DNA of 64,000 bases from Chloroflexota bacterium (lineage in GTDB: Bacteria; Chloroflexota; Anaerolineae; Anaerolineales; Villigracilaceae). Under the pieces are notes generated by a model. That model saw only the letters and a program-made list of their open reading frames with translations. It made no database searches and was not told the origin of the DNA. The position numbers and the translations under genes were made by a program. How positions within the stretch are numbered: position 1 is the first letter of the stretch; each line of letters begins with the position of its first letter. Positions 1 through 64,000 of the stretch are shown here, piece after piece. The DNA lies in NCBI GenBank assembly GCA_024224815.1, contig JAAENC010000726.1, forward strand, positions 3,774-67,773. Reading direction: 5' to 3'.

Positions 1-3000
1 ATCTCAGATTTATGGATAGTACCGCGCTCAACTGTGATAAGCGCTTGGGTGGGTGCATCAAGCGGATTTGGGATAAATATCTCGGCTGTATCGCCTGGCA
101 GATAAGAATCTTTATCGGTCGTTAGCTGAATATGATTATGCGGGAGGCTAGGCCAGAGGGCTTTTTCTGCGCCGCGTACCCAGAGCATAATTTGGGAGGA
201 AGCATTTTCCCCGCTTACTTCGAGGATATAGGTGCCGGGGGAGGGGGGCGTGAAAGAGAGTCGGGCTGCGCCATCGTTGCCGGTTTCAAAATCTACATCG
301 CTGACGGGGGTGTAAACAGGGGTAAATGTTGGGGATTCGTAGCTATTAACGGGATCATGCCTTTCCCACGTGACCTGTTGAAAATCGGCGTGCAAGCCCT
401 GGGCTGAGCGCGGTGCGGAATCCCAATCTACGGTTAGGATGTCGAATCCCATTTCACTTTCTTCGCGTCCGACCCATGAATCTGATCTTAATCCGATATA
501 AAAATCTTCGGGGTGAATAAGGGTTGTGCTGCGCGTGCTGATCTGTTGATTGCTTTCGTCTTGCGCGGTGATCTCGAGCGTTAGTTCGCGCGTGCCTTCA
601 GAGATGTCGAGGTCATCGAGATCAATGCTCAGGATGCCCTCTGCATTTGTTTTCCCTTCACCATCGGCGAGAAAATCGCCATAATAACCGTAGTTTTCGC
701 CATAGTGCAGCCAGTTGAGATTTAGGTCGCCAACGCGGTAGCCGGGGAGGTAGAAATAGCTATTATCTTCGTAAATATTCCAGCGCACGGGGAGGTCGCT
801 GGCGGGGGCATCGAAATAATATTGGGCAGAAAGTTCTGCGCTGAGCGATGTGCCATTCTTGCTTTCTTCCGGGCTCATCTCGAGGCTGAGATTGATTTCT
901 GGTTTTCTATAATCTGCGACTTCAAAATGAGCCGAAAACTCGAGGTCTTTATTATAGAAAGAGAAATAGCCTGAGGGAGAATCTTCGGGAATGAGAAAAG
1001 AGCCTTGTGCTGCGCCATATTCGGAGAGCGTGGGGTTAATGGTGTGGATATTATCGCCCCAGCTATTAGAAATGGTCAACGGCAGGGAGGTGAGTGTTGC
1101 TGCACCGTAGCGCCCGTCAAATGCTTCGCGCACGATCGCGCGGAAATAGACTGTTTGCCCGGGTCTATAAATTGGGCGATCTGTATAAAGATAAACTTCG
1201 GTGTGTGGCGGGCGGCGATCCATTGAGAGACCAAAACGCCAGGGGGCAATATCTTCGCCCCAAACCGAGGAGCCAAAACCGAAATTTTCTTGGCCAATTT
1301 CTCCTACGATAGCGTAATAATTCTGATAAAAATCATCTTGCGCAGGAATTTCTCCGTACCAGATGCCGCGCGCGTCGGTTGTCCCTGTGGCGATGACCGT
1401 GCCAGTTTCATCATAAATAGAGAGATTTTGCCCTGCAATCGGGGCATTTGTCTCTAAATCGGTTGCCCAAAGCAGGGCGTCTGTTGTGCCAAATTTGAAA
1501 AGTGTATTGATATTGCTGACAACGATATAGTTTGCAGACAAAGCATCTTCTGCGCCACCCTCCGATACGCGAAGAGAGTAAATACCAGGTGTGAGCGCAT
1601 CTGCATTAGGGGCTAAATCGAGGGCAAAACTCTGGCTTTTATTTTTCTCAATATCCAGATCCTGCCGCCAGGTAGATTCCTTCTCTGCCTGATAAGTTTG
1701 GCGTTCATCATAGCCATTTTCGCCAAAAAGACGGAAGAAATCAGCGAGCGCGACTTCGCTCAAAGCCAGATCGGCTCTGGTGACATTCGTTGACTGAATA
1801 TAAAAAGCAGGTTCTTTTGCAGAAGTAAAGTAAAAAGGAGAGCCAATATAGGGTAAAGAAATTTTCGACTCTGGCGCAGGTGTTGAAAAACTGTAATTAA
1901 AAGAATCGCCTAACTCTTGCCCCCAACGATCTTTAAGTGCAGAAGAAACTGTAACTGTATAGCGTGTTTCATAGTCAAAATTTCCGCTGAAGTTAATCGA
2001 ATTATCATAAACGCCCGCGCTAAAATCGGATACTTCAGGCGAGATCGCTATAAAATCATCTATATTATTTCTAGCAACATTGGTCGTAAAATAAATATGC
2101 CCTGAAAAATACGCATTTGTTACGCCGCCATCTTCGGGGTCTGTAGAGAGAATTGCAAAATTGGGCGAAGAGACCATTTCTACATCCCAGCCGCTTTCGA
2201 TCGCTGTTCCGCCTTGCGCCAAAGTGAGTTCGCTCAAAGCGAGCCGATAAGAGCTATTTCGTGCTAATAAACCATCCGCAATAAAAGTTACAGAGCGAAA
2301 ATCCTCTGCCCAATCAAAAGTGCCGGGCAGACCGCCCTCATCGCCGAGAATAGAGAAATTCGATTCCACGCTGGCGGCATCCATTGGTTGGTTAAATGTC
2401 AGAGTCATTTCCAGATCAAGCGGTAAAGGGATTTCTGTTGAAGGGCTAATATTCAATAAACGCGGCAAAGCTGTGCTAAAAGACCAACTCCCCACATCTG
2501 CCAAAACTGTCCCCGCAACGCTCCGCAAATCAGAATTCAAAACCGCCTTATAGGCTTGCCCCCCCGCTAAAGCCGGTTCAGGATAAAAAATATAAGTACT
2601 CGTATTCACCCATTCCCCGCGCCCCTGCGCGGCAGGTTCCAGCGTAAAAGCAGCGGGCAAAGTGGCCGCATCCGCGCCGAGGGGTACGATCGGCTGATCG
2701 AAAGTAACCACCACAGCAGAATCGACGCTTAAGTCAGAACTCCCGTTTTCAGGCAAAAACTGAAGAGGATGGATAGAATCTGCCGCATTAAAAAGAGTCT
2801 GGATAGGCTCAGGAAGCGCAACGCCTTTAGCCGATTTTGCCCCCGTCTCAAACTTGAAATTTAGGCTTGCTCCCCTTTCAAGAGCATCACTGGGGGTAAA
2901 GGTGAGTGTTGCATCATCCACCCAATCAAATTGCCCAGCAACAGCCGGGGAGGGATTCCAAGCAGCCTCCACCGAAGCCCGCTCCATGGGCTGATTAAAA

Positions 3001-3230
3001 TAAAAAGTGATCGGTTCTTGAAGGCCAATACGACTGCCCTCTATCGGCAATGTTTCGACAAGTTTTGGGGGTAAATGTTGCTCAGGGATCGCCGTTGGGG
3101 TCGCTTCAGCTTCTCCTTGCGCCTGTGTTTCAGGCTGAGTTGGCGAAACGATATTCGGCATCGAGCAAGCCGAAAAGATCAACGAAAGAATGACAAAAAT
3201 AAAAAGAACTTTGGGGAATATTTTAGGCAT
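1..3230 (-). CDS. Alpha-2-macroglobulin-family (MG2-domain) large lipoprotein, N-terminal ~1,076 codons; 3' end lies beyond the window edge
   Basis: ATG at 3228-3230 (minus). The frame has no stop down to position 1 (hand-checked at both ends); it is absent from the ORF track because it is incomplete. N-terminus MPKIFPKVLFIFVILSLIFSAC is a signal peptide plus lipobox. Hand translation of 1128-1223 gives MDRRPPHTEVYLYTDRPIYRPGQTVYFRAIVR, the DRPIYRPG-type motif typical of MG2 domains of bacterial alpha-2-macroglobulins. Confidence 0.8.
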   Translation of the reverse strand, partial: MPKIFPKVLFIFVILSLIFSACSMPNIVSPTQPETQAQGEAEATPTAIPEQHLPPKLVETLPIEGSRIGLQEPITFYFNQPMERASVEAAWNPSPAVAGQFDWVDDATLTFTPSDALERGASLNFKFETGAKSAKGVALPEPIQTLFNAADSIHPLQFLPENGSSDLSVDSAVVVTFDQPIVPLGADAATLPAAFTLEPAAQGRGEWVNTSTYIFYPEPALAGGQAYKAVLNSDLRSVAGTVLADVGSWSFSTALPRLLNISPSTEIPLPLDLEMTLTFNQPMDAASVESNFSILGDEGGLPGTFDWAEDFRSVTFIADGLLARNSSYRLALSELTLAQGGTAIESGWDVEMVSSPNFAILSTDPEDGGVTNAYFSGHIYFTTNVARNNIDDFIAISPEVSDFSAGVYDNSINFSGNFDYETRYTVTVSSALKDRWGQELGDSFNYSFSTPAPESKISLPYIGSPFYFTSAKEPAFYIQSTNVTRADLALSEVALADFFRLFGENGYDERQTYQAEKESTWRQDLDIEKNKSQSFALDLAPNADALTPGIYSLRVSEGGAEDALSANYIVVSNINTLFKFGTTDALLWATDLETNAPIAGQNLSIYDETGTVIATGTTDARGIWYGEIPAQDDFYQNYYAIVGEIGQENFGFGSSVWGEDIAPWRFGLSMDRRPPHTEVYLYTDRPIYRPGQTVYFRAIVREAFDGRYGAATLTSLPLTISNSWGDNIHTINPTLSEYGAAQGSFLIPEDSPSGYFSFYNKDLEFSAHFEVADYRKPEINLSLEMSPEESKNGTSLSAELSAQYYFDAPASDLPVRWNIYEDNSYFYLPGYRVGDLNLNWLHYGENYGYYGDFLADGEGKTNAEGILSIDLDDLDISEGTRELTLEITAQDESNQQISTRSTTLIHPEDFYIGLRSDSWVGREESEMGFDILTVDWDSAPRSAQGLHADFQQVTWERHDPVNSYESPTFTPVYTPVSDVDFETGNDGAARLSFTPPSPGTYILEVSGENASSQIMLWVRGAEKALWPSLPHNHIQLTTDKDSYLPGDTAEIFIPNPLDAPTQALITVERGTIHKSE

Positions 3231-3327
3231 GAGAACCTCACCAAGGCAGATATTTAAAGGGTCATGCTCATTATACTCTGTGTCGTTGGGAGAGTTTGTT
3301 TTCTTTGGGGTTTTTGCTTGAACAAAT

Positions 3328-3414
3328 GTGCGTCGCACCTTAAACGTACAGAATATCTCTTCGATGGAAAAAAATCATCAACAGGCATCGTCTCATCGAA
3401 GTTGGTGCGACGCA
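3328..3414. repeat. Palindromic intergenic element, GTGCGTCGCACC...GGTGCGACGCA family (copy 1 of 4)
   Basis: Arm GTGCGTCGCACC at 3328-3339 and its reverse complement at 3404-3414. An inner inverted pair CTTCGATG/CATCGAAG is also present. The same arms recur at 14066, 41806 and 59834. Confidence 0.8.
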
Positions 3415-3431
3415 TATTCTTGATTTAAAGC

Positions 3432-4094
3432 CTACTCAATATCCTCGCTATCCTCTACGACCACACCGAGCAAACTAACTATCTGGATCGCCTGCTCGGA
3501 GGAGATTACTATCCCCTTTACTGCTTTTGCTTCAATTTGCATTCCGTTCAATGTAGAGCCGCGTAAGTCTGCGTCTTTGAATTTTACATTTCGAAAATCA
3601 GCTTGGCTTAAGTCACAATGATCAAAGGTGATATTTTCTAAATCTGCGCCTTCAAAGGTCGCCTTTTGGAGCATAGATTTTTCAAAGCGGATATATTTTG
3701 CATTGGATGAGGCAAAGACCGCCCCTTCGAGATTGCAATCTTTGAAAAGAACATCGTCCATCTCGGCAGAAAGCATTTGAACGCCCAGAAGACGACAGCT
3801 AATAAACTCCACTCGTCGTAAGCGACATTGCTCCAGAAAAGCAACAGAAATATCGCAATTTTCAAAACGCACATCGTGCAGTTGGAATTTTGGTAATCTT
3901 GCACTTGTCAATGTGACGCGCTGAAGAAGACTCTCTTCGATAAGCAGGTTCTTTGCCTTTTGCTCGCTAAGATCGCAAGATACTATTTTGCTTTCAGCGT
4001 ATTCGTCGTAATCTTCAAGAGAAGTAATATTGATGCTTTCCAAAGACACTGGAATCTTAGGGAACTGGATAGTGCATTTTTTAGGTATCTTCAT
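3432..4094 (-). CDS. Pentapeptide-repeat protein
   Basis: 220-aa ORF with tandem A(D/N)LXX-type pentapeptides, e.g. CDLSQADFRNVKFKDADLRGSTLNG and ATFEGADLENITFDHCDL. Confidence 0.8.
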   Translation of the reverse strand: MKIPKKCTIQFPKIPVSLESINITSLEDYDEYAESKIVSCDLSEQKAKNLLIEESLLQRVTLTSARLPKFQLHDVRFENCDISVAFLEQCRLRRVEFISCRLLGVQMLSAEMDDVLFKDCNLEGAVFASSNAKYIRFEKSMLQKATFEGADLENITFDHCDLSQADFRNVKFKDADLRGSTLNGMQIEAKAVKGIVISSEQAIQIVSLLGVVVEDSEDIE

Positions 4095-4143
4095 AATTGA
4101 GTGAATAGGAATATGAAAGCGATGCTGTACTCATAAGGTCAAA

Positions 4144-4671
4144 TTACGGAATTGGTGATGAAAATGCGCTTTGCGTTTTTGCCAATTGTGTCTCAAACCC
4201 ATAGAGCATTGTCCACCAATACATCTCATGCATATGAGGTCCAGTGCAAATACTATCGTTCTTTTGCCAAAATAAGGTATTGTTTTTCCCATGCCAAAAA
4301 ATGACATCATCTTGATGACCACTTTGCCCGGGTAAGCATGTAAAAAAACAATCATCTTCCATTTTTTCATTTTTACCAAAGTAACCTTTTAGTTCTGAAA
4401 CGCTAGGTGGTGGAGTTATGACATCGATAGGTAAATGCTCTACAGATGATAGCACTACATTGCTTAAGTTATAGCCAAAATTTTCAGCATCACAGTTTTC
4501 AAGGAAGTTGTATGAGCGGATAAAAGATATTGTGCTTGTAGGAGCACTGGTTAGCGTTGCTGTGTTTATTTCTGTAGAGATTGTTGTGTATAGAGATGTG
4601 AATCTGTTCTCTGTGCAAGCTAATAAACCAAACAAAGCAAAGAGCACTAATCCAACAATCTTTTTTCTCAT
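4144..4671 (-). CDS. Hypothetical lipoprotein
   Basis: An internal ATG at 4671 gives MRKKIVGLVLFALFGLLAC (signal peptide plus lipobox). The longer track ORF (to 4740) would overlap the upstream gene. No recognisable domain. Confidence 0.55.
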   Translation of the reverse strand: MRKKIVGLVLFALFGLLACTENRFTSLYTTISTEINTATLTSAPTSTISFIRSYNFLENCDAENFGYNLSNVVLSSVEHLPIDVITPPPSVSELKGYFGKNEKMEDDCFFTCLPGQSGHQDDVIFWHGKNNTLFWQKNDSICTGPHMHEMYWWTMLYGFETQLAKTQSAFSSPIP

Positions 4672-4723
4672 ACTAAAATTTTCTCGAACAAAAAACCTAC
4701 TGATGTAAGGAGAGAAATTCTCC

Positions 4724-6127
4724 CTACTCCAACAATCCACGCATAAAATTTAGGAAAATTTGTACATCGTCGAAGTTGCTCGCTATCCCGACCGAAATGC
4801 GGACTGCGCCTGATTCTTGCCCATCGAAACAGATGGCAAAATCGTCGAAGCTGAGGCGTTGTTTATTGCGTGGTTGGGAGAAGCAGGCGACGAGTTCGGT
4901 TTCTTCGAGTTCTAGGGCGATTTCACCTGCACCCGGATTACAAAAACAGCCTGTGCGCAGAGAGATATTCAGTTTATTGGCTTCTTCTTCGATATAGCGG
5001 TGGTCGAAGACGTAACCATCTTTATTATAGAAATTTGCCGCAATGGTACCGCCACGCATTTCGTTTTGGAGATCGCCATAGATTCGGGCGAGGGGTTCGC
5101 CGGTGCTGTGTTTCATTTGTGCGAGATTTTGGATGATCCAGCCTGTTAGGCAAACAACGCGTTCGTGGATGGCATCGTAACCGACTTCGGCGATGTGGCG
5201 CAGGCCGATCTCAAGAGCGGGGATATTTAGATAATCGACTGTGCCGTCTTCGAAGGCGGCGTGTCCTTCTGCCATATAGTGTGTGCTGGCCTGAACGGAG
5301 GCGACGGTGATTGTTCCGCCTGCAAACCAGGGGCGTTGGAGCTTAGATAATGCTTCTCGACGGGCAATTAACGCACCCAAACCGGTTGGGTAACCGAAAA
5401 GTTTATAAAACGAGAGCACGACAAAATCGGGGGCGATTTCGCTTAAATCCAGTTTGTTGGTGGGAACGAAGGCTGCTGCATCGAGCAGAATATCCCAGCC
5501 TTTTGATTTGGCTTCGGCGATCCACTCGAGGGGATGCTGGATGCCGGAAAAATTGGATTGCGCGGGGAAGGAGAAGAGATTTTTCCCTTTTGGGTTGGCT
5601 TTTTCGAGTTCTTCTTGAAGTTGATCTTCGGGCAGACGTAGCTCTGGCAAAGTGACGGGGAGATAGGTGACATCTGCGCCGCGTGAGTGGGCATATTCGC
5701 GGAGACCGTTAACGGAGTTGTGATTGTCGAAGGCGAGCATATAGCGGCTATTTTCGCAAAAGGGATAGGATTCACCGACAAGTTTTAGCGCGCTGCTGGC
5801 GTTGGCGGTGAAAATTACTTCGTATTCGGCGGGGTCGGCGTTGAAGAATTCGAGCACATAGGCGCGGGCAGAATCGACGAGTTTTGTGGCGGCCATAGAA
5901 GTGGGATTTGTGGAATGGGGGTTGCCAAAAACGTTGTTTTGCAGGATTTCCTGATGTTTGGCGATCTGCGATTCGGCGTAGAGGCCGCCGCCGGTGTAAT
6001 CAAGATAAACGTGACCAAGACGATCTAGGCGAGCATAGTCTTTGGCTCGAAGGGCATCGAGTTTTTCGGTATCCTTGTAGCTGGGGTAGGCGGCGATAAA
6101 TTTGGCGAATTCTTTTTCTGTAGACAT
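4724..6127 (-). CDS. Aminotransferase class V-fold PLP enzyme, molybdenum-cofactor-sulfurase (NifS-like) N-terminal type
   Basis: 467 aa. HVYLDYTGGGLY near the N-terminus and SFYKLFGYPTGLGALI (PLP-lysine motif of the MoCo sulfurase/cysteine desulfurase-like family). Confidence 0.65.
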   Translation of the reverse strand: MSTEKEFAKFIAAYPSYKDTEKLDALRAKDYARLDRLGHVYLDYTGGGLYAESQIAKHQEILQNNVFGNPHSTNPTSMAATKLVDSARAYVLEFFNADPAEYEVIFTANASSALKLVGESYPFCENSRYMLAFDNHNSVNGLREYAHSRGADVTYLPVTLPELRLPEDQLQEELEKANPKGKNLFSFPAQSNFSGIQHPLEWIAEAKSKGWDILLDAAAFVPTNKLDLSEIAPDFVVLSFYKLFGYPTGLGALIARREALSKLQRPWFAGGTITVASVQASTHYMAEGHAAFEDGTVDYLNIPALEIGLRHIAEVGYDAIHERVVCLTGWIIQNLAQMKHSTGEPLARIYGDLQNEMRGGTIAANFYNKDGYVFDHRYIEEEANKLNISLRTGCFCNPGAGEIALELEETELVACFSQPRNKQRLSFDDFAICFDGQESGAVRISVGIASNFDDVQIFLNFMRGLLE

Positions 6128-6195
6128 TGTACTCCTTTGGGGAAGGTGAATTTGCGAGGAGGGTGTAAACCCGACGAAGCAATCTTATAGAATAA

Positions 6196-6230
6196 GAGAC
6201 CGCTTCGTCGCAAGCGCATGCTCCTCGCGG
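6196..6230. repeat. Partial copy (right half) of the nested-hairpin repeat family GAGA(C/T)TGC..CGTCGCAAG.GCATGCTCCTCGC
   Basis: gagaccgcttcgtcgcaagcgcatgctcctcgcgg closely matches 25660-25687 and 50056-50088. Confidence 0.6.
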
Positions 6231-6239
6231 AATCATTTT

Positions 6240-7076
6240 TTAGGCAGTGGTTATAAGGATAATCGCAATTAGCGCGAGGAGAATTCCTATCCATTGGGAA
6301 GATTGTAATTTCTCTTTAAGAATCAGCCAAGCGAGAAAAACGGTCACTCCGGGATAAAGGGAAGAGAGTACGGCAGAGATATCCAGACGGCCAACTTGAG
6401 CGGCGAGGATGTAGAATAAATTCCCGCCAACGTCAAAGAAACCGTTGATGGTCAGCAGATGCCAGCTATCTGATTTTATGCGAAAACTGTCTCGCTTAAA
6501 GAGTAAATAGAGGGCAATGCTTAACATGCCCGAAGCGCGTGCGATAATCAAAGGCCCGATGACTAAGTTTTCACTGGCTTCATTGATAAAGACAAAATAA
6601 AGCCCAAAAGCAGTCCCAGCAAGGATTGGTAAATAAAGATGGGAGTTTGTTTTGTTTTTACCTTCATCTTTTTCTCTTGAGATCAAGACCACGGCAATGA
6701 GGGCTAAAGCAAATCCGTATAGCACTCCAGATTGCGGTCTTCCTTCAAGGAAAGTCCCAACGACAACCGGGATAATTGCACCAATGAGCGCAGAAAGGGG
6801 CGCGACAATGCTGATGCGCCCTAATCGCATAGCTTCAAAAAGGGATAGTAAGCCAATGGTGCCAATAATGCCGGCTGCGATACTCCACTTTATCGTGTGA
6901 TTATCAGGAAAAGGCTCTTTCACGAAAGGAATGGCGATAAAGGCAAAAACTAGCCCGATCGCTTCCCCGTACATCACAGCGCGATACGCGCCCATTTTTC
7001 GAGAGGCCAGCCCACCAGAAAAATCTCCTATGCCCCAAGAGAGGGCGGAGGCAAGACCGAAAAGAGCAGCGGTCAT
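6240..7076 (-). CDS. EamA/DMT-family transporter
   Basis: 278 aa, about 10 predicted TM helices, duplicated EamA-like halves. Start overlaps the upstream stop (ATGA at 7073-7076). Confidence 0.7.
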   Translation of the reverse strand: MTAALFGLASALSWGIGDFSGGLASRKMGAYRAVMYGEAIGLVFAFIAIPFVKEPFPDNHTIKWSIAAGIIGTIGLLSLFEAMRLGRISIVAPLSALIGAIIPVVVGTFLEGRPQSGVLYGFALALIAVVLISREKDEGKNKTNSHLYLPILAGTAFGLYFVFINEASENLVIGPLIIARASGMLSIALYLLFKRDSFRIKSDSWHLLTINGFFDVGGNLFYILAAQVGRLDISAVLSSLYPGVTVFLAWLILKEKLQSSQWIGILLALIAIILITTA

Positions 7077-7945
7077 TCTATCTTCCCCGCCGCTTTCGCA
7101 CGCTCAATAACTTGGCGCGCGGATTTAACAAGCGGCATATCAATCATTTTCCCTTCAAAATCAATTGCGCCAGCACCTTCCGCTTCGGCGATCTCAAAAG
7201 CACCGAGCAAGCGTTGGGCATAGTCGATCTCTTCCGCAGAAGGCGAAAATGCCTCTTGCACCGGCATAACCTGATTGGGGTGAATGATCTGCTTTCCGGC
7301 AAATCCCATTTGTGCGCCGAGCATGGCATCAATTTTCAAATTGACGACATCCTTGAAGTTCACAAAAACAACATCGATGGCTTGCAAGTCATTTGCGGCA
7401 GCGTGTAAAACAACCTGACTTCGCGCAAATAGAATTTCCTGCCCGCCGCGCGTACGCGTTGCGCCGATGCTGGCGGCATAATCTTCTGCGCCAAAAATAA
7501 GCCCGTCCAAACGTGGATGAGTGGCGATTTCTTTCAGATTGACCAAACCTTTTGCCGATTCGACTACCGCCAAAATGCGGATACTATTCAAATCCCACCC
7601 TTGGGATAACTCCATCGCTTCAATTTTGTCGCTTAACCATTCGATTTGAGAAAGCGATTCCGCTTTGGGAATCACGACTCCCTCCGGATGGTGTGGCAGG
7701 GTCATTGACAAGTCATCATCTTCCAGCCCCGTAGCAAAACCGTTAATCCGGATCAGTTTTTCAGAGTATCCAAAATCCAATTCCTGCAAAGCTTTGGCGA
7801 TTACTTCACGTGCTTTTCCCTTGCGCTTATAGGCTGTAGCATCTTCCATATCCATGCAGATGCTATCCACCCCGAGAGAAATGGCTTTTTCGATCTTCGG
7901 GCGAGAATCGCCGGGCATATAGAGTAAAGCTCGTCGTATTTTCAT
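7073..7945 (-). CDS. HpcH/HpaI aldolase / citrate lyase beta (CitE)-like CoA-ester lyase
   Basis: 290 aa. MKIRRALLYMPGD...DSICMDMEDA and the C-terminal IHPNQV motif are typical of CitE-like lyases. Confidence 0.65.
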   Translation of the reverse strand: MKIRRALLYMPGDSRPKIEKAISLGVDSICMDMEDATAYKRKGKAREVIAKALQELDFGYSEKLIRINGFATGLEDDDLSMTLPHHPEGVVIPKAESLSQIEWLSDKIEAMELSQGWDLNSIRILAVVESAKGLVNLKEIATHPRLDGLIFGAEDYAASIGATRTRGGQEILFARSQVVLHAAANDLQAIDVVFVNFKDVVNLKIDAMLGAQMGFAGKQIIHPNQVMPVQEAFSPSAEEIDYAQRLLGAFEIAEAEGAGAIDFEGKMIDMPLVKSARQVIERAKAAGKIE

Positions 7946-7955
7946 TGCATTTCCT

Positions 7956-10871
7956 TTATTCTTTCAATTTCTCCAGCAACGCCTCTGCCTCATCATAAGC
8001 AACCTTATAATGATGCGGTGGCCCATCATCACAATGCGCCAAATCTTTCGCTTTTTGCGCGTATTCTCTTGCCAGTTCTTTCGGCGCTTGCTCTTCACTC
8101 GTCACGCCATCACTCGTCAAAACCCCTTCTAATGCAAGTTCAGCTAGGAATAAATTAACATCCGCCCCCTGCAAAACATAGCCGCTGCGCTCGGTGATGA
8201 TGAGCGCTTCTTTCGCTAATCTTAAGGCTTCTTCGCTCTCGTTCTGTGTATAACGCAATTTAGAAACTTCAAGCAAAATATCGGCTTCATGCTCAACATT
8301 ATTGATCGCCCGGCAACGTTGAAGGCTCTCGCTGAGATGCTTTTCAGCTTTTTCTAATAGCTCGGTGGCTGAGCGCGGAGCAGTCGAAGCCATTGCCCGA
8401 TAAGATGCCCCTAGCATCCAGTGGGCGCGCACATAATCACGCTCCATTGGATATCGCGTTCTTGCCCATTCATCTGCCAATTCCAGCGCACGCTGCGCGG
8501 ATTCAGTTGCCTGTTGGCAGTATTCCCTTTTCAGTTTGGCATTATCTGTCTCACGAGCTATCAGCAGGGCGCGCAGGGAGCGGTATGCAAGAATTACACT
8601 TTGAGCTTGAACATGGTTTGATTTCTTTTTTATAGTTGCAGCAGCATCTAGCATTTCATTGCTTTCATTCCAATTACCAAGATAGATTAGCGTGTGTGCT
8701 AGAAAATATTGCCAAGTTCCAACTTTTTCTTCATCTTCAATCTCGCGGCAGAGATCAATGCTGCGGCGCAGATTGCGCTCCGCATCGCCCAGCGCGCCGA
8801 TATGGATCTGTGCCATGTATGCCACGTTCCCCAGCCCTGCGGCGAGATTTTTCTTATTACCCGCTTTTTCGTAAATATCATTGTGCATCTCAAAAAGCGG
8901 AACCGCGCGGCGCGGCTCGCCGTTCAGGGCAGAGGCATTGGCGAGGGTGTTGAGTGTCCATGCTTGAGCGCTTTCTTCCTTTAATTTTAGTGGTTTATCT
9001 TCACCACCAATAAATAAAGCTCTCATTAGCTCAATAATTTGCTGATATGCACCTAATTGAAAATACAAGGGATTTGTTAAACGATCTCTGAAGAGTTCTC
9101 TCGCTTCATCAAACTGCCCCGCTCTGACCATGTGATGATAAAGTTCTATAACGGGGGCGAGATCGTTCAGGCTGGTGATCTTTTCTTTTTCGGGTACCGC
9201 TTCAAAATAATCTTTTAAACGGTTATGGGCGGCCGTTCGGTCGGGGGCAGTTAAACGCTCGTAGGCGTAGCGGCGTACGATGGGGTGGAGATCGTATTTG
9301 TTGTCGGCTTTGTCCCAGTGTAATAAACCGCGTTCTTCGAGTTCTTTTAGTTGGTCGTCTGATTCGTCGTAGGGGCGACCCGTTTTGGTTGAATCCGATT
9401 CGCCGTTTTTAAGAGAAGGGTCGCCCTGAATATCAACGCTATCCCCATCGCTGGATGGGTCGCCCCTACCCATGATAGATTGGAGGGCTTCATAACTCGT
9501 TGGCGAGCGGAAACAAGCAATCGTACTCAGCAGTTTGGCTTCTTCGGGTGAGAGAGAGTTATAGGCAATTTCAAGAACGTGGTGTTTGTTCTGAATAATA
9601 TCTTCGGTGATATTCAATTCTCTGGCAACAGCAATATCATTTGGTTTACGGCGGTTTCCGAGAATATAGCCTGCCAAGATTCGTAAACTGAGAGGATGAT
9701 ATTGATAGGGTGTACAGGCAGATTCAATTTCAGAGCGTGTGCCGCGAATACCTTGCACTTTGAAAAAAGCGACCGCATCATCTTTGTGCATCGCGGCTAA
9801 TTCTTCTTCACGCACGCCTTGTAAAAGTTGCCCATATCGCTCCACTGCACGGGGTGTCAGGCGGGTGGACATCAAAACTTTGGAGCGCAGCATATAGCCA
9901 AAAGCGCCAATGCCCTGCAAAAAAGCATCCGCGTAGGGATTGACACAATCTCGGCTGGAGTCATTGCGATCATTATCAAGTTCATCGCCCTGATAGGCTG
10001 CGCCCATATTTCCATACGCACGCAAGACGCGCTCAAATCCATCGAGAATGAGTAAAATGCCGGGTTGTTGGAGGGCGTTGAGTAAAATATTTGTCTGCTG
10101 GCGGGGATTCATTTTGTCGGCATTGGGAACGCCGAAATCGAGCAGCGTTTCTTTCAGAAAATCATTGAAGCTTGCATCTTCTGCGTAAAAGCTCCACCAA
10201 ACAACTTTGGGCCATTTTTTAGAATCCACATCATGGGTCAGCCAATACCAAGAGAGCGCGCTTTTTCCAAATCCACCGAGGGCGCGCAAAATTAACAGGG
10301 GATGTTCTTTATCGCTATTCAGCCAGCCCGTGAGCATATTCCGCTCCGCACGGCGGCCGGTAAAATGTGCGGGCATCCCGTAAGGGTGCGCTAAAAACCA
10401 GCTTTTGGGAATTTCAGGCTCTTTTTCAGGGGGCGCAGATGTTCCGGGGGTTGGAGCTTTGGGCTTGCCGAGAGCGGTAAAAAGCTGTGACCATGCAATC
10501 TCTTCACGGTCTTCGCGAGTAAAGTCGATATAGGTAAAAATCTGTATATCTTCGGGAATTTCACATTCTTCTTTTAGTAAAGGCACAGTACGCTGTTTAC
10601 TTCCTGCGGGATCATGTAAAAAAGAGAGTAAGCCTTCGAAGGCCGTCCACTCGCTCGCCATCCATGCAGGGGTCATCACCAAAAGAGTGTAAGCACTCTC
10701 TTTAACCGCATCCCGCATATTGGCGCGTGAGGGTTTCCCCGGCACAAAATCACGAAAATCAATGCAGGCTTTAATCCCCGCATCTTCGATGGTCGGCAAA
10801 AGCGTATTCACCACCCAATCCTCGTCCGCGTGGCTGTATGAAATAAAAACATCGTATTTGTAGTCTGTCAT
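7956..10871 (-). CDS. TIR - NB-ARC (STAND P-loop NTPase) - TPR protein
   Basis: 971 aa. N-terminal DVFISYSHADEDWV...MASEWTAFE (TIR). ALGGFGKSAL (Walker A, aa 197-206). GILLILDGFE (Walker B, aa 271-280). C-terminal ~400 aa of TPR-like helical repeats. Confidence 0.85.
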   Translation of the reverse strand: MTDYKYDVFISYSHADEDWVVNTLLPTIEDAGIKACIDFRDFVPGKPSRANMRDAVKESAYTLLVMTPAWMASEWTAFEGLLSFLHDPAGSKQRTVPLLKEECEIPEDIQIFTYIDFTREDREEIAWSQLFTALGKPKAPTPGTSAPPEKEPEIPKSWFLAHPYGMPAHFTGRRAERNMLTGWLNSDKEHPLLILRALGGFGKSALSWYWLTHDVDSKKWPKVVWWSFYAEDASFNDFLKETLLDFGVPNADKMNPRQQTNILLNALQQPGILLILDGFERVLRAYGNMGAAYQGDELDNDRNDSSRDCVNPYADAFLQGIGAFGYMLRSKVLMSTRLTPRAVERYGQLLQGVREEELAAMHKDDAVAFFKVQGIRGTRSEIESACTPYQYHPLSLRILAGYILGNRRKPNDIAVARELNITEDIIQNKHHVLEIAYNSLSPEEAKLLSTIACFRSPTSYEALQSIMGRGDPSSDGDSVDIQGDPSLKNGESDSTKTGRPYDESDDQLKELEERGLLHWDKADNKYDLHPIVRRYAYERLTAPDRTAAHNRLKDYFEAVPEKEKITSLNDLAPVIELYHHMVRAGQFDEARELFRDRLTNPLYFQLGAYQQIIELMRALFIGGEDKPLKLKEESAQAWTLNTLANASALNGEPRRAVPLFEMHNDIYEKAGNKKNLAAGLGNVAYMAQIHIGALGDAERNLRRSIDLCREIEDEEKVGTWQYFLAHTLIYLGNWNESNEMLDAAATIKKKSNHVQAQSVILAYRSLRALLIARETDNAKLKREYCQQATESAQRALELADEWARTRYPMERDYVRAHWMLGASYRAMASTAPRSATELLEKAEKHLSESLQRCRAINNVEHEADILLEVSKLRYTQNESEEALRLAKEALIITERSGYVLQGADVNLFLAELALEGVLTSDGVTSEEQAPKELAREYAQKAKDLAHCDDGPPHHYKVAYDEAEALLEKLKE
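9369..9470. repeat. Palindrome-ended ~100-bp element (GTAGGGGCGACCC...GGGTCGCCCCTAC) lying in frame inside the TIR-STAND CDS
   Basis: Arms at 9369-9381 and 9457-9469, plus an internal GGGTCGCCC at 9418-9426. Encodes aa 468-501, GRGDPSSDGDSVDIQGDPSLKNGESDSTKTGRPY. A sister copy of about the same length lies at 30609-30708. Confidence 0.75.
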
Positions 10872-10930
10872 GGTCTTGCTCCCCGAAATGTCTAAAGTTC
10901 AATGCAATCAGTAGATGAAATTATACGCCA

Positions 10931-10965
10931 AAATAAAAGCGGACTTCCTTAGGAAATCCGCTTTT
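10931..10965 (-). terminator. Intrinsic terminator after the znu/lipoprotein operon
   Basis: Stem GCGGACTTCC/GGAAATCCGC (10939-10948 / 10952-10961) with a 3-nt loop. On the minus strand it is followed by UUUUAUUU. It separates the upstream operon from the TIR-STAND gene. Confidence 0.7.
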
Positions 10966-10996
10966 CACTTATTGCTTATCACTCATCACTAATTCT

Positions 10997-11578
10997 CTAA
11001 CTACAAACCTTCTTATTCTTCAATTGAAATGCTTCTTCTGTGGTTAGAAAATCAAAAAGTGTGCATTTTCCCCTTGTCCAGCCATCATCACCGAGGGTGC
11101 CGAAATCTTCGGGCCAAAAGGATGCGTCTGCTTGGAGGGCGTAGTAAATTTCGGCAAAGAAAGTACCGTCTCCGCGGGGGTAAATGCCAAAACGCTCAAT
11201 CTGAAAGCCTTTGATCTGCCCCGAATCGACCAGTTTTTGCAACTCGGCTTCAAAGATATGCTCTGCGATGGGGTCGAGTGAAAACCCCATTGGCGCATCT
11301 TCCATTTTGACAGCGCCAAAAAGGTCGGGGGCTGCGGCGATAGTAGGAAGAAGTGTTTCTGTTGGCAGCGCAGTTGGCTCAGGTAGGGGCGTTTCTGTCG
11401 GCGCGAGAGTTGCCGTTGGGAGAGGAACTTCTGTTGGAATCTCTGTTGGTGTTTCCGGAGGGATTTTGGTCGGCGTTGCAGCCGGGGCGGGAATTGACGT
11501 CGGCGCGGGCGCGCTTTGGGCTTGGCAGGCAGTAATGAAGAGAATAATGGCGAGAAGGAAGGGGAGAGTTTTTTTCAT
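10997..11578 (-). CDS. Hypothetical lipoprotein with Pro/Thr-rich linker
   Basis: MKKTLPFLLAIILFITAC lipobox, followed by (P/T/A/E)-rich low-complexity sequence and a ~110-aa globular C-terminus. Confidence 0.6.
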   Translation of the reverse strand: MKKTLPFLLAIILFITACQAQSAPAPTSIPAPAATPTKIPPETPTEIPTEVPLPTATLAPTETPLPEPTALPTETLLPTIAAAPDLFGAVKMEDAPMGFSLDPIAEHIFEAELQKLVDSGQIKGFQIERFGIYPRGDGTFFAEIYYALQADASFWPEDFGTLGDDGWTRGKCTLFDFLTTEEAFQLKNKKVCS

Positions 11579-11629
11579 GGCGTTATTTTACCCTTTGATT
11601 ACCCCTTCTATAAATTTTGTTTTGAGAAT

Positions 11630-12484
11630 CTAATGCTCGTGTTCCCCGTCACAGCAGGAGGTGTCGCCGATGGGGAGCATCCCATCTTCGGTGGGGATGA
11701 GTTGCAGGTTCCCGCCGTAGGCTGCAATGAGATTTTCGGGGCGGAGGGCGTCCTCCGCAGGCCCAATGGCGAGAAGATGTTTATTTAAGAGCATAACTTT
11801 GTCGAAACGTTCGGAGGCCATTTTTAGATCGTGCAATGAGATTAGCAGGGTTACATTCTCTTCGCGGAGTTCATCCAGAATCCCGAAAATATTATCCTGC
11901 GATGGAATATCAAGCCCGGTCATTGGCTCATCCATTAACATTAATTCGGCTTCTTGGGCGAGGGCGCGGGCGATAAACATGCGCTGCTGCTGCCCGCCCG
12001 AAAGTTGATCTATTTGCCTTTTTGCGAGATGATCCAATTTGACAACATCGAGGGCGTGATGAACGACATCCCAGTCGTGCGATTTTGGATTGCGAAAAAG
12101 GCCAAGATGCCCGGCGCGCCCCATCATGGCGATGTCGGCGACGGTGACGGGGAAAGTCCAATCGACCTGGCTGCGCTGGGGGACGTAGGCGATGCAGATA
12201 TGCCCGGCAGGCGCGTGTCCAAAAATTTGGATCTCGCCGGAACTTTGCTTTTCTACGCCTGCGATAATTTTGAGCAAGGTGCTTTTCCCTGCGCCGTTTG
12301 GCCCTACAATTGCGACTCGTTCGCCTTCTTGCAAAGAAAAAGAGACACCCTCGAGCGCAGCGCCGTTTTCGTAGCGCATATTGAGTTTTTCAGCGTGCAA
12401 AATCGGCGCGCCTTCTCTATGCTCATGGCGCTGTTGGCGACTTAGGTGTCGGGATGTTTTTTTGAATTCTTTGAAGAGGGACAT
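11630..12484 (-). CDS. znuC: Metal (Zn/Mn) ABC transporter ATP-binding protein
   Basis: GPNGAGKST Walker A, LSGGQQQRMFIARAL signature, LMLMDEP Walker B, His/Cys-rich tail CCDGEHEH. Same strand as the ZnuA-like binding protein and the Zur box. Confidence 0.75.
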   Translation of the reverse strand: MSLFKEFKKTSRHLSRQQRHEHREGAPILHAEKLNMRYENGAALEGVSFSLQEGERVAIVGPNGAGKSTLLKIIAGVEKQSSGEIQIFGHAPAGHICIAYVPQRSQVDWTFPVTVADIAMMGRAGHLGLFRNPKSHDWDVVHHALDVVKLDHLAKRQIDQLSGGQQQRMFIARALAQEAELMLMDEPMTGLDIPSQDNIFGILDELREENVTLLISLHDLKMASERFDKVMLLNKHLLAIGPAEDALRPENLIAAYGGNLQLIPTEDGMLPIGDTSCCDGEHEH

Positions 12485-12499
12485 AAAATGATGAGTGAT

Positions 12500-13018
12500 A
12501 AGTGACGAGTGAATTAGGGCATTGGGGCTTTGTAAATATCTGATGTTGTGTTGACTTTGTAGCTTTCCTTTTCTTCTCGAATGCCTTTTGAATTTCGTTG
12601 TTGTGGAACCATTGTTATGAGCAAGCGAATAATTTGTGTTGTGAGTGACATGCGGTGCTTTATAACTTCTTCGCTCAAAAGATGATGAGCTTTATAATAC
12701 CAATCACGGCTTTCACGTGCAGAGCCTAAAGCGTATTCATAAAATCTGGCTCGGTCACGCCCTGTACTTTTAGAATAACCTTCGGCGATATTAGCACTGA
12801 CAGAGCCGACTGCGCGATAAAGTTGATCTGAAAGTCCACGCATTCGTTGGTCTTGAATGAGTTTTGAAGTGTCATGCCAACAAATCTCAGAGAGAAAAAG
12901 TGCGAGCCTATAAGCTTCAACTTGCCAAAGAGAATCATCAGTAATTTCATTAGGCACAGTTTTTACCCAATTATCATAATTCATCTAAACCCTCGCACTC
13001 ACTTCTCACTCGTCACTT
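12500..13018. repeat. Perfect 13-bp inverted repeats bracketing the four-helix-bundle gene
   Basis: AAGTGACGAGTGA at 12500-12512 and its exact reverse complement TCACTCGTCACTT at 13006-13018. The related GATGAGTGATAA (12490-12501) has its reverse complement at 10978-10989. Confidence 0.8.
12514..12984 (-). CDS. Four-helix-bundle protein (23S rRNA intervening-sequence protein / Avd-like family)
   Basis: 156 aa. SANIAEGYSKSTGRDRARFYEYALGSARESRDWY is the hallmark of the TIGR02436/PF05635-type family. Confidence 0.8.
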   Translation of the reverse strand: MNYDNWVKTVPNEITDDSLWQVEAYRLALFLSEICWHDTSKLIQDQRMRGLSDQLYRAVGSVSANIAEGYSKSTGRDRARFYEYALGSARESRDWYYKAHHLLSEEVIKHRMSLTTQIIRLLITMVPQQRNSKGIREEKESYKVNTTSDIYKAPMP

Positions 13019-13019
13019 T

Positions 13020-13946
13020 TCATTTTAATGCCTTCACAAAGGCATTCGTATTGTATCGCAGGTAGTCAAGATAAGTAGGAGCTTCTTCGCCCAGCGAGCC
13101 TGTATAAAAATAAACCAATTTCACGCCTGTATCTTCGGCGATGCGCTCTGCTAAATTTGGGTTAACTGTTTTTCCTACAAAAATGGCTTTCACATCTAGC
13201 GAGCTGATAATATCTTCTATAGCGGCCAACTCTTGCGCTGAAGGCTCTGAGAGCGAGCTATATCCGGGGATGATTGCGCCCACCATTTCCAGCCCATATT
13301 CGTCCACATAATAGCTGAGCAAGCGATGGTCGGTGACGATTTTTCGTTTTTCAGGCGGGATTTGCTCTATCTGCTCACGGATCCAAGCGTCGATTTCTTC
13401 TAATTCCAATATATAAGCAGCGGCATTCTCGGCATAACTTTCTGCATTGGCAGAATCGACTGAAACGAGTGTTGCTTCGATAGTCTGCACCCAAAGCATG
13501 ACATTATTTGGATCTGTCCAAGTATGCGGATCGCCCTCCTCCCCTTCGTGGTCGTGGTCTTCATCGTGATCTTCGGCTTCATCTTCTGGATGCTTAAGCA
13601 ACTCAATCCCATGCGAGACCATCACTGTACGCTCTGCCGCATCAGCACTGACCAATAAATCATCTATAAAATCTTCCAGTCCCGCACCATTTGCAAAAAC
13701 AATATCTGCCTCGGCGACTTTGGCAATATCCTGTGGCGTTGGGTCAAAAGAATGTGGGTCTGTCCCTTCGGGGAGCAGAATCTGCACATCCACAAGATCG
13801 CCGCCGACTTCGCGGACGATATCCGCGACGATATTTGTTGTGGCTACAATATTTACTTTGCCAGAATCGACAGTTGGGGAGGCTGGAGCAATACAGGAAG
13901 CAAGAAAAAGGCTTGCCATTAAGAAAAATACTATTTTTTTATTCAT
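13020..13946 (-). CDS. znuA: Zinc ABC transporter substrate-binding lipoprotein (ZnuA/TroA family)
   Basis: Lipobox LFLASC. Acidic/His-rich loop HPEDEAEDHDEDHDHEGEEGDPH typical of ZnuA. DPHSFDP and DPHTW metal-ligand motifs. Confidence 0.85.
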   Translation of the reverse strand: MNKKIVFFLMASLFLASCIAPASPTVDSGKVNIVATTNIVADIVREVGGDLVDVQILLPEGTDPHSFDPTPQDIAKVAEADIVFANGAGLEDFIDDLLVSADAAERTVMVSHGIELLKHPEDEAEDHDEDHDHEGEEGDPHTWTDPNNVMLWVQTIEATLVSVDSANAESYAENAAAYILELEEIDAWIREQIEQIPPEKRKIVTDHRLLSYYVDEYGLEMVGAIIPGYSSLSEPSAQELAAIEDIISSLDVKAIFVGKTVNPNLAERIAEDTGVKLVYFYTGSLGEEAPTYLDYLRYNTNAFVKALK

Positions 13947-13958
13947 AAAACACCTTAT

Positions 13959-13973
13959 TGAAAATCATTTTCA
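13959..13973. promoter_or_regulatory. Zur-box-like operator
   Basis: Perfect 7-1-7 palindrome TGAAAATCATTTTCA, 13 nt upstream of the znuA ATG. It matches the TGAAAATNATTTTCA-type Zur box described for actinobacterial Zur regulons. Confidence 0.7.
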
Positions 13974-14032
13974 TTTAGGTGGGTAGTTTACCTTTCGCAA
14001 CCTATGGTGTCAAGAAAAGAGCATAAGAAAAA

Positions 14033-14191
14033 TCTCAGAGACTGTTTAAAAAGGGGCTGTGTAGAGTGCGTCGCACCTAAACGATGGGCACTCTGCTGAT
14101 AAAATGGCAAAAAATCTGTCTCTAGGCATTTTTCTCGTCAACTTAGGTGCGACGCACTCCTTCGCTCAGACTTATTAAACAGTTTCTCAGA
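14033..14191. repeat. MITE-like ~159-bp element of the GTGCGTCGCACC family (copy 2; near-identical to 41774-41931)
   Basis: Outer inverted repeats TCTCAGAGACTGTTTAA / TTAAACAGTTTCTCAGA. Inner arms GTGCGTCGCACC (14066-14077) / GGTGCGACGCAC (14146-14157). By eye it aligns end to end with the copy at 41774-41931, with only scattered substitutions. Confidence 0.85.
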
Positions 14192-14291
14192 AAGATTTTT
14201 TTCATGGTCCAAACCCGAAGGGTTTTAAAGGAAATACCGTTTTTTAAGTATTTAATGAAAAGCTTTCGGCTTTCTATACCCTATTAATAAC

Positions 14292-14300
14292 TGCTATAAT
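14292..14300 (+). promoter_or_regulatory. Extended -10 element TGCTATAAT, possibly giving a leaderless transcript
   Basis: TGCTATAAT ends 6 nt before the ATG at 14307 and no Shine-Dalgarno sequence lies between. The same 9-mer occurs upstream of uvrA (52691). Confidence 0.35.
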
Positions 14301-14306
14301 TTCTCC

Positions 14307-15119
14307 ATGCAAAAATTCACCCGTTGGATAGTCCCTCTCGCCGCCCTCTTTGCTATTGCTGCTTTTCTCTACATCGCCCCGCCCGGGTTGCTCGGCAAAG
14401 CAGATGCTGTTGGCTATGCTATTTGCCATCGAATCGGTGAACGCTCTTTCCACGTTCACGATCGCCAACTCCCCATGTGCGCGCGCGATACGGGTACGTT
14501 CACAAGTGCGGGGCTGACTCTCCTTATCCTTGCCCTCAGCAAGCCAAAACGGGGAGGGATGCCATCCAAGAAAATCGTTGTTGTCTTAATCGCATTTTTT
14601 CTCGCTTGGGCATTCGACGGCTCAAATTCCTATCTCTATCTCATCAAACAGACCTACGCAGGCGCATTGCCGAAAATCCCCAACCTCTATATTCCCAACA
14701 ATACCCTTCGTTTACTGACCGGTACGGGAATGGGGATGGGCATGGGCTCCGTGCTTTTTGCCGCCTTCAACCAAACAGCCTGGAAAGAACAGGATTCCCG
14801 CCCCGCCCTCGGCACATGGCGTGATTTAGGCTTGCTCATTGCAATTCTACTGCTCGTTGCCCTCGGCATTCTCTCCGAATCGATATTTGTGCTTTATCCC
14901 GTTGCTTTTATTAGTGTTTTTGGTGTAATTGCGCTCCTAAGCCTCATCTTCAGCGTGGTTTGGATTATGATCATGAAAACGGAAACAAGCTATAGTTCTT
15001 TAAAAGAAATGTGGCTCGCTCTCGTAGCTGGGCTAACGCTTGCGTTGATTATGCTACTTGCTATAGATTTGCTTCGTATACAATTAACAGGAACATGGGG
15101 CGCTTTCCCTATGGGCTAA
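14307..15119 (+). CDS. DUF2085-family membrane protein
   Basis: 270 aa, multi-TM. CHRIGERSFH...PMCARDTG matches the two conserved Cys motifs of DUF2085. Confidence 0.65.
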   Translation: MQKFTRWIVPLAALFAIAAFLYIAPPGLLGKADAVGYAICHRIGERSFHVHDRQLPMCARDTGTFTSAGLTLLILALSKPKRGGMPSKKIVVVLIAFFLAWAFDGSNSYLYLIKQTYAGALPKIPNLYIPNNTLRLLTGTGMGMGMGSVLFAAFNQTAWKEQDSRPALGTWRDLGLLIAILLLVALGILSESIFVLYPVAFISVFGVIALLSLIFSVVWIMIMKTETSYSSLKEMWLALVAGLTLALIMLLAIDLLRIQLTGTWGAFPMG

Positions 15120-15150
15120 AATGGATTTCTCGAAAAGAAAGGAATAAAAA

Positions 15151-15720
15151 ATGGAACTTCTCTCCGGTATTTTCTCCGCCTTCGGGCTTTCTGCCAGCGC
15201 AGGGTTAAATGCGTATATCCCTTTGCTAATTGTTTCTTTGCTCGCAAAATTTACCGATCTGATCAATCTCAAAACCCCATGGGATACGCTCACAAGCTGG
15301 TGGGTGATCGGCGCTATCGTTGTTTTGGGAACCGTGGAGTTTTTTGCCGATAAGATCCCCGCTGTAAATCATGTAAATGACATTATTCAGAGCTTTGTCC
15401 GCCCGGCGGCCGGAGCAGTTGTCTTTGCCGCAAACGCAGATGTACTCACGGACATTAGCCCGATCCTTTCTATGGTGGCAGGTTTGTTCGTAGCCGGGAG
15501 CGTGCATACAGTCAAGTCCGTTGCCGTCCGCCCTGCGCTTACGGCCGCAACTGCCGGAGCGGGGAATACGCCCGTTAGCATCGCGGAAGATGTTATATCC
15601 ACATTTTTATCGATTTTGGCAGTACTGATTCCCATAATTATTGGTATTATTCTGGTATTGCTCGTCACGACTTTTATTTGGTGGCGATGGCGAAAAGCCA
15701 GTGCTGAGCAAGCAATTTAA
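15151..15720 (+). CDS. DUF4126-like membrane protein
   Basis: 189 aa. N-terminal GLSASAGLNAYIPLLIVSLLA and overall 4-5 TM Gly/Ala-rich architecture. Confidence 0.5.
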   Translation: MELLSGIFSAFGLSASAGLNAYIPLLIVSLLAKFTDLINLKTPWDTLTSWWVIGAIVVLGTVEFFADKIPAVNHVNDIIQSFVRPAAGAVVFAANADVLTDISPILSMVAGLFVAGSVHTVKSVAVRPALTAATAGAGNTPVSIAEDVISTFLSILAVLIPIIIGIILVLLVTTFIWWRWRKASAEQAI

Positions 15721-15731
15721 GGAGAATTGAA

Positions 15732-16049
15732 ATGAACGAAGAACCTTATCAACAACAAGTACCACCCTCTGCGCCAACCAATACAATGGCCTTAACCAGC
15801 ATGATCGCTGGCATTGTCGGCTGGACAGTTGCGCCTTTGCTTGGTTCGCTTGTCGCGATCATTACAGGCCATATGGCAAAAAAAGAACTTAAAGAACGCA
15901 TGGGCAGAGAAAGCGGAGACGGAATGGCTACCGCAGGCCTTGTAATGGGCTATTTGCAAATTATCCCATCTGTTCTGTGTATTTGTGTGATCCTTGTCAT
16001 GCTCGCAATGGGCATGAGCGTTCCTATTCTTGATTCACTAATATCTTAA
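15732..16049 (+). CDS. DUF4190-like small membrane protein
   Basis: 105 aa. ALTSMIAGIVGW...AIITGHMAKKEL plus a second TM is the typical DUF4190 layout. RBS aaggag upstream. Confidence 0.6.
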   Translation: MNEEPYQQQVPPSAPTNTMALTSMIAGIVGWTVAPLLGSLVAIITGHMAKKELKERMGRESGDGMATAGLVMGYLQIIPSVLCICVILVMLAMGMSVPILDSLIS

Positions 16050-16061
16050 AAGGAGACTTTT

Positions 16062-16223
16062 ATGAATGATAATCTTGTTCCCCCTGTTGAAGAAAAGAAA
16101 AAGCCCAACACGATGCTTATTGTTGGCATTGTTCTCATTGTGCTGTGTTGCTGTCTCGTCGTTGTTGGCGGCGGCGGTTATTGGCTCTGGGAAAATGGCG
16201 ATGCCCTTTTAGGGCTTGGTTAA
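16062..16223 (+). CDS. Unlisted 53-aa single-pass membrane peptide
   Basis: ATG at 16062 is preceded by AAGGAG at optimal spacing. Hand translation: MNDNLVPPVEEKKKPNTMLIVGIVLIVLCCCLVVVGGGGYWLWENGDALLGLG, stop at 16221-16223. It is followed directly by a terminator and is below the 60-aa track cut-off. Confidence 0.6.
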   Translation: MNDNLVPPVEEKKKPNTMLIVGIVLIVLCCCLVVVGGGGYWLWENGDALLGLG

Positions 16224-16228
16224 AAAGA

Positions 16229-16257
16229 AAAAGGCTTCCTGCGGGAAGCCTTTTTGC
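16229..16257 (+). terminator. Intrinsic terminator
   Basis: AAGGCTTCC-TGCG-GGAAGCCTT followed by TTTTT. Confidence 0.75.
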
Positions 16258-16281
16258 TTAACAAATACATCGGAGAAAATC

Positions 16282-16575
16282 ATGAGCGAATCTACACCCC
16301 AGAAAGAAACACAGCCAAAATATAGTACTCTGGCTATCGTTAGCCTTGCCGCTGGGATATTTGGCTATATTCTTCCTATCATCGGCTTCATTATCGCGCT
16401 TATGACAGGGCGCAAAGCCCAAAAAGAGATTCGTGAAAGCGAAGGAAAACTTCAGGGGGAGAAACTCGCTAAAGCAGGCATTATATTAGCCTATATTCAG
16501 CTTTTTCTCCCGATTGTGGCTTATCTCGCTTTTATCCTTTTTTACCTGATTATGGGCTGGTCTCTTGCGGCTTAG
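16282..16575 (+). CDS. DUF4190-like small membrane protein (paralogue of 15732-16049)
   Basis: An internal ATG at 16282 gives MSESTPQKE...LAIVSLAAGIFGY...LMTGRKAQKEIRESEG. The longer track ORF would span the terminator. Confidence 0.6.
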   Translation: MSESTPQKETQPKYSTLAIVSLAAGIFGYILPIIGFIIALMTGRKAQKEIRESEGKLQGEKLAKAGIILAYIQLFLPIVAYLAFILFYLIMGWSLAA

Positions 16576-16578
16576 CCT

Positions 16579-17307
16579 TTATTTGTTTTTCTGATCTTCA
16601 TTTCCAAGCCCCAAAAAATCTGAAACCCATGCCGAAGCCGGGTTTGCGTAAACCTCTTCGGGCGTGCCGCGTTGAACGATCACGCCTTCGTTCAGGAGCA
16701 TCACGCGGTGCGCTAGCGCAAAAGCTTCGCTCTGATCGTGCGTCACGTAAAGAGCGGGGATACCGCTCTCTTCCAGGATTTTTTTGATCTCAACCAGCAA
16801 ATATTCTCGCAAACGGCGATCCAATGCCCCAAGCGGCTCGTCAAACATTAATAATCGGGGGCGCGGCGCCAAAGCTCTAGCCAGTGCGACTCGTTGCTGC
16901 TCTCCCCCCGAAAGATCAGTTACGCTGCGTTTGGCAAAGTCTTGCAAATCAACTTGCTTTAAGGCTTTGTCCACTCTCGAACGGATTTCTTCTTTCCCCA
17001 TCTTCTGCATCTTCAACCCAAAGGCGACATTATCAAAAACTGTCAAATGGGGGAACAAAGCGTAATCCTGAAAGATCAAGCCAAAATTACGTTCGTGTGG
17101 CGGGGTAGATTCAAGATTTTCGCCGCCCCAAAGCACATCGCCAGATTCAGCTTCTTCCAGCCCGGAGATAATCCGCAGTAGAGTCGATTTGCCGCTGCCG
17201 GAGGGGCCGAGCAAGCAGATGGTCTCGCCCTCTGCCAGTTCCAGAGAGATGCCTTTTAGCAGGGGCGTCCCTTCGTATGTTTTGTGGATATTTTTGAGCT
17301 TTAACAT
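16579..17307 (-). CDS. thiQ: ABC transporter ATP-binding protein, probable thiamine importer ATPase
   Basis: [30 protein letters not shown]. It is the last gene of the riboswitch-headed thiB-thiP string on the same strand. Confidence 0.6.
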   Translation of the reverse strand: MLKLKNIHKTYEGTPLLKGISLELAEGETICLLGPSGSGKSTLLRIISGLEEAESGDVLWGGENLESTPPHERNFGLIFQDYALFPHLTVFDNVAFGLKMQKMGKEEIRSRVDKALKQVDLQDFAKRSVTDLSGGEQQRVALARALAPRPRLLMFDEPLGALDRRLREYLLVEIKKILEESGIPALYVTHDQSEAFALAHRVMLLNEGVIVQRGTPEEVYANPASAWVSDFLGLGNEDQKNK

Positions 17308-17311
17308 ATAG

Positions 17312-18310
17312 TCAATCGATTAGCAGGTCTTGTGTTTTCTGTCGAATACCTGTCTCTCCATCTGTGCGATTAGAGAGGACAGATATGGTCAAGGATGATT
17401 TTGGGTAATGATGAGATGTAAAACCGACACCGGCGTCGCTGCCAATGACCAAGTAGCAACTATTGTCTAGATATTTGTAGATGCCGCAACCATAGCCAAC
17501 GACTTCATCAAAATGATGCTGGGTTTCAAGAAAATTTTCAGTAAGCTCTTTTTTCAAGATGTCAAAAGACATATAGCTTGACCAAAAGGCTTGCATATCG
17601 AGGGCGGTTGTATACATACCACCATCACCAGCACCGCGAATGGGCAGGTTGAAAATATTGGTCTTTTGGCTATCTTTTTGATAGCCATTTGCCGTATTTG
17701 CGGGGAGTTCATTGGTCGCAAAAAAACCGGAGTTGAGCATGCCTGCGGGTTTCAGCACTTCATCGTAAATGAAATCTCGATAATGCATTTTGGTGATAAG
17801 CTCGATGAGTATCCCCAGAAAGACAAAGCCGCCGTTTGAGTAGGAAAATCTGGCATTTGGCGCGAATTTCATTTTTTGGTCGGTGAATAGCGGCAGATAA
17901 TCGAGCGGGGTATGCAGGTTGTACCAAGGGATATCAACGTAGAAATTGTCGAAATCTTCAATGACTTCTTCATCGTAATAATCGAATATGCCAGATGTGT
18001 GCGTGAGCAAATTCAATATGGTTGCATCAGGGTCAATAAACGAGCAAAACGAAGCATCTATTTCAGAGACTTTAGTATCTAATGCTAATTCGCCTTGACC
18101 AATTAAGGCCCCAATCCCCAGCGCCGTAAATAATTTAGTGCCTGAGGCAATCCCAAATTTTGTGTCGATCTGATTTTGGGTTTTGTTGGGCATATCTCGG
18201 TAGCCAAATGCTTTTTGATAGAGAATTTCAACACCTTCTGTAACAGAAACAACACCGGAAAGTTCTCGGTCTTTGAGATAGGTGTCTAGTTTTTTGCTTG
18301 AGAGTTTCAT
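17312..18310 (-). CDS. Serine hydrolase, beta-lactamase/PBP4*-like family
   Basis: 332 aa. FGIASGTKLF carries the S-x-x-K active-site motif. Its stop is 4 nt from the ATPase start. Confidence 0.7.
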   Translation of the reverse strand: MKLSSKKLDTYLKDRELSGVVSVTEGVEILYQKAFGYRDMPNKTQNQIDTKFGIASGTKLFTALGIGALIGQGELALDTKVSEIDASFCSFIDPDATILNLLTHTSGIFDYYDEEVIEDFDNFYVDIPWYNLHTPLDYLPLFTDQKMKFAPNARFSYSNGGFVFLGILIELITKMHYRDFIYDEVLKPAGMLNSGFFATNELPANTANGYQKDSQKTNIFNLPIRGAGDGGMYTTALDMQAFWSSYMSFDILKKELTENFLETQHHFDEVVGYGCGIYKYLDNSCYLVIGSDAGVGFTSHHYPKSSLTISVLSNRTDGETGIRQKTQDLLID

Positions 18311-18471
18311 TTATGTCCTTTTGAAAGGAAAAGAGACTTCGAGAGGAAGTTCCTTTTAAGTTAGCTGCCATTTTTGCAAACACAACTCACTTGCGCCTTG
18401 AAAAAAACTGAGCAAAATCACGCCGCATCCCCACGGTGTTTAGCACGGGGTTGGGATGCGTTTAGAATATG

Positions 18472-18675
18472 TTATTCGCTTTCAGAACTGTTTAAACTTT
18501 GCGCTACTATGGTGAGAACCCCCGTAACAACCGTTCCAGCAACAGCCAGTACACCTTTTTTTACTTTTGCATATTGATTCGCAAGATGGTAAGGGCAATA
18601 TTCTTGCCCTTTATCTACTTTAGTGGGGCAGGGCTTTCCATCTGGGAGTTCAGCTTTGCAAAGTTTCATAATCAT
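18472..18675 (-). CDS. Small Cys/His zinc-ribbon-like protein with C-terminal TM anchor
   Basis: 67 aa. LCKAELPDGKPCPTKVDKGQEYCPYH (C-x9-C...C-x2-H), then the hydrophobic stretch GVLAVAGTVVTGVLTIVA. Its start overlaps the stop of the upstream ORF (18672-18675). Confidence 0.55.
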   Translation of the reverse strand: MIMKLCKAELPDGKPCPTKVDKGQEYCPYHLANQYAKVKKGVLAVAGTVVTGVLTIVAQSLNSSESE

Positions 18676-19655
18676 ACTCCTTCGGGAGGTGCAATCTCTT
18701 TGGATTGGAATTCTACGACAATAGTTTTTTGCGGGACTTCGTCCAAGTCTTGTATGCTTGGCAGAACACCCTGAGAAATAGCTGTAAGGCTTTCATGCAA
18801 ATTACTCTCAGGTAAAAGCCAACGCACAATTTCTCTTGTTTTATCTTGAAAAACTTCAACGTCACTTTCTACTTGTTTAAGCGAAACCCGCAAAGAATCG
18901 GGTTCATTCAAGTCAGAATAAGCCATTACAAGATAACGCGATGCTTCAATTATGGAACGAGTCGCTTTCACCACAAATTCGGCTTTTGACTGAACATATT
19001 CAGGAATGTCCAAATGTCGACTAAACAGCATCCCTAATTTGCCTCGCGGCAACTTATCTATGAAACTGAAGTCAGTAGACTTTATCAACTTATTGCGCCC
19101 GCTATTTAACTTTTGGACCGCGCCAACCATCAATTCGCGTCTTACATCGGGATTAGAAGCGACCACGGCTTGCTCGTAATCGTGAATACCGCTTTCGACC
19201 TCAGCAAGACGGTCATTAAATTGTCCCTGCAAAACGTAGGTGATTTTTTCATCAATGACTTCAAGGCGGCGGACAACATCAGCTAAGGTTTGCTGTGTTG
19301 CTAATTCGCTTAGTGACCCCATCAGATCAGGCGTGATTTCCTTCAAGTCAACACGACCAGCCATACGCCCTGTTTTAACGTCCCGAATATGTGCACTAAA
19401 AAGACCATCACCTTTATTATCTAATCTAGCTGAACCATCTTTTATTCGCTTCAAAACTTCTGGAGGAAAATGTGCTTGGTAGACCTTTCCTTCAGATAAC
19501 TTTTTCGCTACATCTAAGATAGCAGGCACTTTACGTAGTATCTGGATTAGCTTTTGGCGTTTTTCTTCGTCAAAAACTATCGCATCTGTCAGTAAAGTTG
19601 TACGCGAAGCAACTTCACCATTTGGCTGGATAATTAAGTTGTCTTTATTGGGCAT
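18672..19655 (-). CDS. Hypothetical protein, mostly helical, no recognisable family
   Basis: 327-aa ORF with ATG at 19655. I could identify no motifs. Translationally coupled to the 67-aa ORF. Confidence 0.6.
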   Translation of the reverse strand: MPNKDNLIIQPNGEVASRTTLLTDAIVFDEEKRQKLIQILRKVPAILDVAKKLSEGKVYQAHFPPEVLKRIKDGSARLDNKGDGLFSAHIRDVKTGRMAGRVDLKEITPDLMGSLSELATQQTLADVVRRLEVIDEKITYVLQGQFNDRLAEVESGIHDYEQAVVASNPDVRRELMVGAVQKLNSGRNKLIKSTDFSFIDKLPRGKLGMLFSRHLDIPEYVQSKAEFVVKATRSIIEASRYLVMAYSDLNEPDSLRVSLKQVESDVEVFQDKTREIVRWLLPESNLHESLTAISQGVLPSIQDLDEVPQKTIVVEFQSKEIAPPEGV

Positions 19656-19743
19656 TGGAGTTTATAGACCTTTTATAAATGGAGCTACCTAACATTTATG
19701 CGAAATATTCTGTATATCCACCCCGATGAGTGGCAATAAGTAA

Positions 19744-19772
19744 AATATAGCAGTTTATTAACTTATCTACAA
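19744..19772 (-). promoter_or_regulatory. Possible sigma-70-type promoter for the 327-aa/67-aa pair
   Basis: On the minus strand, TTGTAG (19772-19767), a 17-nt spacer, then TATATT (19749-19744), in the 117-bp AT-rich gap after the permease stop. Confidence 0.3.
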
Positions 19773-21542
19773 CTACCACTCCGCATTGGATAATCTCATC
19801 TTTTCGATCACGAAAATGCCTATTGTTGTTAAGGCCATCAATATCGTTGCCATCGCCATTGCCTGACCGTAATTTAGGCCGCCGGGCTGGGACAAGAATC
19901 TGTATATCGCGGTTGGGATGGTTGGATATTCAGGGCGAGCTAAGAGAGATGTAGCGCCGAATTCGCCAAGAGAAACGGTAAAGGCAAAAGTCGCAGCGGC
20001 GAGGCTGGCGCGGAAGATGATGGGGAAATCTATTTCTATCCACACTCTGAATGGGGATGCGCCGAGCATGGCGGCGGCTTCTCTGTATCGTTGGGGAATG
20101 GAGGTTAAAGCCGGTTGTAAGGAACGGATCACGAAAGGCAAAGCGATCATTGTATGGGCGAGGGGAACGAGAAAGGGAGAGGATATCCAGTTTAGGGGCG
20201 GGCGGCTAAAAGCGATGATGAATCCCAAGCCGAGGGTTACGGCAGATGCGCCGAGGGGCAGCATCAAGATCGGGTCAAGAGCGCGGTCGATGCGTGTCGG
20301 TTTAGATAATGCTGAGGCGACGGGAAATCCCAATAAAAGAGAGAGCGCGACAGTAATCCCCGCATATTGGAGGGAATTTTGCGCCGCCTGAATAGGGGGA
20401 ACGTAGAAACGCGATCCGCGCCTGTTTATAAATAATTCCTCGTAATAATCGGTTGTAAGGCTGGTCTGGACACTTGCTCTTTCGCCGCGATTCGCTTCGA
20501 GCTGGCTGACAGAGCGCAGGGGCAGAGCGAGCATGGGAAGAACGAAGAGGGAGAAGAGAATACTGATCAGAGAATAGGTGAACGCGCGTTCGCGGAGGCT
20601 TTTTGGGCGGCGAGTAGGCGCGAGGGCTTCGCGCTGATTTTGGGTATTGGTTTTGGCGAGGGCTTTGCTGTAGAGAATGGAAAAAGCGAGCGTGCAGAGT
20701 AGTTGAATGAGCGAGAGCAGCGCGGCAACAGGCAAATTGAGCATTGACATTGTTTGGACAAAAATTTCCACTTCGATGGTGGCAAATTCGGGACCGCCAA
20801 GCAAGAGAATCACGCCAAAACTGGTGAAATCGAAGAGAAAAACGAGCAAAGCCGCCGCAAAAATGGATGGGCGCAAAAGGGGCATGGTCACGCGCCAAAA
20901 AGCGCGCCACGGGGTTGCGCCGAGCAAACGACCGGCTTCATTTAAGCGTGGGTCGAGCCGAGAAATAGCATTCCCCACTACGCGGATGACGATGGTTGTA
21001 TTATAAAAAACGTGAGCGAGCAAAATTGCGCCGAGCGTATATAAAACCTTGATGGGCGGACTCTCCAGCCCGAAAAAATCCAGCAGCGTCAGGTTTAGCC
21101 AGCCGCGCGCTCCGAGCAGGGCGTTAAATCCTGCCGCGACGACGACGGTGGGGAGCATAAAGGGAATCGCCGTGAGTGCGCGCAAAAGCGATTTGCCGCG
21201 AAAATCAAAACGCGCAAAAAGATAGGCTGCGGGCAAACCGACAAAAAGCGTTAATAACATAGAGAGTAGGGCTTGCCAAAGGGTGAAGCCCAAACTATCT
21301 ATGGCTATTTTTAAAGATTCCGGTGAGAGAAAATCAGGGGAATCTACCCCCAGCGCCAAGATTTTGACGAGGGGGTAGAAGAAGAATAATCCGAGGAAGA
21401 GAAGGGCAGGAGCCCAGTTTTTGAGAGAACCGCCAAGACGCCAAGTACGCCAAGATTTTAAACTTTTTTTCTTAGCGTTTTTAGAAAAAAGCTCTGCGCT
21501 CTCTGCGTCCCTGTGCCCCGCAGGGGTATGGCGGTTAGGCAT
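19773..21542 (-). CDS. thiP: ABC transporter permease with two MetI-like domains (thiamine/iron-type)
   Basis: ~590 aa, 12 TM, two EAA-type loops. I prefer the ATG at 21542 (TAATG overlap with the thiB stop) over the track start at 21578. The N-terminal ~40 aa are encoded by a CTTGGCG x3 micro-repeat (21430-21454). Confidence 0.7.
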   Translation of the reverse strand: MPNRHTPAGHRDAESAELFSKNAKKKSLKSWRTWRLGGSLKNWAPALLFLGLFFFYPLVKILALGVDSPDFLSPESLKIAIDSLGFTLWQALLSMLLTLFVGLPAAYLFARFDFRGKSLLRALTAIPFMLPTVVVAAGFNALLGARGWLNLTLLDFFGLESPPIKVLYTLGAILLAHVFYNTTIVIRVVGNAISRLDPRLNEAGRLLGATPWRAFWRVTMPLLRPSIFAAALLVFLFDFTSFGVILLLGGPEFATIEVEIFVQTMSMLNLPVAALLSLIQLLCTLAFSILYSKALAKTNTQNQREALAPTRRPKSLRERAFTYSLISILFSLFVLPMLALPLRSVSQLEANRGERASVQTSLTTDYYEELFINRRGSRFYVPPIQAAQNSLQYAGITVALSLLLGFPVASALSKPTRIDRALDPILMLPLGASAVTLGLGFIIAFSRPPLNWISSPFLVPLAHTMIALPFVIRSLQPALTSIPQRYREAAAMLGASPFRVWIEIDFPIIFRASLAAATFAFTVSLGEFGATSLLARPEYPTIPTAIYRFLSQPGGLNYGQAMAMATILMALTTIGIFVIEKMRLSNAEW

Positions 21543-22588
21543 TACTTCAGAACCGTTTCTGTCCAATCTTGAATCCATTGCTCGCGCATTTCGGCGATAA
21601 GCGCGGGATCAAGGCTGGCGGGGTTTTCAGGTCCTTCGGCGTAAGCAACGAACTCATCAGGAAGTTGGGCAGAAGGCAAAACGGGATAAACGAACATCTG
21701 CATCGGCAAATCTTCTTGAAATTCTGTAGAAAGCATGAAGTCTACAAAAGATTCTGCTAGGGCGCGCTTTTCTGTTCCTGCGAGAATACCGACAAATTCA
21801 ATCTGACGGTAGCAAGTTTCTGGGCCAAGAATGGAGGCGGTAGGCGCATCATCCAATTCTGTTTCAGCAAAGATCACTTCGGCGGCGGGGCTGCTCCCGT
21901 AAGAAACAACCATTGGCTGAGGGCCACGCCCTGAAGAAGCAGAGAAATTCGTATAATAGGCCGTTTCCCAGCCATCGGCTACAGCTACGCCGTTATCGCG
22001 CAAACCAAGCCAAAAGTTAAGATAACCATCTTCGCCAAAGTGAGCGATGGTCGCCATCAAAAAAGCCAATCCGGGAGAAGACGTGGCGGGATTTTCGACC
22101 ACTAACAACTCTTTATATTCATCTTTGAGCAAATCTTCGAGGCTGGCGGGGACAGCCAATCCTTTTTCTGCGAAATAGGCTTTATCGTAATTAATACAGA
22201 CATCGCCAAAATCAACGGGATTAGCACGGTTTTCAGTATCCAACTTAAATTCGGCAGGGATTTCAGCCAAAGCGGGTGCATCGTATGCTTCAAAAATCTC
22301 GGCATCGAGGGCGCGAGAAAGAAAAGTATTGTCCACGCCAAAAAGCAAGTCGGCGAGGGGCGCATCTTTGGTCAAGATCGCTTTGTTGAGCGCAGAGCCG
22401 GAGTCACCGCTGGCGAGAAAAACCACTTTTGCGTTGTGGCTTTCTTCGAAGGCGACCACCACTTCTTCGCTGATGGCGAAAGAGTCGTGGGTCATCACGG
22501 TTAAGGTGATAGCTTCACTCTCAGCGGGGGCAGATGGGGCGCAGGCCGCGAGGGCGAAAATAAAGACCAATAATACAAGTTTTTTCAT
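21542..22588 (-). CDS. thiB: Thiamine ABC transporter substrate-binding lipoprotein
   Basis: Lipobox FALAAC. Type-II SBP of the thiamine/Fe3+/polyamine class. The thiamine assignment rests on the TPP riboswitch and the adjacent thiamine pyrophosphokinase gene. Confidence 0.65.
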   Translation of the reverse strand: MKKLVLLVFIFALAACAPSAPAESEAITLTVMTHDSFAISEEVVVAFEESHNAKVVFLASGDSGSALNKAILTKDAPLADLLFGVDNTFLSRALDAEIFEAYDAPALAEIPAEFKLDTENRANPVDFGDVCINYDKAYFAEKGLAVPASLEDLLKDEYKELLVVENPATSSPGLAFLMATIAHFGEDGYLNFWLGLRDNGVAVADGWETAYYTNFSASSGRGPQPMVVSYGSSPAAEVIFAETELDDAPTASILGPETCYRQIEFVGILAGTEKRALAESFVDFMLSTEFQEDLPMQMFVYPVLPSAQLPDEFVAYAEGPENPASLDPALIAEMREQWIQDWTETVLK

Positions 22589-22601
22589 TTTTTTCCTTTG
22601 T

Positions 22602-23243
22602 CTACTTTCTAGTATGAATAATCAACAAAAGCCCATTTTCAATCTCAATTTGGGCTCCTTCGGCGGTCATTTCATTGCTGATTCCGCGTGTTTGGTGAGC
22701 GTAAAGCCTTTCCTTTTGGAGAGACCAACGCAAGCCTTCAGTACGAGCAATCTGAACATCATTACCCCACGGAATTAAGGAAATGATTTCCCCGATCCGC
22801 CCGTGGATTTGGGCATGCTTCCGCGCAAAAAACACTTCATCAACCCTATCATCTGCGCGCACGTCCAACTCCGCGAGAGATTCCTTTGTCAGTAGAGATA
22901 AATTGCCGAGCGTGTGGTCAAGCCTCCCGCCCAAAGCGGCAACAAGACGAATCTTTTTGTAGCCTGCATTTACAGCATAATTAAGCGCAAGTTCCAGATC
23001 GGTTTCATCTTTATCTTTGGGGTATTTGATAATCTCAACCTGATTCTCTTCGAGGACGCGCCGATTAACGGCATCAAGTGAATCGAGATCACCGATGACG
23101 ACAGACGGTATCAAGCCCAAAGCAAGCGCGTGCCGCGTCCCGCCATCTGCAGCGATGATGAGATCATCGTCACGAATTAGTTCGCGGACGGCATCCAGAT
23201 TGGGTAAATCTCCGTTTATAAAGATAATGGCTCTATTAGACAT
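22602..23243 (-). CDS. Thiamine pyrophosphokinase
   Basis: 213 aa. IIFINGD...IAADGG...VIGDLDS...KDETDLELAL are canonical TPK motifs. Confidence 0.8.
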   Translation of the reverse strand: MSNRAIIFINGDLPNLDAVRELIRDDDLIIAADGGTRHALALGLIPSVVIGDLDSLDAVNRRVLEENQVEIIKYPKDKDETDLELALNYAVNAGYKKIRLVAALGGRLDHTLGNLSLLTKESLAELDVRADDRVDEVFFARKHAQIHGRIGEIISLIPWGNDVQIARTEGLRWSLQKERLYAHQTRGISNEMTAEGAQIEIENGLLLIIHTRK

Positions 23244-23250
23244 AGTATTA

Positions 23251-23283
23251 AGACCTGACAGGTTTTTAAAACCTGTCAGGTCT
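23251..23283. repeat. 14-bp-stem hairpin AGACCTGACAGGTT/AACCTGTCAGGTCT (same arms as 57657-57690)
   Basis: Perfect inverted repeat with a 5-nt loop, between the riboswitch terminator and the TPK start codon. The CCTGACAGGT core recurs at 57660. Confidence 0.7.
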
Positions 23284-23285
23284 TT

Positions 23286-23323
23286 TTAAAGGAAAACATC
23301 CTCGCCATGGGGAGGATGTTTTT
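23286..23323 (-). terminator. Probable riboswitch expression-platform terminator
   Basis: Minus-strand RNA AAAACAUCCUCCCCAUGGCGAGGAUGUUUUCCUUU: an 8-11 bp stem followed by a U-rich tract, immediately 3' of the THI-box aptamer. Confidence 0.6.
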
Positions 23324-23336
23324 AGTAAAGGCAAAT

Positions 23337-23437
23337 TCCCTCCGCTGGCATTATCCAGATCAGGTTATGCGGGTCGAGCGGTTACGCTCCTCTCAGCCAT
23401 TGTCGCATCACAAAGCGGATGCTTACAAGGCTCCCCG
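23337..23437 (-). promoter_or_regulatory. TPP (THI-box) riboswitch
   Basis: The reverse complement reads CGGGGAGCC...GGCUGAGAGGAGCG...ACCCGCAUAACCUGAUCUGGAUAAUGCCAGCGGAGGGA. It contains the invariant CUGAGA and ACCUGAUCUGGAUAAUGCCAGCG elements. Confidence 0.9.
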
Positions 23438-23511
23438 TTCAAATGTGTAGTCAATTTACCTTATTGGGTAATCCTTGTCAAATCTAATAAAAGTTAAAGT
23501 ATAATGTTGCC

Positions 23512-24432
23512 ATGCTCAAAATTCTGGTTGTTGATGATGAACATGTAGCCCGCCGCGTGGTTGAAAAAACCCTAACGCGTTTGGGGCATACTGTCGTTTT
23601 GGCAGAAAGCGGAGAAGCCGCCTGGAAAAAAATTCAGGAAGAACCTTTTCGCTTTGTCATCACAGATTGGAATATGCCCATTATGGACGGCGTTCAGCTG
23701 ATCAAGAAAATTCGCTCAACAACATTGCCCAGTTACGTTTATGCAATTTTAGTCACATCAAATAGCAAGGACGAGGATATCGTAGAGGGGCTTTACGCCG
23801 GTGCAGATGATTACCTGACAAAACCCTTTAACCCCGCCGAACTAGAAGCACGCGTAGCCGTTGGCGAACGAATGCTCGCTCTCGAAGATAGCCTAACGAT
23901 GGCGAATAATCAGCTTGAAAAACTGGCTATGGTAGATAGCCTTACAGGGATATTAAACCGACGCGCTATCTATAAATTTGCACGGGGTGAGTTAGAACGC
24001 GCACGTCGTGTTTCTGAGCCAATTAGCGTGATCTTTTTAGATATAGATAAATTTAAAAATATTAATGACCGGCACGGCCATCTCAGAGGAGACGAATCAC
24101 TCAAGCTTATTGCTCAAGTCATTAAAGAACGCAGCAGAGCCTACGATGGCATTGGCCGCTGGGCCGGTGACGAATTTTTAGTCGTTTTGCCCGGCACCAC
24201 AGCAGAAAATGCGGAAAATGCCGCAAAACGAATAGTTGAAGGCATTAATCACATTGAGCTTAGCCTCCCCGATGGAGGCTCATTTGCCCTTTCTGCAAGT
24301 GCCGGTGTTGCAACCCAGCTTCGGGTAACAGGCTCAGCCGCTCTGCTAGACGATCTTATTCAGGCAGCCGACGAGTCCCTATATAGAGCCAAAGAAAAAG
24401 GCGGGAACCATGTTGAATGCACTTCACTCTAA
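23512..24432 (+). CDS. Response regulator receiver - GGDEF diguanylate cyclase (A-site AGDEF)
   Basis: REC domain with VITDWNMP phospho-acceptor Asp. GGDEF domain with RAYD (I-site RxxD) five residues before AGDEF. Confidence 0.85.
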   Translation: MLKILVVDDEHVARRVVEKTLTRLGHTVVLAESGEAAWKKIQEEPFRFVITDWNMPIMDGVQLIKKIRSTTLPSYVYAILVTSNSKDEDIVEGLYAGADDYLTKPFNPAELEARVAVGERMLALEDSLTMANNQLEKLAMVDSLTGILNRRAIYKFARGELERARRVSEPISVIFLDIDKFKNINDRHGHLRGDESLKLIAQVIKERSRAYDGIGRWAGDEFLVVLPGTTAENAENAAKRIVEGINHIELSLPDGGSFALSASAGVATQLRVTGSAALLDDLIQAADESLYRAKEKGGNHVECTSL

Positions 24433-24444
24433 AAGGAAGAAAAA

Positions 24445-24789
24445 ATGATAGTAGACCCCTCTGCCCTTGAAGCCTACAGAGAAATAATGGAAGATGAAGC
24501 GGATGAATTTATCGCCGATATTGTTACCAGCTTTTATGTCAACGCGCGTGAATTATTCTCAAAAATGGATGAAGCACTCGTAAAAGATGATAGAGAGGAA
24601 TTTGTGCGTGCGGCGCATACTTTTAAATCGACCGCGGCGACTGTGGGCGCCATGCCCCTTTCTGGCTTGCTTGCCGACCTGGAAAAGAGAGCCGAATCCG
24701 AGCCTCTTCCCGGTTTAGCCCCCCTCATCCCGCCGCTTAAAGAGGCTTACGAAGAAGTTGAGAATAAGCTGAAAGAGTTATACGCCTAA
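24445..24789 (+). CDS. Hpt (histidine phosphotransfer) domain protein
   Basis: 114 aa. AAHTFKSTAATVGA matches the HxxKG-type Hpt motif. Confidence 0.75.
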   Translation: MIVDPSALEAYREIMEDEADEFIADIVTSFYVNARELFSKMDEALVKDDREEFVRAAHTFKSTAATVGAMPLSGLLADLEKRAESEPLPGLAPLIPPLKEAYEEVENKLKELYA

Positions 24790-24856
24790 ATTAGATCATA
24801 AGACAGAGTCGTCAAGATAAATAATCTTGGCGACTTAGCCGTTAAAAGGAGCCAAA

Positions 24857-25348
24857 ATGACCGAAGAAAAAATAGTAAAAGACGACCTTGTTGTCGCAAT
24901 GGAATATACGCTGACCGTAGATGGTGAAGTAATCGATTCATCAGAGGGGCAAGAGCCGCTGGAATTTCTACAGGGGAAAGGGAATATTATCCCCGGGCTA
25001 GAACGTGAAATGGCTGGAATGAAAATTGGTGAAAGCAAAGATGTAAGCGTTAGCCCTGAAGATGGCTACGGAGCATTAAACGAAGAAGCCTTTATGGAAG
25101 TGCCTACAAACCAATTCCCCGAAAATATCCCCGTAGAAGTAGGGATAGAACTACAAGTCCAAAACGAAGAAGGTCAGCCAGCCTATGCGCGGATCGAAGA
25201 AATTGAAAATAATATCGCTATTCTAAATTTCAACCACCCCTTGGCGGGCAAAGATTTATCTTTTGCCGTAAAAGTGGTAGGTATCCGTGAGCCAAGCGAA
25301 GAAGAATTGGCTCACGGGCATGTACACCATGAAGGCCATGAACATTAA
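24857..25348 (+). CDS. slyD: FKBP-type peptidyl-prolyl isomerase, SlyD-like, with His-rich tail
   Basis: 163 aa. VAMEYTLTVDGEVIDSS...LEFLQGKGNIIPGLE. IF-domain insert. C-terminal HGHVHHEGHEH. Confidence 0.8.
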   Translation: MTEEKIVKDDLVVAMEYTLTVDGEVIDSSEGQEPLEFLQGKGNIIPGLEREMAGMKIGESKDVSVSPEDGYGALNEEAFMEVPTNQFPENIPVEVGIELQVQNEEGQPAYARIEEIENNIAILNFNHPLAGKDLSFAVKVVGIREPSEEELAHGHVHHEGHEH

Positions 25349-25482
25349 GAAAATTTAGAGAGTTTGCTTTCTAAAAGCAGCCTCCCTGCCCCTCGCTCCG
25401 CTGGGGCATCCCCCCAGATGCTTTGCATTTAGGGGGATAGGTAAATCAAGGAAATTCTTAAAAACAAGACTATTGTTTCTTT

Positions 25483-25539
25483 CTCCCCTAAATTCCGTAC
25501 TTAGAATTTGGGGGAGATGCCCTTTAGGGCAGAGGGGGC
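25483..25539. repeat. Hairpin repeat CCCCTAAATTCC..GGAATTTGGGGGAGATG..GGGCAGAGGGGGC (copy 1 of 2)
   Basis: Almost the same string occurs at 36436-36494. Confidence 0.8.
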
Positions 25540-25628
25540 TTGTATTAAAATCTTTGGAGATGGGTTTTTCTCCGTTTTATCAGCAGAATATCCATCGAGT
25601 TATGATTTTGCGAGGCAGTTTCATCGCC

Positions 25629-25690
25629 GAAGCAATCTCGTTTTTAGGGCAGAAGACTGCCGCGTCGCAAGTGCATGCTCCTCGCAGATT
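25629..25690. repeat. Partial copy of the nested-hairpin family (GAAGCAATCTC...GACTGCCGCGTCGCAAGTGCATGCTCCTCGCAG)
   Basis: Shares a 30+ nt string with 6196-6230 and 50056-50094. Confidence 0.7.
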
Positions 25691-25734
25691 CACCCTATGG
25701 TTAGAAATTATCTACGCTAAAAAAGAAAGCGAGC

Positions 25735-26964
25735 CTAAAGCTCGCTTTCTTCGTTATTTACAACATCTTTCGCCATTTTTTGCAAAATTTCTGATTCCCC
25801 TTCATCGGCGTGGAGTGTTTTCCAATATTGTTCCAATAACTCAAGCGGGGCGAGGCTGCTCACTGTTTGGTCTGCTGCTAAACGGATGCGCGCCTCTACT
25901 TGCGGTCGTTTGACAAGATGAAATTCAAAGGCTTCGGCTGTGTAATTCCGTAGAGCTGGCTCGTCTATTAGCGTATCCCATTCACGGGGATATTCGATAA
26001 TTAGACGCAAAATAGCATCTTTTAGCTTTTCTTTTGAGGGGAGTTTTGAGATAAGAAACTCTGTCAGACCCAACTCAGAGGGCGGTTTTGCGAAAACATC
26101 CAAAAAGGGTCGGATCCCCGTCAGCTCGCGCCACTCTACTTCAGTTTTGCCTTTTTCTATATTGGCTGTGACGAAAAACTTTTTATCTTTGGCTTCCCCA
26201 AAATCAACCCGCTCGATGGAGCCGGGATAAATAACGGGCGGATGCGCGTTTTCGTTAAGATTCTGCGGTTTATGAATATGCCCAAGCGCGACATAATCCA
26301 GTTTGTCATTTTTAACCAGCGAGCCAGATAAAACAAGGTCGTTGCCGAGCATCACCATTCGCTCTGCGCCATATTTTGCGCCTTGTACAGAGGCGTGCGC
26401 TGTCAGGATAACGGGCAGTTCAGGGGCAATTTGCTCGAAGCAACCGGAGACGAAATCTTCCAGTAATTCTTCTAATTTATCGTAAACTTTTTCGTTTTCT
26501 GCGCCGCTCATTTGTGAATAGGCCATCATCCCAGATTTTGAAACCCAGGGCAAGGCGATGACTTGGACGGGCAAATTGAGTTCTTCTGATGAGAGAAATT
26601 GGGGCTTATCTAATACATAAATTTGGGGAACTTGCAATGTGCCAAACTCTTGTAATGCGTGGGCGCGCCCCGTTGCCGGGGATAAGTCGTGATTCCCCAC
26701 GAGCAGAAGTGTTGGGATCTTGGCTTCGCTTAAACGGTAGATGCGTTTACCCCACTCACGCTGATAGGTGGGAGCAGGTGAACGATCCTTGTATGTATCG
26801 CCCGCGAAGATAACGAGATCCACTTTTTCGGCAATTGCTGTGTTCACAATGGTATCCAGCGATTTTAGAAAATCCAAAACCCGAAGCGGGAGTCCCGTTT
26901 CGGGGTCATGACGACCGTAATTTGCCATGTCTATATGTGCGTCTGCAAAGTGAAGTATTTTCAT
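25735..26964 (-). CDS. sbcD: Exonuclease SbcD / Mre11-family metallophosphoesterase
   Basis: MKILHFADAHID, GDTYKD, GNHD and GHIH motifs. Confidence 0.8.
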   Translation of the reverse strand: MKILHFADAHIDMANYGRHDPETGLPLRVLDFLKSLDTIVNTAIAEKVDLVIFAGDTYKDRSPAPTYQREWGKRIYRLSEAKIPTLLLVGNHDLSPATGRAHALQEFGTLQVPQIYVLDKPQFLSSEELNLPVQVIALPWVSKSGMMAYSQMSGAENEKVYDKLEELLEDFVSGCFEQIAPELPVILTAHASVQGAKYGAERMVMLGNDLVLSGSLVKNDKLDYVALGHIHKPQNLNENAHPPVIYPGSIERVDFGEAKDKKFFVTANIEKGKTEVEWRELTGIRPFLDVFAKPPSELGLTEFLISKLPSKEKLKDAILRLIIEYPREWDTLIDEPALRNYTAEAFEFHLVKRPQVEARIRLAADQTVSSLAPLELLEQYWKTLHADEGESEILQKMAKDVVNNEESEL

Positions 26965-26976
26965 AAAAGTAATTTT

Positions 26977-27066
26977 GTCATTGCGAACGAAGCGTAGCGG
27001 AGTGCGGCAATCTCCACGATAGTCAAGGAGACTGCCACGTCAGGCTATCGCCTTCCTCGCAGTGAC
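26977..27066. repeat. Complete nested-hairpin element GTCATTGCGA..GCGGCAATCTCC..GGAGACTGCC..CTCGCAGTGAC
   Basis: Outer arms GTCATTGCGAA / CTCGCAGTGAC and inner arms GGCAATCTCC / GGAGACTGCC. A full sister copy lies at 59734-59814. Confidence 0.8.
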
Positions 27067-27081
27067 ATGCACGGAGTAACG

Positions 27082-28410
27082 TTATTCGACGCCCCACTGC
27101 GCAAGATAAAATAATCCCGGTGAGAAGTTGGGGTTTAGGCGAACGGCTTCGCGCATGTCGGCAAAGGCGGAGGTGTAATCACCTGCGGCGTATTCTGCCA
27201 TTGCGCGCCAATAAAGGCTTTCTTCGAGGGTTGGCTCGCTGATGGTTTCATTGAGGGTATTATCGGCGAGATTGATTACATCCTGATAGCGCCCAGCATA
27301 AAAATAGGCCCAATATGGGGATGTTTGATACCACATAATGCGATAAGGGCGTTGGGTTTCTTCCTGCCCAAGTTCGGCATAGAGCGCAAAAGCGCGGTCA
27401 AAAGCGGTCGCAGCTTCGGCATAACGCTGTAAATTGACCAGATTTGTGCCCTGATTGAAAATCGCAAAAAATTGGTCGTTGCTTTCAAGTTCTTTTTCTT
27501 CTGCTTCGGCTTTTTTCAGAGCGCGCTCACTGACCCAGTTCTGATCTTGCCACATACCGAGAATTTCGAGCACTTCCTCTTCTTGTGCGGGCGGATAAAC
27601 AACCATAAAAAGATTATTGAAAGAACGCCATCCCTCTTCAAAAACAGCATATTCTACAGGGTGATTTGGCCCATCATTATAAGTGTCTTGAACGATGAAA
27701 TTCTCGCCAACATCGTTATAGCCCGTCACAAATTGATAATGTCCCAGCCAGGCAACTTTGCCTGTGTAATCTTTTTCAGAACGACCTTTTTCTATCAGGA
27801 TAGGATAGCCAGCCGCGATGAATTTTTTAAGCAGATCAATTTCCCCGCCATGACGGATCAAAGCCCGGAAATTGGTTTGCTCATTGACAAAATCGACCAT
27901 TTCGTAGGGCATCACGTTTTTATCCGTTTTCCCGCGTTGGATAAAATCCAGCTCTTCATCGGCAGCGCCCGGTTTAATGACTTTCGCAATATCATCCCGA
28001 TTACCATCCCAGCCCCAATAAAGGAGAGACATCGTCAAATTAGCGGGGCCGCAATAATTCCAGCGGTTATCTTGGTCTACATAGACTACATTCTCTACAA
28101 GTCGAGAAATCTCAGGATAAGCAGTAGGGACAATGGTTGCTGTGAGCGTGGGGATAGCTGTGGATAAAATATCTGCTTCGGGCGTGGGCGTAAACGTCGC
28201 GGTTGGCTCTACGATCGCACTCGTCGGGACAGGTGTAGATGGCTCAAAGATCGCTTCATCGGGCGGATTGAAATAATACTTAACCTGTGTGCGCAAATTA
28301 TCCACACGCCATGAGAGCCGCGAGTGAATAGGCGGGAGATTATATAGCCCAACCAAGGCAATAAGCCCTAAAAATATCCATAGAAAGATGCGAGAGGGTT
28401 TCTTTTGCAT
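27082..28410 (-). CDS. Secreted/anchored peptidase C39-like domain protein with C-terminal TPR repeats
   Basis: 442 aa. N-terminal TM. NYCGPANLTMSL (papain-like Cys of C39_2/YvpB-type domains). C-terminal TPR-like YAEAATAFDRAFALY and YTSAFADMREAVRLNP. Confidence 0.5.
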   Translation of the reverse strand: MQKKPSRIFLWIFLGLIALVGLYNLPPIHSRLSWRVDNLRTQVKYYFNPPDEAIFEPSTPVPTSAIVEPTATFTPTPEADILSTAIPTLTATIVPTAYPEISRLVENVVYVDQDNRWNYCGPANLTMSLLYWGWDGNRDDIAKVIKPGAADEELDFIQRGKTDKNVMPYEMVDFVNEQTNFRALIRHGGEIDLLKKFIAAGYPILIEKGRSEKDYTGKVAWLGHYQFVTGYNDVGENFIVQDTYNDGPNHPVEYAVFEEGWRSFNNLFMVVYPPAQEEEVLEILGMWQDQNWVSERALKKAEAEEKELESNDQFFAIFNQGTNLVNLQRYAEAATAFDRAFALYAELGQEETQRPYRIMWYQTSPYWAYFYAGRYQDVINLADNTLNETISEPTLEESLYWRAMAEYAAGDYTSAFADMREAVRLNPNFSPGLFYLAQWGVE

Positions 28411-28583
28411 GAAAAATATTATACTTTATTCGCCCCCACCTAGCCTCCCCCGTGAAGTACGGGGGAGGGACTCGTTTGACAAGATGGTTTTCCCCCTGTG
28501 AAATGGAGGAGGCAAAAGTTCTCCTCGCGAAGCATACTCGAACGAGTGCCCCGCTTGCGGGGGGAGTTAGAGGGGGGCAAAAA

Positions 28584-30512
28584 CTAAACCTTAAACTGCG
28601 TCTCGTAAAGCTCTTTATATAAACCACTATTGGCTAATAATTCATCGTGAGAACCTTGCTCGACCAATTTGCCATCTTTTATTACGAGTATTTTATCGGC
28701 GGCTAAAATCGTCGAAAGGCGATGCGCGATAACCAAAGAGCTGCGTCCTTTCATCACTTCTTGCAGCGCATTTTGGATCAACTCTTCAGAAAGAGAATCA
28801 AGATGAGATGTGGCTTCATCCAGCACAAGGATGCGGGGATTTTTTAAGATTACGCGCGCAATCGCAACACGCTGACGTTCGCCGCCACTTAGTCTGTATC
28901 CGCGCTCGCCGACAACGGTATCGTAACCATCGGGCAGGGCGGCGATAAAATCGTGAATATTGGCTGTTTTACAGGCGGCCACAACTTCTTCGGCGGTCGC
29001 ATCGGGGCGGGCATAGCGTAAATTTGCGCCGATTGTGTCGTAGAAAAGATAGGTCTCCTGCGTGACCATGCCGATATTTTCTGCCAGCGAATTGAGCTTT
29101 AGATCACGGATATTTTGCCCGTCTAGGCGAATTTGCCCTTCGGTGGGGTCGTATAAACGCGGAATCATATAGGTCGTGGTCGATTTTCCTGCACCGCTGG
29201 GGCCAACGAGCGCGACGAGTTGACCGGGCTCGATACTAAAGTTGACGTCTCGTAATGCCCACTGCGGAGCTGAGCCAGTTGGGGACACGGATGAATCGCT
29301 CCCATCCTTTGGCTTGCCACGCTTAAGATGAGCTTCACTTCCGCCCCAAGTGAATCTTGCTATTTCCTCTAATCCGATCTTTTCTCCTTCTCCCAAGCCT
29401 TCGTAGGCGAAAGAAACATTCTCAAAAACGATCTGCCCATCTACATTTGTAAGTGTTTTAGCTGATTCTTTTTCATCGATCTCAATGGGAATATCGAGCA
29501 CTTCAAAAACGCGTTCAAAACTGACCATGCTCTGCGCAACCTCGACTTGGGCGTTGGTGAGCGCCATTAATGGCCCATAAAGTTGGGTGAGATAAGTGCC
29601 AAAAGCGACGATGGTGCCGATGGTAAACGCGCCCTGCAAAACGAGATGGCCGCCGACCCAAAATACGACCGCCGAGCCAACTGCGCTGACCACACTTAGA
29701 ATCATAAAAAAGGAATGCCCGACCACCGCCGAGCGGATACCGATATCGCGCACAGATGCGCCATCTCGGCTAAAACGCTCAAGTTCGCTTTTTTCTCGAC
29801 CAAATAATTTGACCAATAATGCCCCGCTAATATTGAGTGTCTCGTTCATTGTGGCGTTCATTTCGGCGTTCATTTCCATTGAGCGGCGGGTCAGTTTACG
29901 GAGTAATTTTCCTACCCTGCGAGCCGGTACGATAAAAAAGGGCAAAATAATTAGGCCCAAGAGGGTTAAGCGCCACTCCAGGGCGATCATAATAGCCAGC
30001 GTCGCAATGAGAGAAACTGTATTTGAGATGATGGACATCATCGTATTGCTGATTGCGCGTTGTGCACCGACGACATCGTTATTTAGACGAGACATTAGCT
30101 CACCGGTGCGCGTTTGCGTAAAAAATCGCAGTGACATGCGTTGTAAATGCCCGTAAAGGGCGCGCCGCAGATCGTAAATAACACCCTCGCCGATCTGTGA
30201 ATTTAAACGCCGTTGAGCAATGCCAACGGCTCCATTAACCAAAGGAACACCGATCATACCGAGCGCGAGCCAGTTTAGGCGTGTTAAATCGCCGTTGGGA
30301 ATGGCATTATCGATTAAGTCCCTATATAAAAGCGGGGAGATCAGTGTAATCCCTGAAATTAATAAGATGGTGGCTAATAAACCCAAAGATTGCAAACGAT
30401 ATGGCTTGGCAATTTCCCAAGCACGCAAAATTAATTCTCGCGTGATCTTTGGTTGATCTTGTTCTTCGTTATGCTTTAAGTAGGCGTACCAGCCTGCTCT
30501 GTTGAAGCTCAT
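28584..30512 (-). CDS. ABC exporter, fused TMD-NBD (MsbA/ABCB type)
   Basis: 642 aa. Six TM helices, then GPSGAGKST, LSGGERQRVAIAR, LVLDEATS. About 47 extra residues sit between the VSFAYEG strand and the Walker A region. Confidence 0.85.
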   Translation of the reverse strand: MSFNRAGWYAYLKHNEEQDQPKITRELILRAWEIAKPYRLQSLGLLATILLISGITLISPLLYRDLIDNAIPNGDLTRLNWLALGMIGVPLVNGAVGIAQRRLNSQIGEGVIYDLRRALYGHLQRMSLRFFTQTRTGELMSRLNNDVVGAQRAISNTMMSIISNTVSLIATLAIMIALEWRLTLLGLIILPFFIVPARRVGKLLRKLTRRSMEMNAEMNATMNETLNISGALLVKLFGREKSELERFSRDGASVRDIGIRSAVVGHSFFMILSVVSAVGSAVVFWVGGHLVLQGAFTIGTIVAFGTYLTQLYGPLMALTNAQVEVAQSMVSFERVFEVLDIPIEIDEKESAKTLTNVDGQIVFENVSFAYEGLGEGEKIGLEEIARFTWGGSEAHLKRGKPKDGSDSSVSPTGSAPQWALRDVNFSIEPGQLVALVGPSGAGKSTTTYMIPRLYDPTEGQIRLDGQNIRDLKLNSLAENIGMVTQETYLFYDTIGANLRYARPDATAEEVVAACKTANIHDFIAALPDGYDTVVGERGYRLSGGERQRVAIARVILKNPRILVLDEATSHLDSLSEELIQNALQEVMKGRSSLVIAHRLSTILAADKILVIKDGKLVEQGSHDELLANSGLYKELYETQFKV

Positions 30513-30608
30513 AAATACCTCCGTGATAGATGTTTATTATAGCGAGGCAGTATTAGTTTCCTGTTAGATGGAAAAAAGAGAACATAAATTCTGTTATACT
30601 TTGCAGAT

Positions 30609-30708
30609 GTAAGGGCGACCCTTTATGCTTAATAAAGCAAATTTTATTTTCATGAACTCTTTGATAAAAAGAAACGTTTCTCTTTTTATCCCAACGGGTC
30701 GCCCCTAC
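30609..30708. repeat. Intergenic copy of the GTA(A/G)GGGCGACCC...GGGTCGCCCCTAC element
   Basis: Arms at 30609-30621 and 30696-30708, about 100 bp long, upstream of radA. A sister copy lies inside the CDS at 9369-9470. Confidence 0.75.
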
Positions 30709-30730
30709 AATAACAAACTGGATTAAAACT

Positions 30731-32179
30731 ATGGCAAAAACACTCACCCGTTATCTCTGTCAGGAATGTGGCGGCACTTCGCCCAAATATATGGGCAAAT
30801 GCCCTAAATGCGAAGCCTTCGGGAGCATGATCGAAGAGATCGTGCGCGAAGATGAAATATCGAAGCCCAGCAATGTCGTAAGAGGATTAAGTGGACGCTC
30901 AACCCCGCGCCGCTTACCGGATATTGATGTGGGAGCCGAAGATCGCATTCATGTGCCCATCGGCGAATTCGCCCGTGTTTTGGGCGGGGGAATTGTCCCC
31001 GGATCAATTGTGCTGATCGGAGGTGACCCGGGAATCGGTAAATCGACGCTTCTCTTGCAAATGACAATGGGGATGGCGAGTAAACAGCGTGTTTTATACG
31101 TTTCGGGCGAAGAATCTGAGCGGCAGATCAAGATGCGGGCAACGCGCATTATGTCGCATAATGCGACACAGAGTGTGGGAGAAAAAAGCGCTTCTACATC
31201 TTTACCCGAAGAACTTTTCCTTGTTACAGAAACGAATCTGGATGTGATCATGGATCATATCCGTGAAATTAAGCCAACGCTCCTGATAGTTGATTCTATC
31301 CAGACGACTTTTATCCCGGAGTTAAGCTCTTCGGCTGGCTCAGTAACGCAGGTACGGGAATGTTCATCTCAATTACGTGAGCTTGCCAAAACCAGCGGGA
31401 TTTCTGTTTTCGTTATTGGTCACGTCACCAAAGAGGGGACTATCGCTGGGCCGCGTGTTTTAGAACATATCGTGGACACGGTTTTACATCTTGAAGGTGA
31501 CCGCTACCAGGCCTATAGACTTTTACGCTCAGTAAAAAATCGCTTTGGGGCAACGGCCGAAGTAGGCGTTTTTGAGATGCATGAGCGTGGATTGGTCGAG
31601 GTTAGCAATCCATCAGAAGCTTTTTTAGCGGAGAGAATGGTGAATGCGCCGGGATCATCCGTCGCGGTGACGATGGAGGGCACACGTCCGCTTTTGGTCG
31701 AGATTCAAGGCCTAACGAGCCCGACCAACTTCGGGAACGCACGTCGCACGCCGAATGGTGTCAATTTCAATCGATTGTTGTTAATCGCTGCGGTGTTGAC
31801 GCGCCGAGCACGTGTGAATCTATCTGAACAGGATATTTTTGTGAATGTTGTTAGCGGATTAAAGATTGACGAGCCAGCGGCTGACTTAGCCATTGCCGCG
31901 GCAATCGCTTCTTCGATGCGCGATAAACCCGTGCGGGCAGATGCGGTTTTGATCGGCGAGTTGGGTTTGGCTGGTGAATTAAGAATGCCATCGCAGATGC
32001 CTTTGCGTTTGCGGGAAGCGGCAAAATTGGGCTTCAAAGTGGCGATCGTGCCAAAACGCCTGCGAAAATCTGAACCGTGGACGAAGGATATTCAGATCAT
32101 TGAAGTGCGCTCTATTCAGCAAGCGCTGGATGCGGCGATGGGCAAGCCGGAGAGACAAAAGGGGAAGAAGGTGGTTTAG
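30731..32179 (+). CDS. radA: DNA repair protein RadA/Sms
   Basis: CQECGGTSPKYMGKCPKC zinc finger, GGDPGIGKSTLLLQ Walker A, KNRFG motif, Lon-like C-terminal domain. Confidence 0.9.
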   Translation: MAKTLTRYLCQECGGTSPKYMGKCPKCEAFGSMIEEIVREDEISKPSNVVRGLSGRSTPRRLPDIDVGAEDRIHVPIGEFARVLGGGIVPGSIVLIGGDPGIGKSTLLLQMTMGMASKQRVLYVSGEESERQIKMRATRIMSHNATQSVGEKSASTSLPEELFLVTETNLDVIMDHIREIKPTLLIVDSIQTTFIPELSSSAGSVTQVRECSSQLRELAKTSGISVFVIGHVTKEGTIAGPRVLEHIVDTVLHLEGDRYQAYRLLRSVKNRFGATAEVGVFEMHERGLVEVSNPSEAFLAERMVNAPGSSVAVTMEGTRPLLVEIQGLTSPTNFGNARRTPNGVNFNRLLLIAAVLTRRARVNLSEQDIFVNVVSGLKIDEPAADLAIAAAIASSMRDKPVRADAVLIGELGLAGELRMPSQMPLRLREAAKLGFKVAIVPKRLRKSEPWTKDIQIIEVRSIQQALDAAMGKPERQKGKKVV

Positions 32180-32233
32180 GCAGAAAACTTTCAGACGCAC
32201 CATGAAGCGAAGGTGGATATCAACAAAAAATTT

Positions 32234-33700
32234 ATGGATAAAAAGATATTAGGTACTTTTATATGTGTAGCTTTTGGAGTTTGCCTTGTCGCATGCCAGC
32301 AGCAACCATCAACAAAGTCTTCTGTACAAATAGCCCAAACTTCAACACCAACTTTTGTGGCTAAAGATATTTTTTCTACAAAAACACCCAGCGCAACAAA
32401 GCACAATGTTTTTGATTTAGATGGATTTGAACATTTCCCCATGCCATCGCTGGAAAGTTCTATAACGTTTTCCGAAGAGCAACTTGACTTGCTAAAAAAG
32501 AAGCTGGATGATGTTTTGGGCTTAGATGGATCGTATTCTGATCTTCCGGTATTTGGAAATATCTTTAGATACGAAAACACTGGTACTTCTGAGATATTTC
32601 TTGCGAGTTATAAATATGAGTGGACAACTAAATCAGAAATAGGTTTTTTTCTTTTCAACAAAGCAAACAAGATAATCTATTATTCAGAACCAGAAATATA
32701 TAGCGTCTATGTTCATCACAGAATAGGGCTTGTGGGGCTTTCTGAAACTACTCAAGGAATTTTTTACCAAATTTTCACAAGCACAGGCGGAAGTGGAATT
32801 TACCCAACTACTTATCAGAAAGTATATATTTGGATGGATAATCAATTTGAAACAGTTTGGCAGTGGGAAAATAGCGGAGGCGGACAGGTTGGAGCTTTTA
32901 ACCAAGATTGGGATGCGGAATATATAAATTTTGAAAAGCTAACCAAATCTTCCATGCTGGATATTACGCTAGAAAAGCAAAGGAAAATTGTTTCTGATCT
33001 AGAATATTACAGAATATATTATCCTGGTAAATTGGTATTTAGTTGGACAGGAGAGCATTATGCATTGACTCATTTTTTTGATAATGAAGATTTACACCCT
33101 CTTCGGACAAATCGACCAATTGTTATGGCTCCAGGTGGTGTTTGGGGAAAAATAATCACCGAGGTTGACACTGCATGGTTTTATTCTGACCGTTTAAGAT
33201 ATACCTCTACTTGGGATGACAACAACATATACCTTCATATTTCGATACATCCTGAGAATATACTTCAGATTGCTTTTGATGTGGATTTAGAAGGTGATTT
33301 CGAATCGACAGTACTTAGTTCTGATGATTTTGTTTTTGAGATTGAAGTTCCAAAGGTCGCACCAGATGAGGCGTGTGAAAATACTGTTACGATAAATCCT
33401 CTTTCGACTTCAGCTATGAATACGGATATAACGGTCTCTTCAAGCGGAGACTTTATTGACTGCTCTATTCTTGTGGCTATTCCACGAACTGATATGTTCT
33501 TAGATCACAACCTGGTAGAAGCATCTTCTCATACTTACTCCTATAAAGACAAATATGGAACAATAATACAGGAACGGTACCATACCGCTGGTGAAATCAT
33601 AGGTTTTGCTATACAGCCAAAACAATTTAGCGATATATATAAATTTGATATGAGCAATCCTGTTACTTGGGGAACCTTGATATTTACATCAAAAGAATAG
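32234..33700 (+). CDS. Hypothetical lipoprotein (AT-rich gene)
   Basis: MDKKILGTFICVAFGVCLVAC lipobox from the ATG at 32234 (the track start 32213 is GTG). No family recognised. Looks AT-richer than its flanks by eye. Confidence 0.55.
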   Translation: MDKKILGTFICVAFGVCLVACQQQPSTKSSVQIAQTSTPTFVAKDIFSTKTPSATKHNVFDLDGFEHFPMPSLESSITFSEEQLDLLKKKLDDVLGLDGSYSDLPVFGNIFRYENTGTSEIFLASYKYEWTTKSEIGFFLFNKANKIIYYSEPEIYSVYVHHRIGLVGLSETTQGIFYQIFTSTGGSGIYPTTYQKVYIWMDNQFETVWQWENSGGGQVGAFNQDWDAEYINFEKLTKSSMLDITLEKQRKIVSDLEYYRIYYPGKLVFSWTGEHYALTHFFDNEDLHPLRTNRPIVMAPGGVWGKIITEVDTAWFYSDRLRYTSTWDDNNIYLHISIHPENILQIAFDVDLEGDFESTVLSSDDFVFEIEVPKVAPDEACENTVTINPLSTSAMNTDITVSSSGDFIDCSILVAIPRTDMFLDHNLVEASSHTYSYKDKYGTIIQERYHTAGEIIGFAIQPKQFSDIYKFDMSNPVTWGTLIFTSKE

Positions 33701-33810
33701 AAATACTACCCGTGATTTCCTCTTTCCCTAACTTCCCGTTATAATAGGAAGACCCCAAAACAAATTTCCCACATCCCCAGTGATGAAGGTCTAAAGAAGG
33801 AGAAATACCC

Positions 33811-34566
33811 ATGTCTGGTCATTCCAAGTGGTCAACAATTAAACGAAAAAAAGGTGTTGCTGACGCAAAACGTGGCGCAGCATTTACCCGCCTGAGCAGA
33901 GAAGTAACTCTCGCAGCCCGTGAAGGCGGCGGTGATCCCGATACTAATTTCCGTTTGCGTTTGGCGATAGAAAAAGCCCGCGCCGGGAATATGCCCAAGG
34001 ACAATATCGAACGCTCGATCAAAAAAGGCACCGGCGAAGATAAAGACGGCGTTGTTTTTGAAGAAGTAACCTATGAAGGTTATGCGCCCAATGGCGTGGC
34101 TGTAATCCTGGAGTGCATGACCGAAAATAAAAACCGTACTGTTGCTGAAGTTAGACACGGTTTGGATAAACACAACGGCAGCCTCGGCGAAAATGGCTCG
34201 GTAATGTGGCAATTTGATCGAATCACCTTTTTCACCTTCCCCGCTGCAAAAATGGATTTTGATTCTGCTTTTGAATTAGCGATTGAAGCTGGCGCAGATG
34301 ATGTTACCGAAGATGAAGACATGATCGAGATCGTTGGTCCTGTCAGCAGCTATAAAGATATTAGTGATGCTTTGCGCGCAGCCAATGTGGATGTTGAAGA
34401 TGCTGGCTTACGCATGGAACCCAAACAGGAAATGGCGCTAGAAGTCGCCGATACCCTTCAGGTATTAAAGGTAGTTGAATATCTCGAAGAATTAGACGAT
34501 GTCCAAAATGTCTACCACAATATGACGATCTCCGACGAGGCAATGGAAGCCCTTGCTGCAGAGTAG
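33811..34566 (+). CDS. yebC: YebC/PmpR-family transcriptional regulator
   Basis: MSGHSKWSTIKRKKG...ARAGNMPKDNIERSIKKG. Confidence 0.9.
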   Translation: MSGHSKWSTIKRKKGVADAKRGAAFTRLSREVTLAAREGGGDPDTNFRLRLAIEKARAGNMPKDNIERSIKKGTGEDKDGVVFEEVTYEGYAPNGVAVILECMTENKNRTVAEVRHGLDKHNGSLGENGSVMWQFDRITFFTFPAAKMDFDSAFELAIEAGADDVTEDEDMIEIVGPVSSYKDISDALRAANVDVEDAGLRMEPKQEMALEVADTLQVLKVVEYLEELDDVQNVYHNMTISDEAMEALAAE

Positions 34567-34657
34567 ATTTGCTACTTACCAGCCCCCCTTTAACTCCTCC
34601 CTTAGGGGGGAGAATCAGTCCCTTCCCCATGAGGGGGAAGGTTAGGATGGGGGCAAA

Positions 34658-35161
34658 ATGAGTCTGGTCTTAGGGATTGACCCGGGGACTGCAACGACGG
34701 GATACGGTTTTGTTCGCCAAAATCGTGATAGCAGTCTGGAAGCCATCGCTTATGGCGTAATCTCTACCCCCGCAAAAACACCAGCGCATGAGCGTTTGGT
34801 CTCCATATACGATCAACTGAATGAACTAATACTTCTCCATCGCCCTGAACGCTGTGCGGTGGAGAAGTTGTTTTTTTCACGAAATGTAACAACGGCCATT
34901 GCGGTTGGGCAGGCGCGCGGCGTTGTTATGCTCTCTCTTGCTCAAGCAGGAATGGACCCCGCAGAATATACGCCCAACGAAATTAAATTAGCGGTATCAG
35001 GCTACGGCTCAGCGGGGAAGCGACAAGTACAAGAAATGGTAAGAATGTTGCTTAATCTCGAGAAAATTCCTCGCCCAGACGATGCAGCAGATGCCCTCGC
35101 AGTGGCGATAACCCATATTCATAGTGATCATATGAATACCCTTTCTAGTTATTCAGGATAA
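34658..35161 (+). CDS. ruvC: Holliday junction resolvase RuvC
   Basis: LGIDPGTATTGYG...VEKLFF...DAADALAVAITH. Confidence 0.9.
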   Translation: MSLVLGIDPGTATTGYGFVRQNRDSSLEAIAYGVISTPAKTPAHERLVSIYDQLNELILLHRPERCAVEKLFFSRNVTTAIAVGQARGVVMLSLAQAGMDPAEYTPNEIKLAVSGYGSAGKRQVQEMVRMLLNLEKIPRPDDAADALAVAITHIHSDHMNTLSSYSG

Positions 35162-35166
35162 ATCAG

Positions 35167-36426
35167 ATGATGGAAAACGCAGACCTTTTTCTACGATTTG
35201 GCGTTGCGATGGCAATTGGATTTTTGATCGGTCTCCAACGTGAATTTGCGCACGGCAACCCCGACCGCGAGATCATCGCCGGAGAACGTACCTTTGCTTT
35301 GTTTGGGCTTGCTGGGGCCTTAGCGGCAATGGCTGCCGACGAACTTAATTCCGCGCTGGCTTTTGTCGGTATTCTACTTGTTTTTGGCGCTTTTATCACC
35401 GCTGCCTATCTGGTTGATGCCCGCAAAGGGCAGGTTGGTTTAACCACAGAAGTTGCGATAGTAATCGCTATTGCAGCAGGTTCTCTCGCGTATTGGGGTT
35501 ATCTCACCCTTGCGCTTGCCATTGGTATCGCAACCACAGTCATACTTTCTATAAAACTCGAAACAGATCGCTTTGCGCGCTCACTGACGAGAGAAGATAT
35601 TTCGGCTGCGCTGCAACTTGCTGTCATTTCTGCCATCATTTTGCCAATTCTCCCTAACCAAAGCTTTCTCCCTCCTCCTTTCGACGTGCTCAATCCCTTC
35701 AAAATTTGGCTGATGGTCGTTTTTATCTCGGGAATCAGCTTCTTGGGCTATGTCGCCATCAAAGTTATCGGCCCCGAACAAGGAATTGGGATTACAGGTT
35801 TTCTCGGTGGACTGGTTTCCAGCACAGCCGTTACGCTCAGCTTTTCAGAGCGTAGCACTCGTGAGCCTGACCTTTCTAAACCCTTCGCTTTAGCGATCAC
35901 CGTTGCCTGGACAGTTATGTTCGCCCGTGTCCTTGTCGAAGTGGGCGTTGTTTATCAACCGCTTTTAAAATTAGTTTGGATTCCGATCACGGCCTCAGCA
36001 CTGGTCGGCTTATTCTATTGCCTATATCTCTATTTTTCCCAACGCACTGCTGAAAAAGGCGATATCGACTTTTCCAATCCCTTCGATCTAGGCTCTGCCA
36101 TCAAATTTGGCCTTTTATACGGTCTCGTTCTACTCGTATCACGAGCCGCCCAAATGTATCTTGGTGACACAGGGCTTTATCTCTCGAGTGTCATTTCTGG
36201 CGTTGCAGATGTAGATGCTATCACCCTTTCGATGGCAGAACTGAGCAAAACTGGCGTTATAGCCATGCCAAAAGCCGCTCTCGCCATTATCCTTGCGACA
36301 ATGTCCAATACTGCCGTCAAAGGCGGCATCGCCCTCGCGATGGGTGGTAAAGCCCTGCGTAAACCCTTACTATTCGCCATTTTAGCAATGCTCGTCATCG
36401 GCATCGGCACAGCCCTTTTGATCTAA
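35167..36426 (+). CDS. MgtC/SapB-family membrane protein with DUF4010-like C-terminal half
   Basis: 419 aa polytopic. N-terminal GVAMAIGFLIGLQRE (MgtC motif). Confidence 0.6.
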   Translation: MMENADLFLRFGVAMAIGFLIGLQREFAHGNPDREIIAGERTFALFGLAGALAAMAADELNSALAFVGILLVFGAFITAAYLVDARKGQVGLTTEVAIVIAIAAGSLAYWGYLTLALAIGIATTVILSIKLETDRFARSLTREDISAALQLAVISAIILPILPNQSFLPPPFDVLNPFKIWLMVVFISGISFLGYVAIKVIGPEQGIGITGFLGGLVSSTAVTLSFSERSTREPDLSKPFALAITVAWTVMFARVLVEVGVVYQPLLKLVWIPITASALVGLFYCLYLYFSQRTAEKGDIDFSNPFDLGSAIKFGLLYGLVLLVSRAAQMYLGDTGLYLSSVISGVADVDAITLSMAELSKTGVIAMPKAALAIILATMSNTAVKGGIALAMGGKALRKPLLFAILAMLVIGIGTALLI

Positions 36427-36435
36427 ACTAATTTT

Positions 36436-36494
36436 TCCCCCCTAAATTCCACGCTTTTGGAATTTGGGGGAGATGTCCGTGGGACAGAGGGGGC
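36436..36494. repeat. Hairpin repeat CCCCTAAATTCC..GGAATTTGGGGGAGATG..GGGACAGAGGGGGC (copy 2)
   Basis: Matches 25483-25539. Confidence 0.8.
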
Positions 36495-36600
36495 AAAACA
36501 CCTAGGGTAAAGTGAATAAAACACAGTTCCTGAGCAAAATAACCAACAGGAACATAGTAGAAGACATCGGACTACATGTCTAAATAACCGGAGAAATTCT

Positions 36601-37176
36601 ATGATAGCAACCTTACGCGGTGAAATCAGCCAAAAAGAAGAAGATGCCCTTATCGTCGAAGTTGGCGGCGTGGGTTTGCGCGTCCATATTCCTGCCACGC
36701 TTTTTCAGCAGGTGAATGTGGGTGAGAGCGCCTTTTTCTACACCCATTTCGTTGTCCGTGAAGATGCCATGTCTTTATACGGATTTGAAACTCAGGCAGA
36801 TCGTGACCTCTATGTACTTCTTCTCAGCGTAAACAGGATCGGCCCCAAATTAGCTTTGGCGATTCTCTCCTCCCTTTCACTTGATACCATTAAACGAGCA
36901 GTTTTCAACGAAGAATTTGAGATCCTTAACCGCGTCCCCGGCGTGGGAAAAAAGACCGCGCAAGGAATCATTCTCTCGCTGCAAGGCAAACTCAAACCGA
37001 TGGATGCCCTCGAAGAAGTCGCCGCCATGTCAGATACAGATGGCGAAGTTTTAGACGCGCTTACAGCCCTCGGCTACAGCGTTATCGAGGCCCAAACAGC
37101 AATTCAATCCATTCCCAAAGATGCACCCAAAGAAGTCGAAGAACGCTTGCGTTTGGCCTTGGGATATTTTCAATGA
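36601..37176 (+). CDS. ruvA: Holliday junction DNA helicase subunit RuvA
   Basis: MIATLRGEI...GVGLRVHIP...NRVPGVGKKTAQGIIL (HhH motifs). Confidence 0.9.
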   Translation: MIATLRGEISQKEEDALIVEVGGVGLRVHIPATLFQQVNVGESAFFYTHFVVREDAMSLYGFETQADRDLYVLLLSVNRIGPKLALAILSSLSLDTIKRAVFNEEFEILNRVPGVGKKTAQGIILSLQGKLKPMDALEEVAAMSDTDGEVLDALTALGYSVIEAQTAIQSIPKDAPKEVEERLRLALGYFQ

Positions 37177-37276
37177 TCCGCAAAACAGAGATTTTAAACG
37201 CCTGGAGTTATTTATGCAGAGTGGAGTTAAATTTTGAATATCAATGCATCAAAGACAAAATCATAAAATTGGTTGG

Positions 37277-38197
37277 ATGATAAAAAAAGGAAGTATTAAG
37301 AAAAACAATAGGATAACTGAGATTATTGCAATCAGTATTCTGATGTTGTTAATCAGTGCCTGTAGCTTGAGTAGAGGGGAAGCAACGTCACAAGAGGCTC
37401 CAGATACAAGAAACTGTAACTGCCAAAGCCTGGATATTACCAAGATCATGCTACGCCCTCCTGATTGGGAATATGATTTTGAAAACGGCTGGAATGCTGA
37501 ATATGGAAAAGGGGATCTCTCCCAACGAAATACTCAAGCTCTTGCCTGGAGATATAGCCAAATGCAGACATCCAGTGCTGGAGAAGTAATGCCTGATCCA
37601 AAAAATGCCAACAACTCAGTGATGAGGTTTCTCTGGCAAAGGGGAAAGGGGCAACAATATGATACAAATACGCAAAAGAAGGCACACCTATATGGGGCTT
37701 TTGGGGAGCATAATATACAAAAAGAGGTGTGGAGTCTGGATTTGTACTTTCCCTCAGCAGAGATGCCGTCTGACAAAGAACCAGAGATTTTGATCCAATG
37801 GCATGGGGTACCAGATAACTGCGAACTCCCTCGTAATCCCCCTATTGCATTAGCAAACCAGCAAGATCGGCTTTCAGTGACTTGGCGATGTGATCAGAAA
37901 AATTGTACGCCCTGGGGTTTTAAACGTTGGGATGCGGGTTGGAAAGACCTTGGAGAAACCCCCAAGGATCAGTGGGTTAACTTCGTATTTGCTATCCAAT
38001 GGGATCCCTTTGGGTGTGGAGTCTTGGAAATATGGCAAGATGGCAATAGAATTCTTGATGAAAAGGAGATTCCTTTGGGCTTCAATGATACACTAGGCGC
38101 TTATCTTGGCTTCGGGATTTATAAATATACCCTGACCTCAGAAAGCCAATATAGGACAATCTACTTTGATAATGTAAAGCAATGGATAGTTCCTTAA
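37277..38197 (+). CDS. Secreted lipoprotein, possibly concanavalin-like/polysaccharide-lyase fold
   Basis: MIKKGSIKKNNRITEIIAISILMLLISAC lipobox (alternative start 37244). ILIQWHGVPD and IYFDNV are reminiscent of Polysacc_lyase-type domains. Weak call. Confidence 0.4.
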   Translation: MIKKGSIKKNNRITEIIAISILMLLISACSLSRGEATSQEAPDTRNCNCQSLDITKIMLRPPDWEYDFENGWNAEYGKGDLSQRNTQALAWRYSQMQTSSAGEVMPDPKNANNSVMRFLWQRGKGQQYDTNTQKKAHLYGAFGEHNIQKEVWSLDLYFPSAEMPSDKEPEILIQWHGVPDNCELPRNPPIALANQQDRLSVTWRCDQKNCTPWGFKRWDAGWKDLGETPKDQWVNFVFAIQWDPFGCGVLEIWQDGNRILDEKEIPLGFNDTLGAYLGFGIYKYTLTSESQYRTIYFDNVKQWIVP

Positions 38198-38341
38198 AGA
38201 GTGTGTTTAGTATCTAACCTAAAAAAAAATGGAGTTCTTCCTCAATAGATTTTAAGGCAAAGATACTCGATTTTTTCGCTGTGAAAAGAAATAAAAGAAA
38301 AACAAAAAACAGCCCTTGCCGAAGAACACCATAAACATTCC

Positions 38342-38437
38342 AAGCTTAAACCTTCAACATGAAACATCTAACCCTAAAAGAAGTCCGAAGCTGGTACGAA
38401 GCTACCGATGCCGTTCACGATTTTGACCATATTATCC
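38342..38437 (+). pseudogene. Duplicated 5' fragment (upstream leader plus first 26 codons) of the HD-hydrolase gene at 40342
   Basis: AAGCTTAAACC...ATGAAACATCTAACCCTAAAAGAAGTCCGAAGCTGGTACGAAGCTACCGATGCCGTTCACGATTTTGACCATATTATCC aligns with 40301-40420. After 38437 the similarity stops and the frame terminates after 45 codons. Confidence 0.8.
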
Positions 38438-38450
38438 ATATATTGGGTTT

Positions 38451-39344
38451 ATGCTCAGAATCAATAACGAAAATTACTGGGACTTTTCCCCAATAGAGAT
38501 GAGAAAATTCGTATTTATTTTTGGCACTATAGCATTGTTGTTTTTGTGTACACTAAATCAAATTATTGAATTAGCATTCAGCGAAGAGTTTATTCAATTT
38601 CTTGAAAAAGTGTTTTCTCCAGATGGTGTTATAAGTTGCCCGACATGTATTTTTCAGAGTATAAATAAACACATAATTTGTGTGAGCGCAATCTGGATGA
38701 TAATATTTCTTGATAAGCAGGGTTTCGACAGGTTTTGCTTATATAACTTGAGCTCAAAAATGAAGTTAGCATATATAGCTACGCTTCTTTTTATCATATC
38801 GTGGGTGTTTTTTCGAGACCAGGAGTTATATAGAGAAGATGATTTTTTTGAGCAATTAACGACTATATTATTTTTGTGTACGTCAATTATTTTTACCCTG
38901 AAATTATTCAGGGCTGGTAAATTGAATCGCAGATATTTATTTTTTGGGGCCGTGTTTTTCTTTATTATTACGATGGAGGAGATTAGCTGGGGGCAAAGAG
39001 TTATAAACTGGGAAACACCTGATTTATGGAAAGTTATAAATTATCAAGATGAGACCAATTTTCATAATTTATTTAATCCTGTTTTGCAGTATTTTTATAT
39101 GGCGGGAACTTTGTTTTTAGGATATATCTTCTACTCGATAGGTACTTTGAAAAGCATTTTTTCACGTTTTACTTGGATGGGTAATATATCCCATCTTCTT
39201 CCATCAATTGAGTATTCACTTTTTAGTTTCGTATTCTTTTTCCTGAGTTTACAACACTCAGCACCTTATGGAGGAGAATTAATCGAGGGGGTATTCTCTT
39301 TGTTCGGAGTTATATATGCTACTGATATATACCTGAAAGACTGA
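38451..39344 (+). CDS. Hypothetical polytopic membrane protein (very AT-rich)
   Basis: 297 aa, about 8 TM. Conserved-looking ITMEEISWGQRV loop. No family recognised. Start uncertain (no clear RBS). Confidence 0.55.
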   Translation: MLRINNENYWDFSPIEMRKFVFIFGTIALLFLCTLNQIIELAFSEEFIQFLEKVFSPDGVISCPTCIFQSINKHIICVSAIWMIIFLDKQGFDRFCLYNLSSKMKLAYIATLLFIISWVFFRDQELYREDDFFEQLTTILFLCTSIIFTLKLFRAGKLNRRYLFFGAVFFFIITMEEISWGQRVINWETPDLWKVINYQDETNFHNLFNPVLQYFYMAGTLFLGYIFYSIGTLKSIFSRFTWMGNISHLLPSIEYSLFSFVFFFLSLQHSAPYGGELIEGVFSLFGVIYATDIYLKD

Positions 39345-39371
39345 TACGTAATCTATAATAATAAAACGCAT

Positions 39372-39430
39372 GGCTTGAAACTAACCCTAAAAGAAGCCTC
39401 TAAATGATATGAAGGCACCATATTGTTCAC
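39372..39430 (+). pseudogene. Second, degenerate remnant of the HD-gene 5' region
   Basis: GGCTTGAAAC-TAACCCTAAAAGAAGCC...GAAGGCACCATATTGTTCAC aligns with AAGCTTAAAC...TAACCCTAAAAGAAGCC...GAAGATACCGATGCTGTTCAC, with many substitutions, a deleted start codon and an in-frame stop. Confidence 0.45.
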
Positions 39431-39514
39431 TGTTTGTGTACGATAATGATGCGCGGAAGCCCGCGTGAGAAGCAGGTTCTACTATCAACCATTTCCTTAC
39501 AGGAGACAGATTAT

Positions 39515-40276
39515 ATGAATTCACCAAATAAAATTGCACTCATAGCCGCAATCCTTTACACAGCTTTTATTGGATTTGGCATGTACTATATGAAGAATAT
39601 CAATCTCACGACTTATGGTAAGCCTGAAATGGTGAATACCCTATGGTGGGTTGAGATTGTTTTAACGGCGATCACCCTTTATGTTGTGATTAAATTTTTC
39701 AGTTGGAAGGAAGTCGGCTTTCGTAAAATTAATCTTAAGCAATTGGGCTGGCTTCTTCCAAGTTTTTTGCTGTTGGCTCTAATGGCTTACCAGTTTTTGT
39801 TGGCGTCAGCCTCTACTCCTCTGGATCCGGCCCAAAAGAAGCTACTCGCGTTATTGGCATTTACAACATTTCTAGTTGGGTTCTCCGAAGAGATTATGTA
39901 TAGGGGCATTGTTTTACACGCTTTTCGTGCGAAACAACCGATCCTCGTGGCAATGTTGATAAGCGCTATCGCTTTTTCTTTGCTTCATGCCGTTAATATA
40001 TTTGGAGGTATATCACTAGCTAGCGTCGGGGGGCAACTTCTCTTGACTTTCTTGTTTGGCTTCTTCTTTGCGCCGTTGATGGTTAAGATTAACAATATTT
40101 GGCCTCTAATCATTTTCCATTGGTTATGGGACTTTATTCTTATTGGGGCTCCTGTTGTTGGCGCAGATGTGTCGATAGGCGTTGCGAGTAGTTTAATCTC
40201 TTTGATTTTTGGTAGTCTTTTATGGTTTAGCGTAAAGAGAGAAGAAAGCGGGAATGCACCGGCTTCAGTTGATTGA
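39515..40276 (+). CDS. CPBP-family intramembrane glutamic endopeptidase (CAAX protease/immunity-type)
   Basis: ATG at 39515 preceded by AGGAGA. EEIMYRG (EExxxR) and FSLLHA (FxxxH) motifs. About 7 TM. Confidence 0.75.
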   Translation: MNSPNKIALIAAILYTAFIGFGMYYMKNINLTTYGKPEMVNTLWWVEIVLTAITLYVVIKFFSWKEVGFRKINLKQLGWLLPSFLLLALMAYQFLLASASTPLDPAQKKLLALLAFTTFLVGFSEEIMYRGIVLHAFRAKQPILVAMLISAIAFSLLHAVNIFGGISLASVGGQLLLTFLFGFFFAPLMVKINNIWPLIIFHWLWDFILIGAPVVGADVSIGVASSLISLIFGSLLWFSVKREESGNAPASVD

Positions 40277-40341
40277 AAAGAAATATCACTCTTTCTTAGA
40301 AAGCTTAAACCATAAAATACTTATAACTCTAAAATCAAACG

Positions 40342-40986
40342 ATGAAACCAATAACCCTAAAAGAAGCCCGAAGCTGGTACGAAGATACCGATGCTGTTCA
40401 CGATTTTGATCATATTATCCGCGTCTACAATATGGCTGTTCGTCTCGCCAAAGCTGAAGGCGCCGACTTGGAAATTGTCCGGGCAGCTGCCCTTTTGCAC
40501 GATTCGCAGGGAAGCGACCCGGGTTCGGCATCTGGTCGATTGGAGCATCACCAAGCCTCTGCCAAGTTTGCTTCGGCGGTTTTGGCAGAAAAAGATTGGG
40601 CGCAGGAGAAAATTAGAGCTGTTGAACATTGTATTTTGGCGCATAGATTCCGCAATCCTGCTGAAAAGCCGGAAACATTGGATGCAAAGATTATTTTTGA
40701 TTCCGATAAATTGGATGCGCTCGGGGCCGTTGGTGCGGCGCGTGTTTTGGCCTATGCCGCGATTGCGGGAACGCCTTTTTACGAAGAGCCTTCGGCGCAA
40801 TTTTTGGAAAGTGGCAAAGAAATCGAAGGAGAAAGCCATTCTGCTTATCATGAACATCTTTTTAAGCTACGAAAATTGAGAGATCGGATGCACACGCCAA
40901 GTGCGCGAGCGATTGCTGATGAACGTTTGCGTTATTTGGATGATTTTTTCGAGCGGATGATTGCGGAGTGGCAGGGAGAAAAATAA
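40342..40986 (+). CDS. HD-domain phosphohydrolase
   Basis: 214 aa. HDFDHIIRV ... AALLHD ... DSDKLDALG. Confidence 0.8.
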   Translation: MKPITLKEARSWYEDTDAVHDFDHIIRVYNMAVRLAKAEGADLEIVRAAALLHDSQGSDPGSASGRLEHHQASAKFASAVLAEKDWAQEKIRAVEHCILAHRFRNPAEKPETLDAKIIFDSDKLDALGAVGAARVLAYAAIAGTPFYEEPSAQFLESGKEIEGESHSAYHEHLFKLRKLRDRMHTPSARAIADERLRYLDDFFERMIAEWQGEK

Positions 40987-41765
40987 TGCCAATGCTCCAA
41001 ACAAAAAGCCTTCAGACTTATTATGAAATTTCAGGTGAAGGCGAGACGTTGGTCTTCGTTCACGGTCTTGGTTCCAGTAGCCAAGATTGGAAGTTTCAGA
41101 GGGATTTTTTCTCAAAATCCTTTCAGGTCATTGCATACGATGTGCGCGGACATGGACAAAGCGAAAAGCCAAAAGGGCCTTATAGTGTGCCGCTTTTTGC
41201 GAAAGACCTGGCTGAGTTGCTCAATGAATTAAATGTGGAGAAAGCACATATTGTTGGGCTTTCAATGGGTGGCTGGATCGCTTTTCAATTTGCAGTGGAT
41301 TACCCTGAAAAACTTCGCTCGATGACCATTGTTAATTCATGGGCAGATATGCGCCTGAAAACATGGCAAGACTGGAAAGGTTATTTTCAGCGTGCGGTCA
41401 TTTTTCGGCTTTTTAGTATGCGAAAAATAGGGGAAGTACTTGGCGCAAAACTTTTCATTAAGCCAGAGCAGAAAGGGCTTCTGAATGACTTTGTAGAAAG
41501 TTGGGCGAAAAACCATAAAGCTTCTTATATGGCATCTTTTCATGCGGGGATAGGCTGGTCGGTAGAAGATCGTCTGGGAGAAATTAGAGTGCCTGTTTTA
41601 GTGATTGCTGCCGATGAAGATTACTTCCCCCTAGAGACAAAAAAAGCTTACGCCGACAAAATCCCCAATGCGCGTTTGGCAGTCATTGAAGATTCCCGTC
41701 ATGCAGTTTCGGTGGAAAGACCCGATGAGTTCAACCGTGCTTTGTTGACTTTTTTGCAGGAATAG
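40986..41765 (+). CDS. Alpha/beta-fold hydrolase
   Basis: ATG overlaps the HD stop (TAATG). HGLGSS, nucleophile elbow GLSMGG, C-terminal DSRHAV. Confidence 0.8.
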   Translation: MPMLQTKSLQTYYEISGEGETLVFVHGLGSSSQDWKFQRDFFSKSFQVIAYDVRGHGQSEKPKGPYSVPLFAKDLAELLNELNVEKAHIVGLSMGGWIAFQFAVDYPEKLRSMTIVNSWADMRLKTWQDWKGYFQRAVIFRLFSMRKIGEVLGAKLFIKPEQKGLLNDFVESWAKNHKASYMASFHAGIGWSVEDRLGEIRVPVLVIAADEDYFPLETKKAYADKIPNARLAVIEDSRHAVSVERPDEFNRALLTFLQE

Positions 41766-41773
41766 GACTTCCC

Positions 41774-41931
41774 TTCAGAGACTGTTTTAAAAAGGGCTGT
41801 GTAGAGTGCGTCGCACCTAAACGACGGGCACTCTGCTGATAAAGTGGCAAAAAACTTATCTCCAAGCATTTTTCTCATCAACTTAGGTGCGACGCACTCC
41901 TTCGCTCAGACTTATTAAACAGCTTCTCAGA
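41774..41931. repeat. MITE-like element of the GTGCGTCGCACC family (copy 3; sister of 14033-14191)
   Basis: Same outer and inner inverted repeats as the 14033-14191 copy. Arms at 41806-41817 and 41886-41897. Confidence 0.85.
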
Positions 41932-41966
41932 GAAATGTGTGATTTGCCCCTTTTATTCAAAATTAA

Positions 41967-42005
41967 ACAAAAAAGCTATCTGAAAAATCCAGATAGCTTT
42001 TTTGT
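41967..42005. terminator. Bidirectional intrinsic terminator between convergent genes
   Basis: A-run, AGCTATCTG, 7-nt loop, CAGATAGCT, T-run. Confidence 0.7.
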
Positions 42006-42024
42006 TTATGAAGCGAAATATGAC

Positions 42025-42369
42025 TTAGTCGTTATCGGCTTCGTTGTCATCGTCGTCATCATCTTCTTCGTCCATATAGAAATCCATCAACAGGTAAAGA
42101 CCCTGTGAAAGACCTCTCAAAACGAGGAATACAAAGACGCCGCCCATAACAGGCTCAGAGAAAACACCAGCAAATGCTGCAATTTTCTCAAAGGCTCCAG
42201 GGGGCAAAGATTGGGAAACCGCTGCCCAATTGGAAATAATCGAATACATTGTGCTGCTGAAAGTCAATAAAGACAATGCCAAAGCAATCCAGGAAACGAT
42301 ATTCGACCACATCGCGATGCGAAAAATAGCATCTTCGTTGTGGAAAGTTGTGCTCTCTTTTTCAGACAT
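42025..42369 (-). CDS. Small membrane protein with poly-Asp tail
   Basis: 114 aa, 3 hydrophobic segments, C-terminal EEDDDDDDNEADND. Confidence 0.5.
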   Translation of the reverse strand: MSEKESTTFHNEDAIFRIAMWSNIVSWIALALSLLTFSSTMYSIISNWAAVSQSLPPGAFEKIAAFAGVFSEPVMGGVFVFLVLRGLSQGLYLLMDFYMDEEDDDDDDNEADND

Positions 42370-42400
42370 TTTTTCTCCTTAAGTTTAATAACTAATGGGC

Positions 42401-43222
42401 TTATTTTATCAGAGAAATGAGATTATACACATCTCTTCTGGCCCAGCCGGATTCTTTTGCCAAACGCTTAGCTAATGCAGATGGGGATTCGCCTGCGGCA
42501 ATCCCCGTTTCTATCGCAGAATTTAGGCTTGCCTCCGTCCATTTGGCGTTATCCGGTTTTTTAGCTGCTACCACCAAAGTGAACTCCCCTCGTGGAGCGT
42601 TAATTTCAAAATATTCCCGCGCAGCAGAGACATCGCCACGAAAGAACTCCTCGTACATCTTTGTCAACTCTCGCGCTACGGCTATTTTTCTGTTGCCCAA
42701 TACCTTTTCAATATCATCCAAAGCCTTCAAAACCCTGTGTGGCGACTCAAGAAAGATCAAGGTATAAGGTTGAGATTCCACCTCTGCTAATTTCTCTCTT
42801 CGCTCTTTGCCTTTGCGCGGTAAATAACCAAGATAGAGGAAAGAATCGGTTGGCAAACCAGATGCCACCAATGCCGCTATCGGCGCAGATGCCCCGGGGA
42901 TGGGGCTAACTTCATGTCCTGCGGAAAGGGCGGCACGCACCAGCTCATAGCCGGGATCGTTGATTCCGGGCGTTCCCGCGTCTGAAACAAGGGCGATATT
43001 GCCTTCGCTTAGCGCAGCGAGAACTTTATCCAATTTACTGGCTTTATTATGTTCGAAATAACTGGTTTGGGGTGTAGAGATATTGAAATGGGCAAGCAAA
43101 TTTCCGGTCACGCGCGTATCTTCCGCAGCTATCAGCGTAGATTCGCGCAAAATCCGCTCTGCGCGAGGAGAGAGATCTTCAAGATTACCGATTGGCGTGG
43201 CGACAAGATAGAGCGTGTTCAT
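42401..43222 (-). CDS. rsmI: 16S rRNA (cytidine1402-2'-O)-methyltransferase RsmI
   Basis: LYLVATPIGNLEDLS...AEDTR...SDAGTPGINDPG. I prefer the ATG at 43222; the track uses the GTG at 43228. Confidence 0.85.
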   Translation of the reverse strand: MNTLYLVATPIGNLEDLSPRAERILRESTLIAAEDTRVTGNLLAHFNISTPQTSYFEHNKASKLDKVLAALSEGNIALVSDAGTPGINDPGYELVRAALSAGHEVSPIPGASAPIAALVASGLPTDSFLYLGYLPRKGKERREKLAEVESQPYTLIFLESPHRVLKALDDIEKVLGNRKIAVARELTKMYEEFFRGDVSAAREYFEINAPRGEFTLVVAAKKPDNAKWTEASLNSAIETGIAAGESPSALAKRLAKESGWARRDVYNLISLIK

Positions 43223-43227
43223 GGGCA

Positions 43228-44127
43228 CTAATCTAAAAGAGCTATGTCGTCTACAAAGGCGTCAAACTCTTGCTCAACTTGCTCCCTAAATGGTTCTGTG
43301 CTAGCAAAAGAAATGACTAAAAAGCGTTCGTTGATTTTAAAGAGAGCTTGTTTTTGATAAAGGTAAAAGGTTTTCTCTGTGTTTGTACTTATTTCTCTTT
43401 CAGATGCAACCAAAGCAACTGGCATACCAGAAGATGTTTCTGAAATATTGGCAGATGTTATCAATAAACCAGGAATTGCTTTCGGAAGGTCTATAACGGT
43501 TGCCGCAAAATATTCTTCCAAAAACATATCTGAATTATCGAACGGTGTATCAAACGCCAAACTCATCCTATTTACAAAGCCATTACTATAGTGACCATCA
43601 CGTAAATCCCACAAGGTAAGACGAGTGACGTTGGGGTCTTGTTTTTCTATCAACTGCAAGATTTCCAACACTTCTGGCTCAGCAGCTTCGGGCAAGGTCC
43701 ATGCTGCTAGATATTCTTCTTCGCCTGGGCGGAGAGCCAGCCATTCTAGCGGGGTGCTGATCTTGTATCTTTCCTCATAATCTGTATAAACAGTCACGCC
43801 TTCATCATTTTCTTCTAGCGCACTTCCCGTATCAGGATAATCTACTTCGGTCGGTGTGCTTGTCGGCGGAATTACCGTTGGTGAGGGGAGAGGTGTTTCT
43901 GTTGGAATAGGCGTAGCCGTATTTGTTGGAATCGCTTCCAGCGTTTGAGCAACTTTTGTGCCTGCGGCCTCTGCGATCATAATTTCAAGGTCTAAAGGGT
44001 TTAGTGTAGGCACTTCAGTATTTTCCGGCGTTGTCCCTAAAAAAGGGATAGATGTCGCACAAGCGACTGATATGAGAAAAACACCGATTGTGAGAAAAAA
44101 CAAGCTTTTCTTTTGATGATTTGACAT
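43228..44127 (-). CDS. Hypothetical lipoprotein
   Basis: Lipobox LISVAC, a Pro/Thr-rich linker, then a ~200-aa domain of unknown family. Confidence 0.55.
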   Translation of the reverse strand: MSNHQKKSLFFLTIGVFLISVACATSIPFLGTTPENTEVPTLNPLDLEIMIAEAAGTKVAQTLEAIPTNTATPIPTETPLPSPTVIPPTSTPTEVDYPDTGSALEENDEGVTVYTDYEERYKISTPLEWLALRPGEEEYLAAWTLPEAAEPEVLEILQLIEKQDPNVTRLTLWDLRDGHYSNGFVNRMSLAFDTPFDNSDMFLEEYFAATVIDLPKAIPGLLITSANISETSSGMPVALVASEREISTNTEKTFYLYQKQALFKINERFLVISFASTEPFREQVEQEFDAFVDDIALLD

Positions 44128-44319
44128 GATGCCTCCTTCTATATGAGCCTCATAATTATACGTGCTAAATTGATATTAGGGCGTATGAATGGTAAAAAAA
44201 GACAGACTTTTGGCTTTGCTAATATTGTCAACTTAGCTCGTACCAAAGGTCTGCCTTTTCTGACACCTCCCTCTATATCGGGATGTGTCATGTCGTTACT
44301 TGCAAACTATCTTTCAAAA

Positions 44320-45684
44320 CTACCCCATATTCTTCTTCATATTGAAGCGTAAAACCGCATTATAAACCTGCTCCATTTTCGTAAACATCTCTTTATCTTG
44401 CGGAGAAAGTTTATCTTCTTGTCCTTGCGATTGAGCAATAATACCGCTCAAAGTTTTGAGCAGTTCATCGTTAATTTCACCTTCACTATCTGCGATCAGC
44501 TTGTCTAAAGCCTCCTCATTTTCGGCAGAAAGCATTTTCTCGATGAATTCATAGCCAGCCATTGAGCCGCTCGCCTGCTGCAAAACAGCCACCACCTGCT
44601 GCAATTTTGCCAACAAAGCTTCGTCTTTTTCTTCGGTGGCCTTATGCAGCATTGCCTCCAAAACCTGAACAAGGTTCTGATCAAAATTCTGCAAATTGGC
44701 TTGAGTCGCACCGGCAATATCTTCCTGCTGTAGGAGGGATTCAAGGAATCCGCGCGCCTGCTGAAGACGAGATTCCATTTGTTTATCGATCTCGTTGATC
44801 ATTGTCAGGATGCGCTCGCGCGTGGCTTCAAATTGCCCACGTTTTTCATCGTCTTTTTCTTCCTCTACGCGGTTCGTTAATAACTGGAAGAATTCATAAT
44901 CTAGCCCCTGCCGCGCCATACTAACATAAGCCTGCTCACGCGCTTCGTTAGGCGAATCTAAAATCAAATCCAGCAATTTCTCACGGGTCAAACTTTCTCC
45001 CAGCTCTTGTAGGGATTGAGCAGCAAATTCCATTTCTTTCATGGAAGACTGGATCTCTTGCCCATAGGCTGTTTCTTCGAGCAAAAGTTTTTCTATTGTT
45101 TTCATTTGCTCTGCTGTTTCGCCTTGTCCCTGCGCTGCAGCAGCCTGGCCGAGTTGACCAAAAAGAGCAAAGAATTGATCGTCGAAGAGACTCTCATCTT
45201 CTTTTATCAGCGCTTTTCTTGCTTCATCATCTTTCATTGTTAGCAATTTTTCAATTAGCCCAACACGATCTTTCTGTGCTTTAATCATTTCTGGCGTAAC
45301 GCCATCTGCGCCAAGAATCCGCTCGACCATGCTCTCGTGGGTAAAAAAGGTCTGTGGATTAAGCAAATAGCCTTTTCGTTTTTCTGCGGGGAGTTTGTCT
45401 GTTAGTTTCTTGATCTGGGGACCAACGATCCGTTCTTGTTCATTGACGGGAATCGCCAGCTCAGGCGGAAAAAATGTGAGTAAAAGCTCTTTGTCATTAT
45501 CATGATATATAACGGGGGTGGGGATTTGTCCGGCATATCCGCAAGTTTGACATTGAGCGACATTTGAGACATTGCCAAGCAGACGTTGTTTTGCGCCGGG
45601 GTCAGCAGAGACATCAAAAAGTTGTTCAATATTTGCGACAAGGGGTTGTCTACATTGCGGGCATGGGATTTGTTGTTGGGGCAT
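44320..45684 (-). CDS. CpXC-domain protein with long helical C-terminal region
   Basis: N-terminal IPCPQCRQ...AQCQTCGYAG (two CxxC pairs, CpXC layout), followed by ~350 aa of E/K/Q/L-rich helical sequence. Confidence 0.6.
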   Translation of the reverse strand: MPQQQIPCPQCRQPLVANIEQLFDVSADPGAKQRLLGNVSNVAQCQTCGYAGQIPTPVIYHDNDKELLLTFFPPELAIPVNEQERIVGPQIKKLTDKLPAEKRKGYLLNPQTFFTHESMVERILGADGVTPEMIKAQKDRVGLIEKLLTMKDDEARKALIKEDESLFDDQFFALFGQLGQAAAAQGQGETAEQMKTIEKLLLEETAYGQEIQSSMKEMEFAAQSLQELGESLTREKLLDLILDSPNEAREQAYVSMARQGLDYEFFQLLTNRVEEEKDDEKRGQFEATRERILTMINEIDKQMESRLQQARGFLESLLQQEDIAGATQANLQNFDQNLVQVLEAMLHKATEEKDEALLAKLQQVVAVLQQASGSMAGYEFIEKMLSAENEEALDKLIADSEGEINDELLKTLSGIIAQSQGQEDKLSPQDKEMFTKMEQVYNAVLRFNMKKNMG

Positions 45685-45850
45685 GAAATTATCCTTCTTT
45701 GTTGAGTTTTTTGCCCCTAAGAACTCAGAGGCTATATTTTTTAGCGAAAACCTATTGTACTCGTTAAATATTCATCTTCTATAAGAGTTTTGCATAAAGT
45801 CTGGGGAAAAGAAAAAAAATCTGTTGAAAAGCAGAATTTTTTAGCGCGCA

Positions 45851-46387
45851 TTATGCTAATGTGGCAAGAGAAGCATACTGCTCGACCAAGCTAAATACAA
45901 GTGCGCTGCCGCCGATGCAGAGTGTGCAAAGGGCAACCAGAGAGAAGACGATCCCGATGATGAGGAAAACCTTCCCGCCAACGCGACGTTCTAAAACGGC
46001 ATCTTCTCGATTGTTGGGATCGTAGTAGACGGTTACTCTTTCCCCAACTGGATATCGGGCTAATGCCTCTTGTGCTTTCATTTGGCTGCTATTTCCCGTT
46101 TTAGTACCAAAGGCGATTTTATCTCCTGTAAATGTTGCGACGAGGAGGTCGTATTCATAACGCACTTCGGAGTAATAATAAGTCTGGGGGTAGCCATCGT
46201 TGTCAGTGCTATCTTCTCGTCTTACGTAGGATTCTGTGATCTGCCCAGAAGCTGATGACCAGCCTTGGCTGGCTTCTGCTTTTTTGCTGTCTTGAAAATA
46301 TTTGAAGAGCATCGCCCCGCCGATAATGCCAAAGATCAATACAAAACATCCGCCAATTATTATTCCTACTATCATATTTGCCTCCAA
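45851..46387 (-). CDS. DUF3592-family membrane protein
   Basis: TM, then GWSSASGQITES...YYSEVRYEYD...YPVGERVTVYYDPNNREDAVLE, then TM. Confidence 0.7.
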   Translation of the reverse strand: MEANMIVGIIIGGCFVLIFGIIGGAMLFKYFQDSKKAEASQGWSSASGQITESYVRREDSTDNDGYPQTYYYSEVRYEYDLLVATFTGDKIAFGTKTGNSSQMKAQEALARYPVGERVTVYYDPNNREDAVLERRVGGKVFLIIGIVFSLVALCTLCIGGSALVFSLVEQYASLATLA

Positions 46388-46396
46388 ATGAATATC

Positions 46397-46894
46397 TTAA
46401 CTTCCCATAAAACTTAACCACGCAAAGAATAAGCCAACTAAAGTTGTGCAGATAGAAACAAAGACAAAAAGAATCCCTACAAAGAGAAATACTTTTCCGC
46501 CTGTGCCGATATTGCGTATCAGCACAGAGTCTTTAGGATTGTTGGGGTCGTAAAAGACGGGAATTTCTTTCCCTACAGGATATTTGGCCAGCGTTTCTTC
46601 GGATTTTTTACGGTTGCTATTTCCTGAGCTTCCACCAAAAGAAATTTTATACCCTGTATATTCGGTGCCGAGAAATTCGTAGGTATATTCTACTTCGGGA
46701 TAGTAGAGTGTGTTGCCACTCTCAAAGCTCGCTTCTTTATCTAAGGATGCTTTGGTGATTTTTCCGAAGGTAGAAGACCAACCTTGGCTTTTATCGGCAT
46801 TTTTTTGCTCTTGAAAATATTTATAGACCATCCAGACACCGGCAATACCAAAAAGAACGACAAGGCTGCTACCAGCGATTATAGCAATAAGCAT
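46397..46894 (-). CDS. DUF3592-family membrane protein (tandem paralogue)
   Basis: Same layout: GWSSTFGKITKA...YYPEVEYTYEF...YPVGKEIPVFYDPNNPKDSVL, flanked by TM helices. Confidence 0.7.
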   Translation of the reverse strand: MLIAIIAGSSLVVLFGIAGVWMVYKYFQEQKNADKSQGWSSTFGKITKASLDKEASFESGNTLYYPEVEYTYEFLGTEYTGYKISFGGSSGNSNRKKSEETLAKYPVGKEIPVFYDPNNPKDSVLIRNIGTGGKVFLFVGILFVFVSICTTLVGLFFAWLSFMGS

Positions 46895-47160
46895 TTTTTT
46901 ACTTCCTCTAATAATATTTTGTTATTTTCAAAGAGCAGGTCGTAAACAAACCCAATCAATTAATAATTATTGTACTGTTATAGCCTATTGAAAGCAAAGA
47001 TAAGATATAGCGCTTTGGAAAATAGAGATAGTAGCCTTCTTGCATAAGTGCTCTAGCCGCCGTCCTCGGCGGCGTGTTTCTGAGAAGCTTGCGCCGAGGA
47101 CGGCGCAAAGAGCGTGGTAAAAAACAGACTTTTGTAAGAAGCCTAATATTTCTGTGTGAA

Positions 47161-47195
47161 AAAGGTAGGGTTAGAAAGGTAGGGTTAACCCTACC
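47161..47195. repeat. Tandem 13-mer AAAGGTAGGGTTA x2 overlapping a perfect 18-bp palindrome GGTAGGGTTAACCCTACC
   Basis: Direct copies at 47161-47173 and 47175-47187. Palindrome at 47178-47195, about 55 nt upstream of the ATG at 47250. Confidence 0.75.
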
Positions 47196-47249
47196 AAGAA
47201 ATAAATCTTTTTTGTCATAATAGCCGCACTTAGACAAAGGAGCTTTATT

Positions 47250-48329
47250 ATGAATGCAAAAAAGATTTTTATCGTTTTCGTTTTATCAATGATGTTGGGT
47301 ATAACTTTATCTCTTGTAAATATGCAAATTGCTCAGGCGCAGGGATGTACAGATGCTACAGGTGCTCCAATTGAATGTCCTAGCGATGACACCGGCAGTG
47401 GTGATACCGGTGGAGATACTGGGGGCGATGATACCGGCAGCGACGATACTGGTGGTGACGATACTGGTGGTGATGATACCGGCAGCGATGATACAGGTAG
47501 CAGTGATAGCGATGATCAAAAAAACACACCCATCCCGCCTACGGCAACATTTACACCAACGCCAACTCTTTCTTCCACAGTGCCTACCGACCCAACGCCT
47601 ACATCAGAACCATCTGGTTCAAGTACAGGTGAAAACGATGCTGGATCTCCTGCAGTAATTTGCGGAAATGATCCCAAACACCCCAGCCGTGTAGTAAATT
47701 GCGCACTCAAATTAACAAATAAGTGTCTGAATGCCGAAGGCACATCGTCACAAACGCCCCAAGAAGATGGTCATATTTTAGTGACTTGCAGTAAAGACGT
47801 TTTAGACGAACCTTTGCCGGAAGACGAAAAAGAGCTATCAGCAACTCCTCCCAGCACAGATGAGGATATTACTTGCTACGACATGTTCTGTGTAATGGAT
47901 ATTTATATCGGCTGCTGGTGGTCAAATGGAAATTATAGTGAGACAGCAAATCCTGATGGTTCTGTCAGCGTTTCCTGTGACTCAGAGGGAGAAGGGTTTC
48001 CTTACCCCAATCTCGGATTATTAGCTTTTGGCATCCTAATTGGGCTTGCGGTTGTTGCGATCCCGGCATTTATTAAATACTGGGGGCGAAGAAAATCAAA
48101 TCGACCTAAAGATACAGAAATGAAGAATAAGGAAGCTGTATATCTGGGTGCAACAGATCAACCTAAAGCAGAACGTACACCAACAAGAGAACATATCCTT
48201 CTGAATAAGGAAGATGATGGGGCGACTTTGGGTGATTTTGATGGCGATGGTGATGTTGATGGCGCTGATTTTGCCTCAGGTGCTGGACGCGATATCGTTG
48301 TAAGCCGCGATGACAAAGATAAAGAATAA
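47250..48329 (+). CDS. Secreted acidic repeat protein with C-proximal TM and dockerin/EF-hand-like Asp-Gly segment
   Basis: Signal peptide, (D-D/G-T-G-G/S)n repeats, Cys-rich middle, TM LLAFGILIGLAVVAIPAFI, C-terminal GDFDGDGDVDGADF. Confidence 0.6.
   Translation: MNAKKIFIVFVLSMMLGITLSLVNMQIAQAQGCTDATGAPIECPSDDTGSGDTGGDTGGDDTGSDDTGGDDTGGDDTGSDDTGSSDSDDQKNTPIPPTATFTPTPTLSSTVPTDPTPTSEPSGSSTGENDAGSPAVICGNDPKHPSRVVNCALKLTNKCLNAEGTSSQTPQEDGHILVTCSKDVLDEPLPEDEKELSATPPSTDEDITCYDMFCVMDIYIGCWWSNGNYSETANPDGSVSVSCDSEGEGFPYPNLGLLAFGILIGLAVVAIPAFIKYWGRRKSNRPKDTEMKNKEAVYLGATDQPKAERTPTREHILLNKEDDGATLGDFDGDGDVDGADFASGAGRDIVVSRDDKDKE
47385..47516 (+). repeat. Intragenic 15-nt tandem repeat (about 8 units) encoding DDTGG/DDTGS
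   Basis: gatgataccggcagc / gacgatactggtggt units repeated head to tail. Confidence 0.8.
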
Positions 48330-48351
48330 GTAGCAACACTAATTAATAAAG

Positions 48352-48388
48352 AGAGCCTTCGCTGGGTTGATAGTTCAGCGAAGGCTCT
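48352..48388 (+). terminator. Stem-loop after the acidic repeat gene (weak U tract)
   Basis: 13-bp stem AGAGCCTTCGCTG / CAGCGAAGGCTCT. Confidence 0.4.
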
Positions 48389-48405
48389 TGTAAAAGGATA
48401 ATTTC

Positions 48406-49941
48406 ATGAAAAAAATATTTTTAATCTCAATTTTGATATCCATATTTGTCGCATCCTGCACGAGCGGAACACCGACATCCTCCGTTTCGAACGTGGAACC
48501 TGAACTTGCTCCCACTATAGAAACTGAGTCTCAGCCCGAGCCTGATCCCACTAAAGCCCCCGTTTTAGAAGAAGCCGTTCTTTATCAGGCCGGCGATACA
48601 ATATCCCATTTTGACGGCACCACACTTGTTTATATCCCGGCAGGTGAATTCACAATGGGCGTTGAAAAAGGCGAAGATAACCCCAAGACAGCAGCTTCAA
48701 CAGATGAGTTTTGGATCTATTCAACCGAAGTTACCAACGCCCAATACGCTCAATGTGTCGCAACAGGGGAATGCTCTCTGCCTGATATTGCTAATAATCC
48801 AAATTACGCTGAGACATTTTTCGCATCTCATCCTGTAAGCGGTGTTAGTCACACGCAAGCCCAAGCCTATTGTGGCTGGGTAAATGGACGCCTGCCCTCT
48901 GAAATAGAGTGGGAGAAAACCGCTCGCGGCCCCGAATCAGATATCTATCCTTGGGGGGAGGCAGCACCTACCTGTAACGAAGCTAACTTTGCCGACTGTG
49001 AGGAAGGCAGAAGCACAAATGTGATTTCGCATCCTGATGGACGTTCTTTTTACGATGCTTACGATATGGCAGGAAATGTCTTTGAGTGGGTAGAAGATCG
49101 GTATGCTGCCGATGCTTATATTAATGGGCAAGCTACAGAGGGCGAAGAACGAGTTCTTCGTGGTGGTTCATTTGCATCTTCTACAGAAGAATTGCTTGCC
49201 TACCAACGCTTTTCTGCCAAAGCAGAAGAAAGTCGAAACGATTTAGGTTTCCGTTGTGTAGTTGATGAGCCAGATTATTTTGCACCGATGTGTGTGCAGG
49301 CCCCAATTCAGCAGGGGCACTCTTCTCAAGATTTTGACCTAAACTGTCCTGTGCCCGATATAAAGCAAACATCTCAATACTGCCATAATGGGAAGCCATA
49401 TATTAATATCGAGATTAACTATACCCTAGGTCAGTTTGTAGATTTTGATGTGAGTCCTTATAAAGGATGTACCATAATTGGAGAGCCCGGGAATACTGGT
49501 TTTGCAAAATATGCTTGCTGGGGTGATCAAGAACTTGTGCCCGTGAGTCTTAGTATTTCTCAGGACTGTGTTGCAGGTGAATTGAACCCAACTTGCGGAG
49601 AAGGTTATGAATTTGACCTACAAAGCCAAACCTGTGTTTATAAAGGTGAAGGAGAAAATAAAAATAGCAACCAATGTCCGGTTGGGTATGCCTTTGACTC
49701 AGAGACTCAGTGTTGTAGTACGGCAGAAAAAGAATCATATTCCGTTTCTTGCCCACCAGGATATTATTTGCCCCAATGGAACGGAGAAATTATGGGAAGT
49801 ACATGTTTCACAATGATCGAATCTCATACTTCAGGCATTGGCTATGGGAGTTGTACAATTAAAGATAAGCCAGATGATGGTGATGGTGATGGTGGCGGTG
49901 ATGAATGTGTCCCCGATGCCACTGGTGGCGGATGTCCTTAG
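48406..49941 (+). CDS. Formylglycine-generating-enzyme (SUMF1/EgtB/PvdO) family lipoprotein with Cys-rich C-terminal extension
   Basis: Lipobox FVASC. YCGWVNGRLPSEIEWEKTARG...YPWG...NVFEWVED...RVLRGGSF. C-terminal ~220 aa contain many Cys. Confidence 0.75.
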   Translation: MKKIFLISILISIFVASCTSGTPTSSVSNVEPELAPTIETESQPEPDPTKAPVLEEAVLYQAGDTISHFDGTTLVYIPAGEFTMGVEKGEDNPKTAASTDEFWIYSTEVTNAQYAQCVATGECSLPDIANNPNYAETFFASHPVSGVSHTQAQAYCGWVNGRLPSEIEWEKTARGPESDIYPWGEAAPTCNEANFADCEEGRSTNVISHPDGRSFYDAYDMAGNVFEWVEDRYAADAYINGQATEGEERVLRGGSFASSTEELLAYQRFSAKAEESRNDLGFRCVVDEPDYFAPMCVQAPIQQGHSSQDFDLNCPVPDIKQTSQYCHNGKPYINIEINYTLGQFVDFDVSPYKGCTIIGEPGNTGFAKYACWGDQELVPVSLSISQDCVAGELNPTCGEGYEFDLQSQTCVYKGEGENKNSNQCPVGYAFDSETQCCSTAEKESYSVSCPPGYYLPQWNGEIMGSTCFTMIESHTSGIGYGSCTIKDKPDDGDGDGGGDECVPDATGGGCP

Positions 49942-50032
49942 CGTTGATCTTATGGACAGAGCATTTAGAAAAACACAATGTGATGTCTTTGCAAGCCCCG
50001 ATGCTTTTACCCTGACGGGTACACGTCGGGGA

Positions 50033-50094
50033 GAAGCAATCTCCTTCCTTGACCGGAGATTGCCGCGTCGCAAAAGCATGCTCCTCGCAAAGAC
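50033..50094. repeat. Partial nested-hairpin element (GAAGCAATCTCC..GGAGATTGCCGCGTCGCAAAAGCATGCTCCTCGCAAAGAC)
   Basis: Inner arms are intact and the left outer arm is missing. Same family as 26977-27066 and 59734-59814. Confidence 0.7.
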
Positions 50095-50160
50095 ATAGAA
50101 AGATAGTTTTGTCCAAATTTTATTTGCTTTATCCATTAGCCCCGCCCTTGTGGCGGGGCT

Positions 50161-52605
50161 TTATATATCTTTATTTTGTTCTGCTAATCCCTCTGAGACA
50201 GCCCAGGAAACAGCTTCTGTGCGGTTTTTGGCCCCCAACTTTTTAAGGATGCTGCTAACGTGTTTTTCTACTGTTTTCAGCACAACAACCAGGGTTTCTG
50301 CAATTTCATCGTTGCTTTTCCCTTGAGCCAGTTGAAGCAGCACATCACGCTCACGCGCAGTGAGCAAGTTTTGGGCCAAGTTCGATGCGGATGAAGATTT
50401 CTGTATAAGGCATTTTTCGAGGATAAAGTTTATTGTTTCATCCAGTGTTTGCGTGTTTCCCTTTTCCCATTCTGTATCGTAAATAGCTTTGCCAAGTCTG
50501 GCGCGAGTGCTAAGTATGGCTTTTTCATAGCCATACCAAATATGGGTACTATGAATCTTTTTATGTTCTTGTTTTAGTGCGTCTATTGCTCCAAAAAGGT
50601 GAGCTGTAGATGAGTATTTTTTTGTTAAAAAACATAAACGGGCGGCATTTTGAAAATTCCCAATGAAAAGGTCTTTGTCTATCTGCTCTATATTTAGGGA
50701 GAGTGCTTTTTGAAGTGATGTGGATGCATGCTTAAGATTCTTTTGTTCAAGCATAATGTGAGCTTGAGAGATCAGAGCCCAAGTTAGTATCTGTGAAAAT
50801 TGAAACTCTTGAGCAAGGTGAATAGCCTGCTCATTTAGCTCGAAAGCTTCTTCTATTTCACCTTTTTCAAAAAGTTCTTCTGCTAATCGAGAACTTGAGG
50901 CTGCGATAAGGTAGGGATTGTTATTTTTCTTGGCAAATTTCAATGCGTGTTCAGCGTGATATAGATTGAAAGCACTATTGCTTAATAACTGGTACTGGTC
51001 ACTTAAATTATAGTGTGAGCGTGCTTGCCCCCAATCATCTTTGAGTTTTTGGTATAAGGCCAGGCTTTGTTCACAGAGATCGCGCGCTTTCTGGGAATTA
51101 CCACTCAGCCCTAAACATACACCGATGTTATTTAATGTGAATGCAATTTTGCTCTCATCTCCAAGATGTTGATATAGCTCGAGGCTTTTCTGATGGAATT
51201 TACGCGCTCTTTCTAAATCTGCTCTTAGCCAAGAATGAGTTCCGACTATGCTATAGACATTGGCTTTCACCGTTAAGAAATCTTTTTTTTCAGAGTCGAT
51301 TTTTTCAATATCTAAAAGAGCACGCTCAGAGAATGTAATTAATTCATTGAAATAGGCGCGGATCATCCAGTATTGTTCCAGATATGAGAGAATCCAAAAT
51401 CCATTTAGCCAAAGCGTTGAAATAGGGGCAGCAATTAGGCTGATTTCCATTGCAAGGACGATATTGGCGTATTCAAGGTCGATGGTTTTCAGCCAGCTTA
51501 TTTGCTCTCTCCCTTCTAAGCCCATCGCTGCATTTTTTGAAAGCTCTAGATACAACTCAACATAAGCTTCTTTGATGATTGATAGTTCTTTTGCATTGCG
51601 AAGCTCGTTCCAGCAGAATTCACGGATCGATTCGAGCATAAAGAAACGGGTGCTGTCAGCTTCTTCAAAAGAAGGTTTGACCAGACTTTTGTCTACCAAG
51701 GAGGAGATCAGGTCTATAGCCTGAATTTCGTCGATATTCATTAAGGTAGAAAGTGTTTCTATGCTAAAGGTAGAGGGAAAAACAGATGCATATCTTAGTG
51801 CGCGCTGTTCGCTTGAATCTAAGAGGCTATAACTCCATGCGATCATTTTGCGTAGGGATTGCTGGCGTTCGGGCAAATCTTTTGTTCCAGCTGAGAAGAG
51901 GTCTAACATACGGGTAGCAGGTTCAATATCCGGTTTGAGACGATCAAGAAGTCTTTGCGGGGTAAAAAGTTTTGTGCGGAGGGCGGCTAATTCTACGGCC
52001 AGAGGTAATCCATCTAATCGGTGGCAAAGTTTTTTTATCGCTTTGTTCTCTTTTTCTGATGTGTTGAGATCGGGTTTTACTGCCAAAGCACGTTGCATAA
52101 ATAGTTCTACAGCAGCACTCGAAGAAAGAGACTTAACGGGGTATAGCTGCTCAATGCGCAACTGCAAAGGCTCTCGGCTGGTGACAATAATTTGGAGATC
52201 AGGTAAGGTTTGAAGCAATTCATTAACCTGTGATGCGCCGTCCATGATATGCTCAAAATTATCTAAAATAAGCAGAAGTTTTTTTGCCGAAAGGGACTCT
52301 TTAATATTCTCAAGGGTGCTTTTTTGTGCATCTTGTTTAATTTTGAGCGTATGTGCGATCTCGAGGAGTATTCTCTCACTTTGGGTGAGAGGAGCCAGGT
52401 TAACAAAAAACACACCATCAGGATATTTTTCCAGGCGTGATGATGCAAAATGTATAGCGAGGGTTGTTTTACCGATACCACCTAAGCCCGTTAGCGTGAG
52501 TAAGCGAAGAATATCTTTTGCAAATAATTGTTGCAAAAATTTTATGTCTTCTTCGCGTCCAATGATATTGCTGTGGCTATAGGGCAGGTTAGAAAACTTT
52601 TCCAT
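50161..52605 (-). CDS. LuxR-family regulator with N-terminal STAND/NB-ARC-type ATPase and TPR region (LAL/MalT-like)
   Basis: GLGGIGKTTLA Walker A, LLLILDNFEH Walker B, TPR-like middle, C-terminal LTARERDVLLQLAQGKSNDEIAETL...VEKHVSSILKKLG HTH. I prefer the ATG at 52605; the track start at 52632 is TTG. Confidence 0.8.
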   Translation of the reverse strand: MEKFSNLPYSHSNIIGREEDIKFLQQLFAKDILRLLTLTGLGGIGKTTLAIHFASSRLEKYPDGVFFVNLAPLTQSERILLEIAHTLKIKQDAQKSTLENIKESLSAKKLLLILDNFEHIMDGASQVNELLQTLPDLQIIVTSREPLQLRIEQLYPVKSLSSSAAVELFMQRALAVKPDLNTSEKENKAIKKLCHRLDGLPLAVELAALRTKLFTPQRLLDRLKPDIEPATRMLDLFSAGTKDLPERQQSLRKMIAWSYSLLDSSEQRALRYASVFPSTFSIETLSTLMNIDEIQAIDLISSLVDKSLVKPSFEEADSTRFFMLESIREFCWNELRNAKELSIIKEAYVELYLELSKNAAMGLEGREQISWLKTIDLEYANIVLAMEISLIAAPISTLWLNGFWILSYLEQYWMIRAYFNELITFSERALLDIEKIDSEKKDFLTVKANVYSIVGTHSWLRADLERARKFHQKSLELYQHLGDESKIAFTLNNIGVCLGLSGNSQKARDLCEQSLALYQKLKDDWGQARSHYNLSDQYQLLSNSAFNLYHAEHALKFAKKNNNPYLIAASSSRLAEELFEKGEIEEAFELNEQAIHLAQEFQFSQILTWALISQAHIMLEQKNLKHASTSLQKALSLNIEQIDKDLFIGNFQNAARLCFLTKKYSSTAHLFGAIDALKQEHKKIHSTHIWYGYEKAILSTRARLGKAIYDTEWEKGNTQTLDETINFILEKCLIQKSSSASNLAQNLLTARERDVLLQLAQGKSNDEIAETLVVVLKTVEKHVSSILKKLGAKNRTEAVSWAVSEGLAEQNKDI

Positions 52606-52690
52606 CAGAAAATTATAGCAGGGAAAGACCAAATTAGACCAAAATGGTATACTAATCTTTCGCGTTTTTGCGAAGAAAATAAAACAAATG

Positions 52691-52699
52691 TGCTATAAT
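52691..52699 (+). promoter_or_regulatory. Extended -10 element TGCTATAAT upstream of uvrA
   Basis: Exact TGnTATAAT about 50 nt upstream of the uvrA ATG. I recognised no LexA-type palindrome nearby. Confidence 0.35.
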
Positions 52700-52748
52700 T
52701 CTCTTTCACCTTTTGCACATAATTTCTCTATATTTCAAAGGTTTTCCT

Positions 52749-55628
52749 ATGGCTCAAAACGTAATTCGCGTGGTTGGCGCGCGTGTTCATAATCTTAAAA
52801 ATATCACCGTTGAGATTCCGCGTGATAAGTTTGTTGTCATCACCGGTCTCTCCGGTTCCGGCAAATCATCCCTCGCTTTTGATACGATTTTCGCCGAAGG
52901 TCAGCGACGTTATGTAGAGTCGCTTTCGGCTTATGCACGGCAATTTATCGGGCAGATGGATAAGCCGGATGTTGACTATATTGACGGTTTATCTCCCGCT
53001 GTTTCGATTGACCAAAAATCCACATCGCATAATCCCCGCTCAACGGTGGGAACGGTAACGGAGATTTACGATTATCTACGTCTGCTTTATGCGCGGGTTG
53101 GGATTCCGCATTGCCCCGAATGTGGGCGGGAAGTCGTCAAACAATCGGCGCAAGAAATAGTGGATAAAGTCGAAACGCTCCCGGATGGAAGCAGGATACT
53201 GGTTCTCGCACCTTTAGTCCGTGCCCGAAAAGGGACTTACCAAGCCGTTTTCGAAGAGATTCGCAAGGCCGGTTTTGCACGTGTTCGTGTAGATGGCGAT
53301 GTCCGCTCATTGGATGAAGAATTTGACCTTGATCGCTATAAAATCCACACCATCGAAGCTGTTGTAGATCGGCTTATTATTCGCCATCACGAAGATGAAG
53401 AAGAGAGACAAGCTGCGCTTTCACGATTAACAGATTCTATCGAAACAGCACTCAAATTTGGCGATGGATATATGACCGTTGCACTTACGCCTCGTGAAGG
53501 CGAAGGCCACGATATTCACTATTCCGAACATCTCGCTTGCCCGGAGCATGGAACAAGCATCTCCGAAATTGCGCCGCGTACTTTTTCCTTTAACACTCCG
53601 CACGGCGCGTGTCCTACTTGTGAAGGGTTGGGCCATAAACTCGAAATTGACCCCGATCTGCTCATCACAAATAAAGACCTTTCGCTTAATGGTGGTGCAA
53701 TTGGCGCATCCGAATGGAGCGGCCCGCGCGAAGAGGGTGGTTATTATTGGCAGACTCTTGATGCCGCCGCGCAGCACTATAAAATCGATCTTGATAAACC
53801 GGCGAATAAATTAACAGAAGAAGAGTTAGAAATTATTCTCTACGGCAGCAAAGGCGAAGAATTTACGATTGTTTATCAGAACGCAAAAGGGAATGAATAT
53901 ACTTTTCAGCGCTCTTTTGAAGGCGTAATTGGCAATCTCGAACGCCGTTATAGAGAAACCAGCTCAGAATATATGCGCAAACGCATCGACGAATTTATGT
54001 CGCAGAAAGCTTGCCCCGAATGTGGCGGCGCGCGTCTGCGAAAAGAAGCCATCGCGGTCACCATCGCCGATAAAAATATCATCGAGATTACCACGCTTCC
54101 CGTCGCCGATGCGTTGGCGTGGGCAGAAACTTTGCACGATATTCTGAATGCCCGAGACAAGATCATTGCCGAACGCGTGATGAAAGAAATTCAGGCACGG
54201 CTCGGATTTTTGGTGAATGTTGGGCTTGATTATCTGACGATCAATCGCTCGGCGGGAAGTTTGTCTGGCGGCGAAGCGCAGCGAATCCGTTTGGCAACGC
54301 AGGTTGGCTCACGGCTCGTTGGCGTGCTTTATGTTTTGGATGAACCCTCCATTGGATTGCATCCGCGCGATAATATGCGATTGCTGAAAACGCTCGAAGG
54401 TCTGCGAGATTTGGGGAATACCGTCCTTGTCGTTGAGCATGATGACGAAACCATAATGACTGCCGATTGGATACTTGATCTCGGCCCCCGCGCTGGTGAA
54501 CATGGTGGTGAAATTGTGGCAGAAGGCACGCCGGAGGCGATTTTAGCGCATCCCAAGTCTCTGACCGGGGCATATCTCTCTAAACGGATGCAAGTGCCGG
54601 TCCCGAGCGAACGTAGAAATGGGAATGGTAAAAAACTGACGGTAGTCGGTGCTCGGGCAAATAATCTTAAGAATATCGATATAGACATCCCCCTGGGAAG
54701 ATTGGTTTGTATCACGGGTGTGTCAGGTTCAGGCAAATCGACGTTGATGGGCGATATTCTCTATCAGTCTTTGGCGAAAACCTTAAACCGCGCACGGACG
54801 CTGCCCGCCGAACATGATGAAATTTTGGGCGTGGAGCATCTGGATAAGATTATCAATATCAATCAGTCGCCAATTGGGCGCACGCCGCGCTCGAACCCGG
54901 GGACCTATACGGGGCTTTTTGATGAGATGCGTAAACTTTTTGCGCAGTTGCCAGAGAGCAAAGTGCGCGGCTATAAGCCCGGGCGTTTTTCTTTCAATGT
55001 GCATGGCGGGCGTTGTGAGGCTTGCTCCGGGCAGGGACAATTGCGGATCGAGATGCAATTTTTGCCTGATGTTTATGTGCCTTGCGATGTTTGCCACGGT
55101 TCGCGTTTCAATCGGGAAACTTTGCAGGTGAAATACCGCAATGAATTCAGCATCGCCGATATTTTGGATATGCCGATTGACCGCGCTGCTGAGATTTTTA
55201 AAGATTTCCCGAAGATGATCAAAAAGCTCGATGTATTGAACGAAGTCGGGCTGGGATATATCCGTGTGGGGCAATCTGCGCCGACGCTTTCGGGCGGCGA
55301 AGCGCAGCGCGTGAAATTGGCGAAGGAACTTTCCAAACGCTCTACAGGGCGCACACTTTATGTACTCGATGAACCATCCGTTGGTTTGCACGCGGCCGAT
55401 GTGCACAAACTGATCGAAGTCCTGCAACGTCTTGTGGAAGGTGGAAATTCGGTGCTGATCATTGAGCATAATGCCGACATCATCAAAACTGCAGACTGGA
55501 TTATCGACTTAGGCCCCGAAGGCGGTGATAAAGGCGGTACACTGGTCGCGGCAGGTACGCCGGAAGAGATTTGTGATGTGAAAGAGTCTTATACTGGGGA
55601 TTTCTTGAAGGATTATTTGGGGGAATAG
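52749..55628 (+). CDS. uvrA: Excinuclease ABC subunit A
   Basis: [19 protein letters not shown]...[14 protein letters not shown], two ABC modules, zinc-finger Cys clusters. ATG at 52749; the track start is TTG at 52713. Confidence 0.95.
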
Positions 55629-55651
55629 GGGATTGGAGATTAGGAATCAGG

Positions 55652-55688
55652 GAAGGCTGACGGTGATGCTGTCAGCCTTCTTTTTTAT
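55652..55688 (+). terminator. Intrinsic terminator of uvrA
   Basis: GAAGGCTGAC, 9-nt loop, GTCAGCCTTC, followed by TTTTTTAT. Confidence 0.8.
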
Positions 55689-55740
55689 CCGTGAAAAGGA
55701 AAAAATAGGGGAATTATCGCAAAGTTTGGAATGTAATTAT

Positions 55741-56466
55741 TTATGCTCCGACAAAGGCACCTCTGCGTGGCATCTGACTCCAAATTTTCCCTTGCAACTC
55801 TCTTCCTGCCTTTTTCTTTTGTACACCACCCCATTGCTTGAAGAAAAAAGGAGTTTGAGATTCAATACATTGGTCTCGAATTTCAGTTACCCATTCTTCT
55901 TTTATCGGTCTTGATTTTGGGCCTGATTCTCCACCTACAATTGCCCAGTCAATACCGTCTAAGTTCAGATTTGGGAGAGAACCCAGCAAAGGCTCAAGGG
56001 ATAGAAATTTCGTCTTTGCATCTGTTTTTCGTAAATAATCAATACGGTAGGCATAATCGTTATTTTCTACGCTAACACCCATCCAGATATTGTCAGCCCA
56101 CTTAAGTTGTGGGTTTAGTTCAGCCAAACGTTCCGCGCGTTTTGTTAGTATCTGAAATTTATGCCAGTGTGCTTCTCGCATTACTTTAAAAATGGATTGA
56201 ATGAATTCCACGGAAACGTCTTTATGAAAAAGGTCGCTCATGGAATTGACAAAGATAGTTTGCGGCTTTTTCCATTTTAGCGGATCTGCCACAACTTGTG
56301 GATGTTCTGTCAGTTCAAATTCATTTATATATTTTTTTTGCCCCATTGCTTTTAATCGCTTTGACATTCTTTCAGCGTAACAATTTTTACAACCAGGACT
56401 AACTTTTGTACATCCCGTGAGGGGGTTCCAAGTGGATTCTGTCCATTCTATGGTTGAGTTTGACAT
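55741..56466 (-). CDS. Phage Gp37/Gp68-family (DUF5131) three-Cys-motif protein
   Basis: 241 aa. [27 protein letters not shown] (C-x6-C-x2-C), with later [10 protein letters not shown] and SLEPLLG, matches my memory of PF07505 members. Confidence 0.75.
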
Positions 56467-56528
56467 AAGTTGCTCCGTTATCTGAAATCTCTCTTAAATA
56501 ATAGCTCGTTTGTTCTTTTTTGTCCATG

Positions 56529-57395
56529 TTACAGCAATCTTCTTTGACCATTTATATCAACTTGCGTCCCTTGTTTCCAAAATTTGTGTCCTAATTTATG
56601 TTTACTGGCAAAAACAAGTCTGTATAAAGGCGCATTAGTTTGAGCTGTTTTCATAAGGGGTTCTGGAGAATCTATGTCAACATATCCTAATGCCTTTAAT
56701 TTATCTTGGTAGTAATCCATAAGTTCACGATGCAACCCTTTCTTTGAAGATTTGTATTGCCATGTTTTATAGATTTGTCTCCAACCTTCATCTCCAAAAA
56801 ACTTATCAATTATAGTTTCATCGGTAGAAGCATAACAACGGTCAAGGTTTCTTGTAAGCCCGCTTTGGGAATAATGAATGACCATATCCATTATTTTGAT
56901 TTGCGCTAAAGCTTCTACAGTTCTCCATTCCAACTCCAAACCATCTGGGTCAAGAAAAACTAAATTGAACGAGGGCCATTTACCTGAGATGAATTTTTTA
57001 TCAGCGATCTGAAGTTCTCTTACAATTTCTTTAACTTTTTCGTTTGCATCTCCAACATAAAACTTCTTCTGAAGCGGCAATGACGAACTTCGTTCTCGAA
57101 GAATGTCAATATTCTTTTCAATATAATCCACAAAATAATAATGAGTAAATGGGTGCTGTGTAGTTAATGCTAACAATGGAGAACCTAAATGAATATCATT
57201 TGTGCCTTTCAACTCAAACTTTCCTGTCCCTGAGAACATATCAATATAGCTGCGTTGTCTCCAAGGCTTGCCGCGCATAGATGTCGCAGATTGAGAGATA
57301 TATTTTTTCAAATACTCCACTTTTTGGATTGTCCATTTTCCAAATTCTCTGGTTGGCAATCCATCATCTTCCGGTAGCAGATATTTATTTTTCAT
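56529..57395 (-). CDS. tcmP: Three-Cys-motif partner protein TcmP-like (methyltransferase-like fold)
   Basis: 288 aa. N-terminal WTIQKVEYLKKYISQ, then YIDMFSGTG (SAM-motif-I-like) and VFLDPDGLELEW. Lies immediately upstream of the DUF5131 gene. RBS GGGAG. Confidence 0.65.
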   Translation of the reverse strand: MKNKYLLPEDDGLPTREFGKWTIQKVEYLKKYISQSATSMRGKPWRQRSYIDMFSGTGKFELKGTNDIHLGSPLLALTTQHPFTHYYFVDYIEKNIDILRERSSSLPLQKKFYVGDANEKVKEIVRELQIADKKFISGKWPSFNLVFLDPDGLELEWRTVEALAQIKIMDMVIHYSQSGLTRNLDRCYASTDETIIDKFFGDEGWRQIYKTWQYKSSKKGLHRELMDYYQDKLKALGYVDIDSPEPLMKTAQTNAPLYRLVFASKHKLGHKFWKQGTQVDINGQRRLL

Positions 57396-57603
57396 ATTTT
57401 CTCCCTTTTTGTAGTGGCTCTATTTTCGTTAATAGAGGATATCTATTATAAATTTTATGCCCTAATTATACCTGCTGTAGCCTTGAGCGTCTCTATAGCC
57501 TTATCCGCTTTGTAAAAGGTAAAGCTATGAGTATGTGAATTTTATTTGGCATCATGAGGAGTTTCCTTGTCCCAGTTTGTGTTTCTTGATTATACAATGC
57601 ATC

Positions 57604-57650
57604 TGAACGGAAAAGTTGGTAAACTTCGCTTTCAACAAAAAAGAGAAAAC
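57604..57650 (+). repeat. 47-nt conserved sequence (copy 1; 44/47 identical to 61702-61748)
   Basis: ACAATGCATCTGAACGGAAAAGTTGGTAAACTTCGCTTTCAACAAAA versus ACAATGCGTCTGAACAGAAAAGTTGGTAAACTTCACTTTCAACAAAA. Confidence 0.85.
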
Positions 57651-57656
57651 CTGACA

Positions 57657-57690
57657 GGTCTCCAAGACCTGTCAGGTTTTATGATTTATA
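57657..57690 (+). terminator. Strong hairpin with U tract (AAAACCTGACAGGTC-TCCAA-GACCTGTCAGGTTTT)
   Basis: 14-15 bp perfect stem followed by TTTTAT. The arms share the CCTGACAGGT core with 23251-23283. Confidence 0.6.
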
Positions 57691-57729
57691 TGCAATATTT
57701 TCTTTTATGTAAAGGACGCTTGACTTAAT

Positions 57730-57758
57730 TTTTGTCTTATTATACAATGTGAATGTCA
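57730..57758 (+). promoter_or_regulatory. Sigma-70-type promoter TTGACT-17-TACAAT
   Basis: TTGACT at 57730-57735, a 17-nt spacer, TACAAT at 57753-57758, about 27 nt upstream of the RBS-preceded ATG at 57785. Confidence 0.55.
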
Positions 57759-57784
57759 AGCAAGCTTTACATAAGGAGTGTAAA

Positions 57785-58342
57785 ATGGAAAGAGTTCATT
57801 CAAAAGAAGAAGAAAAAAAGAATATGATTACAACCAGTATCACATGGGCTTCTGTGGGGCTTTTAAACGCTTATGCTTTTGGCTTTTCCTTAGTGATTGG
57901 GTTGCTAGGTGGTGCATTATTTGGCGCAGCAACTGGTTTCCGCGTTAGCCGCCGTCCGCCGAAAATGCGTTTTCCCTGGTATTTATTTCGACAAATCATG
58001 AACGCGGTCACATTCTTTGTTCTGACAAGTGCAATATACGCTTATTTCCTTGACGAGACATTAAACCAGTCTCAAAAGTTTTGGGCAACCATTCCCCCTA
58101 TGTTAGGAATAATTGTTCTTATTATCACCGTAGGTAGAGCAATTGCTAGTCTCGATGAACTTCAACGCCGTATACAAACAGAAGCCATAGCTCTCGCTTT
58201 TGCGGGGACAGCTATCTTTGTCGGTGTTTATGCGCTCTTTCAATTTGCCGGGCTAGACGAAGTGAATATCGGCGTTGTTTTTATCGTCATGGCCCTAATG
58301 TGGCTGCTCACCAAAATGTGGACAATGTGGAAATACCGATGA
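57785..58342 (+). CDS. Hypothetical 4-TM membrane protein
   Basis: ATG at 57785 preceded by AAGGAG. The longer track ORF starts inside the promoter. Stop overlaps the next start (ATGA). Confidence 0.6.
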   Translation: MERVHSKEEEKKNMITTSITWASVGLLNAYAFGFSLVIGLLGGALFGAATGFRVSRRPPKMRFPWYLFRQIMNAVTFFVLTSAIYAYFLDETLNQSQKFWATIPPMLGIIVLIITVGRAIASLDELQRRIQTEAIALAFAGTAIFVGVYALFQFAGLDEVNIGVVFIVMALMWLLTKMWTMWKYR

Positions 58343-58542
58343 AAAATCGCCTAAAAAGCTTACGAGCAGAGCAAGGTTGGTCTCAAGCACAATTGGGAGA
58401 AAGGTTAGATGTCTCACGACAAACGATCAACGCCATAGAACGAGGGAAATATGATCCTAGTTTGCCGCTGGCATTTAAAATCGCAAAACTCTTTGACTAC
58501 AAAATTGAAGATGTTTTCATCCCGGATGAGCCAGATACATAA
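58339..58542 (+). CDS. XRE-family HTH transcriptional regulator (YozG-like, ~67 aa)
   Basis: MKNRLKSLRAEQGWSQAQLGERLDVSRQTINAIERGKYDPSLPLAFKIAKLF. Confidence 0.85.
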   Translation: MKNRLKSLRAEQGWSQAQLGERLDVSRQTINAIERGKYDPSLPLAFKIAKLFDYKIEDVFIPDEPDT

Positions 58543-58546
58543 ATTT

Positions 58547-59704
58547 TCAAGAATTACTCTTTCTTCTTCCAAAAAGAAATATCGGTATTTGACGCAATAA
58601 AATAATCACAGATAAGACAAACATCAAAATCGTTGCACTTATATCCTGAAAAAGAAAGGGGATTGATATAGCAATTACGCCAAAAAGCAGTTTCACAAAG
58701 ACAGGGGTAGAAGGCTTCTGTGAATTACTTTCATCTTTATTTAGAGTCATTTCTATCAGGCTGACCAGTATCATCACAAAACCGAGCGAAACTGAAAGCA
58801 AGATCTTCTCCGGGCTATGAGCATGATCCAAGACCACAGCCGCAATCCCAACAGCGCTGGCAATGATGGCGATATTCAGAAAAATATGGGCATAAACCCA
58901 GCCTGCCATTCTTAAGCCATCTTCGGGTTTATCGGGTAATTCTCGTTCTGAAACAGCATCGAAATACATTGCCCAAATAGAGAACCCGATCCAGAGAGCC
59001 AATAGTCCATTCACGAGTAAAAGGCTCGAAATATGATGAGAATCAGCCAGTGTATTTGCGGTGCTTGCAATCACTTCACCAACAACGATGATCGTTAGAA
59101 GCCCGTACCGCTCATCCACAGCAGATGCATTGATATTGGGCGGCAACTTGACCTGCTGATTTAGCGTGAACATCGGCCCAAGCACTTCCATCAAAATCGC
59201 CGCTCCCCACATATATAAGCGGGCACTTTCCCCAACAAATAAAGAGCCAATAATCAGAGCAATTGCAAGACTGGTAAATGCCATAAACCCGATACCGACG
59301 GGTTTATATTCCTTTACCTTCAAAGTCGCGTATAGAATCATGCCGAAGAAAATGACCCGCGAGACCAGATATGAAATCGCAAAGCCGGGGTAATTTTCGC
59401 CAAAACCATGATGCGTAAAAATCGTCATCCCGACGACGGGGATCATCATCAGGAAGGTGTACAAACGCTGAAAATGTTCTGTAGGTACAAATCTTTCTGT
59501 AAAATAGATCACGCTGCTCCACATCCACCACACGCTCAGAAACATGAAAATGAAAGTGCTAAATCCGCCCCAGCTAATGTCGGAGAGGAAGTTATGCGCG
59601 ATCCTGGCGATGATAACGACAAAGACCAAGTCGAAGAAAAGTTCCAGCCACGATACTTTGCGTTGTTTATGACGACTATCTGTTCTGAGTTCGATATTTT
59701 GCAT
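58547..59704 (-). CDS. Low-temperature-requirement protein A (LtrA)-family membrane protein
   Basis: 385 aa. VSWLELFFDLVFVVIIARIAH N-terminal motif. Polytopic. Confidence 0.75.
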   Translation of the reverse strand: MQNIELRTDSRHKQRKVSWLELFFDLVFVVIIARIAHNFLSDISWGGFSTFIFMFLSVWWMWSSVIYFTERFVPTEHFQRLYTFLMMIPVVGMTIFTHHGFGENYPGFAISYLVSRVIFFGMILYATLKVKEYKPVGIGFMAFTSLAIALIIGSLFVGESARLYMWGAAILMEVLGPMFTLNQQVKLPPNINASAVDERYGLLTIIVVGEVIASTANTLADSHHISSLLLVNGLLALWIGFSIWAMYFDAVSERELPDKPEDGLRMAGWVYAHIFLNIAIIASAVGIAAVVLDHAHSPEKILLSVSLGFVMILVSLIEMTLNKDESNSQKPSTPVFVKLLFGVIAISIPFLFQDISATILMFVLSVIILLRQIPIFLFGRRKSNS

Positions 59705-59733
59705 TTTGGATTCTCCTGAAAAGAAATTGGATT

Positions 59734-59814
59734 GTCATTGCGAGCTAGCTTTTTTGGCGAAGCAATCTCCATATTGGTGAAGGAGACTGCTTCGCAAGTG
59801 CGGCTCGCAGTGAC
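59734..59814. repeat. Complete nested-hairpin element GTCATTGCGAG..GAAGCAATCTCC..GGAGACTGCTTC..CTCGCAGTGAC
   Basis: Outer and inner inverted repeats. Sister of 26977-27066. Confidence 0.8.
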
Positions 59815-59833
59815 AATTATTGCTCAAGGAGTT

Positions 59834-59923
59834 GTGCGTCGCACCTGCTTCGATGAAAAGATGTTCATCGACAAGCATTTTATCTGTCGAAGGGCAGATT
59901 CCCATCGTTGTGGTGCGACGCAC
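59834..59923. repeat. GTGCGTCGCACC...GGTGCGACGCAC palindromic element (copy 4)
   Basis: Arms at 59834-59845 and 59912-59923. The interior again carries CTTCGATG/CATCGA-type inner repeats, as in copy 1. Confidence 0.8.
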
Positions 59924-60070
59924 ACTCTTTTTTAGCACGCTTCGCTCGTGATTTGGGCTTGAGAGCTGCTCCCAAGCAGATTCGCGACAATGGGCATAAT
60001 CTCTACGCCGCGAATCTGTTGGTTGATGGCACGCAAGTTGGGGACATGCGCGAAGCGGTTTTTCATCCCA

Positions 60071-61021
60071 TTAAATTTCGTATTTAACCCCTGTAAGCTC
60101 TTCGGACATCTCCCATAATCTTTTAGCATTTTCATCGTTAAAATCTGGATTGGTGAGCGTTACCAGTTTGGGAAGTCCCCTCATGCCGCCTGTTTTCATG
60201 GGACTGACGAAATCGCCGTTTTTGAGCGTTTGATCTGTTGCGGCGCGCATAATGGGCAAAGAACCCTGATCGGGCGACATGGCAAGCAAAGCTTCAGCAA
60301 TGCCAAACATGAGTTTGAAGCCAAATGAACGCGTTGTGTAGGCGTTTTCTTTTAGGATATTTGTTTTGATAAAGCCAGGGTTTGCGGCAAGAACTTCAAC
60401 GCCTATACCGGCATTTTCAAAGCGTTTGCCAAGCTCATAGGCAAATAAATGAGTTGCCAATTTGCTCTGGTTATAGGCTTGCATGGCATCGTAGTTGCCT
60501 TCGAAGAAGAGATTGTCGAAATGCATTTTCCCCTGCTCACCATTCATGCTCCCGACAACGGCTATTCTCGAATTTTTTGTATTTGCAAGATGCTCCACAA
60601 GATAACTAGTTAAGGCAAAATGCCCCAGATGGTTGATGCCCATTTGCAGCTCGAAACCATCTTTTGTTTTCATGTCTGGGGTTTGTGCTACACCTGCATT
60701 ATTGATCAGGATATCGAGCGAAGCATATTTCTCCTTGAAGGCATCTGCAAACTTCTTGGCAGAGGTTAAATCTCCTAAATCCAGGTGGATAAAATCGAGT
60801 TTTGCGGCAGGGTTTTCGGTTTTTATGCTCTGCATCGCATCTTTTGCCTTTTGTGGATTGCGGCAAGCCATAATAATGGTGGCGCCTTTAGAGGCCATAA
60901 ATTTTGTGGCTGAAAGGCCGGTGCCGCTATTGGCTCCGGTGATTATGATGGTCTTCCCGCTCAGGTCGGGGAGGTTCTTTTCTGTCCACTTTATTGCGCT
61001 ATCTTTTTCTAGTTCTTTCAT
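60071..61021 (-). CDS. Short-chain dehydrogenase/reductase (retinol-dehydrogenase-like)
   Basis: TGANSGTGL cofactor motif, NNAG, YNQSK catalytic motif. Confidence 0.85.
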   Translation of the reverse strand: MKELEKDSAIKWTEKNLPDLSGKTIIITGANSGTGLSATKFMASKGATIIMACRNPQKAKDAMQSIKTENPAAKLDFIHLDLGDLTSAKKFADAFKEKYASLDILINNAGVAQTPDMKTKDGFELQMGINHLGHFALTSYLVEHLANTKNSRIAVVGSMNGEQGKMHFDNLFFEGNYDAMQAYNQSKLATHLFAYELGKRFENAGIGVEVLAANPGFIKTNILKENAYTTRSFGFKLMFGIAEALLAMSPDQGSLPIMRAATDQTLKNGDFVSPMKTGGMRGLPKLVTLTNPDFNDENAKRLWEMSEELTGVKYEI

Positions 61022-61037
61022 TTTTAGCTCCTTTTAG

Positions 61038-61052
61038 ATTGAATGTTCATTC
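61038..61052. promoter_or_regulatory. Possible TetR operator half-related site upstream of the SDR gene
   Basis: ATTGAATGTTCATTC resembles the palindrome at 61646-61665 (ATTGAATGAACGTTCAAT). Confidence 0.3.
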
Positions 61053-61071
61053 GGTGTATCTTAAAAAAATA

Positions 61072-61629
61072 TCAAAGAGTAATGGCGTTCCAGCAGGCGT
61101 CGGCAAGGGATTGCATAAGAGCATCATCCATTTCTAAAACGCCGCTAAGATGCCGCTTCACCATTGCAGTGGCTGGCGCAAAACTCAACTCATATAACGC
61201 CACCGGATGCAATGGGATAAAAACACCCTCTTCTAGCCCTTGGCCAAAGAGATGGAAAAAAGGTGCAACTTCTTCAGAGAAATCTTCTTCAACGTGTTTC
61301 ACAAGCGGAGAATTTTCAAATTGCTCATGAAAAAACACTCTAGCTGAGTTGCTGAGGCTGTAACGTACATAGTTGTACCAAAACATCATAAAGCGTTCCT
61401 GAAGAGGGAGTTCTTCAGAATAATTTGCTAGCATAGCCCGCATAAATCCAAGTTTTACCTCTTTATAGAGTTCATTCAGTAATTCATCTTTATTTGCAAA
61501 ATAATGATAGATAATGCCCGCACTCACCCCGGATGTCTTTGCGATCAGCGACATGGGCGTGTTATGAAAGCCTCGCTCTGAGATGAGGCTTAGGGTGGAT
61601 TCCAGAATGGCAGTGCGTTTATCTTTCAT
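61072..61629 (-). CDS. TetR/AcrR-family transcriptional regulator
   Basis: MKDKRTAILESTLSLISERGFHNTPMSLIAKTSGVSAGIIYHYF HTH. ATG at 61629; the track start at 61647 is TTG. Confidence 0.85.
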   Translation of the reverse strand: MKDKRTAILESTLSLISERGFHNTPMSLIAKTSGVSAGIIYHYFANKDELLNELYKEVKLGFMRAMLANYSEELPLQERFMMFWYNYVRYSLSNSARVFFHEQFENSPLVKHVEEDFSEEVAPFFHLFGQGLEEGVFIPLHPVALYELSFAPATAMVKRHLSGVLEMDDALMQSLADACWNAITL

Positions 61630-61645
61630 TTTCTCTTTTACAAAC

Positions 61646-61665
61646 AATTGAATGAACGTTCAATT
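61646..61665. promoter_or_regulatory. Palindromic candidate TetR operator
   Basis: AATTGAATGAACGTTCAATT: arms AATTGAA/TTCAATT and the internal perfect palindrome TGAACGTTCA, in the divergent tetR-GNAT intergenic region. Confidence 0.45.
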
Positions 61666-61701
61666 TTAGTGTATCGCACATAAAGAGTATCGTCAATATA
61701 A

Positions 61702-61748
61702 ACAATGCGTCTGAACAGAAAAGTTGGTAAACTTCACTTTCAACAAAA
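61702..61748 (+). repeat. 47-nt conserved sequence (copy 2)
   Basis: See 57604-57650. Here it forms the leader directly upstream of the GNAT start codon. Confidence 0.85.
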
Positions 61749-61767
61749 TAAGGCCAAGAGAGAAGAT

Positions 61768-62169
61768 ATGGAAATCAAATACCAAGAGTACCTGATCACA
61801 GATAATAAAAAACTGATCTCCCCCGAAATGGTCAAGATGCTGCTCGATAACTCTTATTGGGCGCCGGACAGAAGTATTGAATTGATAGCCACGACCATCG
61901 AGAACTCTATCTGTATATGCGTTTTTTATCAGGATGCGTTAATCGCTTTTGGAAGAGTCGTCACAGACAAATCTTTTTTCGCGTGGATCGCAGATGTGGT
62001 TGTCAGCCCACCACACAGAGGAAAAGGATTGGGGAAAGAGATCGTGCAATTCATCCAGGATCATCCTGATATCCCGGATTCGCTTCAGCTTTTGCGCACC
62101 AAAGACACACATGGGCTTTATGAGAAATATGGATTCTCCAGAAACGGGGATTTTATGGCGAAAAAGTAA
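61768..62169 (+). CDS. GNAT-family N-acetyltransferase
   Basis: ATG at 61768 (MEIKYQEY...). VVSPPHRGKGLGKEIV is GNAT motif A. The track ORF start (61705) lies inside the 47-nt repeat. Confidence 0.8.
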   Translation: MEIKYQEYLITDNKKLISPEMVKMLLDNSYWAPDRSIELIATTIENSICICVFYQDALIAFGRVVTDKSFFAWIADVVVSPPHRGKGLGKEIVQFIQDHPDIPDSLQLLRTKDTHGLYEKYGFSRNGDFMAKK

Positions 62170-62210
62170 AATTGTTTAAATAATTTAGCACTCAAAATAA
62201 AGAGGAAAAT

Positions 62211-63356
62211 ATGAAAATCATTATTCTAGGAGCAGGTTTGGTTGGTGCTCCGATGGCAATCGACTTGAACAAAGATACGGAATTCGACGTAACAGTTGCA
62301 GATTACAGCGCCCAAGCTTTGCAAAGTATAAAAGCAAAAGCACCTAAGCTATCGACTATCCAAAAAGACCTATCAAATCCCAAAGATGTGACCACCCTCG
62401 TAAGTGATTACGATCTTGTTGTAAATGCCGTCCCTGGATTTATGGGTTTTGAAACAGCGAAAGCCATCATAGAAGCAGGAAAAAACTGTGCCTGTATCGC
62501 ATTCTATGAAGAAGACCCTTTTGAACTGGATGCCTTGGCCAAAGCGAAAAACGTGACTATGATAATGGATTGCGGTGTTTATCCTGGTATGGGGAGTGCC
62601 CTGATTATGGATGTCGTTCAAAAATTGGATGAAGTAGACAGCGTACTCACTTATGTAGGCGGGTTACCCGAAATCAGAGAGTGGCCCAGCGAATACAAAG
62701 CCGTGTTTTCCCCCATCGATGTGATCGAGGAGTATATCCGTCCCGCCCGTTATGTAGAAAATGGATTTGAGATAGTACGCCCTGCCTTATCTGACCCTGA
62801 ATATATTTTCTTCCCCGAGATCGGCACCCTCGAAGCTTTCAATACCGATGGTCTAAGAACATTAGCTACAACTATTGACGCCCCAAATTTGAAAGAAAAG
62901 ACCTTGCGCTACCCCGGTCATATTGAAAAGATGACTGTTCTCAGAGAGCTGGGGTTCTTCTCGAAAGAGAAAAGTATAGAAATAGAAGGCGTGAAGGCCA
63001 GTCCGCTTGAAATAACGGCCCAGATATTATTTCCGAACTGGAAATTGAAGAAGGGAGAAGGCGATATTACCATTTTCCAATCTATTATTAAGGGAAGAAA
63101 AAATGGGCAGAAAGTGAAATATACAATTGATATGTACGATACTTACTGCCGAGATACAGATGTCATCTCAATGGCGCGCACAACCGGATATACAGCAACA
63201 CTAGCGATCCGTATGATCGCTGAAGGCCTTTATACCCACAAAGGCATATCGCCACCGGAATATATGGGGAAATATCCCGAATGCATTGAATTTATGCAAA
63301 AAGGTCTAAAAGAGAGAGATGTTAATTGGCGTATCTCTGAAGAAATACTAGCGTAG
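62211..63356 (+). CDS. Saccharopine dehydrogenase-family NAD(P)-binding oxidoreductase
   Basis: MKIIILGAGLVGAPMA Rossmann motif. Length and C-terminal RTTGYTATL are typical of the Sacchrp_dh family. Confidence 0.7.
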   Translation: MKIIILGAGLVGAPMAIDLNKDTEFDVTVADYSAQALQSIKAKAPKLSTIQKDLSNPKDVTTLVSDYDLVVNAVPGFMGFETAKAIIEAGKNCACIAFYEEDPFELDALAKAKNVTMIMDCGVYPGMGSALIMDVVQKLDEVDSVLTYVGGLPEIREWPSEYKAVFSPIDVIEEYIRPARYVENGFEIVRPALSDPEYIFFPEIGTLEAFNTDGLRTLATTIDAPNLKEKTLRYPGHIEKMTVLRELGFFSKEKSIEIEGVKASPLEITAQILFPNWKLKKGEGDITIFQSIIKGRKNGQKVKYTIDMYDTYCRDTDVISMARTTGYTATLAIRMIAEGLYTHKGISPPEYMGKYPECIEFMQKGLKERDVNWRISEEILA

Positions 63357-63365
63357 GAGAGATTA

Positions 63366-64000
63366 ATGGAGCGTTCCGAAATTGTCCAAAAATATCTTCA
63401 GCAGCTAGATTTGCATGGTCGCAGTCTGGATTTGAATTTTCTAAAAAAGATCAACACCCGACATGTAGCAACCTTCTCTTTCAGCAGCCTGGGCTGTCGA
63501 CTTGGCAATGAACTCCCGCTGGATATAGAATCACTCTATCAGCGCATTGTCGTCCAACGGCGTGGAGGCTATTGCTTTGAACAAAACGGCCTTATGTATG
63601 AAATATTGGAAGAGCTTGGCTTTAAAGTAAGGCTCTACCTTGCGCGTGTGATCTATAACCAAGATATACATCCCGGCCTAACCCATCGGATCACAATGGT
63701 CGAATTCGATGGAAAAGACTATATCCTCGATGTTGGCTTTGGTGCCGACGGCCCAAGAATACCCATCAGCATGTCGGGAAAAGAAATAAAAGATGGGGAT
63801 AGGAAATTCCGCATTTCAGAACCCCGAGCAGGCGAATTTCACATGCAGATTTTCCAGGATGGAAATTTCTTCTCCCTCTATCGATTTGAACTTGCTCGCT
63901 ACGGCCAATCGGATTGCGAACTCGGACATTTCTATTCGCACAAACACCCCAAAGCCGGTTTTGTAAATCATCTTGTCATTTCGCGTATTCTGGATAACGA
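63366..64000 (+). CDS. Arylamine N-acetyltransferase (partial; 3' end beyond window)
   Basis: Hand-translated MERSEIVQKYLQQL...RRGGYCFEQN (catalytic Cys)...THRITMV (His)...LDVGFG (Asp). Open to the window end. Confidence 0.8.
   Translation, partial: MERSEIVQKYLQQLDLHGRSLDLNFLKKINTRHVATFSFSSLGCRLGNELPLDIESLYQRIVVQRRGGYCFEQNGLMYEILEELGFKVRLYLARVIYNQDIHPGLTHRITMVEFDGKDYILDVGFGADGPRIPISMSGKEIKDGDRKFRISEPRAGEFHMQIFQDGNFFSLYRFELARYGQSDCELGHFYSHKHPKAGFVNHLVISRILDN

Follow-up and report, generated by a model that had tools for sequence, protein, structure and literature searches.

Gene pairs encoding TcmP and a DUF5131 protein are already catalogued: they are named by TIGRFAMs, have been recorded in databases since about 2012, and are listed in PADLOC as the candidate defence systems PDC-M41 and PDC-M30, a listing that the preliminary description of the present locus missed. 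In the literature searched, the two PADLOC systems are listed without further discussion, and no report of phage protection was found. For TcmP/DUF5131 members generally, our search returned only passing mentions and no published function or biochemistry, in line with the preliminary description, which knew of no assigned function. Publications on radical SAM enzymes in connection with spore photoproduct lyase (SPL), restriction-modification (R-M) or defence led to Ophion, HXS and the SplB-SOS link, none of which concerns the pair.

Canonical radical SAM enzymes bind a [4Fe-4S] cluster through a CxxxCxxC triad in the loop after strand beta-1 and have a partial (beta/alpha)6 TIM-barrel core. 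DUF5131 is a radical-SAM subgroup in SFLD and RadicalSAM.org, where it shares one megacluster with the SPL family (5-2 and 5-3; PMC9477430). SplB (COG1533, "DNA repair photolyase") gives the best TM-score to our DUF5131 model, and SPL-family enzymes share the slot next to tcmP. The two have only fold and genomic slot in common, however: SPL carries C-x3-C-x2-C where our protein has C-x6-C-x2-C, and SPL works alone, without a methyltransferase-fold partner. For TcmP, the closest solved fold is that of RlmJ (23S rRNA m6A2030 methyltransferase, DUF519; E 3e-7, probability 1.0). In both, the motifs come in gamma-type order, a D-x-x-x-G-x-G SAM loop preceding the DP-x-x of motif IV. Their identity is just 13–14%, and RlmJ, encoded by a core gene, has no partner. 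The "radical SAM mobile pair" A/B (TIGR04471/TIGR04470) is likewise a mobile two-gene cassette. Its protein A aligns with the DUF5131 protein over 196 residues (88.9 bits vs a 355-bit cutoff) and its protein B weakly matches one of the alternative TcmP partners described below (L083), but there the partner is a second radical-SAM protein rather than one with a methyltransferase fold. Prokaryotic viperins, Ophion OpnA and HXS are validated radical-SAM effectors of mobile defence loci; they belong to an unrelated radical-SAM lineage, take free nucleotides as substrates or serve in the maturation of a peptide effector, and have neither a TcmP-like partner nor a LexA operator.

Here we examine a TcmP/DUF5131 pair in a 64,000-nt stretch of Chloroflexota DNA (the window). 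We propose, with a probability of roughly 0.4, that it encodes a mobile, DNA-damage-licensed, two-subunit radical-SAM enzyme that acts on nucleic acid, most probably DNA, and whose likeliest role is in conflict, with repair nearly as likely. New here are the TcmP fold, the SPL-type partner swaps and fusions, the promoter and LexA-type box in the spacer, and the survey of composition and neighbourhoods; the SOS operator, swaps and fusions are not part of the PDC-M41/PDC-M30 description.

Locus and family membership

The coordinates (Table 1) confirm two co-directional genes convergent with uvrA, as first described from the sequence. Both match their families above the cutoffs, as that description had expected. 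TIGR04474 aligned to TcmP with 157.9 bits (cutoff 53, E 4.5e-46; residues 20–275 on model positions 1–257 of 263), and PF07505 aligned over its full length to the DUF5131 protein with 339.7 bits (cutoff 28.9, E 1.3e-101; residues 3–233 on positions 1–243 of 243). No Pfam profile matched the window TcmP, and phrog_2045 also matched the DUF5131 protein. Both components of the PADLOC candidates were matched by the adjacent genes (PDC-M41A to TcmP, E 3.6e-29, and PDC-M41B to the DUF5131 protein, E 4.7e-123; PDC-M30A, E 8e-9, and PDC-M30B, E 6e-119), and nothing sets the window pair apart from them. Both families are large, with 4877 TcmP cluster representatives among 1.84 billion proteins and at least 8000 DUF5131 relatives at E ≤ 0.001.

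Table 1. Features of the gene pair and its surroundings (window positions, or residues of the encoded protein)
Feature	Position	Strand	Details
tcmP	56529-57395	-	288 aa, "three-Cys-motif partner protein"
DUF5131 / Gp37-Gp68 family gene	55741-56466	-	241 aa, predicted radical-SAM-type catalytic subunit
tcmP-DUF5131 spacer	56467-56528		62-nt gap
Internal sigma-70-type promoter of DUF5131 gene	56498-56526	-	within spacer; -35 TGGACA (56526-56521), 17-nt spacer, -10 TATTAT (56503-56498)
LexA-type (Cheo-box-like) predicted operator	56503-56516	-	AGAACAAACGAGCT; between -35 and -10
uvrA	52713-55628	+	convergent with the pair
Operator-like motif at uvrA promoter	52680-52699		25.4 bits
uvrA terminator	55652-55680		10-bp inverted repeat GAAGGCTGAC / GTCAGCCTTC, then TTTTTT on plus strand
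Intrinsic-terminator-like hairpin	57646-57680		16-bp perfect stem AAAACCTGACAGGTCT-loop-AGACCTGTCAGGTTTT, 3-nt loop
TcmP motif I (glycine-rich SAM loop)	residues 50-59		YIDMFSGTGK
TcmP motif IV-like element	residues 148-152		LDPDG (VFLDPDG 146-152)
TcmP conserved element	residues 256-265		PLYRLVFASK
DUF5131 protein, conserved polar residues at strand ends	residues 74-78; 108-110; 132-134; 158-159; 178-183		NSMSD; TKR; SVE; EP; GGESGP

The pair lies among housekeeping genes, with no defence genes among its window neighbours. The inserted pair is bounded downstream by the uvrA terminator. On the far side, 250 nt upstream of tcmP, stands the strong hairpin noted in the preliminary description (-25.5 kcal/mol, z = -5.9; equal folding in 0 of 200 shuffles), with a T-run behind it on the minus strand; its probable effect is to keep transcription that starts upstream from reaching the pair. 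L003 and L010, the closest relatives, lack the hairpin and have unrelated sequence in this region. When the sequence upstream of tcmP was compared with theirs in search of mobile-element ends, homology did not extend past the ribosome-binding site, and the window shows no notable direct or inverted repeats flanking the pair.

A methyltransferase fold beside a radical-SAM-type protein

TcmP can be confidently assigned a class I (Rossmann) SAM-methyltransferase fold by its AlphaFold2 model (pLDDT 93.7, pTM 0.91), which bears out the methyltransferase-like partner proposed earlier. The best Foldseek matches in the PDB were RlmJ and DUF519 (E 3e-7, TM-score 0.43–0.52), followed by other class I methyltransferases including TYW2 and RlmCD; there were 105 PDB matches at E ≤ 0.001, and among the matches listed all were class I methyltransferases. 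Sequence and profile searches of the PDB gave no meaningful match for TcmP and returned, for both proteins, nanobody noise and a repeat protein only. YIDMFSGTG (50–58) and VFLDPDG are present as reported. Motif I is intact, and D52, G56, G58, K59, N118, D149 and G152 are invariant in the homologue alignment. The catalytic motif IV of the form (D/N/S)PP(Y/F/W) is absent: D149-P150-D/E-G152 reads DP[D/E]G instead of DPPY, with an invariant Gly at the aromatic position, where RlmJ has DPSY. TcmP may thus bind SAM without N-methyltransferase activity, judging from its motifs, and since this Gly replaces the stacking aromatic of adenine-N6 methylases an open pocket is expected.

The DUF5131 protein carries the three clustered Cys first seen in the raw translation as C19, C26 and C29, past the first beta strand(s) of the model. 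Because these Cys are invariant in 115 homologues together with 90 other positions, the C-x6-C-x2-C array is no chance feature. Its AlphaFold2 model (pLDDT 86.7) has a repeating beta/alpha architecture, and the best Foldseek TM-scores belong to spore photoproduct lyase (0.51–0.53, at weak E-values of 0.016–0.07). MiaB, NifB and TIM barrels also matched, all weakly (E 0.005–0.07). Phage radical-SAM proteins matched in BFVD. TIGR04471 (rSAM_mob_pairA) matched at E 3.2e-25 with a score below the family cutoff; neither PF04055 (Radical_SAM, at E up to 0.1) nor the SPL family models PF20903 and TIGR04070 matched. Identity among homologues is about 70% for DUF5131 and about 55% for TcmP, as might be expected if a catalytic core works with a recognition subunit that evolves faster.

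In 57 loci where the spacer could be measured (median 62 nt), the DUF5131 gene lies directly 3' of tcmP. Elsewhere tcmP sits beside other enzymes: an SPL-like protein with CPFDCSWC (L077; TIGR04070, E 1.6e-24), a protein with CGFGCRAC (L082) and a protein matching Radical_SAM PF04055 (L083, E 3e-9). TcmP is also fused to SPL, in a 634-aa protein (L078; PF20903, E 4.8e-13) and in at least 60 clusters of full-length fusions, with a natural form of ~630 aa (e.g. P0241) and one of roughly 700 aa that has an extra winged-HTH domain. In other lineages, then, the position beside or fused to TcmP is taken by canonical SPL-type radical SAM enzymes, so that DUF5131 occupies a radical-SAM slot. The earlier suggestion that the Cys triad is radical-SAM-like thus gains from the SFLD subgroup, the TIGR04471 match, the SPL-nearest fold and the pairing and fusion of TcmP with canonical CxxxCxxC enzymes. 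Comparison by hhalign of the DUF5131 alignment (115 sequences, Neff 1.7) with the three SPL-like TcmP partners detected no relation (probability 0.9%); both alignments are of low diversity, and the SPL-like side holds just 3 sequences.

Mobility and genomic company

Horizontal acquisition, as the preliminary description had inferred, is supported by composition and context. The pair has a GC content of 0.377, against 0.494 for uvrA (the AT-richness that had been noted by eye) and 0.453 for the window, and ranks 25th lowest of 624 sliding windows. Its AT content exceeded that of the flanks in 51 of 52 loci, by 9.6 points on average, and flanks differ even between relatives 74–82% identical. The pair is horizontally mobile and moves as a unit. 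It is disrupted in four loci (L009, L066, L084 and L085).

Neighbouring genes were identified by crude ORF calling, and Chloroflexi are over-represented among the genomes scanned; within this scope, conflict-type genes recur around the pair. Of 42 close, co-directional upstream neighbours, nine encode N6-adenine methylases (Type I, IIG or ISP), and their gaps of 21–131 nt to tcmP suggest co-transcription with it. TIR proteins adjoin the pair in at least six loci, and toxin-antitoxin genes are also among the enriched neighbours. Gordonia and Synechococcus phages carry the pair between integrase and immunity repressor, a lysogeny slot. On the basis of this company and of PADLOC candidate status, the pair may have the anti-phage or DNA-modification role inferred in the preliminary description.

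The methylase neighbours could also mean that the pair installs or elaborates a base mark on host DNA, for example on N6-methyladenine, as an epigenetic partner of adjacent R-M genes or as protection from restriction. The adenine-N6-methylase-like fold of TcmP and the winged-HTH domain of some TcmP proteins are consistent with such self-marking. We consider it quite unlikely, for a constitutive mark should not be LexA-repressed (see below), most loci, the window included, have no R-M gene nearby, TcmP lacks a target-recognition domain, and no partner nuclease travels with the pair.

RNA is a possible substrate because RlmJ, whose fold is nearest to that of TcmP, is an rRNA methylase. The pair might then modify rRNA or tRNA, with an RlmJ-like TcmP and a MiaB- or TYW1-like radical-SAM subunit, in a housekeeping or toxin-like capacity. 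The other leading TcmP folds (TYW2, RlmCD) and the resemblance of DUF5131 to MiaB agree with this, as do three loci in which the pair directly follows glyQS-dnaG-rpoD, in what resembles a stable chromosomal position. Mobility, AT-richness, pseudogenes and sporadic distribution are nevertheless at odds with housekeeping, the swapped partners are of the SPL type, which acts on DNA, and both the winged-HTH of the long forms and SOS control point to DNA; we regard an RNA target as very improbable.

A LexA-type box in the spacer

The 62-nt spacer, given only as a distance in the preliminary description, contains an internal promoter with a LexA-type operator. The promoter scored 10/12 in our scan, and about 50 related loci show the same architecture in their spacers. 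A position weight matrix (PWM) built from 42 spacers (consensus TAGAACATTTGTGCTATTAT; spacer consensus form AGAACATTTGTGC) scores the window copy, AGAACAAACGAGC, at 24.5 bits, and the family motif AGAAC-N4-GTGC-TAnnAT occurs in about 51 spacers. We compared it with the Gram-positive/Chloroflexi-type LexA box, GAAC-N4-GTTC, which is present in perfect form in the spacers of L054, L066 and L073. In the window copy, half-site 1 (GAAC) is intact and half-site 2 reads GAGC against a consensus of GTGC or GTTC; with this second half-site degenerate, the copy is the weaker one. The operator lies on the DUF5131 gene only, and tcmP has none.

The motif also occurs at genes of the damage response. This genome's own uvrA promoter bears it, and the 80 metagenome loci with the motif include sites upstream of recA (three times), an IMS (Y-family) polymerase, a DinB-family gene and an AlkZ-rel gene. 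Beyond the spacers, a scan of 981 kb recovered only the window uvrA promoter, a serine-recombinase/SocA promoter pair and genes in L067. The LexA-type operator would thus appear, by its sequence, to link the radical-SAM gene to the DNA-damage response.

Several further candidates were set aside. The idea that the spacer motif is merely the ordinary promoter shape of the genome was rejected, as the window has 26 TGnTAnnAT sites and a GAAC-like half-site at the uvrA promoter only. A GAAC-N4-GTGC at 3320–3331, which precedes a large lipoprotein-like ORF by ~90 nt, is at chance level (3 found vs 2.9 expected), and a LexA gene 1.3 kb from an orphan TcmP in Binatia (L076) was judged a coincidence. 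Upstream of the Gordonia phage DUF5131 gene, no LexA box was found beyond chance.

By tying the radical-SAM gene to the damage response, the operator makes accessory DNA repair a serious rival to defence. On this view TcmP would recognise a base that is damaged or carries a wrong alkyl group and flip it out, and the lesion would be reversed directly by the radical chemistry of its partner. Such a pair, induced along with the SOS regulon, would parallel photolyase- or AlkB-type direct reversal without needing oxygen, which would suit anaerobic Anaerolineae. The motif on uvrA and recA promoters fits this, and so do the interchangeable partners from the SPL/COG1533 family, SplB-like enzymes having earlier been linked to SOS operons (PMC3765255). 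The very strong conservation of the catalytic subunit would be expected for a universal substrate; the window pair borders on uvrA and that of L010 on genes for a UvrD/PcrA helicase and a NUDIX protein, and the DUF5131 gene of mycobacteriophage Sbash lies within a replication/recombination module. However, the uvrA adjacency is not kept in any relative, the pair occurs patchily, in the manner of an AT-rich island and with some copies decayed to pseudogenes, and the enriched neighbours are R-M, TIR and toxin-antitoxin rather than repair genes. The lysogeny slot in temperate phages is typical of conflict genes, and repair does not readily explain an operator on the radical-SAM gene alone. As a full account we hold repair to be somewhat doubtful, although a repair role is nearly as likely as a conflict role. 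Taken alone, SOS control would be expected of repair genes sooner than of immunity genes.

Proposed mechanism

Our preferred reading, a damage-licensed two-subunit radical-SAM enzyme, would work as follows. TcmP, with its SAM-binding, RlmJ-like methyltransferase fold, would find the target and flip a base from the helix. The C-x6-C-x2-C array of DUF5131 would hold a [4Fe-4S] cluster and cleave SAM to a 5'-deoxyadenosyl radical, which would then abstract hydrogen from the base or the sugar so exposed, much as spore photoproduct lyase does. TcmP would be made constitutively, often via read-through from the upstream gene. Because the radical-SAM gene has its own promoter with an overlapping LexA operator, the complete enzyme would be present only after DNA damage; in the window copy this operator is partly degenerate. 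Given the mobility and the company of the pair, a damage-triggered conflict function, anti-phage or anti-mobile-element, is the most likely.

A narrower formulation, which we offer tentatively and with some doubt, sees in the pair a new kind of DNA enzyme, with TcmP flipping a base out of duplex DNA towards a non-canonical (C-x6-C-x2-C), LexA-locked radical-SAM subunit that is either a radical immune effector on invading DNA or an oxygen-independent direct-reversal repair enzyme. As an immune effector it would be the first of a radical type to attack or edit invading DNA, doing so upon damage signals. As a repair enzyme it would reverse base damage such as aberrant methylation and would have spread horizontally among anaerobes.

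Significance

DUF5131 is one of the radical-SAM subgroups without a known reaction, and the natural TcmP-SPL fusions offer a single-chain version for biochemistry. If the proposed chemistry is true, it would be the second DNA-directed radical-SAM reaction after that of spore photoproduct lyase, and the pair would stand for a novel mechanism of immunity or else for a novel route of repair in anaerobes.

Gene pair and prior record

Both genes of the preliminary description are present as co-directional minus-strand frames 62 nt apart, convergent with uvrA, and contain every peptide motif quoted there. The proposed family assignments held: the 241-aa protein matches PF07505/DUF5131 over its full length (E = 1.3e-101), and the 288-aa protein, which has no Pfam family, scores 157.9 bits against TIGR04474 (TcmP; cutoff 53). 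The strong hairpin reported beyond tcmP is real (see table). The window comes from a Chloroflexi metagenome-assembled genome, and identical copies occur in GCA_024449705.1 and GCA_024449935.1. Both proteins match the two components of the PADLOC-DB candidate defence systems PDC-M41 and PDC-M30, and the DUF5131 protein corresponds to phrog_2045 in PHROGs (function there unknown). DUF5131 figures in RadicalSAM.org/SFLD as a radical-SAM subgroup (Megacluster-5-2), beside spore photoproduct lyase (SPL) at 5-3 (PMC9477430). A literature search found no paper on PF07505, TIGR04474, TIGR04471 or PDC-M41, and found TcmP and PDC-M30 in gene or system lists only, in agreement with the earlier claim that the pair had no assigned function. 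The pair is therefore catalogued but not characterized, and the window locus, as one more member, is not a new kind of system.

Features of the window and of related loci fetched from other genomes (L-numbers)
Feature	Location	Strand	Details
Open frame, at least 1124 aa	window 2-3374	-	runs off left end
TPP riboswitch RF00059	window 23319-23447	-	66.4 bits; upstream of minus-strand ORF 22602-23243
Polysaccharide-lyase-domain ORF	window 37244-38197		in the AT-rich stretch
297-aa ORF	window 38451-39344		no Pfam match; in the AT-rich stretch
FGE-sulfatase protein	window 48406-49941		
NB-ARC/STAND ATPase + TPR + LuxR-type HTH regulator	window 50161-52632	-	823 aa; divergent from uvrA
Putative uvrA operator/-10 composite	window 52680-52699	+	TAAAACAAATGTGCTATAAT; 25.4 bits with spacer PWM
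uvrA	window 52713-55628		convergent with the pair
DUF5131 gene	window 55741-56466	-	241 aa; full-length PF07505 member
tcmP	window 56529-57395	-	288 aa; TIGR04474 member
Hairpin	window 57646-57680		16 perfect pairs; -25.5 kcal/mol; z = -5.9
LexA homologue	L076 2178-2783	+	44% identical to B. subtilis LexA; Binatia MAG
TcmP partner	L077		348-aa SPL-like protein; CPFDCSWC; TIGR04070, E = 1.6e-24
TcmP-SPL fusion	L078 7911-9815	+	634 aa; N-terminal TcmP, C-terminal SPL domain with CPYDCAWC
TcmP partner	L082		SPL-like protein; CGFGCRAC; directly upstream of TcmP
TcmP partner	L083		PF04055 protein; E = 3e-9

Predicted folds and partner exchange

The TcmP model (pLDDT 93.7) bears out the methyltransferase fold suggested for this protein. 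Its closest solved fold, as modelled, is RlmJ, a 23S rRNA adenine-N6 methylase, which together with a DUF519 protein ranked ahead of ~100 further class I methyltransferases (E = 3e-7 and TM 0.43–0.52 for these two best matches). Across 120 homologues, D52, G56, G58 and K59 of the SAM loop Y-I-D-L-F-A-G-x-G-K are invariant, as is D149-P-x-G152, whose third position varies among relatives (D, E, T or P) and which occupies the position of (D/N/S)PP(Y/F) in amino-methyltransferases. The aromatic residue of the latter motif stacks on the flipped base. The SAM site of TcmP thus looks intact, but glycine takes the place of the stacking aromatic.

The DUF5131 model (pLDDT 86.7) consists of repeated β/α units, with the Cys triad located after the first strands. 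Top TM-scores were to SPL (0.51–0.53, probability 0.90–0.97), weak matches with E values of only 0.016–0.07, followed by MiaB, NifB and plain TIM barrels; in a viral structure library, the model matched phage radical-SAM and GP88 proteins. The protein aligns to TIGR04471, 'radical SAM mobile pair protein A' (E = 3.2e-25), yet falls below the family cutoff. PDB sequence and profile searches returned no solved structure among sequence-level relatives of TcmP or DUF5131. The enzyme-like DUF5131 subunit is far more conserved than TcmP, its best 120 matches being at least about 68% identical (93 invariant columns) compared with ~55% for TcmP homologues.

Scanning one genome per species with peptide patterns drawn from Chloroflexi sequences identified 164 TcmP relatives, mostly in Anaerolineae and other Chloroflexota, with distant ones in Zixibacteria, Binatia, Desulfobacteraceae, Planctomycetota, Gammaproteobacteria, Nealsonbacteria, Armatimonadetes and Ignavibacteria. 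The TcmP profile matched 4877 cluster representatives (E ≤ 0.001) among 1.84 billion proteins. DUF5131 lies directly 3′ of tcmP in 57 loci with a measurable spacer, and where it is missing beside tcmP, a canonical radical-SAM enzyme occupies the slot (L077, L082, L083 and, as a fusion, L078). A 1388-aa Type IIG-like gene precedes the L078 fusion gene at a distance of 40 nt. TcmP-SPL fusions form a genuine family, with at least 60 clusters that span the full length (~630 aa); a second, ~700-aa form, with one member from a Methanophagales archaeon, contains an inserted 'GMT-like winged HTH' domain (PF22560) that is also carried by the Gordonia phage TcmP. Source labels of the fusion proteins P0241–P0360 read 'spore photoproduct lyase' or 'TcmP'.

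Fusion and partner swap provide the strongest argument that TcmP would work physically with a radical-SAM enzyme, and argue for DUF5131 as a probable functional equivalent of an SPL-type enzyme. A profile-profile comparison of DUF5131 with the SPL-like TcmP partners was negative, so the link is one of function and structure, and homology is not demonstrable from sequence. SPL acts on DNA and the winged HTH is a DNA-binding fold; by analogy, both point to DNA as the substrate, and RNA modification is a very improbable role for the pair. The radical-SAM-like reading of the Cys triad is partly supported, by the SFLD subgroup, the TIGR04471 alignment, the swapped partners and, with weak E values, the SPL-like fold.

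Putative LexA-type operator in the spacer

The tcmP-DUF5131 gap has a median length of 62 nt, and 42/57 spacers match the consensus TAGAACATTTGTGCTATTAT as a regular expression. Its TGCTAnnAT forms an extended -10 element, and a -35-like hexamer, of which the tcmP stop codon forms part, lies 17 nt upstream (TGGACA-17-TATTAT in the window, 10 of 12 in the promoter scan). Between -35 and -10, AGAAC-N4-GTGC resembles the Gram-positive LexA box GAAC-N4-GTTC (PMC3323433). Several spacers contain this box in perfect form. The same box has reportedly been shown for the Chloroflexi member Dehalococcoides.

A PWM scan of all fetched loci plus the window (981 kb) gave 58 matches, about 52 of them in spacers; outside spacers, matches lay in the window uvrA promoter, at a divergent promoter pair in L044 and at both genes of L067, where tcmP and DUF5131 are convergent. 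Of the window's 26 extended -10-like sites, that of uvrA alone has a GAAC-like upstream half-site, which rules out a generic promoter shape. We predict that uvrA of this genome is LexA-regulated. The promoter of the 823-aa regulator (TGCTATAAT at 52620, minus strand) has no LexA-like half-site. In a metagenome scan for AGAACNNNNGTGCTATNAT (80 loci), genes just 3′ of the motif included recA (three times, far beyond chance) and genes for a resolvase, a Y-family (IMS) polymerase, a DinB-family protein and an AlkZ-related glycosylase; one further gene was a DUF5131 preceded by TcmP. We conclude from these sequence patterns that the spacer motif is a putative LexA-type operator. For Chloroflexi pairs, this predicts SOS induction of the radical-SAM gene from a promoter of its own, but not of tcmP in the tandem arrangement. 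In the window spacer and its two nearest relatives, the promoter and first half-site are retained but the second half reads GAGC or GAAC; because of this degeneracy LexA repression may be weaker in their clade.

In L044 (2444–2478), a LexA-type palindrome flanked on both sides by a -10 element separates a 557-aa large serine recombinase from a divergent SocA/Panacea-domain gene; the site is ~5.5 kb from the TcmP pair of that locus and suggests an SOS-controlled mobile element. In L076, 1.3 kb separates the LexA gene from an orphan TcmP upstream of it, and the contig ends just before TcmP; this proximity is probably coincidence.

The putative SOS operator on the radical-SAM gene, the SPL-family enzymes as TcmP partners and the link to DNA metabolism speak for accessory DNA repair, a role that we rank as somewhat less probable than defence.

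Mobility and genomic company

The AT-richness relative to uvrA noted by eye was reproduced (GC 0.377 for the pair vs 0.494; window 0.453), and in 51/52 loci the GC content of the pair is below that of its flanks, with a mean difference of 9.6 points. Relatives 74–82% identical to the window TcmP occupy unrelated genomic places, one flanked by MFS transporter and cytochrome bc genes and another by NUDIX and ThsB-TIR genes; upstream DNA of the pair could not be aligned with that of close relatives beyond the ribosome-binding site. Composition and unrelated locations support horizontal acquisition. Unlike other loci, those of three Chloroflexi species (L011, L015, L024) place the pair behind rpoD (gap 23–37 nt), within a glyQS-dnaG-rpoD block and ahead of nuoA (~1000–10300 in each), which looks like a stable chromosomal place.

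A simple ORF finder served to call neighbouring genes. In the window these are ordinary: the NB-ARC/TPR LuxR-type regulator, uvrA, a membrane protein with an HTH_3 regulator, LtrA and SDR. A co-directional gene lies within 200 nt upstream of the pair in 43/78 loci; among 42 scanned upstream neighbours, nine were N6-adenine methylases (Type I, IIG or ISP systems) and three rpoD. TIR-domain proteins, often fused to FGE-sulfatase or a beta-propeller, adjoin the pair in at least six loci, and related neighbours have a kinase in place of TIR. Recurrent neighbours of this kind (L009, L013, L018, L019, L022, L023, L029) combine an N-terminal TIR or Ser/Thr kinase domain with a C-terminal FGE-sulfatase or PD40 beta-propeller, one also with VWA. 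Toxin-antitoxin genes and a serine recombinase also occur nearby, and some loci hold disrupted copies of the pair.

DUF5131 was found in 181/50,697 phage records. Gordonia and Synechococcus phages carry it in convergent orientation to a TcmP gene (in Gordonia annotated 'methyltransferase' or 'hypothetical protein'; TIGR04474 E = 6.5e-55 and 2.5e-51), and the pair is flanked there by integrase and immunity repressor, the position of genes expressed in lysogens. Mycobacteriophage Sbash gp69 (L213), in a replication/recombination module, and 55 other Mycobacterium phage records have a longer DUF5131 (~325 aa) without a TcmP neighbour, near RusA, RNase H, DNA methyltransferase and HNH genes. DUF5131 proteins thus form a family that extends beyond the TcmP pair.

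Elsewhere in the window, 37800–39800 is the most AT-rich stretch (GC down to 0.346, below the TcmP pair) and may be another acquired segment. For the open frame at the left end, the probable start is near 3230, with a signal of lipoprotein type (…LSLIFSAC…); it has no sequence relative in the PDB.

Functional interpretation

Our data support the prediction that the pair is a two-subunit radical-SAM enzyme directed at DNA and carried on a small mobile cassette. A constitutive, methyltransferase-fold TcmP would act as recognition subunit, and the radical-SAM-type DUF5131 protein as LexA-gated catalytic subunit. We tentatively favour a conflict (defence) role, at a probability of roughly 0.4, because of the AT-rich, island-like setting, the restriction-modification, TIR and prophage context and the PADLOC candidate status. 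Self-marking DNA modification is, in our estimation, an unlikely role for the pair. The observations of the preliminary description were confirmed; its interpretation as a horizontally acquired modification or anti-phage module is partly supported. The pair family is still a good experimental target: its function can be tested directly through the predicted SOS wiring, the exchange for SPL-type partners and the natural fusions described above.
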